In this document: piece by piece, positions 1 through 64,000 of the stretch
Position numbering within the stretch: the stretch's first letter is position 1
Layout of the letters: the number at the start of each line of letters is the position of its first letter
Assembly: GCA_947493745.1 (NCBI GenBank)
Contig: CANLSM010000001.1
Location: 89,913-153,912, forward strand
Length of the DNA stretch: 64,000 bases
Source: an uncultured Rhodobacteraceae bacterium
GTDB taxonomy: Bacteria; Pseudomonadota; Alphaproteobacteria; Rhodobacterales; Rhodobacteraceae
Direction of reading: 5' to 3'
Position numbers and translations under genes: made by a program
Notes under the pieces: generated by a model
Seen by the model: the letters and a program-made list of their open reading frames with translations, nothing else
Told to the model about the DNA's origin: nothing
The model's database searches: none

Positions 1-736
1 CCCCCTTGACTGCGTTGATCGACATCATCGCGGCCGCGATATCCGTGTCGAGCTTGCCGTATACCGGCGCGCCGAGACCTGCGGGCGCACCCTTGGCTGT
101 CACTTCGATCACCGCGCCGACCGAGTTGCCCGATTTTCGCAGATTATCAAGATATCCGACCCATTTTTCTGCTGCCTGTGCGTCGGGGGTCCAGAACGGA
201 TTCTGTGCAATCTGGGCTGCGTCGAACCGGTCCCGGTCAATCTGATGCGGTCCCATCTGAACCATGTAACCGGTGATCACGAGGTCAGGCACTATCTGTG
301 CCAGCACAGCCCGCGCCAATCCGCCCGCCGCAACCCGCGCAGCAGTCTCGCGCGCGGATGAGCGCCCGCCACCACGATAGTCCCGGATCCCGTATTTCTG
401 GTAGTAGGTGATGTCCGCATGGCCCGGGCGGAACTTGTCCACGATCTCGGAATAGTCTTTCGAGCGCTGATCGGTGTTGCGGATCATCAATTGCACCGGT
501 GTTCCGGTCGTTTGCCCCTCGAAGACCCCGGACAGGATCTCGACCTGATCAGGCTCCCGGCGCTGAGTGGTGTACTTGTTCTGCCCCGGCTTGCGCTTGT
601 CGAGCCAGTGCTGGAGCATCGCCTCGGTGATCTCGACCCCCGGCGGGCAGCCGTCAACCGTCGCACCCAGCGCAGGCCCGTGGCTCTCACCCCAGGTGGT
701 GACCCGGAACAGATGGCCGAAACTGTTGATCGACAT
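1..736 (-). CDS. aroC: chorismate synthase (C-terminal part lies beyond the window edge)
   Basis: Minus-strand ORF starting at ATG 736..734 and running off the left edge, so it is absent from the ORF track. Hand translation [33 protein letters not shown]...[17 protein letters not shown] matches the conserved AroC N-terminus. Confidence 0.9.
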
Positions 737-800
737 AAGCTGTGCTCCCGAAAACTCCGGCGCATGAGTATCGCAGCCGCCGGGTAAGGAAAAGAGGCAT

Positions 801-826
801 AAAAAAACGGGCCGCAAAGGGCCCGT
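801..826 (-). terminator. rho-independent terminator after petC
   Basis: Minus strand reads ACGGGCC-CTTTGC-GGCCCGT followed by TTTTTTT, 25 nt downstream of the petC stop. Confidence 0.75.
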
Positions 827-850
827 CTCTGATCGTCTGGAAGGCCCGGA

Positions 851-1708
851 TTACTCCGGCTTCTTGCCCTTGACCCTTGCCCAGATCTTCTTGTTGGTCA
901 GGTAGAGCAGGACAGTCAGAAGGCCGAGGAAAAGCACCGAGAGCAGCCCGGACTGTTTGCGGCTGTCCATATGCGGCTCTGCTGTCCACATCAGGAAGGC
1001 GGCGACATCCTTAGAGACCTCCTCCAGCTCGGTCGAGGACCCATCCGCATATTCGACATCATCGCCGTAGAGCGGCTGACCCATGGCGATCCAGCTGCCC
1101 TCGATCGTGGAGTGCCCGTCTTCGTCCTTGCAGCTATCGGGGATGCCACCGGCTGTGAAGTAGAGGTTGTACTGACCGTCCATATCGGCATCGGCTGCAC
1201 ATTCGGGCGGATCGATATAGCCATGCCCGAGCAGGTTCGCGATGTATTCAGGTCCACCCATGCCCTTGAGGAACTGGTTGATGCCGGTCCCCATCGGTCC
1301 GTGGAAGCCCGCACGCGCTTTGGCCATCAGGCTGAGGTCAGGCGCCCCGGCACCGTCGTTGACGGGGAACTTGTCGGACGGGATGGCCAGACGTTCGTCG
1401 CCCGGCTGTGCTTCCAGTCCGTCATCGGGAACAAAAATGCCGACATCGGCGATGTAGGCGCGCACCTGAGCATCCGTGTAGCCGAGATCTTCGAGCGCAC
1501 GCAGCGGCACGTATTGCAGGCCATGACAGCTGGCGCAAATCTCGGTGTAGACCTGCAGACCGCGTTGCAGCTGCATCTTGTCGTAGGACCCGAACGGACC
1601 CTCGAAGGAGAAGCTGTAATCCTCCAGATGCGCACCACCGCCGCCGGCAGCAAGAGCGGCTGTACCGAGGCATGTGGACAGGCCGAGGGAAAGCAGAAGT
1701 TTTTTCAT
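851..1708 (-). CDS. petC: cytochrome c1 of the bc1 complex
   Basis: CASCH haem-c motif and C-terminal TM anchor. ORF-track N-terminus trimmed to the MKKLLLSLGL signal peptide (ATG at 1708). Lies 11 nt after petB. Confidence 0.9.
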   Translation of the reverse strand: MKKLLLSLGLSTCLGTAALAAGGGGAHLEDYSFSFEGPFGSYDKMQLQRGLQVYTEICASCHGLQYVPLRALEDLGYTDAQVRAYIADVGIFVPDDGLEAQPGDERLAIPSDKFPVNDGAGAPDLSLMAKARAGFHGPMGTGINQFLKGMGGPEYIANLLGHGYIDPPECAADADMDGQYNLYFTAGGIPDSCKDEDGHSTIEGSWIAMGQPLYGDDVEYADGSSTELEEVSKDVAAFLMWTAEPHMDSRKQSGLLSVLFLGLLTVLLYLTNKKIWARVKGKKPE

Positions 1709-1719
1709 TGTTCCGGTCC

Positions 1720-3066
1720 TCACTCTGCCGGTTCCATGGCGCCGGAAGCACCGCCGTCGTCTTTGGGCGGATAATGGGCGTTGAAGTCTTCCTCGATGGT
1801 GGCGGGCTGGGGCAGCGGTTTCTCCATCACACCCAGGATCGGCAGGATGATCAGGAAATAGCCAAACCAGTAGGCCGAAGCGATCAGCGAGATCGTCGCG
1901 AACGGTTCTTCCGCAGGCATAGCACCGCACCACATCAGGACGAAGAAATCGACCACCAGAAGCGCGAACCACCATTTGAACTGTGGCCGGAAACGCCCCG
2001 AGCGCACATTCGAGGTATCAAGCCACGGCGTCAACGCCATCACCGCGATAGAGCCGAACATGGCCAGCACACCGAAGAACTTGGCGTCAATGATGCCGCC
2101 TGTGATGAAGCTGGCGAACTGCACGATCCAGACATCCGCCGTAAAGGCCCGCAGGATCGCGTAGAACGGCAGGAAGTACCATTCGGGCACGATATGCGCA
2201 GGTGTTGCGAGCGGGTTCGCCTCGATGTAGTTGTCCGGGTGGCCCAGATAGTTCGGCATGAAACCCACGATGGCCGCGAAGATCACGAGGATCAGAACCA
2301 GCGCAAACAGGTCCTTGATCACGAAGTACGGCCAGAAGGGCAGCGTATCGGCCTCGGCCTCTTTCTTCGAGGTCCGGCGTACTTCGACCCCTGTGGGGTT
2401 GTTGTTGCCGGTGGTGTGGAACGCCCAGATATGGACGATCACGAGACCCGCAATAACAAACGGCAGCAGATAGTGCAGCGAGAAGAACCGTGTCAGCGTG
2501 TAATTGCCAACCGCTGGTCCGCCCAGTAGCCAAGTCTGCAGGCTTTCACCAATGCCCGGCACCGCTCCGAAAAGACCGGTGATCACGGTCGCACCCCAGA
2601 AGGACATCTGACCCCATGGAAGTACGTAGCCCATGAAGGCGGTGGCCATCATCAGCAGGTAGATGAGCATGCCGATGATCCACGTTATTTCGCGCGGGGC
2701 CTTGTAGGACCCGTAATAGAGACCGCGGAAGATATGGGCATAGACCGCAACAAAGAAGAGCGACGCGCCGTTCATGTGAACATAGCGCAGGATATGACCG
2801 CCATTAACATCGCGCATGATGTGCTCGATCGAGGCAAAGGCCATCGACGTGTCCGGCGTATAGTGCATGACCAGCACGATGCCAGTGATGATCTGAAGCG
2901 CCAGACAGAAGGTCAGTACGATGCCCCAGATCCACATCCAGTTGAGGTTCTTGGGCGTCGGGATCGTCAGCGTGGAATGCAGAAGACCCAGGATCGGAAG
3001 CCTGCTTTCGACCCACTTTTCAGCGTTCGACTTCGGCTCGTAACTATCGTGTGGGATGCCACCCAT
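1720..3066 (-). CDS. petB: cytochrome b
   Basis: 448-aa polytopic protein with cytochrome b hallmarks ([26 protein letters not shown]), located between the Rieske and c1 genes. Confidence 0.95.
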
Positions 3067-3078
3067 GATGTCTCTCCC

Positions 3079-3639
3079 TTATCCGAGCTTGATGACCGTG
3101 TCCGAGATAAACTCGGCCACCGGAACAGGCAGGTTGGTTGGGGCAGGACCTTTGCGGATGCGGCCAGCCATATCGTAATGCGATCCGTGGCACGGGCAGA
3201 ACCAGCCACCGAAATCGCCCGCGTCGCCCAGTGGCACACAGCCCAGATGGGTACAGACACCGATCATCACCAGCCACTCGCCATTCTCGTCGAGCGCCCG
3301 GTTCTCGTCCGTGGCAAGCGCATCATCGGCGATGTTGGCGTTCTCCGCCCCAGGATCGGGCAATGTCGAGACATCATCAGCGCGTGCGGCAGCGATCTCG
3401 GCCTCTGTGCGGCGACGGATGAAGACGGGCTTGCCGAGCCAGAGAGCGGTGATCTGGCCGCCCGGCTCAAGACCACTGACATCGACCTGGATGGAGGACA
3501 GTGCCTGAACATCCGCGCTCGGGTTCATCTGATCAACCAGCAGCCAGCCCGCGGCACCGACCGCGACGGCCCCGGTAGCACCCGTTGCGACATAGAGGAA
3601 ATCGCGGCGTGTGCCTTCCTCGACTTCTGTTTGGGACAT
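3079..3639 (-). CDS. petA: ubiquinol-cytochrome c reductase Rieske Fe-S subunit
   Basis: CTHLGC and CPCHGS 2Fe-2S boxes and a Tat-like RRDFLY. Start trimmed to MSQTEVEEG (ATG at 3639). Confidence 0.95.
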
Positions 3640-3799
3640 GGGTACGTTTCTCCCTTGTGTCCGCCCTCTTCTTGAAGGGGCTGAAATTCCTGTACGGGCC
3701 GCATGCGCAGCACCTCGCCGAACCTGATAGCCCGACTGCAACTATTGGTCCAGCGGACTTTGCGACGCAGTCTGGTAAACGCGAAAGGGTAAAGGAAGT

Positions 3800-4246
3800 A
3801 TGATACGGCTTGCAGCCTATCAGCCGGATATCGCGCCAAATCTCGGATCGATGATTCGCCTCTGCGCCTGCATGGACGTTCCACTGGATGTGATCGAGCC
3901 TTGCGGCTTTCCGTTTTCGGTCAAGGCGCTGCGGCGGGCAGCGATGGATTACGCCGACCTGGCTGACCTCACCCGACATGATGACTGGACGGCGTTTCAG
4001 AACCTGCGCCCGGCGGGGCGACTTGTTCTGCTGACAACATCCGGGGCAGAGAGGCTCTGGGATTTCACGTTTGAGCCCGGGGATGTCTTGCTCATGGGAC
4101 GGGAAACCGCCGGAGTGCCGGACGAGATTGCACGATCCACAGACGCACGCATCAGAATTCCGATGCCCGGTGAAGGACGTTCACTGAATGTCGCCATGAG
4201 CGCAGGAATTGCAGTCTCCGAGGCGTTGCGGCAGTTATCCCGCTGA
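3800..4246 (+). CDS. trmL: tRNA 2'-O-methyltransferase, SpoU/TrmL family
   Basis: 148 aa with SpoU-TrmL-like sequence (LLMGRETAGVP...IRIPM...RSLNVAMSAGIAVSEALRQ). Confidence 0.8.
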   Translation: MIRLAAYQPDIAPNLGSMIRLCACMDVPLDVIEPCGFPFSVKALRRAAMDYADLADLTRHDDWTAFQNLRPAGRLVLLTTSGAERLWDFTFEPGDVLLMGRETAGVPDEIARSTDARIRIPMPGEGRSLNVAMSAGIAVSEALRQLSR

Positions 4247-4777
4247 AAGAAGCCGCCGGATCGTGCCAACCGCGTCCTCGGCCCGTTCGTCGAGATTGCT
4301 CCCGGCGACCGCTTCGATCATCGCTTCGAGATCTGGCAGGGCCGACGCACCCGCAAGACCGCGCAACCGCTTGGACAGCCTGCGCACAGCCTCATCCTTG
4401 GTTCCGCACTGCTGTGCGATCCAGCGACCAAAGGTGACGATCTCGCGCGCTTCCTGTTGATCGGTATCGAACTTGGATTGGGCCTGAATGATCAGCGTAT
4501 CAATCTGCTCCTGGGTCAAGGGACCCTGCAACTCGGCCACGGCCACGACAATTCCGGCACCTGCAAGCCGCGCATCGTCAATGCTGTCCGCAGGATGCAC
4601 GTTGTTGCGTCGCCGGAACCCGAAACGCCGCGCAGCCAGCCGGACATCATTTGCCATATCCGCGATATCGCCAATCGCGTCACGCGCATTGTTGATCCGC
4701 CAGTACCAGACACCCGCCGCAGCGAGCGCGCCCAGAATCATGACCAGAAACGGCATATCAAAATCCCTTGTCGCCAA
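4235..4777 (-). CDS. membrane-anchored hypothetical protein, possibly with a TerB/DjlA-N-like domain
   Basis: One N-terminal TM helix followed by a helical acidic domain. The family assignment is only an impression. Confidence 0.4.
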   Translation of the reverse strand: MATRDFDMPFLVMILGALAAAGVWYWRINNARDAIGDIADMANDVRLAARRFGFRRRNNVHPADSIDDARLAGAGIVVAVAELQGPLTQEQIDTLIIQAQSKFDTDQQEAREIVTFGRWIAQQCGTKDEAVRRLSKRLRGLAGASALPDLEAMIEAVAGSNLDERAEDAVGTIRRLLSAG

Positions 4778-4907
4778 TACCCGGCCGAAGTTTCAGCAAA
4801 AAATCCGGCATTTCAATGACACCACGTCACGTTTTGGCGAGACGTGATTGCCAAGTCACAGCATTGGCCGCATCTGTAGGGCCGAGCAAAGAACGGGATT
4901 CTTCAGA

Positions 4908-5708
4908 ATGATCACATCAAGACGGATCGTCCTTGGATTGATGGCCGCAGGTCTTGCCCTGCCAGCGCTGTCTGCACCGCGCTCAAGACTTATCGCTGGG
5001 GGATGGCAAAAGACCGGCAGATCAGGTGGCCCCGATCATGGGGCTTGGGACCAGATCCTTCGCAGCACCGTCGTGGCGGGTAGAGACGGAGTCAATCGCG
5101 TGCGCTACGGGTCTGTTCCTCTCGACCGTCTCAATGGGTATCTGCAGTCGATGGCGGCAACCGATCCGACCACACTCACCTCGGCTGCCGCCTTCAGTTA
5201 TTGGGTCAACCTCTACAATGCCTTGACCGTCAAGGTGGTGGCCGAAGCATATCCAATCAGCAGCATCCGCAAGATCGGCGGAGGTCTCTTCTCAGGTGGG
5301 CCATGGCAGACCAAGCTCATCACCATAAACGGGACCGCGCTTTCGCTCGACGATATCGAGCACGGTATCCTGCGCCCGGTCTGGCGCGATGCCCGGGTAC
5401 ACTATGCGGTGAACTGTGCCTCAATCGGCTGCCCGAACCTCGCGCCGCGCGCCTACCGGGCGGATCGGTTGAGCGATATGCTCAGGACCGCCGCAATCTC
5501 CTATGTCACGCACCCGCGCGGGGTAACCGCCACGGATCGTGGGCTGGTACTGTCCTCGATATATGACTGGTTCAAGGAAGATTTCGGCGGCACGGATGCT
5601 GGTGTTCTCAAGCATATCGAAGGGTTCCTGCCGCCGAAAACGTCGGCCTCTTTTCCCAATCCGAAGATCCTGAGATACGCATATGACTGGTCGCTGAACG
5701 ACGCCTAG
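4908..5708 (+). CDS. DUF547 domain-containing secreted protein
   Basis: [11 protein letters not shown] and [14 protein letters not shown] motifs typical of DUF547. Start trimmed to [23 protein letters not shown], a Tat/Sec-like signal. Confidence 0.7.
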
Positions 5709-7630
5709 GCGCGTTTGGCACCGACGCTGGCCACGCCCATCACTTCAAGCACCTTGGCTTCGATATCCGGCGCATTCATCCCCGCCACCTCATACATCGA
5801 GGCCGGGCTGTCATGGTCGATGAACGTATCGGGGAAAACCATGGAGCGGAATTTCAGGCCTTTGTCAAAGACACCCTCGTCCGCCAGAAGCTGTGCGACA
5901 TGGCTGCCGAAGCCGCCAATGGCGCCTTCCTCAATGGTGATCAGCGCCTCGTGATCTGCGACCAGTTGCAGGATCAAGTCCCGGTCCAGCGGCTTGGCGA
6001 AGCGCGCATCCGCGATGGTCGGACTGATTCCCTTGGCCGACAGGCCCTCAGCGGCTTTCAGACATTCCGACAGACGGGCTCCGAAGCTGAGAATGGCAAC
6101 GCGCTTGCCCTCGGCCACGATCCGGCCTTTCCCGATCTCCAGAGGCTCACCCGCCTCGGGCATCTCGACGCCGACACCTTCGCCGCGCGGGAAACGGAAG
6201 GCAGACGGGCGATCATCAATCGCCGCCGCCGTGGCCACCATGTGCACCAGTTCCGCCTCATCCGCGGCGGCCATCACCACCATGTCCGGCAGGTTCGCGA
6301 GATAGGCAATATCGAAAGAGCCCGCATGGGTCGGACCGTCCGAGCCCACCAGCCCCGCCCGGTCAATCGCGAAACGCACCGGCAGCCGTTGCAAAGCCAC
6401 ATCATGCACGACCTGATCATAGCCGCGTTGCAGGAAAGTCGAGTAGATGGTGCAGAACGGCTTCAAGCCCCCTGCCGCCATGCCAGCGCTGAAGGTCACG
6501 CCATGCTGCTCGGCAATGCCGACATCGAATGTTCGCTCCGGGAACCGCTCGGCGAACAGATTGAGCCCGGTGCCTGAGGGCATTGCCGCCGTGACCGCCG
6601 TGATCAGCGGGTCGTTCTCGGCCTCCTTGATCAGGGATTGAGCAAAGACCTTGGTATAGCTCGGCGCATTGGAGGGGGATTTCTTCTGCTGGCCCGTGAC
6701 GACATCGAATTTCGCCGTCGCATGGCCCTTGTCGGAGGCCTGCTCGGCGGGTGCGAAACCCTTGCCCTTCTTCGTGATGGCGTGGATCAGGATCGGCCCG
6801 TCGGCCCGCGTCTTGACCGCACGCAGAACACCCAGAAGCTGGCTCATGTCATGACCGTCAATCGGACCGACATAGGAGAACCCGAGCTCCTCGAAAAGCG
6901 TGCCACCCACGGTCACTGACTTGACCAGTTCCTTAGCCCGCCGCGCGCCTTCCTGAAAAGGCCCCGGCAGCAGGCTGACAGCCCCCTTGGCAGCGGCTTT
7001 CAGTTCCTGGAACGGCGCACCTGCATAGAGGCGTGAAAGATAGGACGACATTGCGCCCACGGGCGGCGCAATCGACATCTCGTTGTCGTTCAGGATCACG
7101 ATCAGGCGCTTGTTCAGATGGCCCGCATTGTTCATCGCCTCATAGGCCATGCCAGCGCTCAGCGCGCCATCCCCGATCACGCAGATCGCATCCCCCAGCC
7201 CATGCTCGGGCGAGGCGCCCAGATCGCGCGCGACCGCAAAGCCAAGCCCGGCGGAGATCGAAGTTGAACTATGCGCGGCCCCGAACGGGTCATAGGGACT
7301 TTCCGTTCGCTTGGTGAAGCCCGACAAACCGCCGCCTGAACGCAGCGTGCGGATGCGATCCCGTCGCCCTGTCAGGATTTTATGGGGGTAGCATTGATGG
7401 CTGACATCCCAGATCAGTTTGTCCTGAGGCGTGTTGAAAACCGCATGGATGGCGACCGTCAACTCGACCACGCCAAGACCCGCACCAAGATGCCCTCCGG
7501 TCACGGAAACAGCCGAGATGGTCTCGACCCGCAACTCATCGGCCACTGTCTTCAGTTGCGCGTCCGAAAGGCCCTTCAGGTCTGCCGGAGTGTGAATGCG
7601 ATCAAGCAGCGGGGTTGTGGATTGGTCCAT
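5705..7630 (-). CDS. dxs: 1-deoxy-D-xylulose-5-phosphate synthase
   Basis: 641 aa. N-terminus [14 protein letters not shown] and TPP motif [18 protein letters not shown]. Last gene of an xseB-ispA-dxs arrangement. Confidence 0.95.
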
Positions 7631-7652
7631 TGTCAGCCTCCAGAACTGTCAA

Positions 7653-8543
7653 TCACGCCTTACGTTCAATACTGTAAATGGCCGCCATGCGCAAATTCTC
7701 GGCCGTTGAGCCATAAGGCTTCAGAACCTCGCAGGCCTCGTCAATCAGGGTCTTTGCCTTCGCCTTTGCGCCCTCCACCCCAAGAAGCGAGACAAAGGTT
7801 GCCTTTCCGGCACTGGCATCCTTGCGAAGCTCCTTGCCTGCCGCTTTGGGATCACCCTCGACATCCAGGATGTCATCGCTGATCTGAAAGGCAAGGCCCA
7901 GATTTCGCGCATATACGTGCAGATTTGCCGCATTGGACTTGCCCAGGATGGCCCCCGCCTCGACCGCATAGCTGATCAACGCGCCTGTCTTGAGATCCTG
8001 CAACGTCGTGATCTGGTCCAGCGTCAGCGGCGACGACGCATGTTCCGCCGCGATGTCGAGCGCCTGCCCACCGACCATTCCGGCGGCACCGGACGCCTGT
8101 GCAAGCCGCGTGATCAGTTTCAGACGCACATTGGGATCGGGGGCTGTCTGCGGGGCCGACAGGATCTCGAAGGCCAGCGTCTGCAACGCATCACCTGCCA
8201 GAATGGCCGTAGCTTCATCCCATTTCTTGTGAACTGTGGGCTTCCCGCGCCTCGTATCATCATTGTCCATGGCGGGAAGATCGTCATGGATAAGCGAATA
8301 GGCATGAATGCACTCGACCGCCGCCGCCGCCCGGTCCGCCTGAGAGGGGGGCGCGTTGAACAGACCCGCGGTTTCGATCAGGAGGAAGGCCCGCAAGCGC
8401 TTGCCTCCATTCAGCGTGCCATATCGCATGGCCTTGGCGACATCGACTTCGGTGCTCGGCAGCAGCATTTCCAACGCATCCTCGACCCGGGTCGCCGCCT
8501 GGGAGAGAACCGCGTGAAAGCGGAGCATGTCGATGTCCTTCAA
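7653..8543 (-). CDS. ispA: farnesyl/geranylgeranyl diphosphate synthase (polyprenyl synthetase)
   Basis: First and second Asp-rich motifs (LIHDDLPAMDNDDTRRG, FQISDDILD). Confidence 0.9.
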   Translation of the reverse strand: MKDIDMLRFHAVLSQAATRVEDALEMLLPSTEVDVAKAMRYGTLNGGKRLRAFLLIETAGLFNAPPSQADRAAAAVECIHAYSLIHDDLPAMDNDDTRRGKPTVHKKWDEATAILAGDALQTLAFEILSAPQTAPDPNVRLKLITRLAQASGAAGMVGGQALDIAAEHASSPLTLDQITTLQDLKTGALISYAVEAGAILGKSNAANLHVYARNLGLAFQISDDILDVEGDPKAAGKELRKDASAGKATFVSLLGVEGAKAKAKTLIDEACEVLKPYGSTAENLRMAAIYSIERKA

Positions 8544-8553
8544 GAGACCGCCT

Positions 8554-8796
8554 TCAGGTTATGTCGACCGGGGTCGCACCGGTTGCCGATCCGTCCGCAC
8601 CCTGCGTGATCTGGGCAACTTTTTCCTCGGCTTCCTTGAGTTTCTGCTCGCAATGCGCCTTCAAAGCCGCCCCGCGCTCATAAAGCGCGATGCTTTCCTC
8701 CAGCGGCACCTGACCCGATTCGAGCTGGCCGACGACGGTTTCAAGCGCGGCCATCGCCTCTTCAAAGGACATGTCCGTGACTTTTTTCTCGCTCAT
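8554..8796 (-). CDS. xseB: exodeoxyribonuclease VII small subunit
   Basis: 80 aa. FEEAMAALETVVGQLESGQVPLEESIALYERG is the typical XseB core. Confidence 0.9.
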   Translation of the reverse strand: MSEKKVTDMSFEEAMAALETVVGQLESGQVPLEESIALYERGAALKAHCEQKLKEAEEKVAQITQGADGSATGATPVDIT

Positions 8797-9728
8797 CTGC
8801 CTTCCTCCATCAAAACCTGCACATGGGCGGTGGTGCTGGCCGCAAGGGCTTGCAGATCATATCCACCCTCCAGTGTCGAGACAACGCGGCCCTTCGCATG
8901 GGTGCGGGCGAGCGCGCAAAGCTCCTGCGTGGCCCAGACGAAATCAGCCTCATCGAAATTGAGGTTGGCCAACGGATCTGCTCGATGCGCATCAAAACCG
9001 GCCGAGATGAAAACCATCTCAGGTGCAAAATCATCCAGTGCAGGCATGATATCGCGTTCCATCACGCGTCGGAATTCCGGCCCGCCCGCCCCGGCTGGCA
9101 ACGGCTTGTTCAGGATATTGCCATGTGCGCCGGTCTCATGAGTGCCACCCGTGCCGGGATAGAGTGGCGCCTGATGCGTGGACGCAAAAAGAATGCGCGC
9201 ATCATCCCAGACCAGATCCTGCGTGCCATTGCCGTGATGAACGTCGAAATCAACAATCGCGACCCGCGACAGGCCGTGATGGTCCATCGCATGCCGTGCG
9301 CCGATCACCACATTGCCGAAGAAGCAGAAACCCATGGCGGTGGTCGCCTCCGCATGATGGCCCGGCGGGCGAACGGCGCAAAAGGCATTCTGCGCCGCAC
9401 CCGACATGACAGCATCAACGGCTGCAATCTGTGCACCGGCCCCACGCAAGGCGGCCCTCAGCGATCCCGGCGACAGGAAGGTGTCGGGATCGACGGCGGC
9501 CAGACCGTCGCCCGGGACCAGCGCCTCAACCGCATCAATATGGGATTGCGGATGGGCGAGACGCAGATGTTCCGGCTCGGCCAATGGGGCCTCATGCCGG
9601 TCAAGACCGGCGAATTCGGGCGCATCAAATGCACGCAGGATCACTTCCAGCCGGGCCACCCGTTCGGGATGTCCGTCGGGTGTGACATGTTCAAGGCAGT
9701 CGGGATGGGTGAAGAGCGCGGTTGTCAT
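8793..9728 (-). CDS. histone deacetylase-family amidohydrolase
   Basis: RPPGHHAE and DFDVHHGNGTQ motifs. 4-nt overlap with xseB. Confidence 0.85.
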   Translation of the reverse strand: MTTALFTHPDCLEHVTPDGHPERVARLEVILRAFDAPEFAGLDRHEAPLAEPEHLRLAHPQSHIDAVEALVPGDGLAAVDPDTFLSPGSLRAALRGAGAQIAAVDAVMSGAAQNAFCAVRPPGHHAEATTAMGFCFFGNVVIGARHAMDHHGLSRVAIVDFDVHHGNGTQDLVWDDARILFASTHQAPLYPGTGGTHETGAHGNILNKPLPAGAGGPEFRRVMERDIMPALDDFAPEMVFISAGFDAHRADPLANLNFDEADFVWATQELCALARTHAKGRVVSTLEGGYDLQALAASTTAHVQVLMEEGR

Positions 9729-9838
9729 GCCCTCTGCTTACCCCCAGACGCCGCGCGCAACAAGTATCCCGATAAAACAGGCACTTGCCCAGCAGGGCGT
9801 GGTCATCCTACCAGTGAGACCACAACAGCCAGACAGGG

Positions 9839-10300
9839 ATGGCCATGCGCCGATTTGGAAACAGCCCGCGCCGGGATCAGCACTATACGGCCAGACCCGG
9901 CGCCTATGGTGTCATTCTGTCCGGGTCCAAGCTGCTTCTGACCTTCGAGGACGCGACCGAGCCGGAGATACAGCTTCCCGGCGGCGGCATCGATCCCGGC
10001 GAGGGGCCTGTGCAGGCGCTCCATCGCGAGGTGTTCGAGGAGACCGGGTGGTCAATCCGCGTGCTCCATCGCCTCGGCGTCTATCAGCGCTACACCTACA
10101 TGCCGGACTACGATCTCTGGGCGCGCAAGATCTGTCATATCTATTTGTGCCAAACAGGGCTCAGACACTCTGCCCCGCTGGAGGCCCATCACACCGCGAT
10201 GCTGGTTGACCGAAGCGAGGCCCCACATCTGCTGACCAATTCTGGGGACGGGCACTTCACGGCACGCGCCCTAGCCCGAGACCCAGGCAATCGTCAGTGA
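9839..10300 (+). CDS. NUDIX hydrolase
   Basis: Nudix box GGGIDPGEGPVQALHREVFEETG. Confidence 0.85.
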   Translation: MAMRRFGNSPRRDQHYTARPGAYGVILSGSKLLLTFEDATEPEIQLPGGGIDPGEGPVQALHREVFEETGWSIRVLHRLGVYQRYTYMPDYDLWARKICHIYLCQTGLRHSAPLEAHHTAMLVDRSEAPHLLTNSGDGHFTARALARDPGNRQ

Positions 10301-11197
10301 CAGGGTTGCCACGCTTACTATTGTCGAGATCAGAATGGTCGACGACACCCGCGCGGGCGCCACGGCATAGTGTTGCGCGATAATATAGACATTGCCCGCC
10401 GTTGGCATGGCGGCACAGGCGATCATCACACCGGCGGCGAAGGGCTCCACGTCAAAGACCAGCAATGCCAGAACGGCAATTGCGGCGGGATGCAGGATCA
10501 GCTTGGCGGAGGAAAGCCAGACCGCGACGCTCACCCGCTCCGCTGATTTATCCGCCAGCGACGCCCCGATGGCAAAGAGCGCGCATGGTGTCGCGGCAGC
10601 GCCTAGCAGCGTCAGGAAATCCTCCATCGGAGCCGGGATCGGCAGGCCAAGCATCGCCCATGACAACCCGGCCGCCATCGAGACAATCATCGGGTTTCGG
10701 ATCAGACCCAGCCCGATGGTGCGCAGAACCGGCAAACCGGGTCCGCCTTCGCGACTTCCGGTGATCAGAATGACAACCAGCGAGCCGAAAAAGATCAGAT
10801 CGACGCTCAGCAGCAGCAAAAGCGGCCCGGCCGCCGCTTCGCCTATCAGCAGGACCAGCATGGGCAGGCCCAGAAATCCGATATTGCCGATGACGGCGCT
10901 TTGGGCCTCGATCGCGGCTTCGGCCACACTGACACCGCGCATCATGGCGACGATCGTGACCAGCAGATAGACCGCCAGCGTCCCGAGCGCATAGGCAAGC
11001 ACGAAATCGAGATCGAAAAGCTGCGCCAGGGACAGGCTTGAGGCAAAGCGGAAGAGCATCGCCGACAGCGCAAAGTAGAACACGAACCTGGTAAGATGCA
11101 CGACCGCCCGCCCTGCAAACACACCCGTCCGTGCCGCGCCGTATCCACACAGGATAAGGGCGAAGAACGGCAGTGTCTGAAGGAAAATCGCGGTCAC
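10271..11197 (-). CDS. AEC (auxin efflux carrier) family transporter
   Basis: 308-aa protein with about 10 TM segments and an AEC-like N-terminus (LPFFALILCGY). Confidence 0.7.
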   Translation of the reverse strand: MTAIFLQTLPFFALILCGYGAARTGVFAGRAVVHLTRFVFYFALSAMLFRFASSLSLAQLFDLDFVLAYALGTLAVYLLVTIVAMMRGVSVAEAAIEAQSAVIGNIGFLGLPMLVLLIGEAAAGPLLLLLSVDLIFFGSLVVILITGSREGGPGLPVLRTIGLGLIRNPMIVSMAAGLSWAMLGLPIPAPMEDFLTLLGAAATPCALFAIGASLADKSAERVSVAVWLSSAKLILHPAAIAVLALLVFDVEPFAAGVMIACAAMPTAGNVYIIAQHYAVAPARVSSTILISTIVSVATLSLTIAWVSG

Positions 11198-11221
11198 GCC
11201 CTGCGCTTCAGAAGCCCTGCT

Positions 11222-12334
11222 TCAGTATGTCACCACAGCGCGGATGGACTTGCCCTGGTGCATCAGGTCGAAGCCCTTGTTGATGTCATCAAGGCTCAGC
11301 GTGTGCGTGATCATCGGGTCGATCTCGATCTTGCCATCCATGTACCAGTCCACGATCTTTGGCACATCCGTGCGGCCCCGCGCACCTCCGAAGGCCGTGC
11401 CGCGCCAGCTGCGCCCGGTGACCAACTGGAATGGACGGGTGGAAATCTCCGCTCCCGCTGGCGCCACTCCGATGATGATGCTCTCGCCCCAGCCCTTATG
11501 GGCCGCTTCCAAGGCTGTGCGCATCACGTCCACATTCCCGGTCGCATCAAACGTATAGTCCGCGCCGCCACCAGTGATATCCACGAGGTAAGGCACCATG
11601 TCGCCCTCGACCTCGGCCGGATTGACGAAATCGGTCATCCCGAACCGCGTCGCCATCTCGACCTTGCCGGGGTTGATATCCACGCCCACGATCTGATCGG
11701 CGCCAGCCAGTCTCAGCCCCTGAATGACGTTCAACCCGATGCCGCCCAGCCCGAAGACAATCGCAGTCGAGCCGATTTCGACCTTGGCAGTGTTGATCAC
11801 AGCCCCGATGCCGGTCGTCACCCCGCAGCCGATATAGCAGATCTTGTCGAACGGCGCGTCACTGCGCACCTTGGCCAGCGCGATCTCGGGCACCACGGTG
11901 TGATTGGCGAATGTCGAGCAGCCCATGTAATGCAGGATCGGGTCGCCATCCAAAGTCTTGAACCGGGATGAGCCATCGGGCATCAGGCCCGCGCCCTGGG
12001 TGCTGCGGATCTTCTGGCAGAGATTGGTTTTGGGATTGAGGCAGTACTCGCACTCGCGGCACTCGGGCGTATAAAGCGGAATGACGTGATCACCGGGCTT
12101 CAGAGAGGTCACACCCGCGCCGATCTCAACCACGACACCTGCGCCCTCGTGTCCGAGTATCGCCGGAAAGAGGCCTTCGGGATCAGCACCCGACAGCGTG
12201 AACTCATCGGTGTGACAGATCCCGGTCGCGCGGATCTCAACCAGAACCTCGCCTGCGCGGGGACCGTCAAGCTCCACATCCATCACTTCAAGCGGCGAAC
12301 CGGCCTTTACAGCTACTGCAGCGCGTGTGCGCAT
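11222..12334 (-). CDS. adhC: S-(hydroxymethyl)glutathione dehydrogenase / class III alcohol dehydrogenase
   Basis: GICHTDEFTLSG, GHEGAGVVVEIG and GLGGIGL motifs. Start trimmed to MRTRAAVA (ATG at 12334). Confidence 0.9.
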   Translation of the reverse strand: MRTRAAVAVKAGSPLEVMDVELDGPRAGEVLVEIRATGICHTDEFTLSGADPEGLFPAILGHEGAGVVVEIGAGVTSLKPGDHVIPLYTPECRECEYCLNPKTNLCQKIRSTQGAGLMPDGSSRFKTLDGDPILHYMGCSTFANHTVVPEIALAKVRSDAPFDKICYIGCGVTTGIGAVINTAKVEIGSTAIVFGLGGIGLNVIQGLRLAGADQIVGVDINPGKVEMATRFGMTDFVNPAEVEGDMVPYLVDITGGGADYTFDATGNVDVMRTALEAAHKGWGESIIIGVAPAGAEISTRPFQLVTGRSWRGTAFGGARGRTDVPKIVDWYMDGKIEIDPMITHTLSLDDINKGFDLMHQGKSIRAVVTY

Positions 12335-12479
12335 AGATCTCTCCCCATGGCTGATCACTTTCCCGGCGACAGTAGGGAATTTCCGGTCGGCAAAAAAGCC
12401 TCAATGACCGGTGCCCGCGACGGATTGTCGGAGGCCATGCGTATGAGACATCACCAAACCCAAAAACCGGAGACGATCT

Positions 12480-12959
12480 ATGAAACCGACACTTCCCGTA
12501 TTCACCCTCGCGGCTCTTGCCGTTTTCGCCCTGCAAACGCCCGCCTCGGCGGAGGACCGTCAGGGGCATCGCTCACACAAGATGGAACGGATGCATGGCG
12601 GCGACCGCGGGCCGGGCCGTGCGCTCCACCTGTTTGAGCTTTATGACACAAATGCCGACGGCACGCTCACACAGGAAGAGATCAACGCGGCCCGCGCCGG
12701 ACGACTGGCCGAGTTTGATACCAATTCGGACAACGCGCTGTCACTGGCCGAGTATGAGGCGCTCTGGCTCGATGCAATGCGCGAACGGATGGTGGATCGC
12801 TTCCAGTCGCATGACGATGATGGCGACGGGCTCGTCACAGCCGAGGAGTTCGGGGAGCAGCATGCCCGCATCATCGCCCGAATGGACCGCAACAATGATG
12901 GCGTTGTGAATGCCGACGATCTTCGGCAACGTCGCCGCGGTGCGGCACCGGCGGAATAG
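12480..12959 (+). CDS. secreted protein with four EF-hand calcium-binding loops
   Basis: Signal peptide plus four EF loops: DTNADGTLTQEE, DTNSDNALSLAE, DDDGDGLVTAEE, DRNNDGVVNADD. Confidence 0.8.
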   Translation: MKPTLPVFTLAALAVFALQTPASAEDRQGHRSHKMERMHGGDRGPGRALHLFELYDTNADGTLTQEEINAARAGRLAEFDTNSDNALSLAEYEALWLDAMRERMVDRFQSHDDDGDGLVTAEEFGEQHARIIARMDRNNDGVVNADDLRQRRRGAAPAE

Positions 12960-12962
12960 CGA

Positions 12963-13370
12963 TCAGGGGATCTCGATCTTCTCGCGATTGTAAAACGCGG
13001 TCTGCTTCTGGCCATCGTCATAGGTTACTTCGATGACGATGGTCTCCACGCTGTCGAGCGGCAACGTGACGTAGGGCAGGTGATTTTCGACGTCCAGAAT
13101 GTTGGGGTTCGGCTTGTCCTCGAAACACTCGTCCAGTTCATAATCCTGCGTCGGCTTCTTGGAATTGATGCCGTAGCGCACGCGGCTGAGGCCGCAACGC
13201 CAGCTTTCCAGATGGGTGAAATAGAGGAGGTCATTCCCCTCCCAGCGCCGCACGCCGATCCAGTTGCCCTCTGTTGCCTGAAGGATCGGTCGCACCTGAT
13301 CGGCCGTCACGAACTGGGCCTGAGCAGGGCTCATCAGAAGCAGGGCAGTGAGAACGGTCCATAGGCGCAT
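12963..13370 (-). CDS. hypothetical secreted protein
   Basis: 135 aa with signal peptide MRLWTVLTALLLMSPAQA. No family recognised. Confidence 0.5.
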   Translation of the reverse strand: MRLWTVLTALLLMSPAQAQFVTADQVRPILQATEGNWIGVRRWEGNDLLYFTHLESWRCGLSRVRYGINSKKPTQDYELDECFEDKPNPNILDVENHLPYVTLPLDSVETIVIEVTYDDGQKQTAFYNREKIEIP

Positions 13371-13392
13371 GCGTGTCTCCTTTTTTTAGCGC

Positions 13393-13812
13393 TCACTCGT
13401 CGATTACGCGACCCCGTGTCGTTTTCAAAGAGGCCCGCTTCGACTTTGCATCCAAACGGCGCTTTTTTGAGGCAAGGGTCGGCCGTGTTCTGATCCGTTT
13501 CTTCGGACGTTCCAGCGCCTTGAGCACCAGATCGCGCAACTTCGCCTGGGCATCCTCTCGGTTCATCGCCTGCGAGCGATGCTTGTCCGATGTGACGATC
13601 ACCGCGCCTTCCTTGGTCCAGCGAAAACCGGCGATGCGCTTCAGTCGCGCCTTCACATCCGCGGGCAGATGCGGACTGCGCTCGGCCTCGAACCGAAGCG
13701 ATACGGCTGTGTTCACCTTGTTCACGTTCTGGCCGCCGGGACCGGACGCACGCGCAAAGGTCTCGGTCAGTTCCCAGTCTGCCAATGTGATCTGTTCATT
13801 GATGATGATCAT
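13393..13812 (-). CDS. arfB: alternative ribosome-rescue factor / peptidyl-tRNA hydrolase ArfB
   Basis: GGQ motif (GPGGQNVNKV) and a basic C-terminal tail. The ORF-track TTG start at 13821 is replaced by ATG at 13812 (MIIINEQ...), giving 139 aa. Confidence 0.85.
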   Translation of the reverse strand: MIIINEQITLADWELTETFARASGPGGQNVNKVNTAVSLRFEAERSPHLPADVKARLKRIAGFRWTKEGAVIVTSDKHRSQAMNREDAQAKLRDLVLKALERPKKRIRTRPTLASKKRRLDAKSKRASLKTTRGRVIDE

Positions 13813-14065
13813 GGCACTCAAGTCTCAGACGCGGAAATGGCCGCGCTTTTCCGCACGGCCATTCCCTTTTTCTGCAGAGTTTCGGAGGTGGATCAGACGG
13901 ATCCATGACCCAAAACGGTGGTCTGTCGCGCCACAGGGGGCTGCCCCTGCTAGCGGATCACCTCCCGCTTAAATCCAACCAACTTCTCCAAAATCTCATG
14001 AGACATTGGATCACCTCCTTCCGCTTGTTTCAGTTGAGACAAGGGTGCCACAGATTGACGCCAAG

Positions 14066-14692
14066 TCAAACAGTTTTTGTCCGCTGTGCGCGGGTCAGTA
14101 TCAGCCGGAACGGGATCAGTGCTGCAAGCGCGATGAGCAGCTTCACACCAAAATCGGCAACGGCAAGCGAGACCCAAAGCGGCAACGCAGGTCCGACCCC
14201 CAGCATCGGAACGATATCCGCCGCCCAGGATACATCCGTTCCCGCATGGATAAAGGCGAGACTGGCTGAGAAGGCAATCGAGAAGAAAAGCGCCGTGTCG
14301 AGCGCGCCGCCGATGACGCTGGACACCAGTGGAGCCTGCCACCAGGCCGACGATTTCAGACGGCTGAAAATCGCCACATCCAGCAGCTGCGCACTCAGAA
14401 ACGCGATACCTGAACCAATGGCCACGCGTACCGAGACGAGCGGGCCGAATTCGCCCTCGATCTGGCTGCCGATGAGCGAACAGGCAATACCGACGGCAAA
14501 CCCCGCAAGAACCACCTGCCGCGCCGCTCTTTCGCCATGCAGCCGGTTCATCAGATCCGTGACAAGAAAGGCGATCGGATAGGTGAACGCGCCCCAAGTC
14601 AGCCAGCTCCCAAAAAGGTGCTGAACGAGGATATTGGACGCGACGACAACGGCTGCCATCGCGGCGATACCGGTGAGGAGAGATCTGGACAT
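14066..14692 (-). CDS. yhhQ: queuosine-precursor transporter (YhhQ / VUT family)
   Basis: 208-aa polytopic protein. ASNILVQHLF...FTYPIAFLVTDLMNRLHG is typical of the YhhQ/DUF165 family. Confidence 0.8.
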   Translation of the reverse strand: MSRSLLTGIAAMAAVVVASNILVQHLFGSWLTWGAFTYPIAFLVTDLMNRLHGERAARQVVLAGFAVGIACSLIGSQIEGEFGPLVSVRVAIGSGIAFLSAQLLDVAIFSRLKSSAWWQAPLVSSVIGGALDTALFFSIAFSASLAFIHAGTDVSWAADIVPMLGVGPALPLWVSLAVADFGVKLLIALAALIPFRLILTRAQRTKTV

Positions 14693-14700
14693 GGCGATAT

Positions 14701-14738
14701 GGTGTTCCGTTTTTTAATGAAGGTTGCGGAGACTTCGG
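14701..14738 (-). promoter_or_regulatory. candidate preQ1-I riboswitch (H-type pseudoknot) in the yhhQ 5' leader
   Basis: Minus-strand RNA CCGAAG-UCUCCGCAAC-CUUC-AUUAAAAAACGGAACACC. P1 is GAAG/CUUC, the loop starts UC and ends AAC, and an A-rich tail follows. Loop UCCG can pair with tail CGGA. It ends 8 nt before the yhhQ ATG. Confidence 0.4.
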
Positions 14739-14784
14739 TTTCTCGAAGCGCTGCCAGTACCCAAAACCATTCGACTGTTCAAGC

Positions 14785-15396
14785 CTAAAGCAGCCCGACC
14801 TCCGTGAGGGCATGCGCGAGCCTTTGGGGATCCGAAAAGACATGCCCCTGCCAGCCGCGAGCTTGGGCGGCCTCGATATTCTCCACCCTGTCGTCGATAA
14901 AAAAGAGCGATGCACCGGCAAGTCCGGTCTCCTCCTCCACCATCTGGTAGATGCGCGGATCCGGCTTGATCACGCCCATATGACCCGAGATGAACTGCCG
15001 GTCGAACTCTGTCAGAACGGGATATGCGGCTTGCGCAATCTCGAAGCTCTCCCTGCCGAAATTCGAAAGCGCCAGAACCCGCACTCCATCCTTTCGGAGG
15101 CGGCGCAGGATGTCCCATGAGCCTTCGATGCCGGGCGCGAACATCTCGATCCAGCGATCGTGCCAGGCCCGTATCAGATCACGATTCTTTGCATGCCGAT
15201 CTGCCTCGGCATAGATGGTTTCCCGGAATGGCGCGCCCAGATCGATCTGTTCGTTCATGGCGTTCAGATTGGCCGCCTCAAAGAGCCGGTTTCGGGCCGC
15301 CGGATCAGGAAGCAGCTCGGCATAGAGCTGATCGGGCGACCAGTTCACCAGCACATTTCCAATGTCAAAGACCACCGCGTCCGGTTTTTGCGCCAT
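14785..15396 (-). CDS. HAD-superfamily hydrolase
   Basis: DxG motif I variant (VVFDIGNVL; no second Asp) and a distal FIDD motif. Confidence 0.75.
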   Translation of the reverse strand: MAQKPDAVVFDIGNVLVNWSPDQLYAELLPDPAARNRLFEAANLNAMNEQIDLGAPFRETIYAEADRHAKNRDLIRAWHDRWIEMFAPGIEGSWDILRRLRKDGVRVLALSNFGRESFEIAQAAYPVLTEFDRQFISGHMGVIKPDPRIYQMVEEETGLAGASLFFIDDRVENIEAAQARGWQGHVFSDPQRLAHALTEVGLL

Positions 15397-15400
15397 CGAT

Positions 15401-16570
15401 TCAGACCCTCACAATTCGCATCCAGATAAGAATGAGGGGATAGAGACCTGCGGGTGTCAGAAGTGCAAGCGCCATCGGTAGCCCCAGCCAGGATCCCAGG
15501 GTCCCGATCAGGGGCGGTCCGATCAGAAACGCCGAGAAGGCGAAGAATGTAACCGCCGCAATGTTGCGCTCAGCACTTTGGTCCGTTTCGCGTCCGGCAA
15601 CCGAAACTGTGAGCGGGTAGATGTTTGCGGCTCCCGCACCAAGAAGCAGCGCACTGACGGTTGCCATCAATACGCTTGTTGACTGGCTGAAAAGGAAAAT
15701 GCCGACCGTGGCGAAAACGGCCGACATCATCAGGATGAGCCGGATCGAAAACGCATCCACCAGTCGGTCCCCGACCAGTCGCATACCACCCATCGCACAG
15801 TTGAATGCGCCCAGGATGAAGGCGGCGGTCAGGGCATCGAACGCCAACCAGTCCCGCAGAAAAAGCGCCGACCATTCCAGCATTGCGCCTTCCAGCAGCA
15901 AAGCGCCCACCGGCAGAAAGCATAGTGCCAGCACAACCCGGCTCGGCAGGACAAAGCCCTTTCGAACCGGCTGTTGAGATGCGGTGTCGGGAACCAGTTG
16001 CAGTCCGAACCAAATGGCGGCGGCGGCAAAGAGTGGTGACATGACAAGTTGCTGGGTCAGAAAGGAGATGTCCGCCTGCGCGAATGCGCCGCCTGTCAGG
16101 GCCCCGACAACCGATCCAAAGCTCCAGAACGCATGGCATTTGGTCATGATCCGCCTGCCACCTGCCTGCTCCATCTCGCTTGCCTTGGCGTTCATGCCCA
16201 CTTCGACCGATGCGATCGAGAGGCCACAGAGAAACAATGCCACCGAAAGACTGGTCGCCGACCAGGCAAGGGCCGGCAATGCGAAGCTGATTAGGAACAC
16301 TGCGTTGCCCCAGGTCGCAACCCTTGCTCTTCCGGCCCGCTCGATGAGCTGGGCGGAAAACAGAAACCCGATCAAAGTGCCCAGAGGCAGAAAGAAGAGG
16401 CAGAGCGATAGCGTGAAGAGATCAAGGCCCAACGCGGCCTTCACATCGGGAATACGCGGAAACCAAAGCGCAATCCCGATAGCATTCAATCCGAATACAG
16501 CCTGTATCGGGACCAGCGGGACCGAACCTGTGGTAGGATGAGACAGGTCTGACAAATGGCGTCTCCCCAA
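15401..16570 (-). CDS. MFS transporter
   Basis: 389 aa with about 12 predicted TM segments. The exact start is uncertain. Confidence 0.7.
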   Translation of the reverse strand: MGRRHLSDLSHPTTGSVPLVPIQAVFGLNAIGIALWFPRIPDVKAALGLDLFTLSLCLFFLPLGTLIGFLFSAQLIERAGRARVATWGNAVFLISFALPALAWSATSLSVALFLCGLSIASVEVGMNAKASEMEQAGGRRIMTKCHAFWSFGSVVGALTGGAFAQADISFLTQQLVMSPLFAAAAIWFGLQLVPDTASQQPVRKGFVLPSRVVLALCFLPVGALLLEGAMLEWSALFLRDWLAFDALTAAFILGAFNCAMGGMRLVGDRLVDAFSIRLILMMSAVFATVGIFLFSQSTSVLMATVSALLLGAGAANIYPLTVSVAGRETDQSAERNIAAVTFFAFSAFLIGPPLIGTLGSWLGLPMALALLTPAGLYPLILIWMRIVRV

Positions 16571-16733
16571 GACCGGGCCAGTGCTGATCCGCTGTCGGTG
16601 GTTGTTGTTCAGAAACAGGTTGTTTGGACGGAGTTGATCGCCATCCCTTAAATCGCATTAAGTGCGCGATCCCATGCAGTCAACAGATCAACCCGATCAA
16701 AGAGGCCCGGACCTGTCGGTAGACTGATCTGAA

Positions 16734-17846
16734 CTATTGTACAATGAACTCGGCATGCAAAGCACCAGCCGCCTTGATGGCTTTCAGGATATCGATCATA
16801 TCTCGCGGAGATACGCCCAAGGCGTTGAGACCACGAATGACCTCCGGCAACGACACAGAATCCTCGACCAGTGCCAAGCCGGTCCCGGGCTCTTCGTTCA
16901 ATTGTGCAGCGGTTCGGGGGATGACAATGGGGGTGCCATCGGCTGTAAATGGATTTGGCTGAACCACTAGAGGTGTTTCCTGCACCCGCAAAGTCAGGTT
17001 GCCCTGGCTGACGGCAACTCTCGAGATACGTACATCCGAACCCAGCACAATGGTGCCCGATCTTTGATCCACAACAACTCGCGCCTTTTGCGCTGGTGCG
17101 ACCTCGATGTTCTCCAAAACACTGATGAGACGCGGCAGGCTTGGGAGGCCGCGTCGCTGGAGATCCAATTGCACAGTACCGCTATCCAGCATGGTGGCAA
17201 TCGGTGCGCCTATTCGCGCATTTATCGCCTGCTCGATTCTAGACGCCGTGGTAAAGTCCGGGTTCCGGAGGGCCAGTCTGATATTGCTGAAGGAATTGAA
17301 GTCGAACTCCACTTCGCGCTCAACCCGGGCTCCTGAGGGAATGACACCAGCGGTCGGTACGCCCTGCACGACCTGCGCTGCATCGCCGCCCGCTGAAGCA
17401 CCACCGGCAATCACCGATCCTTGCGCCACAGCGTAAATCTGTCCATCTGCGGCATTCAGAGGCGTCATTATCAGAGTGCCTCCCAGAAGGCTTTTCGCGT
17501 CCCCGATCGTGGACACGGTAACGTCGATTTTCCCGCCAGCACGTGCAAATGGCGGCAGTGCGCCGGTCACCAGAACCGCCGCGACATTTTTTGCGCGGAA
17601 CTGCTCGCCCGAGACGTTGATGCCCAGGCGTTCGAGAAGATTGACCATTGCCTCTTCGGTGAAGGGAGAATTTCGCAGGCTGTCACCCGACCCGTTCAAA
17701 CCAACAACGAGCCCGTAGCCTACAAGGTCGTTTCCTCTGACACCATCAAACTCAACCAAATCCTTTATTCTCGCCTGACTGGCGAGGCATAAGCCGGGCA
17801 GAAGGCAGACAAGGAACAGGATCAGAATTCGGTTTCGGAGTTTCAA
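16734..17846 (-). CDS. flgI: flagellar P-ring protein
   Basis: RIKDLVEFDGVRGNDLVGYGLVVGLNGSGD is the FlgI signature. There is no in-frame ATG after the ORF-track start, so a TTG at 17846 (LKLRNRILILFLV signal peptide) is proposed. This gives 370 aa and leaves 7 nt after the flgL stop. Confidence 0.85.
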   Translation of the reverse strand: MKLRNRILILFLVCLLPGLCLASQARIKDLVEFDGVRGNDLVGYGLVVGLNGSGDSLRNSPFTEEAMVNLLERLGINVSGEQFRAKNVAAVLVTGALPPFARAGGKIDVTVSTIGDAKSLLGGTLIMTPLNAADGQIYAVAQGSVIAGGASAGGDAAQVVQGVPTAGVIPSGARVEREVEFDFNSFSNIRLALRNPDFTTASRIEQAINARIGAPIATMLDSGTVQLDLQRRGLPSLPRLISVLENIEVAPAQKARVVVDQRSGTIVLGSDVRISRVAVSQGNLTLRVQETPLVVQPNPFTADGTPIVIPRTAAQLNEEPGTGLALVEDSVSLPEVIRGLNALGVSPRDMIDILKAIKAAGALHAEFIVQ

Positions 17847-17853
17847 TGGGAAT

Positions 17854-18864
17854 CTACCTGATGAAATTCGTGAATGTGAGCGACGACATGCGAGCCGTAA
17901 CGGTGTAAAGCGATTGAAGCTGCCCTTCGAGTGACGCAAAGCGCGCCGCAGCCTTATATTGGTCAACGCCCGCGATTTCACGTCTGGCAAGATCAAGGCT
18001 AAAGGTTTCAGCCTCGTAAAAGCTGCGCGCTTCGCTCATCTTTTGCTCAGCGACGCCCAAAGCTGATTTGAGATCAACCAGACCCGTCTTCGCGCCAAAT
18101 GTAAGAGTTCCCGCTTCGCTCATGAGGTCAAGTTGCATATCGCGATCGGCGCTGCCTGCTCCACCCGACACAGTGGCTGCAACCACCAAGCCCTGAATGA
18201 GGGACCTGATGGCATCATCATCGGCGCGCGGCAGGTATTGAAGACGGGTGGCCTCAGCAATTTCGACAGGTGGCGCATCAAGAGTGGACCCCTGATAAAT
18301 GTCGGTTTCGAAACCACCTCCGGCAGAGAAGAAGTAGTCTTCAATGGCGGCAAGTGCACTGGCCGTGTCAGGGCCAGCGTCAATCAGAGCAGATACATCG
18401 CTGACCATCTGATCGAGATTGGCCAGCGCCTTCGTATCTTCGGCAGCGCCTGAAAAAAGCGATCTGCCGGCATAAGTTCCGTTTAGCGTGCTGAAAACAG
18501 TCTCAAGTGCTGCGCGGGTCTCGTTGGCGTAGACACCTGAAGCAACAATGTCTCCGGTTTCAACCGCCGCCACGAGACGTAACCCAGACTGATCAGCCAG
18601 ATCGCTCAACAGCTGCAGACGGGTTTGCACATTGTCCGCGCGGTTTGACGCATTTGAAAGATCTGAAATCTGCTGCGAAATACGCGAAAGAGAACGGTCA
18701 ATGGAAAACAATTCCGTGTAGTCTCCACCGGCTGCTTTCTTGACGTCAGCTTTCAAACCGGTTGTCAGTTCCTGCCCCGCATCTTGCATGGCAAGACGAA
18801 GAGACTGCGCCTGACGCATTTGCATGAGGCTGGATGTCAGATCTGAAATGGCACCTGGAAGCAT
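17854..18864 (-). CDS. flgL: flagellar hook-associated protein 3
   Basis: 336 aa with flagellin-like N and C termini, positioned after flgK. Confidence 0.75.
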   Translation of the reverse strand: MLPGAISDLTSSLMQMRQAQSLRLAMQDAGQELTTGLKADVKKAAGGDYTELFSIDRSLSRISQQISDLSNASNRADNVQTRLQLLSDLADQSGLRLVAAVETGDIVASGVYANETRAALETVFSTLNGTYAGRSLFSGAAEDTKALANLDQMVSDVSALIDAGPDTASALAAIEDYFFSAGGGFETDIYQGSTLDAPPVEIAEATRLQYLPRADDDAIRSLIQGLVVAATVSGGAGSADRDMQLDLMSEAGTLTFGAKTGLVDLKSALGVAEQKMSEARSFYEAETFSLDLARREIAGVDQYKAAARFASLEGQLQSLYTVTARMSSLTFTNFIR

Positions 18865-18867
18865 GGC

Positions 18868-20334
18868 TTAGAGCTCCAATAAGCTGCGGATCATTGAGTC
18901 TGCGACAGACATGACCCTGGCATTTGCGGCATAGGCCTGTTCCACTAGAAGAAGCTGCTGCAGTTCGCGATCGGTATCCACGCCGCTTGCCGCGCTTTCT
19001 GCTTCCTTCAGGCTGGCAGAGTAGGCGGTATTGAACGATAGCCGATCATCTGCCAACTGTGAGGCAGTCGCCTGTTGTGTCGTCAGTTCGGTGGCGAAGC
19101 CCGCGAAACTCATGGCAGCGGAGGTCTCGAAAGATAGCGGCGCGGACCGTGTTCCGGTCAGCGCGTCCGACATCGCCACAATCAAGGTTGATGATCCTAC
19201 AACGCCGGGCGTGGCCGCATTGATGCCGTCGCGCAGCCGCCAGAGAGCGCCACCCTGATTGGGATCCACCGCTGCGTTGACCGCAATACGCTCGGCAATA
19301 CCCGCCTGATTGGCGGTCGAGAAGGCGACGCCCCCATCGGTGAAGAGACCGGCATCGCCAGCACCCAGAGATGGATCCACGGACGGGTCCTGAAACCGTT
19401 CAATGAGATCGGTGGCCAAGGCATCAAGTCGATCATCAAACTCCGGGACTGTCACGTCTCGCGTCTCGAACAGCGCTGAAAGCGAGCCACCGTCAAGCGA
19501 GCCACTGTTCGTACCGGTTCCAATGGTTTGTGGTGTGCCGTTGATGGATATGCCCGAAAGAAGGCCGTTGCCGATCGTCATGCCCGGCGTGATTGTCCCG
19601 GCGGGCGTGAACTCCAGCTCGTTCACGCGACCATCCAGCAAAGTTGCCCCGTTTTTGGTGAAAATCGCGATGCCATCATTTGCCCGTTGGGTCGTCTTGA
19701 TCGGCAGAATGCTGGAAATCTGATCAAGCAACTGGTTGCGCTGGTCAATCAAGGCGGATGTATCGCCACCGGAAACGGAGCGGACCTGAATCTCTCGATT
19801 CAGTGTGGAGATATCCTGCAATGCCGAGTTGACCTGACTGACCTGTCGGGCAATCGATTTATCGGCATCCATACGGATCCGACGATTTTCGGTCGAGATC
19901 TGACTTATCGTGCTTGTGAGCGACTGGGCTGCATCCAGAAGACTTGCCTGTTTGGAGGTCGAAGCGGGATCGTTCGAGGCCGCAACCATCGCGGTTTCCA
20001 ACTGGGCAGCGCGCGCTGCGAGTGCACCTGTGCTCCCCGGTGCCCCCAACGCATCCGCGACTCGTGCCAGCGTATCTGACCTTGTGGTTGAAGCGCCCAG
20101 CTCGGCATCGATGCGACGACGGTCAGCGGTCAGGCCGGGGTTTTGCTCCAACCTGATGCCACTTACCCGGGCACCGGCACCGTCGCCTGCCACAACGACA
20201 GAACTGATCTCCGTCGTTCGGCGCGTGTAACCCGGTGTCATCGCATTCGCCACGTTGTTCGAGATGATCTCAGCGTTCCGCGACGAGACGTTCAGCCCTG
20301 ACAGGGCGTTGGACAAAGCCGTTGAGATACTCAT
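18868..20334 (-). CDS. flgK: flagellar hook-associated protein 1
   Basis: N-terminus MSISTALSNALSGLNVSSRNAEIISNNVANAMTPGYTRR and a rod/hook C-terminal heptad region. Confidence 0.9.
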   Translation of the reverse strand: MSISTALSNALSGLNVSSRNAEIISNNVANAMTPGYTRRTTEISSVVVAGDGAGARVSGIRLEQNPGLTADRRRIDAELGASTTRSDTLARVADALGAPGSTGALAARAAQLETAMVAASNDPASTSKQASLLDAAQSLTSTISQISTENRRIRMDADKSIARQVSQVNSALQDISTLNREIQVRSVSGGDTSALIDQRNQLLDQISSILPIKTTQRANDGIAIFTKNGATLLDGRVNELEFTPAGTITPGMTIGNGLLSGISINGTPQTIGTGTNSGSLDGGSLSALFETRDVTVPEFDDRLDALATDLIERFQDPSVDPSLGAGDAGLFTDGGVAFSTANQAGIAERIAVNAAVDPNQGGALWRLRDGINAATPGVVGSSTLIVAMSDALTGTRSAPLSFETSAAMSFAGFATELTTQQATASQLADDRLSFNTAYSASLKEAESAASGVDTDRELQQLLLVEQAYAANARVMSVADSMIRSLLEL

Positions 20335-20358
20335 TTCACTCCCCCTTCTTACGAACGG

Positions 20359-21660
20359 TTATCGGATGATGTTGGTCGTCTCCTGCAACATCTCATCCAC
20401 GGTCTGGATGACGCGCGCATTGGACGAATAGGCCCGCTGGGTCTGAATCAGCTGCGTCAGTTCCCCGGCAATATCGGTTGTGCTTTCCTCGCGCGAATAA
20501 CCGATCGTGGCACCGACAGGTCCTTCGCCAGCATCCCAGAGATAAAGCGGCCCGCTTTCTGCCGACACCGCAAATGCCTGGTTGTCGAGAGCGGTCAGGC
20601 CGTTGAGGTTTGGTACGTCAACCAGCGGCACCTGATAGATGACGCGCGTGAAGCCGGTGTCATAGGCGGCCATGACCATGCCGTTCTCATCGACCTCGAC
20701 CCCGGTCAGGTTTCCGACCGGCGCACCATTTTTTGTGACAGCGGTCGGTGCAAACTCAGCAGAAAGCTGGGTCAGGACAGCCGCAGAGCCCGGCTCGCCG
20801 ATCGTGATGTCAATATCGCCTCGAACGGCCGCAACCGTCAGCGCACCAGTGGCCGGGTCATATGTGCCGGTGCCTGTCGGCGTCACCGACAGGATGGCCC
20901 CACCATTGGCGGTGCTGGAGTCGAAGACAATGTCATAGGTCCCGACAACAGTCCCGCCGGAGGCCTGATCGGTGACCTCCAGAGACCAGGTGTTGGATTG
21001 TCCTGTCGCCGGAACCACCGGCGTGAAGGTCGCGACAAGCGTCTGGGACGCGCCGACATTGTCGAAATACTCCACCGAGATCTCGAGATCTGTACCGGCG
21101 GCACCTGCCCCGGTGGCTTCTGCCGGCAGGTTTGCGCCGAAGGTCATTTCCGTCGTCGGGCTGGCGGCGAACTGATTGCGGTTCACGATGACAGGCTCAA
21201 GGCCCGCGGAGCTGTCACGTGGCTGTGTCGGGATATTGCCATCCGTGTCACCGGGCCATCCCAGCAGAACCAAACCGCTGCTCGTCGTCAGATACCCTTC
21301 CGCATCGGGCTGAAAGGACCCGGTCGAAACCATCATGAGCGGCAGGGACCCATCCCCGCCACCGACAGCCGCGGCTGATGTCACCGGGATCATTCCGCGC
21401 CCGCCGACCGACAGATCCGTGGCATTTGATGTCGAGACCAGTGTTCCCTGCGAGTCCACCTCCCTGAAGGAGGAGACGCGAACACCCCCGGCCGAGTAGG
21501 CCCCTTGTCGCTGAGTGAGAACCAGGGAGGAAAAATCCGCGTCGGCACGTTTGTATCCGTAAGTCCCGGAGTTGGCGATGTTGTCCGAGATCGTGGCAAG
21601 CTTGCTTGAGTTCACGTTGAGCCCGGAAACGCCTGCGTTCAATGACGAGGATATGCTCAT
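20359..21660 (-). CDS. flgE: flagellar hook protein
   Basis: N-terminus SLNAGVSGLNVNSSKLATISDNIANSGTYGYKR and C-terminus LIQTQRAYSSNARVIQTVDEMLQ. Confidence 0.9.
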   Translation of the reverse strand: MSISSSLNAGVSGLNVNSSKLATISDNIANSGTYGYKRADADFSSLVLTQRQGAYSAGGVRVSSFREVDSQGTLVSTSNATDLSVGGRGMIPVTSAAAVGGGDGSLPLMMVSTGSFQPDAEGYLTTSSGLVLLGWPGDTDGNIPTQPRDSSAGLEPVIVNRNQFAASPTTEMTFGANLPAEATGAGAAGTDLEISVEYFDNVGASQTLVATFTPVVPATGQSNTWSLEVTDQASGGTVVGTYDIVFDSSTANGGAILSVTPTGTGTYDPATGALTVAAVRGDIDITIGEPGSAAVLTQLSAEFAPTAVTKNGAPVGNLTGVEVDENGMVMAAYDTGFTRVIYQVPLVDVPNLNGLTALDNQAFAVSAESGPLYLWDAGEGPVGATIGYSREESTTDIAGELTQLIQTQRAYSSNARVIQTVDEMLQETTNIIR

Positions 21661-21754
21661 TCTGATTCCCTTCTACGGGTTGGATACACGAAAGTTCCAC
21701 CCAGTATCGGGACCATTCACTTAAGAAGGTGCTAATGCTAAAATGATTGCGATC

Positions 21755-22579
21755 TTAGCCTAAGTCACTGCGCAGCAAGATAATTTCGACCCGCTGATTG
21801 CGAATGTCAAAGGGATCGTCCTGCGACAAGACCCGGTCCGCGTTGCCGGTCACCCGATTGAACCGCGCAGCAGGCAGCCCGGATCGGGCCAGAACGGCGC
21901 GAGAGCGAAGTGCGCGATCGGCTGATATCGACCAGGCATCATTCGACTTGTTCCGCAAGGGGGCGGAACTCATATGCGCGCGCACGGCCATCGGATTTGT
22001 GACACCGCCGACAACGTCCGCGATCATCGCGAGCAGAAGCTCCATCTTTCGGGTCGGTGCGTCAGTTTCCTCGACCCAGAGCGGACTGTCGGGCAGATCA
22101 AACAGCTCGATCACCAGTCCTTCATCGGTCACTCTGGTCCGGACATGGTCCAGCAGTTCGTCGCCGATCTCGCTCTCGCCCGACGTTGCCGCGATTTGCT
22201 CCATGAGCCGGTTCAGGCGTTCAGCCTCGCCTTCCTCATTGTCGTCACCGGACGCCTTGTCCTCGACACTCGGGCTTTCATTGGTGGCCCCGGTTCCGCT
22301 TTGGGCCATGACGAGTTCGGCAAATGCGCTGTCACCGGCCATCGGACCGTCCCCGCCGCCGGATTGGCGGTGCACCGTGATGGTCGGTTTGAAGTAGTCC
22401 GCAAGGCCCTTGCGCTGCTCCTCCGAGGTTGCATTCAGCAGCCACATGAGCAGGAAGAACGCCATCATGGCCGTCACGAAATCGGCGTAAGCCACCTTCC
22501 ATGCACCACCATGATGGCCGTCGCCCCCGACAACCTTCTTGCGTTTGATAATCGTAACCGGAGCTTTTCCCTCAGCCAT
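21755..22579 (-). CDS. motB: flagellar motor stator protein MotB (OmpA-like C-terminus)
   Basis: GAWKVAYADFVTAMMAFFLLMWLL TM plug region and an OmpA/MotB C-terminal domain. Confidence 0.85.
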   Translation of the reverse strand: MAEGKAPVTIIKRKKVVGGDGHHGGAWKVAYADFVTAMMAFFLLMWLLNATSEEQRKGLADYFKPTITVHRQSGGGDGPMAGDSAFAELVMAQSGTGATNESPSVEDKASGDDNEEGEAERLNRLMEQIAATSGESEIGDELLDHVRTRVTDEGLVIELFDLPDSPLWVEETDAPTRKMELLLAMIADVVGGVTNPMAVRAHMSSAPLRNKSNDAWSISADRALRSRAVLARSGLPAARFNRVTGNADRVLSQDDPFDIRNQRVEIILLRSDLG

Positions 22580-22776
22580 GACACACCCTAGATTTCACCC
22601 AGCACATGGTTTGACATGTCAGGTGTTACAGCAAGGTTACAAAGGCGGGCGGGCACGGATAATTGCGGGCGGAATTTAAGTAAACTTACCGACAAATCGC
22701 AGCCGTTAAAGAATTGGCAATCAAGATGGGAAATGGTCGGTACGGTCGATGACAAAACGCCGGGATCCCTCGCCTC

Positions 22777-23727
22777 ATGGAAAACGTTCTCGAAAGAAAA
22801 CTGAGCAACCAGGCTGTCGGGCGCTCTCCCCTGCAGGAGATCGACCTGATCGGGGAGAACTTCGGCAGAGTGCTCGAAGACGGGCTGAGACCGCTTCTCA
22901 AAACCAATGCGGGTGCGCTGATCCTCGACTGCGACATCACCAAGCTCGCCGATGTCAGCGAAAACATTCCGGTGCCCGCGATGCTGGGGCTGGTCGAGAT
23001 CGAGAATTCCGAAAGCATGGCTCTGATCAATGTCAGCACCGATCTCGTCTACCACATCGTGGACATGCGCATGGGCGGCGATCCGACGAACGCGCCGATT
23101 CCCACCACGCGGAGCTTCACGGGCATCGATGTCAGCCTCTGCATGGACTTCTTCCAGATCGTTCTCGACAGCTTTTCCAAGGCCATCTTTGAAAGTCTCG
23201 GCGTGCCGCTTTCGGAGAAGCTCTCGGTCGCGGGGCACAAGCAGGATATCACAACGGTGCGTATTGCCGCGAAGACGGCGGATGTCCTTCAACTCACCGT
23301 CAGCCTGGACATAGGGGAAGCGGCGCGGAGCGGGGACTTCGACTTCATTATCCCGCTCGCCATTCTCGATGTGTTCAAGGCCTCGACCCAGAAGGCCGCC
23401 GACACGCTGGAGTTTATCCCGCGGGATCTCTGGTATGAGCAGATGACCCAATCGGCGGCCAGCGCGCAGATGATCGTCCACGCGATCCTCGACAAGCCGA
23501 AGATGAGCCTGTCGAAAGTCGAGGCGCTGGAGGTCGGGCAGGTTATCGAGCTTTCATCGGACGGCTCGAACAGCGTCGATCTGATGATCAATCTGGGTCA
23601 GGCCGAGGAATTCGAACTTGGAAAGGCCCGGCTCGGTGCCTTTGAAGGGAACAAGGTTATCAAAATGGATGGCGCTCCCGACACCTCGCTGCTGACCTAT
23701 CTCAACCGCAATCTCAAACTGGCCTGA
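22777..23727 (+). CDS. fliM: flagellar motor switch protein FliM-like
   Basis: 316 aa with FliM-like middle and SpoA-like C-terminal regions, divergent from the motB operon. Confidence 0.7.
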   Translation: MENVLERKLSNQAVGRSPLQEIDLIGENFGRVLEDGLRPLLKTNAGALILDCDITKLADVSENIPVPAMLGLVEIENSESMALINVSTDLVYHIVDMRMGGDPTNAPIPTTRSFTGIDVSLCMDFFQIVLDSFSKAIFESLGVPLSEKLSVAGHKQDITTVRIAAKTADVLQLTVSLDIGEAARSGDFDFIIPLAILDVFKASTQKAADTLEFIPRDLWYEQMTQSAASAQMIVHAILDKPKMSLSKVEALEVGQVIELSSDGSNSVDLMINLGQAEEFELGKARLGAFEGNKVIKMDGAPDTSLLTYLNRNLKLA

Positions 23728-23732
23728 TGGCG

Positions 23733-24740
23733 TCAGGTTCCCTGCCGGACATCCTTCCAGCACGGGCGCAAATCCCCGTGCGACGGTGTGGCACTGTAGA
23801 TCGCACGCGCAACGGCTCTTGCCATGCACTGAGCCGCCACATGACCCAGCAGGACAAGATCAGCCTCGTCGGCTCCCGCAGACTGACCGGTTGAAGCCGC
23901 AAAGATCAGATCACCGTCATGGGGCGTATGCGCCGGCAAAATGGAGCGTGCGTAGCCGTCATGCGCAGCGACCGCCATTCGTTTGGCCTGAGCCTTTGTC
24001 AGCGCCAGATCAGTGGCCACGACACCAATGGTCGTGCTTGTCTGGTGTGGCGCAAGATGAGCGAGCTTGGTGTCCTGAAAACCGATTTCCGCCATGCCGG
24101 GGGCGACAGACCCCAGCCCCCCGAATTCCTGCCCGTGCTCGAATACCCCGGCCCAGAAACGTGGATCACCGGCGGGTGTCACACATCCAACGGGATTGGC
24201 CGCAACCAGCGCCCCGACAATATGTCCCGAGGGCAACCGCCAGGAGGCAGAGCCAAGACCGCCCTTGAGCCGAGCCGTCGTGGCGCCGGTTCCGGCACCG
24301 ACGCTGCCGATCGCGAACTCGGCCCCGGCATTCTCGTATGCCTGCCGCCCGAGCGCGGCATAGGGATTGGCCTCCCAGCCCTTTTCGCCGCCATTGATCA
24401 GATCGAAGAGAATGGCCGCCGGGACGATCGGCACCCTCACATCACCCACCGCAAAGCCGCGCCCGTCCTTGTGCAGGGCCTCCATGACACCCGAGGCGGC
24501 ATCCAGCCCGAAAGCGGACCCTCCGGACAAGACGAGCGCATCCACCGTCTCAACAGTCTTGTCGGGATCGAGTAGATCGGTCTCCCGGGTGCCCGGTGCT
24601 CCGCCGCGAATGTCGACGGCCGCCACAAACGGGCGATCCCCGACCAGACAGGTAACACCGGATTTCAGCGTATCATCCGACGCATTGCCGACCCTGAGGC
24701 CGGGCACATCCGTGATCAGGTTGCGCGGACCCGTCGGCAT
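23733..24740 (-). CDS. P1/S58 family peptidase (DmpA-type aminopeptidase)
   Basis: N-terminus PRNLITDVPGLRVGN and the self-processing-type core of the DmpA/S58 family. Confidence 0.8.
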   Translation of the reverse strand: MPTGPRNLITDVPGLRVGNASDDTLKSGVTCLVGDRPFVAAVDIRGGAPGTRETDLLDPDKTVETVDALVLSGGSAFGLDAASGVMEALHKDGRGFAVGDVRVPIVPAAILFDLINGGEKGWEANPYAALGRQAYENAGAEFAIGSVGAGTGATTARLKGGLGSASWRLPSGHIVGALVAANPVGCVTPAGDPRFWAGVFEHGQEFGGLGSVAPGMAEIGFQDTKLAHLAPHQTSTTIGVVATDLALTKAQAKRMAVAAHDGYARSILPAHTPHDGDLIFAASTGQSAGADEADLVLLGHVAAQCMARAVARAIYSATPSHGDLRPCWKDVRQGT

Positions 24741-24741
24741 C

Positions 24742-25092
24742 TCAGATCACGGTCTTGTGGACTGCGGTCTCGGGATCACCGGTATTCGGTGTTCCGGCAG
24801 GCTCGATCAGCATCAGATGCGCTTCCTGGCGTGCTACGGGCCGGTGCCTGATCCCTTTGGGAACCACAAAGAGCTCACCGGCCGAAAGGGCAACAGTGCC
24901 GTCTTCCGTTTCAATATCGATCTCGCCCTTGAGCACCAGGAACAGATCATCCGTGTCGTCGTGGGAATGCCAGGTGAACTCCCCCTTCACCTTCACGACC
25001 ATGATGTCATTGCCGTTGTAGCTGCCAACAATCCTGGGCGACCAATGCTCGGAAAACATGCTCAACTTCTCTGCCAGATTGATCTTCTTCAT
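24742..25092 (-). CDS. cupin domain protein
   Basis: 116 aa with a two-His cupin core (FTWHSHDDTDDLFLVLKGE...VPKGIRHRP). Confidence 0.75.
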   Translation of the reverse strand: MKKINLAEKLSMFSEHWSPRIVGSYNGNDIMVVKVKGEFTWHSHDDTDDLFLVLKGEIDIETEDGTVALSAGELFVVPKGIRHRPVARQEAHLMLIEPAGTPNTGDPETAVHKTVI

Positions 25093-25844
25093 ATGCAGCG
25101 ACCTCCGTCGATTTCCATGCAGACCCCTGTGATCATGCTGGCCTCGTCCGAGCAGAGGAAGCTCGCAGCATTGCCGAGATCTTCGGGTTGGGAGAATCGT
25201 CCCAACGGGATCGTGGAAAGAAACTTCGCCCGGATCTCCGGCGTGTCCTCGCCCATGAAGCTTTTGAGAAGCGGCGTCTCGCCCGCGACGGGATTGAGCG
25301 CGTTGACCCGAATGCCAAAGGGTGCAAGCTCGACCGCCATGGTTCGCGTCGCCGTTATCATCCAGCCCTTCGACGCATTGTACCAGTTGAGCCTCGGGCG
25401 CGGGCTGACCCCGGCCGTCGAGGCTATGTTGAGGATCACACCGGTTTCGCGGGCTTTCATCTTTGGCACGAAATGCCGGGCCGTCAGATAGACCGACTTG
25501 GCATTGACGGCCAGCACCCGGTCGAAATCCTCCTCGGTCACATCTTCCAGCGCTTCCGGCAGATGGGTGATGCCCGCATTGTTCACCAGAATATCGAGCG
25601 GCCCGAACGTGTCCGCTTGTTCGGCCAACGCCTTCACACTGTCATTGCGCGCCACGTCCACATGTGCGGCCTCCGCTCCCACCTCTGCCGCGAACGCTAT
25701 GGCGGCGTCATGATTGATATCGGCCACCAGCACCTTCGCTCCCTCTTTGAGGAACTTGCGCACGATACCGGCTCCGAAACCGGAGGCCCCCCCGGTCACC
25801 AGCGCTGTTTTTCCATCCAACCGCATACCGTCTTTCTCACCCAT
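25089..25844 (-). CDS. SDR family oxidoreductase
   Basis: TGGASGFG cofactor motif, NNAG, and YNASK catalytic motif. The start could instead be MRLDGK at 25826. Confidence 0.85.
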   Translation of the reverse strand: MGEKDGMRLDGKTALVTGGASGFGAGIVRKFLKEGAKVLVADINHDAAIAFAAEVGAEAAHVDVARNDSVKALAEQADTFGPLDILVNNAGITHLPEALEDVTEEDFDRVLAVNAKSVYLTARHFVPKMKARETGVILNIASTAGVSPRPRLNWYNASKGWMITATRTMAVELAPFGIRVNALNPVAGETPLLKSFMGEDTPEIRAKFLSTIPLGRFSQPEDLGNAASFLCSDEASMITGVCMEIDGGRCI

Positions 25845-27270
25845 GATGTGCCGCCACCGTCTTCAGCGTTGAGAACCCGTAGAGCGCCTCAAACCCTTTT
25901 TCACGTCCATGGCCGGATTTTCCGACCCCGCCAAAGGGCAACTCAACGCCACCGCCCGCGCCGTAATTGTTGATGAAGACCTGTCCGGCGCGCAGCGCGC
26001 GTGCAAGCCGCATCTGCCGACCACCATCGCGGGTCCAGACGCCCGCCACCAGTCCGAAATCCGTCCCGTTGGCGATCCGAACCGCCTCTGCCTCATCCCG
26101 GAACGGCAACAGCACCTGCACCGGCCCGAAGATTTCCTGCTGTGCCAGAGGGTGATCCGGCGTGATCCCGGAGATCAATGTTGGCGCCACGAAATGCCCT
26201 GAATGTGGAATGCCGGTGGCCTGACCGACGATCCGATCCGCTTCGACCTGCGCAAGAAACCCTTCGACAATCTCTTTCTGTCTGGCCGAGATCAGCGGGC
26301 CAACATCGAGATTGTTGACCGCCGGGCCGATCTTGAGTTCCGCATAACGCTCCGCCATCCGGTCTCGCACCGTTTCAAAGAGATCTTCATGCACCAGAAT
26401 GCGCGAGGCGGCCGAGCAGGTTTGCCCCGCATTCTGGATGCCCGCCCCCACCAGAAACGGCAGGGCCTGATCCAGATCGGCGTCCTCAAAGACCAACTGC
26501 GGTGACTTGCCTCCCAGTTCCAGCGTTACCGGTACGATGTGCCTTGCTGCGGATTGCTGGATCAGAGAGCCGACCCCGACAGAGCCGGTAAACGAGATAT
26601 GATGGACACCGGAATGGGACGCGAGGGCAGCACCTGCCTCTTCCCCCAGACCGGTCACGACGTTCAACGCCCCGTCGGGAAGGCCCGCTTCGACCGCAAG
26701 ACGCGCGAAGGCCAGTGCCGTCAAACAGGCCTCCTCCGCCGGTTTCAGGACGCAGGCATTGCCCATCGCGAGCGCCGCCCCGACCGAGCGACCAATGATC
26801 TGCATCGGGTAATTCCAGGGGATGATATGCCCTGTCACGCCATGTGGTTCGCGCAAGGTGTAAACGGTGTAGCCGTCCTGAAAGGGAATGGTCTCCCCCA
26901 TCACCTTGTCCGCAGCTCCGCCATAGAATTCGAGGTAACGGGCCAAGGCACGGGCATCGGCACGCGCCTGATCAAGCGGTTTGCCGACATCCATGGCCTC
27001 AATGAGCGCAAGGTCCTCTGCCCGCTCCAGCACCATTTGCCCGAGCCGGGCCAGGATGCGCCCACGCTCGAAGGCAGGCATGCGGCCCCAGTCTCCGACG
27101 AGCGCATTCTCGGCCGCCTCGACCGCCTTGTCTATGTCACCCGTTTGTCCCCGGCTGATCTGCGCGATAATGTCGGTGCTGGAGGGGTCCTCGACGTCCA
27201 GCCTGGCGGCCCCGGCCATCCATTCCCCGCCGATCAGCATCTCTGCGGGATCGAACCACAAAGCTTTCAT
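25837..27270 (-). CDS. NAD(P)-dependent aldehyde dehydrogenase
   Basis: ELGGKSP and GQTCSAASR catalytic motifs. Confidence 0.9.
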   Translation of the reverse strand: MKALWFDPAEMLIGGEWMAGAARLDVEDPSSTDIIAQISRGQTGDIDKAVEAAENALVGDWGRMPAFERGRILARLGQMVLERAEDLALIEAMDVGKPLDQARADARALARYLEFYGGAADKVMGETIPFQDGYTVYTLREPHGVTGHIIPWNYPMQIIGRSVGAALAMGNACVLKPAEEACLTALAFARLAVEAGLPDGALNVVTGLGEEAGAALASHSGVHHISFTGSVGVGSLIQQSAARHIVPVTLELGGKSPQLVFEDADLDQALPFLVGAGIQNAGQTCSAASRILVHEDLFETVRDRMAERYAELKIGPAVNNLDVGPLISARQKEIVEGFLAQVEADRIVGQATGIPHSGHFVAPTLISGITPDHPLAQQEIFGPVQVLLPFRDEAEAVRIANGTDFGLVAGVWTRDGGRQMRLARALRAGQVFINNYGAGGGVELPFGGVGKSGHGREKGFEALYGFSTLKTVAAHHG

Positions 27271-28856
27271 GACACGTGCTCCTCCAGAACCGGCGCCGCG
27301 GCCAGCAGCGTTCTTGTATAGTCGTGCTGCGGATCGGCAAAGACGGTTTCGGTCGCGCCTTCTTCCACGATCTGCCCGGATTTCATGATCATGACCCGGT
27401 CCGTGATCGCCCGTACCACATGCAGGTCATGGCTGATAAAGAGGTAGCTCAGCCCATGCCGTGTGCTCAGATCTGCCAGCAGATCAAGGATCTGTGCGCG
27501 GATCGAGACATCAAGCGCCGAAACAGCCTCATCCAGAATGATCAGACGCGGGCGGATGATGAGCGCACGGGCAATCGCGATGCGTTGCCGCTGTCCGCCG
27601 GAGAACTCGTGAATGTATTTCTGCGCATCGGTCTCATCGAGACCGACCTCGCCCAGCGCCTGTCCGATTGCGGCATCACGTTCCGGACCAACAGGCGCAT
27701 CCTCCAGCAGATGGAGCGGCTCTGACACCAGCCGGGAAACCTTGTGCCGGGGATTGAAGCTGCCATAGGGGTCCTGAAACACCACCTGCATCTTGGCGCG
27801 CAGACCGGTTGGCATCCTCTGCCCGGCCACGACCGTCTCGCCATCGACGGAAATCGAGCCGCCCTGCGCTGCATCAAGCCCGAGGATCGCGCGCGTCAGG
27901 GTAGATTTGCCGCACCCGCTCTCACCGACGAGCCCGAGGCTCTCACCGTGATCAAGCGTGAAGCTGACATCCCGCACCGCCTCGAACATGCCCGGCTTGC
28001 CGAAAATGCTCTTGCGGGGTAGCGGATAGGTCCGTATCAGGTTGCGCACTTCCAGCAGCGGAGCCTCCGTTGGTATGGCCCTCCGGTCAGGCTGGTGGGA
28101 AGAGGCTTCAAACAGCGCCCTCGTATAGGGGTGTGACTTCTCGCGCAACACCCTGGCTGTCGGCCCGGCCTCGACCACCTCACCCTCTCGCATGATGGCC
28201 AGATCGTCGGCGATATCGGCTACGACAGCCAGATCGTGCGAGATCAGGATCAGCCCCATCCCGTCCTCGGCCACCAGCCGCTTCAGAAGCAGCAGTATCT
28301 GGGCCTGCGTAGTCACATCAAGGGCGGTGGTCGGCTCATCCGCAATCAGCAGGCGCGGATTGCAGGCAATCGCGATGGCGATCACGACACGCTGGCGCTG
28401 GCCGCCCGACAACTCGTGCGGATAGCGGTTGAGCGGAAACCGCGCCGGCGGAAGTTCGACGCGAGCCAGAACCTCGGCCGCCCTGGCGAGCGCCTCCCGT
28501 CGGGACATGCCCTGATGCAGGCGCAGGGTCTCCGCAACCTGATCACCGATGGTCAGAAGCGGGTTGAGCGCTGTCATCGGCTCCTGAAAGACCATGCCGA
28601 TCAGACGGCCCCTGACATCATTCAGCGCCGTCTCGGTCATGTCGGTCAGGGCAATCCCCTCCAGCAGGATATCGCCTGTCATCGAAGTGCCATTGGGCAA
28701 AAGCTGCATGATGGCCGAGGCCGTCATCGATTTGCCGGACCCGCTCTCCCCGATGATGCCAAGTACGCGTCCGGCCTCGACACCAAGGGTGATGCCCTTC
28801 AGGATCGGCTGGTCGTGGATTGCCAGATGCAGGTTGTCGATCTGCAGGAGGCTCAT
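27267..28856 (-). CDS. fused double ATP-binding protein of a peptide/opine-type (Dpp/Opp) ABC importer
   Basis: Two complete NBDs (GESGSGKS...LSGGQRQR, GESGCGKS...FSGGQRQR). Confidence 0.9.
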   Translation of the reverse strand: MSLLQIDNLHLAIHDQPILKGITLGVEAGRVLGIIGESGSGKSMTASAIMQLLPNGTSMTGDILLEGIALTDMTETALNDVRGRLIGMVFQEPMTALNPLLTIGDQVAETLRLHQGMSRREALARAAEVLARVELPPARFPLNRYPHELSGGQRQRVVIAIAIACNPRLLIADEPTTALDVTTQAQILLLLKRLVAEDGMGLILISHDLAVVADIADDLAIMREGEVVEAGPTARVLREKSHPYTRALFEASSHQPDRRAIPTEAPLLEVRNLIRTYPLPRKSIFGKPGMFEAVRDVSFTLDHGESLGLVGESGCGKSTLTRAILGLDAAQGGSISVDGETVVAGQRMPTGLRAKMQVVFQDPYGSFNPRHKVSRLVSEPLHLLEDAPVGPERDAAIGQALGEVGLDETDAQKYIHEFSGGQRQRIAIARALIIRPRLIILDEAVSALDVSIRAQILDLLADLSTRHGLSYLFISHDLHVVRAITDRVMIMKSGQIVEEGATETVFADPQHDYTRTLLAAAPVLEEHVS

Positions 28857-29665
28857 GACCGCGCCCTGCGAATGCGCGGGTCGAGCAAGTCACGCAGCCC
28901 ATCGCCCATCAGGTTCAGCCCCAGCACGGTCAGAATGATCGCAAAACCCGGAAAGAGCACCAGATGCGGCGCAAGCGAGGCCAGCGTCTGACTGTCCGCC
29001 AGCATCCGCCCCCAGCTTGGGGTCGGCGGCTGCACGCCAAGGCCGATATAGGACAACCCCGCCTCCGCCAGAATGCCCAGCGAGAACTGGATGGTGCCCT
29101 GCACGATCAGCAGATTGGCGATGTTGGGCAGGATGTGCTCGACACTGATCCGCGCCGGGCCTTTGCCAGCAACGCGGGCGGCGAGAATGAACTCCCGCTG
29201 CCAGAGGCTGAGCGCCGCCCCGCGCGTCAGGCGGGCAAAGACAGGGATGTTGAAAATGCCGATAGCAATGATCGCATTCAGCGCGGACGGGCCAAAGACC
29301 GCCGTGATCATCACTGCGATCAGAAGCGAGGGGAAAGCAAAGATCAGGTCGTTGGATCGCATGATGATCTCGTCAAAGGCCGATCCTTTGCGGGTCGCGG
29401 CCGCAAGACCGAGCGGCACACCCAACCCGATGCCGATGCCTACCGCCACCAGTGCCACGGCGATCGAAACCCGGGCGCCGACCATGATCATCGACAGGAT
29501 ATCGCGCCCGAAATGATCCGTCCCGAACCAGTGCGCACCGCCCGGAGGCTGCATCTTGGCCGCGATATCGAGCGCCTCGACATCATAAGGTGTCCAGATC
29601 AGGGAAAGCAGTGCCGCTGCCAAGAAGACAATGGCCAGCGCACCGCCGACAAGTAGGCCCCTCAT
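28853..29665 (-). CDS. ABC importer permease (DppC-like)
   Basis: 6-TM BPD-type permease with 4-nt overlaps to its neighbours. Confidence 0.85.
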   Translation of the reverse strand: MRGLLVGGALAIVFLAAALLSLIWTPYDVEALDIAAKMQPPGGAHWFGTDHFGRDILSMIMVGARVSIAVALVAVGIGIGLGVPLGLAAATRKGSAFDEIIMRSNDLIFAFPSLLIAVMITAVFGPSALNAIIAIGIFNIPVFARLTRGAALSLWQREFILAARVAGKGPARISVEHILPNIANLLIVQGTIQFSLGILAEAGLSYIGLGVQPPTPSWGRMLADSQTLASLAPHLVLFPGFAIILTVLGLNLMGDGLRDLLDPRIRRARS

Positions 29666-30609
29666 GCGCGGCTCCTCAGGCGCGGATCGACCCAGGCATA
29701 GGCCAGATCGACCAGAAAGGTGATCACGATGACGGCGAACACCAGCAGCATGATCACCGACTCCACGACGATCAGGTCGCGCTGGGCAATGGCCTGAAAG
29801 ATCAGACGGCCCAGACCGGGCAGGAAAAAGACATTCTCGATGATGATGGCACCCGCCAGCAGGAATGAGAATTGCAGACCGATGATCGTCAGCACGGGGA
29901 TCAGCGCATTGCGAAACCCGTGCCGCCAGATCGCCTGCCGCTGGCTGAGACCTTTGGCGCGTGCCGTGCGCATGAAGTCCTCGCCCAGCGTATCAAGCAG
30001 GGCGGAGCGCATGACCCGGGTCAGGATCGCCGCCTGTGGCAAGGCGAGTGCTATGGCAGGCAGGGTCAGCGCCTTGAGCGCGGGCAGGGGACCGCCCGCC
30101 CAACCCGGAAACCCACCTGCCGAAAACCAGCCGAGATTGATTGCGAAGATGAGCACCAGAATGACCGCAAACCAGAAATTCGGGATTGCGACACCCAGTT
30201 GCGTCGTGCCGACAATCGCAATATCTGCAATGGACCCGCGCTTGGTCGCCGCCCAGATGCCCGCCGGAACCGCAATGAGCGTCGAAAGCAGGAGCGCCAG
30301 CAGGGCAAGCGGCAGGGATATCCATATCCGGTCGAGAATGATCTGGCTGACCGGTGCCCGGTAAGTATAGGAAATCCCGAAATCGCCGGTGAGCATCCCG
30401 CTCGTCCAGCTGAGGTACCTCTGGAGCGGCGGTTTATCGAGGCCAAGCTCTATTCGTAGAGCTTTCAGTGTTTCAGGCTCTGCATTGATCCCCAGCATGG
30501 CGGCCGCCGGATCACCGGGGACGATCTCGAGGCTGAGAAATATCACAAGGCTTGCCGCAACAAGCGACAGGCCAAGCGATATCAGTCGTTTCAAAGCATA
30601 ACGCAGCAT
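29662..30609 (-). CDS. ABC importer permease (DppB-like)
   Basis: N-terminus MLRYALKRLISLGLSLVAAS and EAA-loop region ARAKGLSQRQAIWRH. Confidence 0.85.
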   Translation of the reverse strand: MLRYALKRLISLGLSLVAASLVIFLSLEIVPGDPAAAMLGINAEPETLKALRIELGLDKPPLQRYLSWTSGMLTGDFGISYTYRAPVSQIILDRIWISLPLALLALLLSTLIAVPAGIWAATKRGSIADIAIVGTTQLGVAIPNFWFAVILVLIFAINLGWFSAGGFPGWAGGPLPALKALTLPAIALALPQAAILTRVMRSALLDTLGEDFMRTARAKGLSQRQAIWRHGFRNALIPVLTIIGLQFSFLLAGAIIIENVFFLPGLGRLIFQAIAQRDLIVVESVIMLLVFAVIVITFLVDLAYAWVDPRLRSRA

Positions 30610-30640
30610 CTCTCGGCTCAGTTAATGCTGCGTGGGAGGG

Positions 30641-32113
30641 TCATTCCTTCCAGTACACAGCCGTCATGTCATTGGCCTGGGTAGGAGAATTCTCCCAAAG
30701 GCCGACGATTCTCGCGTCCGCCACACCGGTTTTGGCAAGCTGGAACAGATAGCCGTTCACATAGTTCTCGGAAATCCGGGTCTGCACAGCCTGAAGGACA
30801 GCCGTGCGATCATCGGCATCGGTCATCGCGTCGAGGCCCTTCATCATCGCCTGCACCACCGGATCATCATACTGGAAATAGTAGTCGGGCCGGGCATAGA
30901 TGCCGATATCCATCGGCTCGGTATGGCTGACGATTGTCAGGCCATAGTCCTTGCCGCGGAAAACCTCCTCCAGCCATTGCGCCCATTCCAGATTGGTGAT
31001 CTCGGTCTCGATGCCGACCGCGCGAAGCTGTGCCGCGATGATCTCGCCGCCGCGACGGGCATAGGATGGCGGCGGCAGTTTCAGCGTTGTCGTGAACCCG
31101 TCAGCATAGCCGGCCTCTTCCAGAAGGGCCTTCGATTTCTCCGGGTCAAAATCCGAGTTTGCGGTGAGATCCAGATAGGCCGGATTATGCGGTGCGAAAT
31201 GCGTGCCGATCGGTGTTCCATAACCAAACATCGCTCCGTTGATGATCGCCTGCCGGTCGATGGCATGGGCCACGGCCTCGCGCACCCGAACATCGTCGAA
31301 AGGGGGTTGCTGGTTGTTGGTCGACAGGATCGTTTCGCCCTCGGTCGAACCGACGATCACATTGAAACGGGGATCCGCCTCGAACTGCGGCAGGTTCTCG
31401 GGCGCGGGAAAGACCGGAAACGCATCCACATCGCCAGCCATCAGCGCGGCAAAGGCCGCTGTTGGATCAGAGATGAACTTGAAGGTGACGCCTTCAAGCT
31501 TTGCCGCTTCGCCCCAGTAGTCCGGATTGCTGGCGATCTCGACCCGATCACCCTGAACCCAGTCGGCGAACTTGAAAGGGCCGGTGCCATTGGGTGCTGT
31601 CTTCGCGTCTTCAGTGAAGCCCTGATCGACAATCACCGCATCTCCCCAGGCGAGATTGAAGAGCAGCGAGCCGTTGGGGGCAATCAGCGTCACTTCGACA
31701 GTGCTGTCATCAACGACATTCACACTGTCGATATCGGCAAAGAGCGCCTTCTGCGCGTTCGTCGAATCCTCGCCACGCGCCCGGTCGAGCGAGAATTTCA
31801 CATCATCGGCAGTCAGGGTGGAGCCATCGTGGAACAGCACGCCTTCCTGCAGGGTAAAGGTGTAGGACAGGCCGTCCTCGGCGATCTCCCAGCTTTGCGC
31901 CAGACCGGGAACGACCGAACCGTCAGAGGCAAACCGGGTCAGCCCCTCGTAGATATTGGCATAGACCACCTCATCGATGGCCGCGGCAGCCGCACTTGTG
32001 GGGTCCAGATGGGGAGGTTCAAGCTGCATACCGATGGTCAGTGTGGTTTGCTGTGCATAGGCCGATCCCGCCAGCACACAAAGCGACGCGATACCTCCAA
32101 GCAGGTGTTTCAT
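30641..32113 (-). CDS. ABC importer substrate-binding protein, family 5
   Basis: 490 aa with a signal peptide and SBP_bac_5-like sequence. Confidence 0.85.
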   Translation of the reverse strand: MKHLLGGIASLCVLAGSAYAQQTTLTIGMQLEPPHLDPTSAAAAAIDEVVYANIYEGLTRFASDGSVVPGLAQSWEIAEDGLSYTFTLQEGVLFHDGSTLTADDVKFSLDRARGEDSTNAQKALFADIDSVNVVDDSTVEVTLIAPNGSLLFNLAWGDAVIVDQGFTEDAKTAPNGTGPFKFADWVQGDRVEIASNPDYWGEAAKLEGVTFKFISDPTAAFAALMAGDVDAFPVFPAPENLPQFEADPRFNVIVGSTEGETILSTNNQQPPFDDVRVREAVAHAIDRQAIINGAMFGYGTPIGTHFAPHNPAYLDLTANSDFDPEKSKALLEEAGYADGFTTTLKLPPPSYARRGGEIIAAQLRAVGIETEITNLEWAQWLEEVFRGKDYGLTIVSHTEPMDIGIYARPDYYFQYDDPVVQAMMKGLDAMTDADDRTAVLQAVQTRISENYVNGYLFQLAKTGVADARIVGLWENSPTQANDMTAVYWKE

Positions 32114-32117
32114 TTGA

Positions 32118-33413
32118 TTACCCCTCTCCGTTTTCCGTCAACAGACCCGACAACGCGACACTCATTACTTTTGCGGCATCTACCATATCGTCAATGCCAA
32201 CATATTCATCCGGCTGGTGCGCGAGATCAAGGATGCCCGGACCATAGGCGATACAATTTTGCAAACGACCGATGCGGTCAATGTGTTTCTGGTCATATGT
32301 CCCCGGCGAAACAACAAAATCCGGCGTTTTGTCGAGTACATGGATCACCGCATTCTCAACCGCCCGGACAACCGGTGCGTCCCGTTTGGTCATGGTCGGC
32401 TGAACCTCGTGCAGATCCCGCAGCTCGAAACGGAAATCATCGCGCCTTGCGCCCACGCGGGCCAGAAGATCGGCCATTTCCTGCTTCACATCCGCGATGT
32501 CCTCTTCGATCAGAAACCGCCGGTCTATGACCATGCGGCAACTGTCGGGAACAACCGGCGCCGGGAAGCCGGTGAAGTCGTCGGGCAACTCATCCTGACC
32601 GCCATGGATCGAATTGAGATTGATGGTCGATTGCCTCGCGCCTTCCGGCACCACCGGCATGGCGGTTCGCTTCTCGGCCAGCGCGGGGAAGAGCGTTGTT
32701 TCCATCTCAGCAATCACATCGCCCATGTGACGCACCGCGCAATCCCCCAGAAACGGCATGGACCCATGACCGATCCGGCCCTTGGTTTCCAGCTCTGCCC
32801 ACCAGACACCGCGATGCCCCAGACAGATTCGGTCCTTGTTGAGCGGCTCGGGAATGATCACATGCTGCACCCGGTCGGGCGAGAAGTAGCCCCGCTCGGC
32901 AAGATAGGCGACACCGCCATAGCCGCCGGTTTCCTCATCCGCGGTCGCCGATATCTCGATGGCGCCGCTGAAATCGGGACAGATGTCGAGAAACGCCTCG
33001 GCGGCGATGATGCTGGCGGCCAGCCCGCCCTTCATGTCGCATGTGCCGCGCCCGAAGACCTTGCCGTCCCTGACCACGCCCTCGAACGGATCGACCGTCC
33101 AGCCATGGCCGACATCGACGACATCGATGTGAGAGTTGAAATGGACACAGTCACCGGGATTTCGGCCTTCGATCCGCGCGACCAGGTTCCACCTCGGATA
33201 AACGTCGCTATCACCGGGCGCACCCTCGGCGCGGACCATCTCCACGGCAAATCCGCGCTGCTCCAGCCGTGTTTTCAGGAATTCGCAGATCTCGCGATAG
33301 TACTCGCCCGGCGGGTTCAGCGTCGGGATACGCACGAGATCGCGTGTCAGATCCACCAAGGCGTCTCTGGCAGTGTCAACTTGCGTGAAAAGGCGATCCA
33401 TTGGATCAATCAT
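32118..33413 (-). CDS. M20 family metallopeptidase (ArgE/DapE/ACY1-like deacylase)
   Basis: HFNSHIDVV and GRGTCDMKGG motifs. First gene of the nine-gene operon. Confidence 0.85.
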   Translation of the reverse strand: MIDPMDRLFTQVDTARDALVDLTRDLVRIPTLNPPGEYYREICEFLKTRLEQRGFAVEMVRAEGAPGDSDVYPRWNLVARIEGRNPGDCVHFNSHIDVVDVGHGWTVDPFEGVVRDGKVFGRGTCDMKGGLAASIIAAEAFLDICPDFSGAIEISATADEETGGYGGVAYLAERGYFSPDRVQHVIIPEPLNKDRICLGHRGVWWAELETKGRIGHGSMPFLGDCAVRHMGDVIAEMETTLFPALAEKRTAMPVVPEGARQSTINLNSIHGGQDELPDDFTGFPAPVVPDSCRMVIDRRFLIEEDIADVKQEMADLLARVGARRDDFRFELRDLHEVQPTMTKRDAPVVRAVENAVIHVLDKTPDFVVSPGTYDQKHIDRIGRLQNCIAYGPGILDLAHQPDEYVGIDDMVDAAKVMSVALSGLLTENGEG

Positions 33414-33535
33414 AGATCAAGCCTTGGGTGGATAGGGGTCGCGCAATGTAGCCCATGATCGCGACACCGTGTCAATCTTCCCTTGGTGCGGCCAATTGCG
33501 CTAACTGGTAGCCGAATGCATCGGAGACCGGGCCC

Positions 33536-34189
33536 ATGTCGCTGGACGAGATCACCTCACGGATTGCTGTGGCAGAAAACCGGGCCGGTCGTGTGCCCGG
33601 ATCGGTCAAGCTGATTGCGGTGTCCAAAGTGCAACCCCCCGAGAGGGTCGAGGCGGTTCTCAAGGCGGGCCACAGGCTCTTCGGTGAGAACCGGGTGCAG
33701 GAAGCCGCCGGCAAATGGCCCGGCTATCGCGAACGTTTCGACGGGCTCTCGGTTCATCTGATCGGACCCTTGCAGACCAACAAGATCAAACAGGCGCTCG
33801 ACCTGTTCGAGGCCATCCACTCGGTTGATCGCCCGAAACTTGCGAGCAAGCTCGCCACCGAGGTGCAGGCCCGTGGCACATGCCCGGAGCTCTTTGTTCA
33901 GGTCAATACCGGCGAGGAACCACAGAAGGCCGGTGTGCTGCCCGATGACCTGGACAGCTTCGTCAAGCAATGCCAGGACCTTGATCTTCCGATCTCCGGC
34001 CTGATGGTGATCCCGCCGGTGGATGAAGAGCCTTCCTTGCATTTTGCCCTCTTGCGCAAGATGGCGGAACGCAACGGTCTGGAGGGGCTTTCCATGGGGA
34101 TGAGCAGCGATTTCGAGAGCGCGATCGCACTTGGAGCGACCCATATCCGCGTTGGCTCCGGTGTTTTTGGCGAGCGCGTTCCTACCTGA
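33536..34189 (+). CDS. yggS: YggS-family pyridoxal-phosphate homeostasis protein
   Basis: LIAVSKVQP (PLP lysine) and HLIGPLQTNK motifs. Confidence 0.9.
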   Translation: MSLDEITSRIAVAENRAGRVPGSVKLIAVSKVQPPERVEAVLKAGHRLFGENRVQEAAGKWPGYRERFDGLSVHLIGPLQTNKIKQALDLFEAIHSVDRPKLASKLATEVQARGTCPELFVQVNTGEEPQKAGVLPDDLDSFVKQCQDLDLPISGLMVIPPVDEEPSLHFALLRKMAERNGLEGLSMGMSSDFESAIALGATHIRVGSGVFGERVPT

Positions 34190-34664
34190 TCACAACGCGG
34201 GACCGAGTGGTCCAATGCGCGAGAATCCAGACAAGATCCGGTTTCGCAAACGCAATGCAGCCCGCCGTCGGGTGCCTCGGCTTTCGCCAGCAATGCATGA
34301 AAATCGCACTGCCCTCTCCATTTCGCACGGGATCGCGATTGTAGTTGAGAACAGCAACGATGTCATAGAGCGGATCGGGGCGCCTGAGCTGCTCTTCGCC
34401 CATGACATCGGTCAAAATGGCGGTGTTGTAACGCGGATCTTCGGGATCATCACACCATGCGTCCCTAAGGCCGATCACCCGCCCGTCGAAAGGCATCCGG
34501 TCGGGTCGGGTCCAGACCTCCTCAATCTGCCAGACACCCCTCGGCGACAGCAGATCGCCCTCACGCCGTTTGATCCCGATACCCGCACGACCCACCGAGC
34601 ATGCGAAACGCCGCCCGTAGAACTGCGCGCCCCAATGGGTGACTAGCAGATCGTCCCGCCTCAA
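34182..34664 (-). CDS. L,D-transpeptidase (YkuD) family protein
   Basis: SAIFMHCWRKPRHPTAGCIAF resembles the H...(S/T)xGC catalytic motif. Confidence 0.7.
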   Translation of the reverse strand: MRRDDLLVTHWGAQFYGRRFACSVGRAGIGIKRREGDLLSPRGVWQIEEVWTRPDRMPFDGRVIGLRDAWCDDPEDPRYNTAILTDVMGEEQLRRPDPLYDIVAVLNYNRDPVRNGEGSAIFMHCWRKPRHPTAGCIAFAKPDLVWILAHWTTRSRVVIR

Positions 34665-35734
34665 AGCAGATGCCCGGACTTTGCGGCCTTGGTGGCGAGA
34701 TAGGCGGCATTCTCCGGGCGCAGGCCGACCTTCAGCGGGACACGCTCAGCCACCGAGATGCCGTTTTCCTCCATCCGGGTGATCTTGGCGGGGTTGTTGG
34801 TCATCAGACAGACAGACGAAAATCCGAGCGCCTTGAGGATCTCCGCCCCGATCCGAAAATCACGCTCATCATCTTCAAATCCAAGCCGGTGATTGGCCTC
34901 GACCGTATCAAAGCCCTGATCCTGAAGCGCGTAGGCACGCATCTTGTTGGCAAGACCGATCCCGCGCCCCTCCTGGTTGAGATAGAGAAGAATGCCTGAC
35001 CCTGCCTCACCGATCTGCGCGAGGGCTGCCTGCAATTGTGGACCGCAATCGCATTTCAGCGATCCGATGACGTCGCCCGTGAAACACGCGGAATGCAGGC
35101 GGGACAGAACAGGCAAGGTCCGGTCCGGATTGCCGATCTCCACCACGTAATGCTCCTCGGAGCCATCTCCGGGCCGGAACACCCGGACCCGACCGGCATC
35201 CGCGACCGAGAGCGGGACCCGGGCGGCAGAGACCTCCTGCAAACCCAGTGCATCGTGAGTCGCAAGGTCGGCCAGCATCACATGGCTCAACTCGTGTTGC
35301 CGGGGCAACTTATCCAGCCGAACAACCAGCGCGGCAGGCAGAAGATGTGCATCCTTGGTGAGCCGGATGGCCGCGCGATGCAGATCGGCCGAGCCATCCC
35401 GTGCCGCCCGGAACGGACCTTTCATCGGGTAGCGCAGATCACTTGCCGGATCGGCCACGGACCTGATCCAGTCAACCTTTGCATCCCCCGGAACAAGCAG
35501 CCGGGCCACGTCGCCGTCATAGCAGCGCGCCTTGAGGGTCTCCGCACGCCAGCGCGTGACGGCTAGTTCCAGCGCGCCGAGCGTAGCCATCTGGGTGATC
35601 CGCTCCGGTGTTGCCATTTCAGCCGAAAGCGCGACGGCAGCACCGTCCCCGTCGCTCAGCAAAACCGGCACCCCCATGCGCAAATCGGCGCGCGCCCGCG
35701 CGATCCGCTCCTGAGCGCTCAAGAAAAACGACAC
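34661..35734 (-). CDS. ribA: GTP cyclohydrolase II with an N-terminal RibB-like domain
   Basis: HSACFTGDVIGSLKCDCGPQL zinc motif and LYLNQEGRGIGLANKMRAY. Confidence 0.9.
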   Translation of the reverse strand: MSFFLSAQERIARARADLRMGVPVLLSDGDGAAVALSAEMATPERITQMATLGALELAVTRWRAETLKARCYDGDVARLLVPGDAKVDWIRSVADPASDLRYPMKGPFRAARDGSADLHRAAIRLTKDAHLLPAALVVRLDKLPRQHELSHVMLADLATHDALGLQEVSAARVPLSVADAGRVRVFRPGDGSEEHYVVEIGNPDRTLPVLSRLHSACFTGDVIGSLKCDCGPQLQAALAQIGEAGSGILLYLNQEGRGIGLANKMRAYALQDQGFDTVEANHRLGFEDDERDFRIGAEILKALGFSSVCLMTNNPAKITRMEENGISVAERVPLKVGLRPENAAYLATKAAKSGHLL

Positions 35735-35909
35735 CCGATGACCTTTCTGTGAGGCAATCTTTCAAACCATTTCAATCCTATATCCCTGATACCCCGAAAT
35801 TGAAACAAATCAGGTGCCGCACACACAGCTGTGTGAGAGGGCCCTGACCCGGCTTGCCACGAGACGCTCCTGCCGCCACTTTCCAATCAAACGAACGAGG
35901 ATCGGACCA

Positions 35910-36596
35910 ATGAGCAACCTGAAAAAAATCCTGATGGTCGATGATGACGAGGATCTGCGCGAAGCACTTGCAGATCAGCTTGTGCTCACCGAGGAGTTCG
36001 ACGTCTTTGAGGCCGGTAACGGTGGCGAGGGGCTGGAGAAGGCCAAGCAGGACCACTATGATCTGGTGATCCTCGATGTCGGACTGCCCGATATGGATGG
36101 TCGCGAGCTTTGCCGCCTGATGCGCAAGCAGGGTGTGAAATGCCCGATCCTGATGCTGACCGGTCACAACACCGATGCGGACACCATTCTGGGCCTTGAT
36201 GCCGGGGCAAACGACTACGTTTCCAAGCCGTTCAAGTTTCCGGTCCTGCTCGCACGGATCCGTGCCCAGCTGCGCCAGCATGAGCAGTCCGAGGACGCGG
36301 TTTTCAACATCGGTCCCTACACGTTCAAGCCAGCGGCCAAGATGCTGATCGACGAGCAGGAGAAAAAGATCCGCCTGACCGAGAAAGAGACCAACATCCT
36401 GAAGTTTCTCTACCGCGCCACCGATGGCGTCGTCGCCCGCGATATCCTGCTCCACGAGGTCTGGGGCTACAATGCAGGCGTCACGACCCACACGCTTGAG
36501 ACCCATATTTACCGACTGCGTCAGAAGATCGAGCCCGATCCCTCGAATGCGCGCATTCTGGTTACCGAATCCGGGGGCTACCGACTGTCGTCGTAA
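35910..36596 (+). CDS. OmpR-family response regulator, CenR/PetR-like
   Basis: Receiver domain (MVDDDEDL...DLVILDVGLPDMDG) plus winged-helix domain (LTEKETNILKFLY...THTLETHIYRLRQKIE). The resemblance to Caulobacter CenR and Rhodobacter PetR is from memory only. Start trimmed to MSNLKKIL. Confidence 0.8.
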   Translation: MSNLKKILMVDDDEDLREALADQLVLTEEFDVFEAGNGGEGLEKAKQDHYDLVILDVGLPDMDGRELCRLMRKQGVKCPILMLTGHNTDADTILGLDAGANDYVSKPFKFPVLLARIRAQLRQHEQSEDAVFNIGPYTFKPAAKMLIDEQEKKIRLTEKETNILKFLYRATDGVVARDILLHEVWGYNAGVTTHTLETHIYRLRQKIEPDPSNARILVTESGGYRLSS

Positions 36597-36626
36597 GCCT
36601 TCGCGATACCTCCCTGTTGGACTTGG

Positions 36627-36653
36627 CCCGGGCTTCGCGCCCGGGTCTTTTTT
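36627..36653 (+). terminator. rho-independent terminator after the response-regulator gene
   Basis: CCCGGGC-TTCGC-GCCCGGG followed by TCTTTTTT. Confidence 0.8.
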
Positions 36654-36654
36654 G

Positions 36655-37026
36655 TCAGACGTGCTGATCCACAAGGATTGGATTGCCGTCCGGGTCCACA
36701 AGCGTGAAACTGGCCGGGCCCTCGCCCGCCTCATCAGCTTCCTCGATCAGGTCAATGCCCTGTTCCTTCAGTTTCTTCTGAAGATCCCGCACATCCTCGA
36801 ACGCCTCCAGCGCCTCGGCCTTTGCGGACCAGCCGGGGTTGAAGGTCAGGATGTTGTTCTCGAACATCCCCTGGAAGAGGCCGATATTCGTCGTGTCATT
36901 GCGCAGGATGATCCAGCCCTGATCGGCATCGCCCCCGACCGGCTCGAAACCCAGTTTTGAGTAGAACGCGATGGAGGCCTGAATGTCCTTCACCGCCAGA
37001 CTGATTGAAAACGCGCCCAATTTCAT
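36655..37026 (-). CDS. VOC / glyoxalase-bleomycin resistance family protein
   Basis: About 123 aa with a VOC-like fold sequence. Start trimmed to [10 protein letters not shown]. Confidence 0.7.
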
Positions 37027-37155
37027 GTCACCTCTCCCGTAAATATGTGCCACAGTCTACAGGATCAGTGCGACATTGCCACAAGTCTGCGGGGTTGCCT
37101 GGTGGCGTGGATTTGCATTAAGTGAACATACGTTCATTTTTCTCCGGGAGGCTGC

Positions 37156-38763
37156 ATGGCTGTTCTGAAGTCCCAAGTCGCGGCAGGGTCCGAGGGGTTC
37201 AAGGCCAACCAATCCGCGCATCTGGCAGCACTTGAGGGTATCGCAGAGGCGGTGCAGCAGGCCCATCGGGGCGGCGGCGAGACAGCGCAGGAGCGTCATG
37301 TCTCGCGCGGCAAGATGTTGCCACGGGACCGGGTGGCCAATCTTCTGGACCCCGGCTCCGCCTTTCTGGAGGTCGGCGCCACGGCAGCTCATGGCATGTA
37401 TGGTGATGCGGCACCCGGCGCGGGCGTGATCGCGGGGATCGGGCGTGTCTCGAGTCTCGATGTCATGATCATCTGCAACGATGCGACCGTGAAGGGTGGC
37501 ACATATTATCCCATGACGGTCAAAAAGCATCTCCGCGCGCAGGAGATAGCCGCCGAAAACCATCTGCCTTGCGTCTATCTGGTCGACAGCGGCGGGGCCA
37601 ATCTGCCCAATCAGGACGAGGTCTTCCCCGACCGTGATCATTTCGGACGGATTTTCTACAATCAGGCGAACATGTCGGCGCTGGGCATTCCACAGATCGC
37701 GGTCGTCATGGGTTCGTGCACGGCCGGTGGGGCTTATGTCCCTGCGATGTCGGATGTGACGATTATCGTGAAGGAGCAGGGAACAATCTTTCTGGCGGGA
37801 CCGCCGCTGGTCAAGGCCGCTACAGGCGAAGAGGTTTCCGCCGAGGATCTGGGCGGCGGCGATGTGCATACCCGGCTTTCGGGCGTGGCTGACTATCTGG
37901 CCGATGATGATGCTCATGCCCTGGCGCTGGCCCGACAGGCCGTTGCTGGTCTGAACCGTCAGAAGCCGCGAACCGTCCTGCTTCAGCCCAGCGAGGATCC
38001 GGCCCATGACCCTTCCGAGCTGCTCGGCGTTGTCCCTGCCGATCTGCGCACCCCTTACGATATCCGCGAGGTCATCGCGCGGCTTGTCGACGGCTCCCGC
38101 TTTGACGAGTTCAAGGCGCGTTTCGGTGAGACGCTGGTCTGCGGCTTTGCCTATATCACTGGCATTCCTGTGGGGATCATCGCGAATAACGGCGTGCTGT
38201 TTTCCGAGAGCGCCCAGAAAGGCGCGCATTTTGTCGAGCTGTGCTCGACCCGCAAGATCCCGCTGATTTTCCTGCAAAACATCACCGGCTTCATGGTCGG
38301 TCGGAAATATGAAAGCGAGGGCATCGCGCGTCACGGGGCCAAGCTGGTGACAGCCGTGGCGACCACCAGGGTTCCCAAGATAACGATGCTGGTCGGCGGT
38401 TCTTTCGGTGCCGGAAACTACGGCATGGCGGGCCGGGCCTATTCGCCCCGCTTCCTGTGGACATGGCCGAACTCCCGGATTTCCGTGATGGGCGGAGAGC
38501 AGGCCGCAGGCGTTCTGGCCACTGTCCGTCGCGCCGGGATCGAGCGAAAGGGTGGCAGTTGGAGCACGAACGAGGAAGCCGCCTTCAAGCAACCGATCCT
38601 CGATCAGTTCGAAGAGCAGGCGCATCCGCTTTATGCCTCCGCGCGGCTCTGGGATGACGGGATTATCGACCCGCGAAGGTCCCGCGATGTCCTGTCCCTG
38701 TCACTTCGCGCTTCCCTCAACGCCCCCATCGAGGACACGCGTTTCGGCATTTTCAGGATGTAA
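37156..38763 (+). CDS. liuB: methylcrotonoyl-CoA carboxylase, carboxyltransferase (beta) subunit
   Basis: 535-aa carboxyl_trans protein adjacent to the biotin carboxylase, HMG-CoA lyase and hydratase genes. Confidence 0.9.
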
Positions 38764-38766
38764 CCG

Positions 38767-39255
38767 ATGGCTCGCCCGCGAAAAAAGAAGTCCTACAAGC
38801 GCCGGGGCGGCAGCACGTTCATCATCCTGCTGCTGATGATCTCGTTTTGCATAGGCATCGCCACCGGCCGCATCGAGATGATGTGGAAGATGGCGCAACG
38901 ATACACAGACGAGACGCGGCCGAAATGCGAGGTGATCCGGGTGATCGACGGCGACACCGTCTCGCTCCACTGCCGGGAGACCGGCTTCGAGAGATTGCGG
39001 ATCATGGGATATGACTCGCCCGAGATCTTCTCGCCGGATTGCATGGAAGAGCTTGTGAAGGGCTACAAGGCGCGGTGGGATCTGCAACGCATCCTGTGGT
39101 CCAGCGACAAGCTGTTCTTCGTGTTCCGTGGCCGTGACCGCTATGACCGCCGCCTGGGTGAGATCCGTGTCGGCGGGCGGAGCGTTTCCAGACAGATGAT
39201 CGAGACCAGCTATGCCCGTCCTTACAACGGCGGCAGGCGAGAGAGATGGTGCTGA
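38767..39255 (+). CDS. membrane-anchored thermonuclease (SNase-like) family protein
   Basis: N-terminal TM helix, then VIRVIDGDTVSL...LRIMGYDSPE...DRYDRRLGEI, which is SNase-like. Inserted between liuB and liuD. Confidence 0.65.
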   Translation: MARPRKKKSYKRRGGSTFIILLLMISFCIGIATGRIEMMWKMAQRYTDETRPKCEVIRVIDGDTVSLHCRETGFERLRIMGYDSPEIFSPDCMEELVKGYKARWDLQRILWSSDKLFFVFRGRDRYDRRLGEIRVGGRSVSRQMIETSYARPYNGGRRERWC

Positions 39256-41213
39256 TGTTGAACAAGATCCTGATCGCCAACCGGGGCGAAATTGCCTGCC
39301 GTGTGATCAAGACGGCCCGCCGGATGGGCATCGCGACCGTGGCGGTCTATTCAGATGCGGATGCGGATGCGGCCCATGTCGAGATGGCGGATGAGGCTGT
39401 TCATATCGGCCCGCCTCCCGTTGCGCAAAGTTACCTTCAGGGCGCGCGGATCATCGAAGTGGCGCTCAAGACGGGGGCAGGAGCGATCCATCCCGGCTAT
39501 GGGTTTCTGTCCGAGAACCCGGAATTCGTTGAGGCCGTGACCGCTGCCAGTTTGCGCTTCATCGGGCCGCCGGCGGATGCCATCCGGGCTATGGGTCTGA
39601 AAGACGCAGCAAAGGCGCTGATGGAGCAATCGGGCGTGCCCGTGGTGCCCGGGTATCACGGAACTTCTCAGGACCCGGCGTTTCTTGCCGAACAGGCTGT
39701 GACGATCGGCTACCCGGTGCTGATCAAGGCGCGCGCAGGCGGCGGCGGCAAGGGGATGCGCAAGGTCGACGATCCAAAGGACTTCGATGCCGCCCTGCAG
39801 GCCGCCCGGCGCGAGGGTGAGGCCAGTTTCGGCGACCCGGCCTGTCTGATCGAGAAGTGGATCACCACGCCCCGCCATATCGAGGTGCAGGTCTTTGGCG
39901 ATGATCACGGCAATGTCGTGCATCTCTTCGAGCGGGACTGCTCCTTACAGCGCCGTCATCAGAAGGTGATCGAGGAGGCACCGGCACCGGGCATGACATC
40001 CCAGATGCGCGATGCGATGGGACAGGCTGCGGTTCGGGCCGCGAAGGCCGTGAACTACTCCGGCGCGGGCACCGTGGAGTTCATCGTGGACGCGACCGAC
40101 GGGCTGAAAACCGATGGTTTCTATTTCATGGAGATGAACACCCGGCTGCAGGTCGAACATCCGGTGACGGAGGCGATCTCGGGCCTTGATCTGGTGGAAT
40201 GGCAGCTTCGCGTCGCCTCAGGCGAGCCGCTGCCGCTCCGTCAGGACGACCTGACCCTCAAGGGATGGGCCTTCGAGGCGCGACTCTACGCAGAAGACGT
40301 CGAGGCGGGTTTCCTGCCTGCAACCGGGCGGCTGACCCATGTCGATCTGCCCGAAACGATTGCGCGGATCGACAGCGGCGTCCGCACGGGCGATGTGATC
40401 TCGCCGCATTATGACCCGATGATCGCGAAGATCATCTGCGAAGGGCCAGACCGGGAGAGTGCGCTGACCGCCCTCAACCAGGCGCTGCGTCAGGCGCGGA
40501 TCGCAGGCGTGACAACCAATGTCACCTTCCTCCATGCGCTGACGGAGCATGAGGGATTTCGCAGGGGCGAGGTCGATACCGGGCTGATTGAACGCGACCT
40601 GTCCGACCTGACCGCTCACGATGATGACCCGTTCGAACCCGGCCTGGCGGCGCTCGCCACGCTTGGCTTTCTGGATCGGGCCAGAGATCCGGAATTGGGA
40701 TGGACGCTCTGGAAACCGCTCGCACAGTCGGTGCGGCTGTTTGAACATGAGACAGAGCAGACGCTCCGCATCGAAATCCCCCAGCCCGGAAAGTTCAAGG
40801 TGATCGGGGACGAGACGCTGGAGCTGGACGTGCTCGATGTCACGGGGACGAAGATCACCTTCGTCGCCGGGGGTATCCGTCGGGCCGTGCATGTGTCCCG
40901 CACAAGAGATGAGGTGACTGTGTTCGGGACGCGGGTCCGGCGCTTCACGATCCCCGATCCGCTTGATGCCGGGATGGGGGATACCGGTGATGCGATCATT
41001 CGTGCGCCGATGCCCGGCCTCGTCAAGCTGGTGCATGTGCAGCAGGATCAGACCGTGTCCGAGGGTGATCCGCTTCTGGTTCTGGAAGCCATGAAGATGG
41101 AGCATGTGCTGAAGGCCGCGACAGAGGGCAGGGTGATCTCGCTGTCTGTCGGGGAGGGCGATCAGGTCGAGGCCGGAGCCATTCTGGCAGAGGTCGAGCC
41201 GAACGATGGCTGA
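39255..41213 (+). CDS. liuD: methylcrotonoyl-CoA carboxylase, biotin-carrying (alpha) subunit
   Basis: Biotin carboxylase N-terminus KILIANRGEIACRVI and C-terminal biotinyl motif EAMKMEH. ATG at 39255 overlaps the nuclease stop (TGATG). Confidence 0.9.
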   Translation: MLNKILIANRGEIACRVIKTARRMGIATVAVYSDADADAAHVEMADEAVHIGPPPVAQSYLQGARIIEVALKTGAGAIHPGYGFLSENPEFVEAVTAASLRFIGPPADAIRAMGLKDAAKALMEQSGVPVVPGYHGTSQDPAFLAEQAVTIGYPVLIKARAGGGGKGMRKVDDPKDFDAALQAARREGEASFGDPACLIEKWITTPRHIEVQVFGDDHGNVVHLFERDCSLQRRHQKVIEEAPAPGMTSQMRDAMGQAAVRAAKAVNYSGAGTVEFIVDATDGLKTDGFYFMEMNTRLQVEHPVTEAISGLDLVEWQLRVASGEPLPLRQDDLTLKGWAFEARLYAEDVEAGFLPATGRLTHVDLPETIARIDSGVRTGDVISPHYDPMIAKIICEGPDRESALTALNQALRQARIAGVTTNVTFLHALTEHEGFRRGEVDTGLIERDLSDLTAHDDDPFEPGLAALATLGFLDRARDPELGWTLWKPLAQSVRLFEHETEQTLRIEIPQPGKFKVIGDETLELDVLDVTGTKITFVAGGIRRAVHVSRTRDEVTVFGTRVRRFTIPDPLDAGMGDTGDAIIRAPMPGLVKLVHVQQDQTVSEGDPLLVLEAMKMEHVLKAATEGRVISLSVGEGDQVEAGAILAEVEPNDG

Positions 41214-42060
41214 GCATGTCCGCATATTCGAGATGTCGCCGCGCGACGGATTGCAGAACGAAGCACGGATTATCCCGACCGCACAGAAGATCGAGCTGGT
41301 CAATCACCTCTCAGCCTGCGGTTTTGAGAGGATCGAAACGGCCAGTTTTGTCAGCCCTAAATGGGTGCCGCAGATGGCCGACGGCGCGGAAGTTCTGGCG
41401 GGTATCACACGCAGACCCGGCGTGCGCTACACCGGCCTGACACCGAATATGCAAGGCTTCGAGCGTGCAGTGGCCGCGGGTGTTGATGAGGTTGCCGTCT
41501 TTGCATCCGCCTCGGAAGGGTTTTCCAAGTCCAACCTCAACTGCTCCATTGCGGAAAGCCTTGAGCGGATGAAACCCGTGGTACAGGCCGCTCTCAAAGC
41601 GGGTATTCCGGCGCGCGGATATGTCTCCTGCGTGACCGATTGCCCCTTTGACGGCCCGACGCCTCCTGCGGCGGTGGCCAAGGTCGCGCGGGACCTCATC
41701 GCCATGGGATGCTACGAGATCTCGCTGGGTGACACGATCGGAACCGGCACGCCCGAAACAATCGCCGCAATGCTGGCGGAAGTTCTGGACGACATCGACC
41801 CGGACCGGCTGGCCGCGCATTATCACGATACCGGGGGCCGCGCGCTCGACAATATCGAAGTGTCGCTGGAACGTGGTCTGCGGGTCGTCGATGCCTCGGT
41901 TGGCGGGTTGGGCGGCTGTCCCTTCGCCAAGAGCGCGACGGGGAATGTCGACACGCTCGCCGTTGTCGAGCGGTTGAACAGCCTTCGCTATGAAAGCGGG
42001 CTCGATGCCGCACGGCTCAAGGATGCCGCAGAGTTTGCGAAAGGTCTGAAACATGCCTGA
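41206..42060 (+). CDS. liuE: hydroxymethylglutaryl-CoA lyase
   Basis: IFEMSPRDGLQNE N-terminus and HYHDTGGRALDN motif. Confidence 0.9.
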   Translation: MAEHVRIFEMSPRDGLQNEARIIPTAQKIELVNHLSACGFERIETASFVSPKWVPQMADGAEVLAGITRRPGVRYTGLTPNMQGFERAVAAGVDEVAVFASASEGFSKSNLNCSIAESLERMKPVVQAALKAGIPARGYVSCVTDCPFDGPTPPAAVAKVARDLIAMGCYEISLGDTIGTGTPETIAAMLAEVLDDIDPDRLAAHYHDTGGRALDNIEVSLERGLRVVDASVGGLGGCPFAKSATGNVDTLAVVERLNSLRYESGLDAARLKDAAEFAKGLKHA

Positions 42061-42841
42061 CACCGTGGATTTCAACGCCGACAGAAACGGCATTGCCCGG
42101 CTAACGCTGAACGAGCCCGAGCGGCACAACGCCCTGTCACCCGCGATGATCGCCGAGGTGACCGCGCTTGCAGGCGAGATCGCCGAAGACAAAACCGTTC
42201 GCGCGGTGATCCTGACCGGGTCGGGCAAAAGCTTTTGTGCAGGCGGCGATCTCAACTGGATGCGCGAGCAGATGCAGGCCGACCGGGAGCAACGGATGCG
42301 CGAAGCCCGCAAGATCGCCGGAATGCTCCATGCGCTCAACACGCTTCCAAAGCCGCTGATCGGACGGGTTCAGGGCAACGCCTTTGGCGGAGGTGTGGGG
42401 ATGTTGTCGGTCTGTGACGCAGTGATTGCCGTCGATACGGCCCGTTTCGGACTGACCGAAACGCGGCTCGGGCTGATCCCGGCAACAATCGGACCATATG
42501 TGATTGCCCGGCTGGGTGAAGCGCGGGCGCGGCGCTACTTCATGTCTTCACGTCTGTTCGATTGTGCGGAAGCCCACCGCCTCGGGCTGGTGTCCGAGAT
42601 GGTTCCGGCGGACAGGCTTGATGCCACAGTCGAGGCGGAAGCGAAGGCCTATCTCGACACGTCACCCGACGCCGTCGCGTCGGCCAAGGCCCTTGCACGA
42701 GCACTGGGGCCGCACATCGATGACAGCGTGATCGACATGACCATCGGGCGTCTTGCAGATACCTGGGAGACCGCGGATGCACGCGAGGGGGTCAGCGCGT
42801 TCTTTGAAAAGCGCAAACCAGGCTGGGTTCCACAAACGTAA
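42053..42841 (+). CDS. liuC: enoyl-CoA hydratase family (methylglutaconyl-CoA hydratase by context)
   Basis: Crotonase fold (FCAGGDL, GNAFGGGVG), directly after liuE. Confidence 0.8.
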   Translation: MPDTVDFNADRNGIARLTLNEPERHNALSPAMIAEVTALAGEIAEDKTVRAVILTGSGKSFCAGGDLNWMREQMQADREQRMREARKIAGMLHALNTLPKPLIGRVQGNAFGGGVGMLSVCDAVIAVDTARFGLTETRLGLIPATIGPYVIARLGEARARRYFMSSRLFDCAEAHRLGLVSEMVPADRLDATVEAEAKAYLDTSPDAVASAKALARALGPHIDDSVIDMTIGRLADTWETADAREGVSAFFEKRKPGWVPQT

Positions 42842-42861
42842 CATCTTGACCGATGGGCAAC

Positions 42862-42893
42862 ATTCCTTATTGATTGGTCAGTCAATAAGGAAT
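42862..42893. promoter_or_regulatory. BetI-type operator (perfect 12-bp inverted repeat)
   Basis: ATTCCTTATTGA-N8-TCAATAAGGAAT ends 8 nt before the betI ATG. It contains the TATTGA/TCAATA half-sites expected for BetI boxes. Confidence 0.7.
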
Positions 42894-42900
42894 TTCCACC

Positions 42901-43500
42901 ATGCCCCGAACCCGTCAGAGCGAGGAAACCCGCCGCTCGGCCCTTGTATTCGCCGCCGTCTCGGTGATCGCACAATCCCGTTCGCTTGACGTCACGGTCG
43001 GACAGATCGCAAAACAGGCTGGCGTATCCTCGGGGCTGGCGCATCACTATTTCGGCTCCAAGGAAGACCTGATCCTCGCAACGATGCAGCATCTGTTGCG
43101 TGAGTTTGCGGCCTCGGTTGCGACCGGGCTGCGCGGCGCAACCACGCCCAGATCACGCCTTTCCGCCATCCTGACCGCGAGCTTCGGGGCCGAACAGTTC
43201 CGTGCGGATGTTGTGGGTGCATGGACGATCTTCTATGTGAAAGCCCAGTCCTCGCCAGAGGCCGCAAGGCTCTACACCCTCTACCGCAAACGCCTGTCCA
43301 GCAATCTCCGGCATGCCTTGCGCCCGCTTCTGCCAGCCGGGCGGGTCGAGCCTGTCGCGGAGACAATTGGCGCACTTATCGATGGCGTCTATCTGCGGGA
43401 GGCGATCAATCCCGACGGCCTGAACCCGACCCATTGCAAATCGCTTGTCGAGACGGCGGTCGATCATCTTCTGCGAGGGCCCGATGACGCGGGAAGCTGA
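42901..43500 (+). CDS. betI: TetR-family choline-responsive repressor BetI
   Basis: TetR HTH ([26 protein letters not shown]), directly upstream of and overlapping betA. Confidence 0.85.
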
Positions 43501-45151
43501 TTTCATCGTCGTGGGTGCGGGGTCCGCCGGCTGCGCACTGGCCGCACGTCTGTCAGAAGACGGCAAGCACTCCGTTCTTGTTCTGGAATATGGCGGGACC
43601 GATGCAGGCCCGCTGATCCAGATGCCCGGCGCGCTGTCCTATCCGATGAACATGAAACACTATGACTGGGGCTACTGGTCAGAGCCTGAACCGCATCTGG
43701 GCGGCCGCCGGATCAATGCGCCGCGCGGCAAGGTAATCGGCGGCTCATCCTCGATCAACGGCATGGTCTATGTGCGCGGACATGCACGTGACTTCGACCA
43801 CTGGGCCGAGAGCGGGGCCGATGGCTGGGCCTATGCCGATGTGCTGCCCTATTTTCAGCGCATGGAAAACTGGGACGGGCGCGAAACGTCAGATCCCGAC
43901 GGTTGGCGCGGCAAATCCGGTCCGCTGCATGTCACCCGGGGCCCACGCGAAAACCCCTTGTTTCATGCCTTTGTGGAGGCCGGGCGACAGGCAGGCTTCG
44001 AGGTGACCGACGACTACAATGGCGGGAAGCAGGAAGGCTTCGGTGCCATGGAACAGACCACCCGGCGCGGCGAACGGTGGTCGGCGGCTCGTGCCTATCT
44101 CAGACCTGCGCTGAGACGGAAAAACTGCGATCTGCTGCGCTGCTTCGTGCGCAAGGTGACGATTGCAGACGGTCGCGCCACCGGCGTCGAGATCGAGCGC
44201 AGCGGAAAGATCGAGCAGGTGGTGGCGCGGCGCGAGGTGGTCCTTGCAGCATCGGCCTTCAACTCGCCCAAGCTTCTGATGCTCTCGGGCATCGGCCCTG
44301 CCGCGCATCTTGCCGAGCATGGCATCGATGTTGTCGCCGATCGTCCCGGTGTCGGGCAGAACCTGCAGGACCATCTGGAGCTTTATATCCAGCAGGCCAG
44401 CCTCCAGCCGGTGACGCTCTACAAATACTGGAGCCTTTTGGGCAAGGCCTATGTGGGAGCACGCTGGCTGTTCACACGGACCGGACCCGGTGCAACCAAC
44501 CAGTTCGAGTCCGCCGCCTTTGTCCGCTCCGCAGCGGGCGTGGCATACCCCGACATCCAGTACCACTTCCTGCCATTTGCGGTGCGCTACGATGGCAAGG
44601 CCGCGGCCGAAGGGCATGGCTATCAGGCACATGTCGGGCCGATGCGTTCCGCCTCGCGCGGGCAGGTGACGCTGCGCTCATCCGATCCGAAAGAGTCACC
44701 GAAGCTGGAGTTCAACTACATGAGCGACCCGCAGGACTGGGCCGATTTCCGCCACTGCATCCGCCTGACGCGCGAGGTCTTCGGGCAGGCCGCCTTTGAT
44801 CCCTATCGCAGCAAGGAAATCCAGCCGGGCGATGATGTTCAGACCGATGACGAGATCGACGCCTTCGTCAGGGAACAAGTCGAGAGCGCCTATCATCCCT
44901 GCGGGACCGTGCGGATGGGACGCCGCGACGATCCGTCAGCGGTCGTGGACGCTGAGGCGCGTGTGATCGGAGTGGATGGTCTGCGCGTGGCCGACAGTTC
45001 CATCTTTCCGCGGATCACCTATGGCAACCTCAATGCCCCGTCGATCATGGTGGGCGAGAAGGCGGCCGATCATATCCTCGGCAAACAGCCCCTGCCGCCC
45101 AGCAATGCGGAGCCCTGGATCAACCCGCGATGGGAGCATAGCGACCGCTGA
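43484..45151 (+). CDS. betA: choline dehydrogenase (GMC oxidoreductase)
   Basis: [24 protein letters not shown] motif and GMC signatures. Start trimmed to MTREADF (ATG at 43484). Confidence 0.9.
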
Positions 45152-45162
45152 GGGCCGCACCC

Positions 45163-46728
45163 TCAGATCAGCTTGGCCTCACGGGCCGACATCGTGATCG
45201 GTGTGGCATCGATATCCCCGGCAGTATTGCGTGCCAGCACATCACGCAGCGTGCTCGTCTGATCGATCAGCTTCCAGCCGTATTCAGAGAAAGTCTGCCA
45301 CTTGAAGACATGCTCAGACAGAAGAGGATTGGTCAGCGCCTGACTGAACGCGTCGATGGCCACCATACGCAGGATCAGTTCCGGCAGCGGTGAATTGTCG
45401 ACCAGATCCTCGGCGAAAAGCCCGACGAAGAATTCGACATCGCCCGGCTTCTTGTAACAGTCCTGCAGGATCTTCACGGCATCCGGGTCCGATGTGATGT
45501 CCTCGAACCGGCCGGGCGGCGGCAGGCCGACATATTTGCGATACTCCGAATAGCTGGCCAATTCACAGACCCGACCCTGCTCGATCGAGGCCTGCTCGAC
45601 CCGCAGCAGCGGATGAGGCGTGCCGAACGGACCAAGCGCACTGGCACGCTGCGAGCTCATGTCGCGAAAGCCCTGCAGGAGCCCGCCATCAATCAGATAG
45701 CTGTTCTCCATGAAAGTCTCGCCCACCGGCCAGCGCTTGTCGTCCCAGGCAATCGTGTCAGGGATCAGCCCGTGCCAGCGATAAAGCAGGCTGAACTCGG
45801 TCGTGATCCAGTTCGGCTTGTTCCATGTGGCCTTCCACGCAACAGACGGATCCGCCCGCAGCCTGAAGGGCGCCGGTGAGATGTGGTTGATGTAGTCCTC
45901 GACGACGATCTTGATGAAAAGCACGATGACGATATTGCGGGCGGTCTCGAAGACCCGCGTGTCATCCCATCCCTTGTTCTGCGTCTCCAGCACCCCGGCG
46001 ATGCGATTGTGCTCGCGCAGGAAGAGGGTATTGATCATCGAGACCTGAGGGGTCGAGTTCACCCGGTCCCCACCAACCGCGAAAAGCCGCGACCGAAGCC
46101 CCGCAAAGGCCGGGTCCTGCTTGTTCTTCAACCCCAAGGGCGGGTCGAGCACCGCGAATTGCGGATCGATCCTGTCATCGCGGAAGAGGAATGGCGGATA
46201 CTCCTCTCCGTTCAGGATCTGCGATTTCAGCCGCCCTTTCTCGCCTTCCGCTTCGCTCGACAGACGCAGCGCGCGGGTCTGCTCGGCGGTGCGGCCATAG
46301 AGCGTGCAGAGATCGATCTCGTGGTTCGACGTGTTGCGCCGCACGTCGTTGCGGGCCTCGTTGGTCTCATCGGTTTCGGTCCGCAGGAACCCGTCGGTCA
46401 GATATTGCGCGAATGCCGGGAAGAGACAGGTTGATTTCGGACAGTATCTCTGCGGCTCGTCCCGCCGTCCGAAAAGCGGCAACAGGTCGTCTAGGGGCGG
46501 CAGATCATCACGAGGCGCCGCCGGAAGGTGTCTTGCGCTCCATTCCTTGTCGGTCAGCGCGGTCCAGGATGTATAGGCATGGACCGTGCTGTGGGCATGC
46601 GGGCGCGAGCGTGACCGCTTCACGATCGCATTGATGGCAATTCGATTGACGAGACGTGAAAGGGTGTCAGAAGCCTCAACGATGCGGATAAGCAGCTTCA
46701 GCAACCAGCCCGGAATGAAAGAAAACAT
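45163..46728 (-). CDS. cyclooxygenase-like (animal haem peroxidase family) fatty-acid dioxygenase/peroxidase homologue
   Basis: By-eye colinearity with the PGHS catalytic domain: FAQYLTDGF vs FAQHFTHQF, NHEIDLCTLYG vs GHGVDLGHIYG, LFLREHNRI vs LWLREHNRV, IKIVVEDYINHIS vs IKIVIEEYVQQLS, EFSLLYRWHGLIP vs EFNHLYHWHPLMP. Confidence 0.8.
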   Translation of the reverse strand: MFSFIPGWLLKLLIRIVEASDTLSRLVNRIAINAIVKRSRSRPHAHSTVHAYTSWTALTDKEWSARHLPAAPRDDLPPLDDLLPLFGRRDEPQRYCPKSTCLFPAFAQYLTDGFLRTETDETNEARNDVRRNTSNHEIDLCTLYGRTAEQTRALRLSSEAEGEKGRLKSQILNGEEYPPFLFRDDRIDPQFAVLDPPLGLKNKQDPAFAGLRSRLFAVGGDRVNSTPQVSMINTLFLREHNRIAGVLETQNKGWDDTRVFETARNIVIVLFIKIVVEDYINHISPAPFRLRADPSVAWKATWNKPNWITTEFSLLYRWHGLIPDTIAWDDKRWPVGETFMENSYLIDGGLLQGFRDMSSQRASALGPFGTPHPLLRVEQASIEQGRVCELASYSEYRKYVGLPPPGRFEDITSDPDAVKILQDCYKKPGDVEFFVGLFAEDLVDNSPLPELILRMVAIDAFSQALTNPLLSEHVFKWQTFSEYGWKLIDQTSTLRDVLARNTAGDIDATPITMSAREAKLI

Positions 46729-46807
46729 GAAATACCCCTGAAACGCGCAAATAGGGGCATGTTAACAGGGTTTCCGGCTCAGGAAGTGACGGAGACCACT
46801 TTTGCGC

Positions 46808-48028
46808 TCAACTTCCGCCCACGGCGTCGCGATACCAGCGGACGATCTGCGCCCGCTCGGCTGGCTCCATATAGGACACGTTCGCGGGCGGCATCGCATG
46901 GCTGACCCCGGCCTGCAGATAGATCGACCTCGCATGTTTGGTGATCTGCTGTTCGGTCTCCAGAATGACACCCTTGGGTGCCCAGTGTATGCCATCCCAA
47001 CCGGGTTCGACCGCATGACACATGGAGCAACGGCCGAGCACTGCGTTCTGCACCGCCTCGAACCCCTCGGCCTCGGCAAAGCGCTGCTGAAGCGCCGACA
47101 TCTCGGCCTCCTCCTCGGCTCGTGGAATGGTCGAGAGCCACATCGCGATGATGAACAGGATGGCCGTGGCGAGCCAGGTCCAGGTCGGATTGCCTTTGCG
47201 GGCATGCAGGGAGTTGAAGTAATGCCGGATCGTCACGCCCATCAGGAACACAAGGCTGGCAATCACCCAGTTGTACTGCGTCGCGAATGCCAGCGGATTG
47301 TGGTTCGACAGCATCAGGAAGATGACCGGAAGGGTCAGGTAGTTGTTGTGGGTGGAGCGCTGCTTGGCGATCTTGCCGTATTTCGCATCCGGCACCCGTC
47401 CGGCTTTCAGGTCCGCCACGACAATCCGCTGGTTCGGCATGATGATGAAGAACACATTGGCGCTCATGATCGTGGCCGTGAACGCCCCAAGATGCAGATA
47501 GGCCGCACGCGCCGAGAAGACCTGTGTGTAACCCCAGGCCATCGCGACCAGGATCACATAGAGCAACAGCATCAGCCGGGTGTTGTCATCGCCGAACCTG
47601 CTCTTGCAGATCAGATCATAGGCGACCCAGCCGAACGCAATCGAACCGAGCGAGATCAGGATCGCAACCGGAACCGACAGATCCCGCACATTGGGATCGA
47701 CCAGATAGAGATCGGCACCCGCATAGTAGATCAGGCACATGAGCGCGAAACCCGAAAGCCAGGTCGAGTAGCTCTCCCATTTGAACCAGGTCAGATGCTC
47801 GGGCATGGCCGCCGGGGCCACGAGATATTTCTGGATATGGTAGAACCCGCCGCCATGAACCTGCCATTCCTCGCCCGCTGCCCCCTGCGGCAGGTCGGGC
47901 ACCTTGCGCAGCCCCAGATCAAGCGCGATGAAATAGAACGACGAGCCGATCCAGGCGATACCGACGATCACATGGGTCCAGCGGACCGCGAAGATGATCC
48001 AGTCCGAGATGATGGCGAACTCATACAT
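46808..48028 (-). CDS. puuD: membrane urate hydroxylase with C-terminal cytochrome c domain
   Basis: Polytopic N-terminal region (WTHVIVGIAWIGSSFYFIALD) plus a CSMCH haem-c motif, next to the other ureide genes. Start trimmed to MYEFAI. Confidence 0.8.
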   Translation of the reverse strand: MYEFAIISDWIIFAVRWTHVIVGIAWIGSSFYFIALDLGLRKVPDLPQGAAGEEWQVHGGGFYHIQKYLVAPAAMPEHLTWFKWESYSTWLSGFALMCLIYYAGADLYLVDPNVRDLSVPVAILISLGSIAFGWVAYDLICKSRFGDDNTRLMLLLYVILVAMAWGYTQVFSARAAYLHLGAFTATIMSANVFFIIMPNQRIVVADLKAGRVPDAKYGKIAKQRSTHNNYLTLPVIFLMLSNHNPLAFATQYNWVIASLVFLMGVTIRHYFNSLHARKGNPTWTWLATAILFIIAMWLSTIPRAEEEAEMSALQQRFAEAEGFEAVQNAVLGRCSMCHAVEPGWDGIHWAPKGVILETEQQITKHARSIYLQAGVSHAMPPANVSYMEPAERAQIVRWYRDAVGGS

Positions 48029-48134
48029 GGGTGTCTCCTTGATCCCGTCAGTGTGCCTGCCCCGGACTTTCTGCAAAACCAGCGATAATGCCGAAAGACT
48101 TTCAAAATTTCCCGGATAATCTATTCTGCGATGA

Positions 48135-49037
48135 ATGTCCTACGTCAACAACATACGGATCTTCGTGCGGATCTATGAGCTTGGCAATATGTCAGCGGCG
48201 GCGCGGGATCAGCGGGTCTCGCCTGCGGTTGCGTCCTCGCGGTTGTCGGAGTTGGAGAAACATCTCAACGTGCGCCTCTTCAACCGGACCACACGCTCGC
48301 TGCAACCGACCGAGCAGGGGCGACTTTTCTATGAGGGTGCGCTGAAAATCATCGCCTCGATCGAGGATGCGGAAAGCTCGATCGCACATCTGGCGGGTCA
48401 TCCGCGCGGAACGATCCTGGCCGCCGCGCCACTTGGCGTCGGGCGTCGGTTCATTGCGCCCCATGTGCCCTCTTTCAAGGAGCTCTATCCGGATGTCGAT
48501 ATCCGTCTGCGGCTCTCAGACCGGCGGATCGACATCACGGCGGAAGGGATTGATGTGCGCTTCTTCCTCGGCATCCCCGAGGACAGCACGCTGACGATGC
48601 GGCGGATTGCCGAGTGTCAGCGCGTGCTATGCGCGGCGCCGGACTATCTGGCCATCCGCGGCTACCCCGAAAACGGGCAGGCTCTGGTCGCCGACAAACA
48701 TGATTGCCTCATGTTGCGCTATCCCGGCGCGACCGAGTTTCAATGGCTTCTGCAAACGCCTGACGGTCCGAAACGGTTCGACGTCTCCGGCCCGTTCGAG
48801 AGCGATGACGGCGATGTGCTCACCGACTGGGCGCTGGATGGGCGGGGGATCATCAACAAGCCGCTCTTCGAGATCGCCGATCATCTGAAAGCCGGTAAAC
48901 TGGTGCCTGTAGCCGAGGCGACACCGCCCGTGCCCCATCAACTCGCCTGCATCTATCCAAGTCGCCGCCTGCAGGATCCCAAGATCAGGCTCTTCATCGA
49001 CTTCATGGCGGCCCGCTGCAAGGCCGGTATCAGCTAG
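48135..49037 (+). CDS. LysR-family transcriptional regulator
   Basis: LysR HTH ([32 protein letters not shown]), divergent from puuD. Confidence 0.85.
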
Positions 49038-49390
49038 CTGCCGCGATAGGTCGAGTAACCATATGCGGACAGTAGCAGGGGCACATGATAATGCGCCTGA
49101 GCGTCGTCGATCCCGAAGCGGATCGGCACAGTATCAAGAAATCTCGGACCCTCACCGTGATTGTCGAACTGATCGAGATAGGGACCGGCATGAAACAAGA
49201 GCTCATAGACCCCGCGCCGGAACCTGTCGCCGCTGAGCATCTGCTGGTCCGTGCGCCCGTCCGCATTTGTCACGAGCGAGCGAAGATGCAGGCGCGCATC
49301 AACCTCGATACGATAGAGGTCGATTTTCAACCCCTCCGCGGGACAACCCCGACTTGTATCGAGCACATGTGTCGTCAGATATCCGGTCAT
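49034..49390 (-). CDS. uraH: 5-hydroxyisourate hydrolase (transthyretin-like)
   Basis: 118 aa with [11 protein letters not shown] at the N-terminus and YSTYRGS at the C-terminus. Confidence 0.9.
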
Positions 49391-49523
49391 GAGAACCCCT
49401 CCCCCTTACCGCCTTGTTAGCACCGATTTCACATCTGTTAAGATCAAAAGTCTTTCGTGTTTTTTTTGAAAGTCAGATAGGATTTATCGGTATATCAAGA
49501 AACTGATCCGTGAAGGAGACCGC

Positions 49524-50915
49524 ATGAACCGCTATCCCCGTGACATGATCGGCTATGGTCCCAATCCGCCTGATCCCAAATGGCCGGGTGGTGCACGCAT
49601 CGCACTCCAGATTGTGCTGAACTACGAGGAAGGCGGCGAGAACAACATCCTGCATGGGGATGCCGCCTCGGAGGCATTCCTGTCCGAGATCGTCGGGGCC
49701 GCCGCCTGGCCGGATCAGCGGCACTGGAACATGGAAAGCATCTATGAATACGGTGCCCGCGCCGGGTTCTGGCGACTGCATCGTCTTTTTACAGACCTTG
49801 GTATCCCGCTGACGGTTTATGGCGTCGCGACCGCACTTGCGCGATCCCCCGAACAGGTGGACGCCATGCTGAAGGCCGATTGGGAGATCGCCTCCCACGG
49901 GTTGAAATGGATCGAGTACAAGGACGCCACGATCGAAGATGAACGTACTGACATGCGCGAGGCAATCCGTCTGCATACCGAGGTCACCGGCGCGCGCCCA
50001 CGGGGATGGTACACGGGCCGCTGCTCGACCAATACGCTCAGTCTTGCGGCAGACGAGGGCGGATTTGCCTATGTCGCGGACAGCTACGCCGATGATCTGC
50101 CCTATTGGCACGGCTCCCAGCTTGTCATTCCCTACACGCTCGACGCCAATGACATGCGCTTTGCCACACCGCAGGGGTTCAATTCCGGTGATCAGTTCTT
50201 CAGCTATCTCAAGGACAGCTTCGACACGCTTTACGCCGAAGGCGGGCGCATGATGTCGGTGGGCCTGCACTGCCGTCTGATCGGTCGGCCCGGTCGCATT
50301 CAGGCACTGCAGCGGTTCCTTGAATACGCGCGTGGTCACTCGGAGGTCTGGTGGGCCCGCCGGATCGATATCGCCGATCACTGGCATGCAACCCACAAGC
50401 CTACCGAGGGCGCCCGACCATCAACGATGGACCGGACAGATTTCCTTTCCCGGTTCGGGGGGATCTATGAACACTCGCCATGGGTTGCCGAACGGGCTTT
50501 CGATCTGGAGCTCGGCCCCGCGCATGATACGGCGGCCGGACTTGCCAACGCGATGGCACGGGCTTTCAGATCGGCCTCCGAGGCAGAGCGTCTGGGAGTG
50601 CTTAAAGCGCATCCCGATCTGGCCGGAAAACTCGCCACAGCGAAGCGACTGACCGCCGAAAGCACGTCCGAGCAGGCCAGCGCCGGGCTCGACATGCTCA
50701 GCGATGCCGAGCGCACCGCCTTCACCGATCTCAACGGCCGTTACACGACAAAGTTCGGGTTTCCCTTCATCATTGCCGTGCGCGATCATGACAAGGCGGG
50801 CATCCTCCAGGCATTTCAGCACCGGATCGACAATGACCACGCAACCGAATTTGCCGAGGCCTGTCGGCAGGTGGAGCGCATTGCCGGGTTGCGTCTGAGG
50901 GAGGTCCTGCCATGA
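49524..50915 (+). CDS. puuE: fusion protein: PuuE-type allantoinase (polysaccharide deacetylase fold) + OHCU decarboxylase
   Basis: N-terminal half YPRDMIGYG...IALQIVLNYEEGGE is PuuE-like. C-terminal 160 aa FLSRFGGIYEHSPWVAERAF...LKAHPDLAGK...FGFPFIIAVRD is UraD-like. Confidence 0.8.
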   Translation: MNRYPRDMIGYGPNPPDPKWPGGARIALQIVLNYEEGGENNILHGDAASEAFLSEIVGAAAWPDQRHWNMESIYEYGARAGFWRLHRLFTDLGIPLTVYGVATALARSPEQVDAMLKADWEIASHGLKWIEYKDATIEDERTDMREAIRLHTEVTGARPRGWYTGRCSTNTLSLAADEGGFAYVADSYADDLPYWHGSQLVIPYTLDANDMRFATPQGFNSGDQFFSYLKDSFDTLYAEGGRMMSVGLHCRLIGRPGRIQALQRFLEYARGHSEVWWARRIDIADHWHATHKPTEGARPSTMDRTDFLSRFGGIYEHSPWVAERAFDLELGPAHDTAAGLANAMARAFRSASEAERLGVLKAHPDLAGKLATAKRLTAESTSEQASAGLDMLSDAERTAFTDLNGRYTTKFGFPFIIAVRDHDKAGILQAFQHRIDNDHATEFAEACRQVERIAGLRLREVLP

Positions 50916-51736
50916 GCATCTATGCCGGACCACCGGGCGGGTTGCCACCGCAGGACGCGCTGATGACGGACCGGGCGATCTTCACCGACGCCTACGCGGT
51001 GATCCCGCATGGTGTCATGCGCGATATCGTGACCAGTCTGCTGCCCGGATGGGACAGGGCGCGCGCCTGGATCCTTGCCCGCCCGTTGAGCGGGTTTGCC
51101 GAGACCTTTGCGCAGATGATCGTCGAACTCGAACCTGGTGGCGGCAGCGATCGACCGGAACCCGACAGCGGTGGAGAGGGCGTGTTCTTTGTCACCAGTG
51201 GGACATTGCGCGTCACGCTGGACGAAGTACCGCATGATCTGAGCCCCGGCGGCTTCGCCTATCTTCCGCCCGGCGCAAGATACTCGGTTCGAAACACAGG
51301 CGATGGACCGACGACGTTGCACTGGATCCGAAAGGCCTATGAACGGGTCGAGGGGCTCGACCCGCCCGACGCCCTGTTCTCCCATGACGCCGAGCTATCG
51401 CCCACCCCCATGCCGGATACCGACGGTCGCTGGGCCACGACGCGCTTCGTCGATCCCTGTGATCTGCGCCACGACATGCATGTCAACATCGTGACTTTCG
51501 AACCCGGCGCGTCGATCCCTTTCGCCGAGACACATGTGATGGAGCATGGGCTCTATGTACTTGAAGGCAAAGCCGTTTACCGCCTGAACGGTGACTGGGT
51601 CGAGGTTGGACCGGGTGATTTCATGTGGCTGCGCGCCTTTTGTCCGCAGGCCTGTTATGCGGGCGGACCGGGGCCGTTCCGCTACCTTCTCTACAAGGAT
51701 GTGAACCGCCATCCGGCCCTGAGACCCCCGAAATGA
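50912..51736 (+). CDS. allE: (S)-ureidoglycine aminohydrolase (bicupin)
   Basis: 274-aa bicupin located between puuE and allA. Confidence 0.7.
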   Translation: MSIYAGPPGGLPPQDALMTDRAIFTDAYAVIPHGVMRDIVTSLLPGWDRARAWILARPLSGFAETFAQMIVELEPGGGSDRPEPDSGGEGVFFVTSGTLRVTLDEVPHDLSPGGFAYLPPGARYSVRNTGDGPTTLHWIRKAYERVEGLDPPDALFSHDAELSPTPMPDTDGRWATTRFVDPCDLRHDMHVNIVTFEPGASIPFAETHVMEHGLYVLEGKAVYRLNGDWVEVGPGDFMWLRAFCPQACYAGGPGPFRYLLYKDVNRHPALRPPK

Positions 51737-52215
51737 CCCACCGGGTTGCCATTGAACCGCTGACAGAGGCGGAATTCGCGCCATTCGGAGATGTTCTGGA
51801 AATATCAGGCGACCCGACCGCAATGATCAACCAGGGCAACTGTGCCCGTCACAGCGATCTTGCAAAGATCGATATCCTTGAGGGTCGCGCCGGTATCAGT
51901 CTCTTTCACGGTCAGCCCTATGCACTGCCACTTGAGCTGCAGATGATGGAGCGGCACCCGCTTGGCTCTCAGGCCTTTCTGCCTATGTCACAGGATCCGT
52001 TTCTGGTGATCGTGGCGGAAGATGATGCAGGTACTCCGGCGCGCCCGAAAGCCTTCGTCACCCGCTCAGGTCAGGGCGTGAACTACCATCGGAACACATG
52101 GCATGGCGTGCTGACGCCCCTTGAGCGCGCCGGCCTCTTCGCAGTGATCGACCGGATCGGCGATGGCAGCAACCTCGAAGAACACTGGTTTGGAGAGCCA
52201 TACCTGATCGAATGA
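51733..52215 (+). CDS. allA: ureidoglycolate lyase
   Basis: 160 aa with FAPFGDVLE and NYHRNTWH motifs. Start trimmed to MTHRVAIEPL, which overlaps the allE stop. Confidence 0.85.
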   Translation: MTHRVAIEPLTEAEFAPFGDVLEISGDPTAMINQGNCARHSDLAKIDILEGRAGISLFHGQPYALPLELQMMERHPLGSQAFLPMSQDPFLVIVAEDDAGTPARPKAFVTRSGQGVNYHRNTWHGVLTPLERAGLFAVIDRIGDGSNLEEHWFGEPYLIE

Positions 52216-52278
52216 CCAACCATCAGGGCGCCACCCAAGAGCGTCGCTTATGTAACGAAGACAGAGAGGACCACAACC

Positions 52279-53676
52279 ATGGCAGACATGTCGTCTATCG
52301 GGACGCCGGAGCAGCTCCGCGATCCGAATTACACGCCCGCCCTCCACAAGGCGGTTCCACTGGGCATTCAGCACATCCTGGCGATGTTCGTTTCTAACGT
52401 AACCCCTGCGATCATCATTGCCGGGGCTGCCGGGTTTGGCTTTGGGTCGAACAGCCCCGACTTTCCGGAACTGATCTACATGATCCAGATGGCGATGTTC
52501 TTTGCCGGGGTCGCAACGCTTCTGCAAACCGTCACGATCGGGCCTGTGGGGGCAAAACTGCCGATTGTGCAGGGCACCAGCTTTGCCTTTCTGCCGGTGA
52601 TGATCCCGCTGGTTGCGGGCAAGGGCGTCGACGCGATGGCCGTGCTTTTCAGTGGCGTGATCATTGGCGGGTTCTTTCATGCCGCGCTCGGCCTGTTCAT
52701 TGGCAAGATCCGGTTTGCGTTGCCACCGCTCGTGACCGGGCTGGTGGTGCTGATGATCGGTCTTGCTCTGGTAAAGGTCGGCATCCAGTACGCCGCGGGC
52801 GGTGTTCCGGCCATCGGGACCGAGGAGTATGGCAGCCTCAAGAACTGGTCGGTTGCAGGTGTCGTGGTCGTGGTTACGCTGGGGCTGAAATTCTTCGCTC
52901 GCGGACTATTGTCAGTCTCGGCGGTGCTGCTTGGGCTAATCGCCGGATATGTGGTCGCCATGCTTCTGGGAATGGTCAGCTTCGGCAATGTCGGAAACGC
53001 CGCTGTTCTGCGGGTGCCCGGGTTCCTGCATTTCGGGTTCGAGTTCTCGGTGGCAGCCGTCATCGGCTTCTGCCTGATGGCGTTCATATCGGCAATCGAA
53101 ACCGTCGGCGACGTCTCGGGCATCACCAAAGGTGGTGCCGGGCGTGAAGCCACCGATGCGGAGATTTCCGGTGCGACCTATGCTGACGGGCTCGGCTCGG
53201 CGATTGCAGGGTTCTTCGGGTCACTGCCCAACACCTCGTTCTCCCAGAATGTGGGGCTGATTGCCATGACGGGTGTGATGAGCCGCCATGTGGTGACCAT
53301 CGGCGCGCTGTTCCTGATCGTCTGCGGCCTTGTGCCGAAGGTCGGGGCGGTGATCTCGACAATCCCGATCGAGGTCCTTGGCGGAGGCGTCATCGTCATG
53401 TTCGGCATGGTTTGCGCAGCTGGCGTATCGATGCTCGCGGATGTGCATTGGAACCGGCGCAATATGGTGATCTTCGCGGTTTCGCTGTCGTTGGGGCTCG
53501 GTCTGCAACTTGAACCGGGCGCCTTGCAGCATTTGCCCGACACGGCGCGTGTTCTGCTGACATCCGGGTTGCTTCCCGCCGCATTCCTGGCGATCGGCCT
53601 GAATTTGCTTTTGCCGGAGGACCTGGACAACGAACCGCTGGAAATCTCCGGCGGAATGTCCGGTCACAACGACTGA
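52279..53676 (+). CDS. NCS2-family nucleobase (xanthine/urate) permease
   Basis: 465-aa polytopic protein with an NCS2-like FSQNVGLIAMTGV motif. Confidence 0.85.
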   Translation: MADMSSIGTPEQLRDPNYTPALHKAVPLGIQHILAMFVSNVTPAIIIAGAAGFGFGSNSPDFPELIYMIQMAMFFAGVATLLQTVTIGPVGAKLPIVQGTSFAFLPVMIPLVAGKGVDAMAVLFSGVIIGGFFHAALGLFIGKIRFALPPLVTGLVVLMIGLALVKVGIQYAAGGVPAIGTEEYGSLKNWSVAGVVVVVTLGLKFFARGLLSVSAVLLGLIAGYVVAMLLGMVSFGNVGNAAVLRVPGFLHFGFEFSVAAVIGFCLMAFISAIETVGDVSGITKGGAGREATDAEISGATYADGLGSAIAGFFGSLPNTSFSQNVGLIAMTGVMSRHVVTIGALFLIVCGLVPKVGAVISTIPIEVLGGGVIVMFGMVCAAGVSMLADVHWNRRNMVIFAVSLSLGLGLQLEPGALQHLPDTARVLLTSGLLPAAFLAIGLNLLLPEDLDNEPLEISGGMSGHND

Positions 53677-53684
53677 ATGCACAT

Positions 53685-53711
53685 CTCCCCGGGGGTCATG
53701 GCTCCGGGGAG
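53685..53711. terminator. hairpin between the convergent permease and HlyD genes (possible bidirectional terminator; no U-tract)
   Basis: CTCCCCGG-N11-CCGGGGAG. Confidence 0.35.
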
Positions 53712-53714
53712 GGT

Positions 53715-55058
53715 TCAGCTTTCCGAAAAGGCACGGTCGGAGAGTGTTCTCAGCGGTTTGAGCATGTAGCTGAGGATGGATTTTCGACCGGTTCTGATGT
53801 CTGCGACCACAGTCATCCCCGGCAGAACCTCATGCAAGGGGTCGGGGGCACCGGAGGCAAGGGTAAAGCTCTCCTCCAGCGCGAGACGGACGCGAAAAAC
53901 GGTCGAGCCATCGGGCTTCACAAAGCTTGATGGCGACACCTGCTCCACGGTCGCATCGAGATCTCCGAAACGGGTGAAGTCATGTGACAGCACCTTGATG
54001 CTCGCGGCACTTCCCGGTCGGACTGTGCCGATCCGCTCGGCACTGATCTCGACCTCGGCGAAGACATCCTTGCCGAGCGGAACCAGTTCGGCCACAAGCG
54101 CGCCGGGCGGCACGACCTGATGAGCGTTCTGAAAGCCCAGCGCCAGAAGCACACCGTCAGAGGGCGCGCGGACAAAGGTGCGGGTTTTCGCGCCCTCAAG
54201 CTGCGTGATTGATTGCTCGACAATGCGCAAGGTCGAGACGGTTTCGGCCAGTTGCGCCGCCGCCTCCCGCCGGAAACCGGTCAGCAGTTCGGTTTCGCGA
54301 GCCGCGGATTGCTGAATTCTGGCGGCAAGAATTTCCTGCTCGCCGACAAGACCGGCGATCTCGCCTTGTTTCTGCAGAACTTCCCGGCGCACGGATTCTA
54401 TTCGAACCCGCGTCGTCGCGGCGCGCGCGCCCGGGGTATCAAGGCGTGCGGCATAGGCTGAAAGGATGGAAAAATCGGCCTTCAGACTGGCAAGGCGCTG
54501 TGCGGCACGGTCCTGTTCAGCCTCCAGTACCTCACGCTCCGCCCGCGCCAGTTCAATCTGCGCGGCAACATGCGCTGCCTGGGAGGCCTGTTCGGATACA
54601 AAACTCTCATCCTGAACGGTCAGCCCCGAAGGCAGGCCCGCCTCGAGATCCGCAAGAAAGGCACGTTGCCGCCGCAGGTCGCGAGAAAGATCGGCGGCCT
54701 GAACATGCAGTTTGGCAAGCTCAGCACGAATGCTTGCCTGGTCGAGTTCCATCAGCAAATCGCCCTCCCGGACGGTCTGTCCTTCCGAGACATGAACGCG
54801 CGCGACGACGCCGCCATCAAGATGGTCGATACGTTGAATCAAGCCAACCGGACGCACCGACCCGGGTCCGGAGACAATTTCATAGACGGGTGTGAATGAA
54901 GCCCAGACCAAGAAACCAAAAAAACCAAGGACGACGGCCCAGATGGTCATCCGCGGGATGCTTCCCGAATGCGCTTCCTCCAGCAGGCCGCTGTCAGCAA
55001 GCCCCGAACGGGCAGGCAAAGTGGCGCGCTCAGGCTTTCGTTTTGATGACAGGATCAT
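53715..55058 (-). CDS. HlyD-family type I secretion periplasmic adaptor
   Basis: One N-terminal TM helix, a lipoyl-like hairpin (VHVSEGQTVREGDLLMELD), a long coiled coil and a beta-barrel C-terminus. Confidence 0.85.
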   Translation of the reverse strand: MILSSKRKPERATLPARSGLADSGLLEEAHSGSIPRMTIWAVVLGFFGFLVWASFTPVYEIVSGPGSVRPVGLIQRIDHLDGGVVARVHVSEGQTVREGDLLMELDQASIRAELAKLHVQAADLSRDLRRQRAFLADLEAGLPSGLTVQDESFVSEQASQAAHVAAQIELARAEREVLEAEQDRAAQRLASLKADFSILSAYAARLDTPGARAATTRVRIESVRREVLQKQGEIAGLVGEQEILAARIQQSAARETELLTGFRREAAAQLAETVSTLRIVEQSITQLEGAKTRTFVRAPSDGVLLALGFQNAHQVVPPGALVAELVPLGKDVFAEVEISAERIGTVRPGSAASIKVLSHDFTRFGDLDATVEQVSPSSFVKPDGSTVFRVRLALEESFTLASGAPDPLHEVLPGMTVVADIRTGRKSILSYMLKPLRTLSDRAFSES

Positions 55059-57259
55059 GATTGTTGTCCCCTGGTTTCGGTTGGTGGCCCGAAGCTGACC
55101 ATCTGACCGGAATTCAGCGACAGAACCAGATCTGTCTGGCGCATATGGCTGGGTCGGTGGGTCACCATGAGGCAGGTCATCCGCCCCCTGCGCGCGCTCA
55201 GAGCCCCGATCATGGCCCGCTCATATTCCGGCGAGAGCCCCGAGGCGGGCTCGTCAAGCAGAAGCACCGTCGGTTTCGCCAGCAGGGCCCGGCCAAGACA
55301 GATCATCGACACGAAACCGGGGGTGAGATGCGATTGCACGGTGTGATCCAGCCGCGTTTCAAGCCCCTTGGGCAGGTTTTCGATGTCTCCGGTCAGATCG
55401 AGCGAAGTGATAAGGCCGTCGATCTCGTCCCGGCTCGCATGGGGTGCCGCAATCGTCAGATTCTGCAGCAGCGTCCCATGAAACAGCATCGGCGACTGAC
55501 TGACATAGCCGATATTCTGCGAAAGAACTGACCTTGGCAGCTGATCGAGATTGATCCCGCCGAGGCTGACCGTGCCCGATACTGGATGCAGCAGACCGCT
55601 CATCAGTCGCAGCAGCGTCGTCTTGCCCGATCCCGACGGGCCGGTCACCGCAATGAAGGCCCCCTCCTCGATGGAGAAGGAAATGTTCGACAGGGTCGGC
55701 ATGGCGGATCGTGGATAGCGGAAAAAAACACCCTCGAAGCCGGGGCTGGCAGAGATCTGCTGCCAGACCTGGACATTGCCGGTCCTGGTGGTCCCCTCCA
55801 GCGCCATCAACCCGTCGATCTGGCGAAAGAGGTTCTGGATGTCAGGCAAACTCGCCGCTGCAACCAGCGCCTGCTGGATCGGTGCCAGAAGGCGCCACAG
55901 AAGGATGGTCGTGGCAATCAGGACACCGGTCTGCAGGCTCCCCTGCATCACAAGCCAGGCGCCCAGTACCAGAACCGCACCGGCACAGACCGGTGTCAGC
56001 AGAGTTGAGAGGGTCCGCAGATTTCGTGACTGGGTCTCGACCTTCAGACGTCGCTCGACACTTCGCCTGATGCTGGTCGTCAACCGCTCGGTCCAGATCG
56101 GACCGATACCGGAGCGTGCGATCTGCATCCGCTGAGCCAATGTCTCGAGAAGAAGTTTGGAATGCTGGGTCCGTGCCACCGAGTACCGCATGGACGCCGT
56201 CCTCAGCTTGGGGAAGATGAAGGCGCTCGCTGTTGCGAACGTGACTATGATCGCGATCAGGAGAAGCCCGATCATCGGGCTGATGACCGTGACGGTGGCG
56301 AGCAGCATCAGGGCGAATGGAAGTTCAAGCAAGACCGCCACGACAGGTCCGTTGAAGATATCGCGGACCGTCTCGAACTGTTTTAGACGGCTGATCTGCT
56401 CGCTGACAGACGCGTTTGCGATCATTTCGATCCTGAGAGCCATCAGTTTGGAAAAGAGCGCCGAGCCCAGAAGATACTCAGTCCGGCCCGAGATGCGCCC
56501 GACCAGACCGGCCCTCAGACGCCGGAGAAAGAGGTCCATCGCGATAAGTCCGGCCAACCCGATCATGAGTGCAGCCAGCGTGTCATAGGCCTTCGCGGGG
56601 ATGACCTTGTCGAAAATCAGAATGATGAAGAGCGAGGCCAGAATGACCAGCGTATTGGACAGGAAAATCAGCGCCAGAAGGTTCCGCACCTCCGGCGTGA
56701 AACGCTGCAGGGTCTGTTTTGTCCAGCTTTCGCGTGCCCCTGCGGATCCGGCATCGTCATGTTCCTGAAAGACGATACACTCATAGAAAACAGTCGGTTC
56801 CAGTGTTTGTGGCAACCTCGTTTCGACGTTGAAAAAGCCGGGCTGCCCATCACTGTTGGGCAACAACATTCCTGCGGGCGTGATCACGAGCGTCGTGGGC
56901 GAGGCGGCGTCGAGATCTTTGCCACGCGCCTGAACAGAGCGGCTCTCAAAGCCGAGCCGGTGCATCGTTGCCCGCATGTCGGTAAGTGTAAAAGCCTCGG
57001 GGTAGTGCGGCAGGGCACCGACAAAGCTGCGCATGTCAACTGCCCAATCGAACCGCCCGAGCAGGTCCTGCAAGGCATTCACGACAGGGCCGTAGAGAGG
57101 CGTACCGCAGGCCCGCCCGCTGCTCAGGCATTCGGCCAGCGTATCAAGCGCGAACCGTCTGCTCTGCGCATCCATCTGGCCAAGGCCGATCTTCACGTCA
57201 TGGGCCATAAACCTGCCCTGAGCGCGAATGCTCCCCGGTTCTGCGGCGGGCGCGCTCAT
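55055..57259 (-). CDS. ABC exporter half-transporter with an N-terminal extension of about 170 aa (C39-like position); T1SS/bacteriocin-exporter type
   Basis: TMD plus NBD. Walker A GPSGSGKTT, Q-loop VSQSP, Walker B LLLDEP and H-loop VTHRP are present. The signature position reads LTPGF instead of LSGGQ. Confidence 0.8.
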   Translation of the reverse strand: MSAPAAEPGSIRAQGRFMAHDVKIGLGQMDAQSRRFALDTLAECLSSGRACGTPLYGPVVNALQDLLGRFDWAVDMRSFVGALPHYPEAFTLTDMRATMHRLGFESRSVQARGKDLDAASPTTLVITPAGMLLPNSDGQPGFFNVETRLPQTLEPTVFYECIVFQEHDDAGSAGARESWTKQTLQRFTPEVRNLLALIFLSNTLVILASLFIILIFDKVIPAKAYDTLAALMIGLAGLIAMDLFLRRLRAGLVGRISGRTEYLLGSALFSKLMALRIEMIANASVSEQISRLKQFETVRDIFNGPVVAVLLELPFALMLLATVTVISPMIGLLLIAIIVTFATASAFIFPKLRTASMRYSVARTQHSKLLLETLAQRMQIARSGIGPIWTERLTTSIRRSVERRLKVETQSRNLRTLSTLLTPVCAGAVLVLGAWLVMQGSLQTGVLIATTILLWRLLAPIQQALVAAASLPDIQNLFRQIDGLMALEGTTRTGNVQVWQQISASPGFEGVFFRYPRSAMPTLSNISFSIEEGAFIAVTGPSGSGKTTLLRLMSGLLHPVSGTVSLGGINLDQLPRSVLSQNIGYVSQSPMLFHGTLLQNLTIAAPHASRDEIDGLITSLDLTGDIENLPKGLETRLDHTVQSHLTPGFVSMICLGRALLAKPTVLLLDEPASGLSPEYERAMIGALSARRGRMTCLMVTHRPSHMRQTDLVLSLNSGQMVSFGPPTETRGQQS

Positions 57260-58929
57260 CCTGCCAGCACCATCTGCTCTTGCCTGAGAACCAGTGGATG
57301 TATGGTTTCGGTCAGTTTTCCCCGGTTGAAATGGATCTCCCGGTTGGCGAGCATCTGATAGGATGGACGATGACTGACCATGATCAGGATCAGGTCGGGC
57401 ATGCGTTCGCGCAACAGTTCCAGCAAACGATGGTCGGTGTCGAAATCCAGACTGGTATTGGCTTCGTCAAACAGGATGACCTGAGGCTGGCCGACCAACC
57501 CTGCGATCATCAGGATGGCATCCGAGATCGACTTTGGCAGCACACTGGCCTTGCTGGCCGAGACCCGCAGCCCGAGCCCCTCGGGGATACGGGCAATGAA
57601 GCGGTCGATCCCGAACCGACTTGTCAGATCCAGCGCCTCATCAAGATGCGCAACGCCGGAAAATCCTGTCAGATTGTCCAGCAGCGTCCCCTCAAGCAGG
57701 TGGTCATTGCTTGTCAGCATCCGGACCTGACGCTGGCGTTCGCCAAAGTCGAAAACCTCCGCGGGCTGTCCATTGAACAGCACGCCTCCGTCCTGAGCCG
57801 CGATCTGCCCGGCGATCAGACGCAAAAGTGAAGAACGACCCGCACCTTCAGGGCCACGCAGCAGCACGCAATCACCTCGTCTGAAGGTGAAATTCAGATC
57901 ACTCAGCCTTGGTGGGGCACGCGGATCGGGCTGCCATGTGAGATGGCGAAGCTCCAGCTTGTCGATCCGCGGCAGACACTCCGTACCGCATTCGATCAGG
58001 GACCGGTCAAAGAGCGAGGTCAGCTCGGCCTCGTGTCTTTTGGTGTCTTCTTCGCCCACCAGCAACGCCTCAAGCCGCAGCACCGGCTGGATGATCCGGC
58101 CGGTCAGCAACACCGTCGCCGCCAATTCGCCCATGGTGATGCTTTCCTGAATGACCAGGATCGAGCCTACACTGGCCGAAACGACTGGTCCCAACAGGCC
58201 GATTGCCCCGATGATGCCCTGGATGAGTTGGTTGCGTTCGGCAAGTTGTGCATTGATCGACGCACTCGACGACAGCAGCCGTTCATATCTGCGTTCCAGA
58301 TTGGCCTCGATCGCCAGACCTTTCACCGTATCGATGCCGGACAAGGTCTCGATCAGGAAGGATTGCCGCCGCTCATCCGCCTGCTGCCGCGCGAAATTCA
58401 GTGTCAGCACCTCCCGGCGCATCAGGCGCACGATGATGAACATCGCCGTGACCAGAGACAGGATGACCAGGGCAATGGGGAGTGAAATGAGCGCCATCAG
58501 CCCCAGAAACATGATGATGAACGGCAGATCGAGAAGCGCCGCGGATGCATCGCCCGTGTAGTAGGAACGCAGCCGTTCGATATGCCGGAGCTTGTTGTAG
58601 AGAACGCCGGGTGCATCGCTGACACTGATGGTCGATCGCCCGTCCAGCAGCCTCCGAACCGTGGCGGCATGGGTGCTGACCTCAAATCTCGCCCCGAACG
58701 TCGCCAGCAGCACCGATCTTGAGAACCGCAGGGCCGCATCCGCGAGAAGCGCCACGCCGAGGCCAATGGCCAATGCGATCAGGGTTGCGGTGCCGCTGTT
58801 CGGTATGATCCGGTCATAGACCTGGATCATCACGATGGGCAAAGCCAGGCTGAGCAAATTGGACGTCAGGGAGGCGACAAGGATATGCGGATTCCGCCGC
58901 AAGGCCCGCAATTCGCCAAAAACCGGCAT
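57256..58929 (-). CDS. ABC exporter half-transporter with a degenerate NBD (no N-terminal extension)
   Basis: Walker A GPEGAGRSS (Lys replaced by Arg), no Q-loop Gln (MLTSND), signature position VLPKS, Walker B ILFDEA, H-loop VSHRP. Start trimmed from TTG 58950 to ATG 58929, which is preceded by GGAGCGG. Confidence 0.75.
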   Translation of the reverse strand: MPVFGELRALRRNPHILVASLTSNLLSLALPIVMIQVYDRIIPNSGTATLIALAIGLGVALLADAALRFSRSVLLATFGARFEVSTHAATVRRLLDGRSTISVSDAPGVLYNKLRHIERLRSYYTGDASAALLDLPFIIMFLGLMALISLPIALVILSLVTAMFIIVRLMRREVLTLNFARQQADERRQSFLIETLSGIDTVKGLAIEANLERRYERLLSSSASINAQLAERNQLIQGIIGAIGLLGPVVSASVGSILVIQESITMGELAATVLLTGRIIQPVLRLEALLVGEEDTKRHEAELTSLFDRSLIECGTECLPRIDKLELRHLTWQPDPRAPPRLSDLNFTFRRGDCVLLRGPEGAGRSSLLRLIAGQIAAQDGGVLFNGQPAEVFDFGERQRQVRMLTSNDHLLEGTLLDNLTGFSGVAHLDEALDLTSRFGIDRFIARIPEGLGLRVSASKASVLPKSISDAILMIAGLVGQPQVILFDEANTSLDFDTDHRLLELLRERMPDLILIMVSHRPSYQMLANREIHFNRGKLTETIHPLVLRQEQMVLAG

Positions 58930-59204
58930 TGTCCGCTCCAAACCGCTCAAAATTGATCCTCGTGGCCCGGCTTAGTCCTCAATGGCGAAGATAGCGTTAA
59001 TCCAAGGTCAGCGGGTTCCCGTGCGGCAACGACTATTGGAAACACCGACCCGGGATCATACCTCCCCCTGGCGGATATGCCCCAAGCCGGGGGCTGTTGT
59101 CGCAATGAAACGGTGCGAGGCGAAAATGACAGAGGTTTTGACCATTCCGCCTGTGGAAGGCATAAAGGCTGGACGCATACCGCTTTGTTGAGGAACCGCT
59201 CAGC

Positions 59205-60473
59205 GTGATCATTCCCCATCATGTGACCGAAATGCTGGCCCGTGTCCGTGCCCGCATCATGCGCCCCGGCGGCGAGCAATCGCTGGACCCGAAGCCCGAG
59301 GGGGCGCACAGTTATCGCCCGGTTCGCACGGCCAGCGAAAAGAGCATCGCGCGGTATTGGGATCTTCTGATGAAGGGAGCAGCGTCAGCGACCGATCAGG
59401 AAGCGCTTGCCGACCCGACAACACTTGCGGATGCCGCAAGCTACAGCGCCAACATCGAAAACATGATCGGAACCGTCAAGGTACCGGTCGGCGTCGTCGG
59501 CCCGCTTCGGGTGAACGGCGTCTATGCCAATGGCGATTTTACGGTGCCGCTGGCCACCACAGAGGCCGCCCTCGTCGCGTCCTATGCACGCGGCGCGCAT
59601 ATCGCCTCGCGCGCTGGCGGGATCAGCACGGCGGTACTTTATGAGGGTGTGCTGAGAACCCCCGCCTTTGTCTTCGAGACACTGATGCAGGCCGGGCAGT
59701 TCGTGGACTGGGTTGTGTCCCATATCGACGGGCTCAAGTCCGAGGCCGAGAAGACCACCCGCCACGGCAAGCTTGTCTCGGTGGAGCCTGTGATCGACAC
59801 CAATGTCGTCTTCCTGCTTTGCCGTTATACCACCGGAGACGCTTCGGGGCAGAACATGGTCACGATCGCAACCGATGCGTTCTGCCGTCATGCCGCCGAG
59901 ACCTGTCCGGTTCCCATAAAGCGCTGGTATGTCGAAGGGAATTTCTCGGGCGACAAGAAAGCCTCGGCACTGGGCATGCTGACCGGGCGCGGTCGGAAGG
60001 TCAGCGCATCGGTCGTCCTGCCGGATGAACTGATCGGAAAGCTGCTCGGCACAACTGCCGAGGCAATGCTGGACTACGGGCGGGTCGCCAATCTGGGCGC
60101 GCTCTTCTCCGGTCAGATGGGAGCGCAGGCGCATTATGCGAACGCTCTGGCGGCGCTTTACATCGCCACTGGTCAGGATGCGGCCTGCGTTGCGGAAAGT
60201 GCTGTCGGGTTCACCCGGATGGAGCCGCATGAGAACGGGTTGTTCTGTTCGGTCACGATGCCCAATATCCTTGTCGGCTCGGTCGGGGGAGGCACGGGTT
60301 TGCCCAGCCAGATGGCGGGCCTCAACATCATGGGGCTGAAAGGTGCCGGCAAGGGAGCCGCATTGGCCGAAGTCACGGCAGCGCTCTGCCTATGCGGCGA
60401 GATATCCATCGTGGCGGCCCTCTCGGCCGGGGATTTCGTCCGGGCGCATGAGAGCCTCGCCCGGCACCGATGA
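59205..60473 (+). CDS. hydroxymethylglutaryl-CoA reductase family protein (class-I-like soluble catalytic domain)
   Basis: ENMIGTVKVPVGVVGPL, TTEAALVAS, DASGQNM, GNFSGDKKASA, GQDAACVAES, GSVGGGTGL and a C-terminal FVRAHESL, colinear with HMGR catalytic motifs. The start is uncertain (GTG 59205, ATG 59232 or ATG 59259). Confidence 0.8.
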   Translation: MIIPHHVTEMLARVRARIMRPGGEQSLDPKPEGAHSYRPVRTASEKSIARYWDLLMKGAASATDQEALADPTTLADAASYSANIENMIGTVKVPVGVVGPLRVNGVYANGDFTVPLATTEAALVASYARGAHIASRAGGISTAVLYEGVLRTPAFVFETLMQAGQFVDWVVSHIDGLKSEAEKTTRHGKLVSVEPVIDTNVVFLLCRYTTGDASGQNMVTIATDAFCRHAAETCPVPIKRWYVEGNFSGDKKASALGMLTGRGRKVSASVVLPDELIGKLLGTTAEAMLDYGRVANLGALFSGQMGAQAHYANALAALYIATGQDAACVAESAVGFTRMEPHENGLFCSVTMPNILVGSVGGGTGLPSQMAGLNIMGLKGAGKGAALAEVTAALCLCGEISIVAALSAGDFVRAHESLARHR

Positions 60474-61375
60474 CCCAAAGCCTCGCCTCACGCCTCTGGA
60501 TCTACCAGAAGGAGCGGTTTCCGCTGATCAAAACCCTGCCCCTGCTTGCAGTCTTCTCGGCGGCCAGCATCAATGTCTCGGCCATGATGGCCGGACGGGA
60601 TCTACCGGGCTGGGGGACATATGCAGCAGGTCTCGCACTGGCGCTGATCCTCTTTTTCCAGATGCGGGTCTGCGACGAGAACAAGGACCTTGAGGACGAC
60701 ACCCGTTATCGCCCCGAACGCCCGATCCCGCGCGGGCTCGTCAGCCTGAGGCTGATCACCGGACTGGGGCTGCTCACCGTGCCGCTGGCCGTGCTGGTTG
60801 CATGGAGCACTTCTGTTCTGTGGCTTCTGGCCATTGTGTGGATCTGGCTGGCCGCAATGACGTTCGAGTTCGGCGCACCGACCTGGCTGAAGGCACGACC
60901 GGTGCTTTACCTGCTCAGTCACATGGCGATCATGCCGTTGATCGACCTGCTGCTCACCGGGCTGGAATGGACCGGGACGGGTCCCGCACCGGACCTCTGG
61001 CTCTTTCTTGCGCTCTCGTTTGTCAACGGTTGCGTTCTGGAACTGGGCCGCAAGATCTGGGCACCGACTGCTGAACGCGAAGGGGTCGAGACCTATTCCG
61101 GGCTCTGGGGGCCACGGCGGGCGACGCAGATCTGGGTGGGACTGCTGCTGCTCGCCTTCGGCTTGTTGCTCGGCGTCGGGCTGAGCCTCGGCACGGTCTG
61201 GCCCATGGCGATTGCCGGTGGGCTGGGGCTTGCCGCATGTCTCATGGTCGCTGGCCGATATCTGCGAAACCCCGATGAGAAGGCACAGGCGCAGGTCGAT
61301 ATGATGGCTGGTTTCTGGGTCCTCATTTGCTACGGCTCTGCCGGATTTCTGTCACTTCTTGCCGGAGGTCCCTGA
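60470..61375 (+). CDS. UbiA-superfamily-like integral membrane transferase (divergent)
   Basis: About 8-9 TM segments. Asp-rich loop CDENKDLEDDTRYRPERPIPRG after TM2. The second acidic loop is Glu-based (ELGRKIWAPTAEREGVETYSGLWG). The ATG overlaps the HMGR stop (ATGA). Confidence 0.65.
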   Translation: MTQSLASRLWIYQKERFPLIKTLPLLAVFSAASINVSAMMAGRDLPGWGTYAAGLALALILFFQMRVCDENKDLEDDTRYRPERPIPRGLVSLRLITGLGLLTVPLAVLVAWSTSVLWLLAIVWIWLAAMTFEFGAPTWLKARPVLYLLSHMAIMPLIDLLLTGLEWTGTGPAPDLWLFLALSFVNGCVLELGRKIWAPTAEREGVETYSGLWGPRRATQIWVGLLLLAFGLLLGVGLSLGTVWPMAIAGGLGLAACLMVAGRYLRNPDEKAQAQVDMMAGFWVLICYGSAGFLSLLAGGP

Positions 61376-63816
61376 TGGATCCTGTCATTTCCTCAGTCGC
61401 GGCCAGAGTTGTTGACGAGGTCGGAGGCAAGGCAACCTCGCTGAATGCCCTGATCCAGGCCGGATTCCGCGCCCCTGATTTCTTTGTCATCCGGGCAGAG
61501 GCGATAAGGGACGGCCAACCCTCCTCTACCCTTGAAGATGCTCTGCCCGATGCACTCCGCGCGCTTGGAGACGGGCCATTTGCCGTGCGCTCGTCCGGGC
61601 GGGCCGAGGACGGTGCCGAGCACAGCCATGCGGGGCAGTTCGAGACCTTGCTGAACGTCGCCACGGGCGAGGTTCTGGCAGCGGCCGTAAAGGTCTGGAA
61701 GTCCGGCTTCTCGGAAACGGTCGCCACCTATCGCAACGTCAAAACCGGTGGGACGGCAGAGGCCCCGGCCATCATCGTGCAAAGGATGATCCCCGCGGAC
61801 ACCGCAGGCATCGCCTTCTCGGCGGACCCCGTGACGGGCCTGCGCGATCGGGTGGTGATCTCGGCAATCTCGGGGCTCGGGGAACAACTGGTTTCGGGCG
61901 AGGCGGATGGTGAGGACTGGGTCGTCGGATCCGACAACACTCCGCTAAAGATGCCGGACCAGCCGGAGGTTCTGAGCGCTGATCAGGCAGCCGACATCAC
62001 CGATCTCGCACGACGGGCCGAGGAAGCGTTCGGCAGACCTCAGGACATCGAATGGGCCATCGCGGATGGCATCCTCTACATCCTTCAGTCCCGCCCCATC
62101 ACCACCGAACTGCGGCCCCACGCCGTGCCCGACGATGCGCTCATCGTGCTCGACAACTCGAACATCGTGGAAAGCTATCCCGGACTGGTCTCGCCGCTCA
62201 CATATTCGTTCGCGGCTTACGTCTATGCCCGCGTCTACCGGGCCTTTGTGCGGCTGCTCGGCGTTCGCGAGCCTGCAATAGCTGCCCATGCGGCAGTCTT
62301 CGACAACATGCTCGCGCGGGTGGATGGCCGGGTCTACTACAATCTTGGCAACTGGTATCGGGCGCTGGCGCTGCTACCGGGCTTCTCGCTCAACCGCGCC
62401 TATATGGAGACGATGATGGGCGTCTCCGAACCGTTGCCTGCGGAACTCACCGACAGCATCGGCGCGGCTCCGGCAAGGGGGTTCGGCAGGGTCATGGAAT
62501 GGCTGAAGGTGCTGCCGGTCGGCCTTGGTCTGATCTGGCAGGCCAGCATATTACCGCGGACCTGCCGCCGGTTCTATGCGCGGCTCGGGCGGGCCCTGGA
62601 TCAGGCCCCGGACCTCAAGGCCGCCAACCTGACCACACTGGCTGATGAATATCGCAAGATCGAGGCTGAACTGCTGGATCAATGGGACGCACCGCTGATC
62701 AACGACTTTCTCTGCATGATCGGTTTCGGCGCATCACGGAACATGCTGGAGAAATGGCTGGGAGAGGACGGGCTGCATCTGCACAACGATCTGATGATCG
62801 GACAAGGGGATATCGTCTCTGCCGAACCTGCGCAGCGCATCGCCAAGATGGGCGCGATGGTGCGGGTTGCGGGGATCGCGGACCGGGTCGAGGCGGAGGG
62901 ACGTCGCGCGCTACGCGATCTGCCGACCGTTGAAGCGGAGGTCAACGCCTATATCGCCAAATTCGGGGACCGCTGCACACAGGAACTGAAGCTGGAGAGC
63001 ATCCCGCTGGATCAGGATGACACTGCACTGATTGCAGCCATTGCCGCCAGCGGCCGGCGGGAGGCGGCCCCCGTCATAGAGCGCCGCGACCCCGACTGGT
63101 CGACGCTTTTTGCCAGCAAACCGGTGCGCCGGATCATTGCGCGTGGCTTCACCAACTGGGCGAAGGCAAGGGTCCGCGACCGGGAGAACCTGCGGTTCGA
63201 GCGGACACGGATCTTCGGCCATGCGCGACGGGTCTTTCTGGCGATGGGGCGGGAGCTTACGGCACTTGGCCATCTCGACGCAGATCGCGACATCTTCCTG
63301 CTGACGGTCGAGGAGGTATTGGGGGCCGTCGAGGGCAACGCCCTGTCACAGGATCTCAAGGCTTTGGTCGCGTTGCGCCGAGCGGAGGAGGCAGCCTCCG
63401 CCACACGCGCCGATCCGCCCGAGCGCATCCTGGTTCGGGGTGCGGCGGTCAACCTGCCGATTGAGCATCAGTCATCGCAGGTGGAACTGAGCACCGCACA
63501 AAGCCAGACGGCAACGGGTTGCTCGGCCGGACAGGTGACCGCGACAGCCCGTGTGATTACCGACCCGCGCACCCAGACATTGACGCCTGGTGAAATCCTG
63601 ATCGCCACCAACACCGATCCGGGCTGGATTGCCGTGTTTTCCAATGCGTCGGCCATCGTGGTAGAACGCGGCTCGCTGCTGTCACACTCCGCCATTGTCG
63701 CGCGTGAGCTGGGCATCCCTTGTGTCGTCGGGCTGAAAGACGCGACGCGCTGGATCACGTCGGGTGAGCAGATCGAGGTCAACGGCAAGACCGGAGAAGT
63801 CAGGAAACTCGAATGA
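61375..63816 (+). CDS. PEP-synthase-family ATP-grasp / swivel-phosphohistidine dikinase lacking the PEP/pyruvate TIM-barrel domain (rifampicin-phosphotransferase-like architecture)
   Basis: N-terminal PPDK_N-like domain (VGGKATSLNAL...FAVRSSGRAEDG...SHAGQFETLLNV...IAFSADPVTG...QDIEWAI). C-terminal mobile domain (ILIATNTDPGWIAVFSNASAIVVERGSLLSHSAIVARELGIPCVVG). The protein ends about 35 aa later. The ATG overlaps the UbiA-like stop (TGATG). Confidence 0.75.
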   Translation: MDPVISSVAARVVDEVGGKATSLNALIQAGFRAPDFFVIRAEAIRDGQPSSTLEDALPDALRALGDGPFAVRSSGRAEDGAEHSHAGQFETLLNVATGEVLAAAVKVWKSGFSETVATYRNVKTGGTAEAPAIIVQRMIPADTAGIAFSADPVTGLRDRVVISAISGLGEQLVSGEADGEDWVVGSDNTPLKMPDQPEVLSADQAADITDLARRAEEAFGRPQDIEWAIADGILYILQSRPITTELRPHAVPDDALIVLDNSNIVESYPGLVSPLTYSFAAYVYARVYRAFVRLLGVREPAIAAHAAVFDNMLARVDGRVYYNLGNWYRALALLPGFSLNRAYMETMMGVSEPLPAELTDSIGAAPARGFGRVMEWLKVLPVGLGLIWQASILPRTCRRFYARLGRALDQAPDLKAANLTTLADEYRKIEAELLDQWDAPLINDFLCMIGFGASRNMLEKWLGEDGLHLHNDLMIGQGDIVSAEPAQRIAKMGAMVRVAGIADRVEAEGRRALRDLPTVEAEVNAYIAKFGDRCTQELKLESIPLDQDDTALIAAIAASGRREAAPVIERRDPDWSTLFASKPVRRIIARGFTNWAKARVRDRENLRFERTRIFGHARRVFLAMGRELTALGHLDADRDIFLLTVEEVLGAVEGNALSQDLKALVALRRAEEAASATRADPPERILVRGAAVNLPIEHQSSQVELSTAQSQTATGCSAGQVTATARVITDPRTQTLTPGEILIATNTDPGWIAVFSNASAIVVERGSLLSHSAIVARELGIPCVVGLKDATRWITSGEQIEVNGKTGEVRKLE

Positions 63817-64000
63817 GCCAGGCCGATATCGCCACACGCGCCAGTTTCGAGGCCATTCGCTATGCCCAGTTGTGGGAGGATGCGGATGTGCTGACGCAGG
63901 CCATGGGCGATGTGGCGGGCAAAACCCTCGTCTCGATCTGCTCGGCGGGTGACAATGCGCTGGCGCTCCTGACACTTGATCCAGCCAAGGTGGTCGTGCT
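63813..64000 (+). CDS. BtaA/DUF3419-like SAM-dependent enzyme (N-terminal 62 aa only; continues beyond the window)
   Basis: Hand translation MSQADIATRASFEAIRYAQLWEDADVLTQAMGDVAGKTLVSICSAGDNALALLTLDPAKVVV. The RYAQxWED and SxxSAGxNALxLL blocks match what I remember of the BtaA/DUF3419 N-terminus. The ATG overlaps the upstream stop (ATGA). Confidence 0.55.
   Translation, partial: MSQADIATRASFEAIRYAQLWEDADVLTQAMGDVAGKTLVSICSAGDNALALLTLDPAKVVV

Follow-up and report, generated by a model that had tools for sequence, protein, structure and literature searches.

Why should a bacterium encode, side by side, two different ABC half-transporters, neither of which carries the LSGGQ signature, together with a periplasmic adaptor? 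The question is raised by a three-gene cassette in a stretch of 64,000 nucleotides (hereafter, the window) from an uncultured Rhodobacteraceae bacterium. All cassette features described below lie on the minus strand.

Anatomy of the Cassette

The first gene, ABC1 (57256..58950), was defined from its open reading frame, Pfam matches, and alignment to HlyB. It encodes a half-transporter with a transmembrane domain, a nucleotide-binding domain, and a degenerate ATPase. Read from a TTG codon, the protein has 564 residues, and read from the ATG at 58929 it has 557; this ATG, with a GGAG 6 nt before it, is likely the true start. The second gene, ABC2 (55055..57259), encodes a half-transporter of 734 residues that has a C39-like domain at its N-terminus and keeps its catalytic residues intact. 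The third (53715..55058) encodes a HlyD-family periplasmic adaptor of 447 residues, which is matched by Pfam HlyD_3 and, at 257.6 bits (cut-off 208.65), passes the curated type I adaptor model TIGR01843 (type_I_hlyD). From the coordinates, the stop and start codons of successive genes overlap by 4 bases, at 57256-57259 (ABC1/ABC2) and at 55055-55058 (ABC2/HlyD). A preliminary description of the same DNA had reported three minus-strand genes coupled by overlaps, in the order ABC, ABC with an N-terminal extension, and HlyD, and the open reading frames agree with it.

Both ABC proteins contain the Pfam domains ABC_membrane (PF00664) and ABC_tran (PF00005), and their best solved full-length matches include HlyB (7sgr/8dck), the PrtD-like 5l22, and PCAT1. 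The top-scoring curated model for both is TIGR03375 (LssB), with 298.4 bits for ABC1 and 357.5 bits for ABC2; these scores are about half of the 693.1-bit cut-off, so assignment to the LssB-type permease/ATPases fails. A consensus scan of the cassette gave no promoter-like sites and terminator-like sites at chance level. The neighboring genes in the window, for purine catabolism and HMGR, are unrelated to the cassette.

Motif States of the Two ABC Proteins

The register of the motifs was set by HMMER alignments to HlyB and P-glycoprotein. In ABC1, the Walker A motif reads GPEGAGRSS (57829..57855), with the Lys replaced by Arg, and a Ser occupies the Q-loop position where Gln is expected; Walker B (FDE) and the H-loop His are intact. 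The alignments thus bear out the Lys-to-Arg change and the missing Q-loop Gln that had been read from the letters alone. At the signature position, the preliminary description had given VLPKS. The motif is indeed non-canonical, but that reading was one residue off, and the aligned motif is LPKSI (57526..57540). In ABC2, Walker A (GPSGSGKTT), the Q-loop Gln, Walker B (LDE), and the H-loop His are all intact, and LTPGF stands in the signature position (55313..55327); apart from the His, on which it was silent, the preliminary description had read these motifs in the same way. The D-loop of ABC2 reads SGLS (55232..55243) where SALD is expected, so that its Asp is lost. Two independent HMMER alignments rule out a mis-registered C-loop, and so does the spacing: in all three of HlyB, ABC1, and ABC2, the first Leu of the motif lies 24 residues ahead of the Walker B Asp. 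Neither SGG nor GGQ was found elsewhere in the nucleotide-binding domain of either protein.

These states were compared across a non-redundant set of 83 related loci, drawn from alpha- and gammaproteobacteria, yielding motif tables of 75 ABC1 and 83 ABC2 sequences. None of the 75 ABC1 homologues contains LSGGQ. Within the window's clade, the ABC1 signature is L-P-x-S-[VI] (L in 20/22, P in 20/22, S in 16/22, V or I in 19/22), and in deeper branches it is LSEGV or LPEGV (L-[SP]-x-G-V), with the fourth-position Gly in 50 of 53. Judged by this distribution, LPKSI is a derived state, yet one that is conserved within the window's clade. The Walker A Lys of ABC1 is changed to Arg or completely lost in 14 of 22 clade members, 8 of which have the Arg, and it is present in 51 of the 53 other sequences. 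Outside the clade, the Walker B Glu is changed to Asp or Asn in 40 of 53. The D-loop Asp of ABC1 is invariant (75/75).

Canonical LSGGQ is likewise absent from all 83 ABC2 sequences, where the consensus is [LM]-P-P-G-F. Other elements of ABC2 are well kept across the family: the Walker A Lys in 83/83, the catalytic Glu in 80/83, and the H-loop His in 76/83. Its D-loop Asp is present in only 11 of 23 members of the window's clade; seven, the window's copy included, have Ser. The non-canonical signatures of both proteins, like the Walker A and Q-loop changes of ABC1, are family traits and not local decay. The preliminary description had remarked that heterodimers with one degenerate site normally keep one consensus signature, which neither protein here seemed to provide. 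The family data largely explain this puzzle, as the deep-branch ABC1 proteins still have LSEGV or LPEGV.

Cargo Genes and the State of the Window's Copy

What such a pump may carry is indicated by its surroundings in relatives. Proteins of 1,353 to >4,250 residues with Pfam HemolysinCabind and Cadherin domains adjoin the cassette in four of the five loci read. These giant, calcium-binding RTX/cadherin proteins have one common C-terminal module of ~75 residues, which occurs in both clades. A custom HMM of the module finds a match in 27 of the 83 loci, 22 of which were used in building the model and 5 of which are independent. Pfam and NCBIfam have no model for it, and its profile, run against 5.8 billion proteins, retrieved nothing but short fragments labeled "hypothetical" or "RTX toxin-like".

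In the window itself, six-frame translation gave no open frame with at least two GGxGxD repeats, tblastn with 12 of the related giant cargo proteins gave no match, and the module HMM found nothing better than E = 2.9. No match to six TolC-like proteins was obtained by tblastn in the 64 kb. The repeat scan, the tblastn searches, and the module HMM thus confirm the earlier impression that neither a substrate nor an outer-membrane gene is present in the window, and the cassette is, accordingly, a locally orphan member of its family. A TolC-like gene is adjacent to the cassette in only 6 of 83 loci and is therefore usually unlinked in the relatives too.

An orphan cassette with a degenerate ABC1 might be a decaying remnant whose cargo gene was lost and whose ABC1 degenerated under relaxed selection. 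The absence of cargo and TolC genes within 64 kb, the position of the cassette, wedged between unrelated purine-catabolism and HMGR genes, and the Lys-to-Arg change and missing Q-loop Gln of ABC1 would all fit such a history, and one relative (L075) has truly decayed, its ABC1 being an 84-residue remnant. However, the three open reading frames in the window are intact and their 4-base overlaps are kept. Every unusual residue is, moreover, common to the window's clade (Walker A Arg in 8 members, the elements of L-P-x-S-[VI] in 16 to 20 of 22, SGLS in 7), and for that reason these residues are states that were inherited and do not reflect recent damage. Other relatives, for instance Rhodovulum sp. 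P5 and the locus L014, also keep intact cassettes with no adjacent cargo gene. We therefore regard decay as an unlikely explanation.

Heterodimer or Two Homodimers

The two ABC genes are closely tied throughout the family. ABC1, ABC2, and HlyD occur in the same order on one strand in 71 of 83 loci, and the genes overlap by ATGA or GTGA at 41 of the 78 junctions between ABC1 and ABC2 and at 48 of the 75 between ABC2 and HlyD. The two types remain distinct: ABC1-type ORFs always score closer to ABC1 than to ABC2, and ABC2-type ORFs the reverse. In at least four protein clusters (P0143, P0153, P0164, and P0209), which differ from one another by >50%, the two are fused into a single chain of 1,301-1,327 residues in the order ABC1, linker, C39-like domain, ABC2, and a further fusion ORF occurs in another locus (L084). 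As in heterodimeric exporters, there are two different, linked half-transporters with complementary degeneracy, although the canonical LSGGQ of a consensus site is missing. The suggestion of the preliminary description that paired ABC genes imply a heterodimer gains support from the linkage, the motif asymmetry, and the fusion proteins, and ABC1 and ABC2 most probably form one. The natural fusions of ~1,300 residues also speak for a heterodimer in which one site is catalytic.

The asymmetry extends to the N-terminal region. The HlyB alignment of ABC1 begins at HlyB residue 157, the start of the HlyB transmembrane domain, which means that ABC1 has no N-terminal domain. In ABC2, about residues 55-170 (56750..57097) form a C39-like, non-peptidase domain, recognized by AlphaFold2 modeling and Foldseek, and containing a family-specific motif, ALPH[FY]PE (56996-57016). 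The AlphaFold2 model has a pLDDT of 85.5. Its best Foldseek matches are the C39-like domains of 3b79, 3zua, and 7sgr (probability 1.0), followed by C39 peptidases; the TM-score, normalized to target length, is 0.55-0.57 for the isolated domains 3b79 and 3zua. According to the model, the domain shares its fold with that of HlyB, which is C39-like and non-proteolytic, and TIGR01846 (HlyB) aligns over ABC2 residues 61-724. It was the fold comparison that identified the domain; a PDB sequence search with the domain profile returned only chance matches. Among homologues, only L67, W72, and H85 are invariant. The catalytic Cys of C39 peptidases, whose presence the preliminary description had proposed to check, has no counterpart, the family alignment containing no conserved Cys. 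Pfam C39 weakly matches 5 of 25 N-domains (best E 5.6e-4).

A different arrangement can be imagined, in which ABC1 and ABC2 each homodimerize, the two homodimers filling separate positions when three ABC dimers and six HlyD assemble as in HlyB. The ABC dimers of the HlyB/HlyD complex differ in their roles, and a division of labor between two kinds of dimer is conceivable; the solved complex (7sgr, 8dck) does hold several ABC dimers. The fusions, however, join one ABC1 and one ABC2 in one chain, which is the normal architecture of pseudo-heterodimeric full transporters. The degeneracy is complementary, D-loops included, as expected for shared composite sites, and in an ABC2 homodimer both sites would contain [LM]PPGF, the element of ABC2 that has degenerated most. 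On this evidence, separate homodimers seem even less probable than decay.

We can give scarcely any credence to the proposal, made in the preliminary description, that the pump, working like an NHLP/bacteriocin-type exporter, exports the product of the divergent HMGR/UbiA/PEP-utilizing operon or a peptide modified by it: the proposal is supported only by the divergence of the two gene groups from a 254-bp intergenic region, and the operon is never co-conserved with the cassette (homologues of the HMGR, UbiA-like, and PEP-utilizing proteins in 0/83 related loci), which refutes the link, and, in addition, the NHLM models score far under their cut-offs, a double-glycine leader could not be cleaved by an N-domain with no conserved Cys, the cassette flanks offer no room for a precursor-peptide gene, and it is giant RTX proteins that adjoin the cassette in relatives. 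The exporter is thus conserved elsewhere without the HMGR operon and beside a clear protein substrate, an outcome named in advance as contrary to the proposal.

Proposed Mechanism and Its Significance

We consider it likely that the cassette encodes those components of a type I secretion system for RTX/cadherin-type proteins that lie in the inner membrane and the periplasm, with an obligate, asymmetric ABC1/ABC2 heterodimer as its engine. In such a heterodimer, cargo would dock at a single C39-like domain, that of ABC2, which would also hold the only P-loop, catalytic Glu, and H-loop His that are competent; ABC1 would be the degenerate partner with no docking domain. The nucleotide site on ABC1, with its Arg in Walker A and no Q-loop Gln, would face the LTPGF motif and the Asp-less D-loop of ABC2 and would be non-hydrolytic. 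Conversely, ABC1 would contribute its remodeled but conserved C-loop, LPKSI, and its invariant D-loop Asp to the single working site on ABC2. The ABC pair would be joined by the adaptor, HlyD, and by a TolC-type channel whose gene is unlinked, and the complete pump would export very large surface proteins ending in the conserved ~75-residue module. The cargo gene of this organism would lie outside the 64-kb window or have been lost.

The signature Ser and second Gly normally contact the gamma-phosphate. LPKSI has neither of them, and hydrolysis at the ABC2 site is for this reason an assumption of the model. Furthermore, in one sister subclade ABC2 too has lost the catalytic Glu and His, so that a model with one active site does not cover the whole family. 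A bolder reading, which we think rather unlikely, is that the family forms an undescribed, widespread class whose engine is an obligate pseudo-symmetric heterodimer with one docking domain and one nucleotide site, the C-loop of which was rebuilt without the canonical Ser and Gly, and whose cargo, adhesins on the megadalton scale, bears a dedicated module for recognition at the C-terminus. In its extreme form, in the sister subclade, proteins of >2,500 residues would be moved without canonical ATP hydrolysis, by ATP binding alone or by another energy source.

The cassette encodes a type I protein-secretion pump of a kind that is widespread yet, it seems, undescribed, with two unlike ABC subunits, one of them a degenerate ATPase. 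Its closest relative in the genome-collection scan is 44% identical. PLSDB gave no close match: the cassette shares only stretches of 33-41 bases with Ensifer replicons, and the adjacent 24 kb aligns with a mix of Rhizobiales and Rhodobacterales replicons, for the most part at 60-80% identity and at about 75% where coverage is best. The N-domain profile recovers at least 344 protein clusters at 50% identity, which is the safer estimate of family size; the 550 relatives from the genome scan were not taken as such, since that scan used two search patterns and one of them might also pick up ABC exporters of other kinds. The family has no dedicated model or paper that could be found, and a literature search, with thin coverage of subscription journals, found no two-ABC or heterodimeric type I system besides MARTX.

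The standard account of type I secretion has a single homodimeric ABC protein, an adaptor, and TolC. The present family bears on how so symmetric a motor copes with a single unfolded chain thousands of residues long, and on why cargo is engaged by only some subunits of the HlyB assembly. It can be seen as a natural experiment in enforced asymmetry, with a single docking domain, probably a single competent ATP site, and a partner that serves as scaffold, and the single-chain fusions and the recognizable cargo tag add to its tractability. It may be used to ask how many ATP sites and docking domains secretion needs, and how far an ABC signature can drift in a working site. The C-terminal module would, in turn, let giant adhesins of marine and symbiotic proteobacteria be matched to their exporters by sequence. 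For the window itself the message is more modest: a locally orphan cassette, unconnected with the neighboring HMGR operon.

Comparison with Known Systems

Export loci for NHLP/Nif11 bacteriocins, to which the preliminary description had likened the cassette, also combine two ABC genes with a HlyD-family gene. The likeness ends there, as the curated models score 4 to 7 times under their cut-offs: the two ABC proteins reach 129.3 and 225.6 bits with TIGR03796 (cut-off 853.3) and 148.2 and 189.5 bits with TIGR03797 (709.4), and the adaptor reaches 42.6 bits with TIGR03794 (156.2). Unlike those loci, the cassette has no catalytic Cys and no precursor peptide, and the cargo of its relatives measures 1,000 to >4,000 residues. 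Assignment as an NHLM exporter or as a C39 peptidase was rejected on these scores and on the weak Pfam C39 matches.

The MARTX system of Vibrio (RtxB/RtxD/RtxE) is likewise of type I and requires a pair of ABC proteins, for which a heterodimer has been proposed (Boardman & Satchell 2004, as summarized in PMC3034196 and PMC4316617). It resembles the cassette in its two ABC proteins and very large cargo. Its gene order, however, is B-D-E, as opposed to ABC1-ABC2-HlyD, and RtxB and RtxE of V. vulnificus pR99 both have N-terminal domains, GxxGxGKST, LSGGQ, and LDE. Identity between the two pairs is 23-27% with no one-to-one pairing, both ABC proteins of the window matching RtxB better than RtxE. 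The kinship with RtxB/RtxE proposed in the preliminary description thus comes down, in the comparison with rtxBDE of pR99, to generic similarity.

TM287/288, TmrAB, and TAP1/2 are heterodimeric ABC exporters with one degenerate ATP site (PMC5216877, PMC8277102). Like them, the cassette has two adjacent half-transporter genes, and its degenerate site would owe that state to changes in the Walker B or Walker A motif of one subunit and in the signature of the other, the second subunit keeping all its catalytic residues. These exporters keep a canonical LSGGQ, whereas the signature of the consensus site in the cassette family is altered, to LSEGV/LPEGV in deep branches and to LPKSI in the window. 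They are also stand-alone drug or peptide exporters, in contrast to a tripartite protein-secretion system with a C39-like domain.

The system of HlyB, HlyD, and TolC differs in having one homodimeric ABC protein, where the cassette has two unlike ABC genes and a C39-like domain on one subunit. Neither ABC protein of the cassette has LSGGQ, one of its nucleotide sites is degenerate, and the cargo of its family bears a C-terminal module of its own that is absent from Pfam and NCBIfam. HlyB-type ABC proteins with a C39-like domain form "group 2" of Kanonenberg et al. 2013 (as cited in PMC4316617). As in HlyB, the C39-like domain of ABC2 has no conserved Cys; the adaptor passes TIGR01843; the outer-membrane gene is usually unlinked (adjacent in 6/83 relatives of the cassette); and the cargo, in the relatives of the cassette, consists of RTX proteins whose targeting region lies at the C-terminus.

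Results

Three minus-strand ORFs make up the cassette and together span 53715-58950. ABC1 (57256-58950) has 564 residues when translated from a TTG codon, or 557 from the ATG at 58929, ahead of which the sequence reads GGAG. ABC2 (55055-57259) has 734 residues, and the HlyD-family protein (53715-55058) has 447. From these coordinates, stop and start codons overlap by 4 bases at both junctions (57256-57259 and 55055-55058). Pfam assigns ABC_membrane and ABC_tran to each ABC protein and HlyD_3 to the adaptor, which also exceeds the cut-off of the curated type I adaptor model TIGR01843 (257.6 bits vs 208.65). The top curated model for ABC1 and ABC2 is TIGR03375 (LssB-type type I permease/ATPase), with scores of 298 and 357 bits, respectively, about half of its cut-off of 693. 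The two proteins are approximately 25% identical and, on sequence grounds, are paralogues.

The flanks of the cassette are tight. A xanthine/uracil permease gene is convergent with it, 38 bp from the HlyD gene, and an HMG-CoA reductase (HMGR) gene is divergent from it, with 254 bp between. The permease ends a plus-strand purine/ureide catabolism block (49524-53676), which also encodes a polysaccharide-deacetylase-type allantoinase/OHCU decarboxylase fusion, a bicupin and a ureidoglycolate lyase. On the other side, 59205-63816 contains three plus-strand genes that appear coupled, overlapping at 60470-60473 and at 61327-61375. Their products are HMG-CoA reductase (PF00368, 360 bits), a membrane prenyltransferase-like protein of the UbiA family, and a protein of 829 aa that combines PPDK_N and PEP-utilising mobile domains. 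The grouping is unusual, and no other mevalonate-pathway genes are in view. Among the 72,556 plasmid records of PLSDB, the cassette matches only stretches of 33-41 bases, at query positions 1882-1922; they lie on seven Ensifer replicons, each about 1.7-1.8 Mb in size, in regions without a listed gene. These matches are probably due to chance or to a short conserved element.

The ATP-site motifs were read off HMMER alignments to HlyB and P-glycoprotein. In ABC1, Walker A is GPEGAGRSS, with Lys replaced by Arg at residue 372, and Ser replaces the Q-loop Gln; the Walker B sequence FDE, ending in E496, and the H-loop His are intact. In ABC2, GPSGSGKTT, the Q-loop Gln, LDE, ending in E670, and the His are all present, and the D-loop reads SGLS instead of SALD. 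At the position of LSGGQ in HlyB, ABC1 has LPKSI, whose Ser is S474, and ABC2 has LTPGF. The spacing between the first Leu of this motif and the Walker B Asp is identical in the three proteins, and neither SGG nor GGQ was found elsewhere in the nucleotide-binding domains of ABC1 or ABC2. The C-loop register is therefore correct, and a mis-registered loop hiding an LSGGQ motif is ruled out. The preliminary description was thus right that neither signature is canonical, although its reading of the ABC1 motif, VLPKS, was off by one residue.

When 5.8 billion proteins were searched with ABC2, about 40 clusters came up at E < 1e-80, and even the best of them is only 44% identical. Scanning one genome per species gave 80 loci from Rhodobacterales, Hyphomicrobiales, Rhodospirillales and many marine or symbiotic gammaproteobacteria; gammaproteobacterial hosts of related loci include Amphritea, Methylomarinum, Sedimenticola and Thiodiazotropha. 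Combined with loci fetched by protein identity, the set comprises 83 non-redundant loci. The order ABC1-ABC2-HlyD on a single strand is kept in 71 of the 83, and an ATGA or GTGA overlap is found at 41 of 78 ABC1/ABC2 junctions and 48 of 75 ABC2/HlyD junctions. In the methane-oxidising endosymbiont of Gigantopelta aegis (locus L075), ABC1 is only an 84-aa remnant (10010-10264) ahead of ABC2 and HlyD genes that are intact; the degenerate subunit may be decaying in this reduced genome.

The relatives also point to a cargo. At four loci (Yoonia sp. SS1-5, a Paracoccaceae genome, a Hyphomicrobiales genome and a metagenomic contig), proteins with HemolysinCabind and Cadherin domains, 1,353 to >4,250 aa long, are encoded beside the cassette, and one of these loci has a TolC-type gene as well. 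Hoeflea marina DSM 16791 and Amphritea balenae likewise have a cargo gene next to it. No cargo gene was found adjacent to the cassette of Rhodovulum sp. P5. Of the 83 loci, those whose upstream sequence extends to 7 kb or more mostly contain a giant or RTX-rich ORF; examples of giant ORFs beside the cassette lie at 258-8150 in locus L008, 3-8201 in L001 and 2294-8041 (minus strand) in L026. In the clade that groups with the window copy, the giant ORF runs in the same direction as ABC1 and stops 100-200 bp short of it, and in the gamma clade a divergent orientation is common. The adjacent RTX/cadherin proteins of the alpha and gamma clades have in common a C-terminal module of about 75 aa, with the rough consensus GGWTD-I-L ... 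GWT--LD-G ... L-LS-DA-G-I-FDDG and, at the extreme C-terminus, F-x-G-[IV]-E-x-[IL]-x-W. A custom HMM detects it in 27 of the 83 loci: 22 that went into the model itself and 5 independent ones. Pfam and NCBIfam have no model for the module, and the proteins bearing it carry only the database names 'hypothetical' or 'RTX toxin-like'.

Within the window, we found no RTX-like frame, nothing resembling any of 12 related cargo proteins, no match to the module HMM and no TolC-like gene, which bears out the earlier observation that a substrate and an outer-membrane gene are missing there. Given these results and the tight flanks, the copy is locally orphan. An orphan copy with odd motifs might be regarded as a relic, which we consider unlikely. 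In our alignment, LSGGQ is absent from every family member and present in three outgroup type I ABC proteins (P0056, P0062 and P0070); judged from this alignment, the odd motifs are a family trait and not local decay.

In ABC dimers, the two subunits share each ATP site: one contributes its P-loop side, the other its signature and D-loop. Across the family, ABC2 conserves the Walker A Lys (83/83), the catalytic Glu (80/83), the H-loop His (76/83) and the Q-loop Gln (71/83), and its signature is never canonical (consensus [LM]-P-P-G-F). Outside the window's clade, 51 of 53 ABC1 sequences have the Walker A Lys, and 40 of 53 have Asp or Asn where the catalytic Glu would be; the signature there is L-[SP]-x-G-V, and its fourth residue is Gly in 50 of 53. 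Inside the clade, Asp-Glu is kept, the Walker A Lys is gone in 14 of 22 (Arg in 8), and the Q-loop Gln is usually lost too; the signature is a conserved L-P-x-S-[VI] (L 20/22, P 20/22, S 16/22). The D-loop Asp is present in all 75 ABC1 sequences (75/75) and lost from ABC2 in the window and its close relatives. Considering how ABC sites are composed, this pattern fits a heterodimer in which the ABC1 P-loop and the ABC2 signature and D-loop would form a dead site, and the ABC2 P-loop and the ABC1 signature and D-loop a maintained one.

A sister subclade (P0006, P0007, P0014 and P0021) differs in its ABC2 motifs. Walker B reads F-D-A-P, without the catalytic Glu, in three of the four (P0021, at locus L009, keeps D-E), and the H-loop His is found in 0/4. 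A Walker A could not be recognised in the partner ABC1 at either locus read, L005 (9731-11962) or L009. This subclade appears to retain no canonical hydrolytic site, and immediately upstream of its cassette an RTX/cadherin protein of some 2,500 aa is encoded that carries the C-terminal module.

The proposed pairing of the two half-transporters is further supported by single-chain fusions. A profile of the ABC2 N-terminal domain matched 344 clusters (50% identity) at E ≤ 1e-10 among 1.84 billion representatives. The search revealed four proteins of 1,301-1,327 aa (P0143, P0153, P0164 and P0209) with the domain at residues 593-762. They begin with the transmembrane and nucleotide-binding domains of an ABC1-type half-transporter; a linker and the C39-like domain follow, and then the same two domains of ABC2 type. 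Insolitispirillum peregrinum (locus L084) has the same layout in one 1,304-aa ORF (8144-12058). Alternatively, ABC1 and ABC2 could form separate homodimers. Because the half-transporters are fused in gene order, which is strong indirect evidence that ABC1 and ABC2 work as one pair, we regard this as quite improbable. In the second nucleotide-binding domain of P0143, Walker A is GRNGAGRST (Lys replaced by Arg), so in this fusion the degeneracy lies on the ABC2 side.

ABC1 has no C39-like domain, because its HlyB alignment begins at the transmembrane domain. An AlphaFold2 model of the ABC2 N-terminal domain, built from 25 family sequences, has a mean pLDDT of 85.5. Its top Foldseek matches in the PDB are 3b79 (C39-like domain of a Vibrio parahaemolyticus toxin exporter), 3zua (HlyB C39-like domain) and 7sgr (HlyB in the HlyB/D complex), and true C39 peptidase domains rank after these; at the sequence level, evidence for the C39-like identity is weak. 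Only L67, W72 and H85 are invariant, the last within ALPH[FY]PE. Since no Cys is conserved in this domain across the family, we read the modelled fold as a docking domain and not a protease. Two ABC2 homologues, P0141 (1,038 aa) and P0173 (1,062 aa), have 340-370 additional residues ahead of it; the extension is Pro/Lys/Ala-rich and of low complexity in P0141 and begins with a hydrophobic, signal-like segment in P0173.

Discussion

We propose, as the probable reading, that the cassette is a tripartite type I system exporting module-tagged giant RTX/cadherin surface proteins. ABC1 and ABC2 would pair as an obligate heterodimer with a single docking domain, on ABC2, and a single working ATP site, also on ABC2 and completed by the remodelled ABC1 C-loop. 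Hydrolysis would occur at the site using LPKSI. The giant proteins would be recognised through their conserved C-terminal module, and the cargo and TolC genes would lie elsewhere in the source genome.

The preliminary description had connected the exporter with the divergent HMGR operon. Homologues of HMGR, the UbiA-like protein and the PEP-utilising protein occur at 0/83 related loci, and protein cargo adjoins the cassette in relatives. This is the pattern that the preliminary description itself had named as counting against the idea, and it leaves the connection barely credible.

The suggested likeness to NHLP/Nif11-type exporters finds no support, as NHLM models score far below their cut-offs. 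Kinship with MARTX (RtxB/RtxE) fares no better. RtxB and RtxE, as encoded on plasmid pR99, each carry an N-terminal domain, LSGGQ and LDE, whereas ABC1 and ABC2 have no LSGGQ and only ABC2 has the N-terminal domain. The MARTX gene order is B-D-E, in contrast to ABC1-ABC2-HlyD, and RtxB/RtxE are only 23-27% identical to ABC1/ABC2, with no one-to-one pairing. In the literature covered, which includes RTX and tripartite-pump reviews and subscription journals incompletely, we found no two-ABC type I machine other than MARTX; the family may already be described in a subscription journal. No curated model covers ABC1, ABC2 or the cargo module. The logic of one dead site resembles that of TM287/288 or TmrAB (PMC5216877, PMC8277102). 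Unlike in those transporters, the signature of the putative maintained site has drifted too in the ABC1/ABC2 family.

Follow-up and report, generated by a model that had tools for sequence, protein, structure and literature searches.

To our knowledge, HMG-CoA reductase (HMGR) has been treated as a family with a single reaction, and annotation labels all of its members "hydroxymethylglutaryl-CoA reductase". MEP-pathway bacteria such as Vibrio keep a solitary HMGR of the archaeal type, the reason for which has long been puzzling. Several described systems resemble parts of the locus reported here. Carboxylic acid reductases and NRPS-like A-T-R enzymes follow a logic of adenylation, thioester formation and reduction, while BtaA and BtaB together make the betaine lipid DGTS. 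In plants and cyanobacteria, phytol/prenol is salvaged by the phytol kinase VTE5, the phytyl-phosphate kinase VTE6 and the UbiA-family phytyltransferase VTE2. The late steps of archaeal phospholipid synthesis are carried out by DGGGP synthase, also of the UbiA family, the CDP-archaeol synthase CarS and CDP-alcohol phosphatidyltransferases. No account of the gene set described below was found in a full-text literature search with thin coverage of subscription journals.

The DNA analysed, referred to as the window, is a stretch of 64,000 nucleotides from an uncultured Rhodobacteraceae bacterium. Its end is occupied by four ORFs (Table 1) that are chained by stop/start overlaps of 1–4 nt at the coordinates originally predicted. 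The ATG of the UbiA-like gene (60470–60472) overlaps the TGA of the reductase gene (60471–60473), the TGA of the UbiA-like gene (61373–61375) runs into the ATG of the dikinase gene (61375–61377), and the start of the DUF3419 gene at 63813 overlaps the TGA of the dikinase gene (63814–63816). Start/stop overlaps are frequent among operons, so the overlaps alone would be weak proof of a common unit; identical overlaps and the same gene order were found again in the loci of relatives. The GTG start of the reductase is backed by a database protein with 100% identity over 422 aa and by an N-terminal peptide kept in relatives. No sigma-70-like promoter or terminator was found in the intergenic region upstream, a search of this region for a leader RNA gave no Rfam match of note, and no sequence upstream of the reductase start codon was kept in common with relatives. 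HMM searches confirmed the families assigned to the four ORFs by eye as HMG-CoA_red, UbiA, PPDK_N with PEP-utilizers, and DUF3419.

Table 1. Features of the operon and its upstream region in the window.
Feature	Position	Strand	Remarks
Intergenic, presumed promoter region	58951..59204	+	between divergent type I secretion ABC gene and operon
HMGR-like thioester reductase (predicted), 422 aa, GTG start	59205..60473	+	PF00368, class I HMGR fold
UbiA-superfamily integral membrane transferase, 301 aa	60470..61375	+	PF01040
Rph/PigC-type dikinase, 813 aa from ATG 61375	61375..63816	+	PF01326 + PF00391
DUF3419/BtaA-family SAM-dependent transferase, 5' end (62 codons), cut by window end	63813..64000	+	PF11899

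By comparison with orthologous loci (e.g. L001, L002 and L003), from which the genes beyond position 64000 were read, the four ORFs make up the start of a predicted seven-gene operon. The order is HMGR-like reductase, UbiA-like transferase, Rph/PigC-type dikinase and DUF3419/BtaA-like enzyme, followed in the relatives by a CTP_transf_1-like membrane protein (gene 5), a GNAT (gene 6) and an AMP-binding (ANL) enzyme (gene 7). The complete set was observed at 42 loci in nine bacterial phyla; most of them share one gene order, and the flanks vary between loci. This synteny rules out that the four genes are neighbours by chance, and it backs the prediction of one co-transcribed module; the unit had been taken to hold four genes, three fewer than it does. 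A BtaB-type methyltransferase is not present in the seven-gene units of the relatives. Accessory genes were sought in and around approximately 40 clusters and none recurred in more than five loci. There was no recurrence of a polyprenyl-diphosphate synthase in the cluster loci, and no mevalonate-pathway gene recurs beside the reductase in the 42 loci, where it is accompanied by the same six genes, none of them from that pathway. Our reading of the whole, to which we assign a probability of about 0.5, is that the seven-gene operon would convert an acid to an alcohol, the alcohol to an activated ester and the ester to a membrane lipid, and would not make mevalonate for isoprenoid supply.

The reductase matched PF00368 at 1.6e-107 (360 bits) and gave 285 bits against the archaeal HMGR 6HR7 from Methanothermococcus thermolithotrophicus. 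It shares the fold of class I HMGR and, as originally predicted, the catalytic residues Glu559, Lys691, Asp767 and His866 (human numbering); the motifs TTEAALVAS, GDKK, GQDAA and RAHES line up with those of 6HR7 and AtHMG1, and ENxIG, GGGT and Arg590/Asn755 are also kept. Because of this conservation the enzyme very probably still transfers hydride twice to a pantetheine thioester. The substrate pocket, however, differs from that of class I HMGR. In the same alignment Lys735 is replaced by Ala and Ser684 by Glu. The motif GDAMGMNM becomes GDA[AS]GQNM. Lys735 forms a salt bridge with the free carboxylate of HMG, which is also held by Ser684 (PMC9500038). All cluster-linked reductases have Glu or Asp in place of Ser684 and Ala, Ser, Gly or Cys in place of Lys735, and the same type of change was seen in all of the approximately 80 subfamily members checked, whereas canonical archaeal-type HMGRs retain both residues. 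This replacement of the HMG-carboxylate-binding residues had been overlooked in the original prediction. Since the hydride machinery is kept and the residues for the HMG carboxylate are lost, the protein is read as a four-electron reductase of another acid. The enzyme has probably been re-purposed: instead of mevalonate it would yield, from that acid, an alcohol that is activated by phosphate and goes into a membrane lipid-like product.

The original prediction was that of a true HMGR, in which leucine-derived HMG-CoA would be reduced to mevalonate or a close hydroxy-acid that is then phosphorylated and coupled. The strong PF00368 match, the four catalytic residues and the score against 6HR7 agree with such an enzyme, and the sequence thioester, alcohol, phosphate, diphosphate formally parallels HMG-CoA, mevalonate, mevalonate-P and mevalonate-PP. 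The window also encodes dxs, the FPP synthase named ispA and, 17 kb upstream of the operon, the liu genes for HMG-CoA lyase, enoyl-CoA hydratase and the carboxyltransferase and biotin carboxylase of methylcrotonyl-CoA carboxylase, all as described earlier. We consider a true HMGR improbable nonetheless, given the replacement of Lys735 and Ser684 across the subfamily and a TIGR00533 score of 314.6 bits, under the NCBIfam equivalog cutoff of 441.8. The feeding of the reductase by the liu cluster does not survive comparison either, as this cluster adjoins the operon in no other genome and the operon has an acid-activating enzyme of its own, with a carrier-protein domain feeding the reductase in other lineages. 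The part of the prediction that set the reductase outside the mevalonate pathway is supported; in the loci compared, mevalonate-pathway genes never recur alongside it.

Domain fusions within the reductase subfamily join the predicted activities directly. The observed architectures include AMP-binding plus reductase; AMP-binding, PP-binding, reductase and EcKL/APH kinase; reductase plus APH, in 29 of 56 long representatives; reductase plus ACBP, an acyl-CoA-binding domain; reductase plus DUF3419; and DUF3419-reductase-APH. Linkage to adenylation, carrier, kinase and DUF3419 domains sets these enzymes apart from class I HMGR. It agrees with the general logic proposed at the outset, of reduction, phosphorylation, a UbiA-like membrane step and addition of a SAM-derived amino-acid group; the idea of an unusual lipid is supported, its link to mevalonate and leucine catabolism is not. 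The adenylation, thioester and reduction logic is that of the carboxylic acid reductases and A-T-R enzymes, and some relatives are A-PCP-reductase polypeptides, but the reductase domain here has the HMGR fold, whereas that of the known enzymes has the SDR fold. The operon of the window encodes the parts as separate proteins and has no carrier protein, a role presumably taken by CoA. Variant clusters always retain the AMP-binding, reductase, dikinase and UbiA functions, a fused APH/EcKL kinase replaces the CTP_transf_1-like protein, and MMPL/HpnN-like lipid exporters are gained. One variant has a formyltransferase in place of the GNAT, and one variant cluster has a CarS-like protein and a CDP-alcohol phosphatidyltransferase.

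The dikinase matched PF01326 at 1.4e-45 and PF00391 at 4.1e-25, the sole Pfam matches at E≤0.01, and PF27448 (Rph_4th) was matched in its orthologues. The protein consists of an ATP-grasp domain, a central Rph_4th-type domain and a swivel phosphohistidine domain; it carries the motif GSLLSHSAIVARELGIP and the phosphohistidine motif GSLLSHSAIVAR in the swivel His domain. A true PEP synthase or pyruvate phosphate dikinase was rejected because the PEP/pyruvate-binding TIM barrel (PF02896) is missing. The three-part architecture without a TIM barrel is shared with Rph and with the prodigiosin ligases PigC and RedH, to which the dikinase is approximately 30–40% similar over parts of the protein, although the genomic setting differs. 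The best solved relatives are the rifampin phosphotransferases 5FBS and 5HV1. Judged by these, the family phosphorylates hydroxyls of hydrophobic small molecules, as Rph does; we know of no precedent in the Rph/PigC branch for a dikinase that makes a diphosphate from a monophosphate ester.

Matches of the dikinase to NCBIfam models include Rph, PigC (1.4e-77) and RedH (5.1e-78), all under the equivalog cutoffs (best score 646, cutoff 883). They raise the alternative that the product is a diffusible secondary metabolite such as a pigment, siderophore or signal, with the PigC/RedH-like protein as an ATP-dependent condensing enzyme acting on the aldehyde or alcohol from the reductase. Type I secretion genes adjoin the operon in the window, and the Brevibacillus locus has a P450 appended and FecCD permeases upstream, but neither the secretion nor the FecCD neighbours are conserved. 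We give this alternative little credence: seven genes of constant content in nine phyla, with almost no tailoring genes, are unlike typical secondary-metabolite clusters, two of the partners are integral membrane enzymes, and the MMPL/HpnN-like exporters, CarS-like protein and CDP-alcohol phosphatidyltransferase of the variants are at odds with a diffusible product.

The UbiA-like protein matched PF01040 at 3.2e-12 (46.7 bits, cutoff 34.2). The stretch DExKDxEDDxRYRPxRPIPRG, which comprises the first Asp-rich motif and the RPxPxG loop, does not vary among five orthologues from two phyla. The second Asp-rich motif (DxxxD) is not kept and a conserved NGxxLExGRK is found instead, the Asn and Glu of which could still bind Mg2+. 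The donor that UbiA enzymes normally require is a diphosphate of the allylic (or PRPP-like) kind, and saturated alkyl diphosphates would therefore serve them poorly. That no polyprenyl-diphosphate synthase recurs is consistent with the cluster making its own donor. A UbiA-like enzyme with an RPxRPIPRG-type loop and, if gene 5 belongs there, a membrane protein of the CTP-transferase superfamily are in common with archaeal phospholipid synthesis, but the operon lacks GGGP synthase and glycerol-1-phosphate dehydrogenase.

Gene 5 gave no Pfam or NCBIfam match in 20 Rhodobacterales members and no sequence match in the PDB. Among its wider relatives 3 of 78 carry PF01148, and several sources name relatives as phytol kinase, dolichol kinase or CDP-DAG synthase. 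The best fold match of a domain model was CdsA (4Q2G), with a probability of 0.98 but a TM of only 0.29; the full-length AlphaFold model had no fold match in the PDB, and no similarity of gene 5 to the CarS-like protein of locus L089 emerged when their profiles were compared with hhalign. A membrane lipid-alcohol kinase of the CTP_transf_1 family, a second phosphorylation and a UbiA-family transfer would parallel the action of VTE5, VTE6 and VTE2. The second kinase would be a PEP-synthase-like dikinase, in contrast to the DUF92 protein VTE6, the alcohol is proposed to be made in situ from an acid, and the DUF3419 and GNAT proteins have no counterpart in phytol salvage.

The DUF3419 gene matched PF11899 at 2.8e-11 with its 62-aa fragment and at 1.3e-57 with a full-length orthologue, and no solved relative was found by sequence. 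Membership of this family, shared with BtaA, suggests a SAM-dependent transfer of a 3-amino-3-carboxypropyl group to a lipid hydroxyl. In the BtaA/BtaB pathway an N-methyltransferase follows, whereas here a GNAT takes its place, and the amine would therefore be acylated and not trimethylated. The Brevibacillus orthologue of gene 6 matches PF00583 at 4.2e-11, and the family profile matches GNAT structures only, weakly; the Rhodobacterales proteins alone gave no Pfam match. Gene 7 matched PF00501 at 1.4e-38, with TSGSTGxPK, YGSTE and the C-terminal catalytic Lys kept in 20 orthologues. Its motifs have neither the His of acyl-CoA synthetases nor the Asp of NRPS domains.

A different order of steps, which we regard as unlikely although less so than the alternatives above, would give an amino-alcohol lipid. 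The BtaA-like enzyme would first add the 3-amino-3-carboxypropyl group to a lipid alcohol, the AMP-binding enzyme would activate its carboxylate and the HMGR-like enzyme would reduce it to an amino alcohol, to be phosphorylated by a kinase and N-acylated by the GNAT. The result would be a ceramide-phosphate-like or ether-type aminolipid, in which the UbiA-like protein and dikinase act earlier or later, for instance to make the ether-linked chain. This order leaves those two universally conserved proteins without a defined role. Direct fusion of DUF3419 with the reductase occurs in two representative clusters, and the pocket that has lost the carboxylate-binding Lys and gained an acidic residue could hold an ammonium group. 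Gene 7 matched the amino-acid adenylation model TIGR01733 at 6.6e-31, and its solved relatives include 3WVN and 5JJP, which we take to be beta-amino-acid A domains, but the NRPS A4 Asp that binds the alpha-amino group is absent, as read by eye. The choline/ethanolamine-kinase model matches in three of the fused kinases, and a GNAT or formyltransferase implies a free amine; against these, the ACBP fusion and A domains of the fatty-acid-ligase type indicate ordinary lipophilic acyl groups. Two observations count against our main reading: the DUF3419-reductase fusions are better fitted by reduction of the 3-amino-3-carboxypropyl carboxylate, and a purely lipophilic substrate does not account for an acidic residue at the Ser684 position.

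In the main reading, from acid to membrane lipid, the gene content, conservation, residue substitutions and fusions are observed; the order of steps is deduced from domain order and analogy alone, and we infer that phosphorylation takes two steps and what the acid, acceptor and product may be. The adenylating enzyme would activate an acid as its thioester, which the HMGR-like reductase would convert to a primary alcohol in a four-electron reduction. The alcohol would be phosphorylated by the kinase-like membrane protein of gene 5, or in other lineages apparently by the APH/EcKL kinase fused to the reductase, and the dikinase would supply the second phosphate. The UbiA-like enzyme would then move the diphosphate ester onto an acceptor within the membrane. 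The BtaA-like enzyme would attach the 3-amino-3-carboxypropyl group derived from SAM, and its amine would be N-acylated by the GNAT, a role that could fall to the formyltransferase in one variant. This would yield a lipid, an amphiphile bound to the membrane. Our guess for the acid is a lipophilic one of the 2-enoic, 3-methyl-branched (isoprenoid-type) or fatty kind, whose reduction would yield an allylic alcohol suited to UbiA chemistry.

More broadly, and at somewhat less than even odds, the HMGR-fold enzymes that do not act on HMG-CoA may form a large undescribed family of thioester-to-alcohol reductases. The membrane lipids that they would build with their partners (UbiA-like, dikinase, BtaA-like, CTP-transferase-like, GNAT and adenylating enzymes) would constitute a new class, present in at least nine phyla. 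One example would be an N-acylated amino-lipid with an ether or prenyl linkage, formed from the diphosphate of an alcohol that is itself derived from an acid. The family would also take in the solitary 'archaeal' HMGR of Vibrio. If our reading is correct, these reductase genes are mis-annotated and it is wrong to deduce a mevalonate route from them, a widespread bacterial lipid or lipid-like product of roseobacters, Verrucomicrobiota, Planctomycetota, Acidobacteriota, Bacteroidota and others has been overlooked, and the question of the archaeal-type HMGR in Vibrio becomes testable with defined partner genes and an enzyme assay. Approximately 108 of the 152 closest representatives in a library of 1.8 billion proteins carry the changed pocket residue. 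Many of these lie in the rigidly conserved operon of seven genes, and a relative is contained in at least 596 species genomes.

The four plus-strand ORFs that run from 59205 to the end of the window were found to be chained by stop/start overlaps exactly as originally predicted (table). The reductase ORF starts with GTG, and a database protein was 100% identical to it across all 422 residues; the N-terminal peptide is kept in relatives, which have ATG at the position of the GTG. Searches against Pfam bore out all four of the families that had been assigned by eye, with matches of the reductase to HMG-CoA_red (1.6e-107), of the second ORF to UbiA (3.2e-12, exceeding the gathering score), of the third to PPDK_N and the PEP-utilizers swivel domain, and of the fourth, the BtaA-like protein, to DUF3419 on the 62-codon fragment at the window end. 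The dxs, FPP synthase and leucine-catabolic genes, including HMG-CoA lyase, were also at the positions first given for them. Genes for an HlyD adaptor and, in tandem, two type I secretion ABC permease/ATPases of LssB type diverge from the operon, and were not found beside it in other genomes.

Orthologues of the reductase are very common in Rhodobacterales, where they are 68–75% identical. The four-gene unit of the original prediction is present in relatives in the same order, but the unit proved to be longer, with three further genes giving a total of seven. On two long contigs, one of Cognatishimia sp. MH4019 and one of a Ruegeria, the four genes of the window are followed by a polytopic membrane protein of 426–443 aa (gene 5), a protein of 279–281 aa (gene 6) and an AMP-binding enzyme (gene 7), with overlaps of 4–8 nt throughout. 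The arrangement on a Roseinatronobacter plasmid is identical, and the flanking genes of these three loci are unlike one another. A tblastn search of plasmids revealed a copy of the dikinase, 40% identical, in Brevibacillus laterosporus (Bacillota), around which all seven genes lie in unchanged order with pairwise identities of 31–54% to the Cognatishimia proteins. In B. laterosporus B9 (L004, NZ_CP011076) the AMP-binding gene overlaps at its end with a gene for a cytochrome P450, which looks like an eighth member of the operon, two genes for FecCD-type permeases precede the cluster, and the record carries no annotation at all for this stretch.

A scan of one genome per GTDB species, using patterns from the reductase-subfamily alignment, gave at least 596 relatives of the reductase. 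The best 80 of these loci were taken further by comparing HMMs of the seven proteins with all of their ORFs, and the complete set was obtained in 38, or 42 when four loci found earlier are included. The order in most loci is reductase, UbiA, dikinase, DUF3419, membrane protein, GNAT, AMP-binding, with circular permutation or a divergent split in a few. By record label, complete sets occur in Verrucomicrobiota, Planctomycetota, Acidobacteriota, Bacteroidota, Deinococcota, Desulfobacterota, Chlamydiota, Pseudomonadota (alpha and beta/gamma) and Bacillota, while partial sets ending at contig ends were seen in cyanobacteria, Armatimonadota and a MAG labelled Halobacteriales. This last locus (L031) is a bacterial-type cluster of six genes up to the contig end, with a reductase 57% identical to that of Brevibacillus, and represents either mis-binning or lateral transfer. 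No further gene family recurred in more than five of the loci examined, in or beside the clusters, so the seven genes form a self-contained module; no polyprenyl-diphosphate synthase, mevalonate-pathway gene or BtaB-type methyltransferase was part of it. One protein of the non-canonical reductase branch (P0253, gene name Clim_evm48s147) comes from a eukaryotic proteome set, eukprot, so that the family extends beyond bacteria.

Coordinates and gene content of features in the window and in loci from other genomes (L-numbers)
Locus	Position	Strand	Feature
Window	53715-58950	minus	HlyD adaptor and two LssB-type permease/ATPases
Window	59205	plus	GTG start of reductase ORF
Window	ATG 60470-72 / TGA 60471-73	plus	gene 1/gene 2 overlap
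Window	TGA 61373-75 / ATG 61375-77	plus	gene 2/gene 3 overlap
Window	ATG 63813-15 / TGA 63814-16	plus	gene 3/gene 4 overlap
L004	3431-5508		two FecCD-type permease genes
L004	16720-17946		cytochrome P450 gene
L014	from 1332		ORF with CTP_transf_1-like and GNAT domains
L031	8182-16524		six-gene cluster
L085			variant cluster: dikinase, AMP-binding, reductase-APH, DUF3419, MMPL exporter, UbiA-like
L085	13680-16052		MMPL / sterol-sensing-type RND transporter (HpnN-like)
L087			variant cluster: AMP-binding-reductase, formyltransferase, UbiA, dikinase, MMPL, DUF3419
L087	17559-20030		MMPL / sterol-sensing-type RND transporter (HpnN-like)
L088			variant cluster: AMP-binding (cut), DUF3419-reductase-APH, UbiA, dikinase
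L089			variant cluster: A-PCP-reductase-kinase, CDP-alcohol phosphatidyltransferase, dikinase, UbiA, CarS-like protein, PilZ
L053 (Vibrio cholerae ATCC 14035)	9854-11173		solitary reductase
L020, L021, L033, L039, L043, L047, L048, L050, L052, L055, L056, L058, L061			further solitary reductases

When the reductase was compared with solved structures, the best match was 6HR7, an archaeal class I enzyme (285 bits); the alignment pairs all four catalytic residues (Glu, Lys, Asp and His) as well as Arg590 and Asn755 (human HMGR numbering). The substrate pocket is altered at two residues that contact the HMG moiety. The cis-loop Ser684 (SGNxCxDKK) is replaced by Glu (VEGNFSGDKK) and Lys735, which according to a crystallographic paper (PMC9500038) makes a salt bridge with HMG's terminal carboxylate, is replaced by Ala. 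The NADP-site motif GDAMGMNM reads GDASGQNM, and the score on the NCBIfam NADPH-HMGR equivalog was 314.6, below the cutoff of 441.8. In every cluster-linked reductase examined, Ser684 is replaced by Glu or Asp and Lys735 by Ala, Ser, Gly or Cys; canonical archaeal-type representatives in the same alignments retain Ser and Lys. From a HMMER search covering 1.84 billion cluster representatives 152 sequences were compared, and about 108 have the acidic residue, with canonical enzymes only lower in the list. Judged from these residues, the cluster reductase is not an ordinary HMG-CoA reductase. The earlier idea that it makes mevalonate, with HMG-CoA supplied by the leucine-catabolic liu cluster 17 kb upstream, is the least supported reading, as the changed pocket residues speak against it, the operon carries its own acid-activating enzyme, and the liu cluster adjoins the operon in no other genome. 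A third HMGR-like group of 500–750 aa (representatives P0268, P0276, P0294, P0300, P0316 and others) has LRSNFSSDKK, Ile or Val in place of Arg590, and a canonical DAMG[LM]NM.

The dikinase contains ATP-grasp and swivel-His domains, with an Rph_4th domain in orthologues; the PEP/pyruvate TIM barrel is missing. Among solved structures the rifampin phosphotransferases are closest to it, and it also scores on PigC and RedH models. In the UbiA-like protein the RPxRPIPRG loop and the first acidic motif are retained, and NGxxLExGRK stands where the second Asp-rich motif would be. Conservation of gene 5 across phyla is limited to the first 215 or so residues, a domain that some lineages encode alone. 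Its relatives are named in their sources as phytol kinase, dolichol kinase, diacylglycerol/polyprenol kinase or CDP-DAG synthase, PF01148 was detected in 3 of 78, and the best PDB fold match of the modelled domain (pLDDT 87) was CdsA at low TM; gene 5 is likely a member of the CTP-transferase superfamily. The gene 6 product of Brevibacillus matches a GNAT acetyltransferase model (4.2e-11), and a profile from many phyla matches GNAT structures only, and weakly. A Parachlamydiales MAG (L014) joins the membrane domain and the GNAT domain in one ORF, which suggests N-acylation at the membrane. The AMP-binding enzyme is closest to the "fatty acid CoA ligase family" model, with further scores on models of OleC and of amino-acid adenylation, and has a substrate motif that fits neither standard class.

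Many reductase-subfamily representatives are long multidomain proteins, in which the reductase is fused to an AMP-binding domain; to AMP-binding, phosphopantetheine carrier and EcKL/APH kinase domains; to APH kinase; to DUF3419, with or without APH; or to acyl-CoA-binding protein (ACBP). Among 56 long representatives APH was present in 29, EcKL in 25, AMP-binding in 10, PilZ (c-di-GMP-binding) in 8, the carrier domain in 5, DUF3419 in 2 and ACBP in 1. The contigs encoding some of these fusions are bacterial and carry variant clusters (L085, L087, L088 and L089), and the adenylating enzyme, reductase, dikinase and UbiA-like protein are therefore always together. In the variants a soluble kinase fused to the reductase takes the place of the CTP_transf_1-like membrane protein, a formyltransferase can stand in for GNAT, and some also contain RND exporters of lipid type and late phospholipid enzymes like those of archaea. 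The HpnN-like transporters of L085 and L087 point to export of a lipid product.

The DUF3419-reductase fusions, like the acidic residue gained in the reductase pocket, would be accounted for if the carboxylate being reduced belonged to the homoserine-type group that the BtaA-like enzyme attaches. This main rival leaves the UbiA-like protein and the dikinase without a place, and the simplest chain using all of the universally linked parts would have four steps. The adenylating enzyme would convert an acid to a thioester, on CoA or, in fused forms, on the carrier domain, and the HMGR-derived enzyme would reduce this by four electrons to a primary alcohol. The alcohol would be phosphorylated by gene 5 or the fused APH/EcKL domain, with the second phosphate coming from the dikinase, and the resulting group moved to a membrane acceptor by the UbiA-like enzyme. 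A SAM-derived amino-acid group would be added by the BtaA-like enzyme and N-acylated by GNAT or the formyltransferase. Since allylic diphosphates are favoured in UbiA chemistry, our guess is that the acid entering this four-step chain might be 2-enoic, possibly 3-methyl-branched (isoprenoid-type), or otherwise lipophilic, which would fit the fusion to ACBP, the membrane kinase and the absence of the lysine that binds the carboxylate in canonical enzymes. A full-text literature search, with most subscription-journal papers outside its reach, found no published description of the seven-gene set, and earlier work on it may exist. Each protein falls in a known superfamily and the proposed logic is like that of A-T-R acid reductases coupled to a prenol-salvage and UbiA line, but the product may yet turn out to be a lipid of a new class.

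Solitary non-canonical reductases of the same subfamily occur in Vibrio (V. cholerae among them), in Photobacterium and in Thalassomonas, with none of the six partner genes within 10 kb. These contain GDASGQNM, with Ser684 replaced by Asp and Lys735 by Thr, Asn or Ser. The neighbours of the V. cholerae gene are H-NOX with a histidine kinase, a molybdate-type ABC transporter and cobQ.
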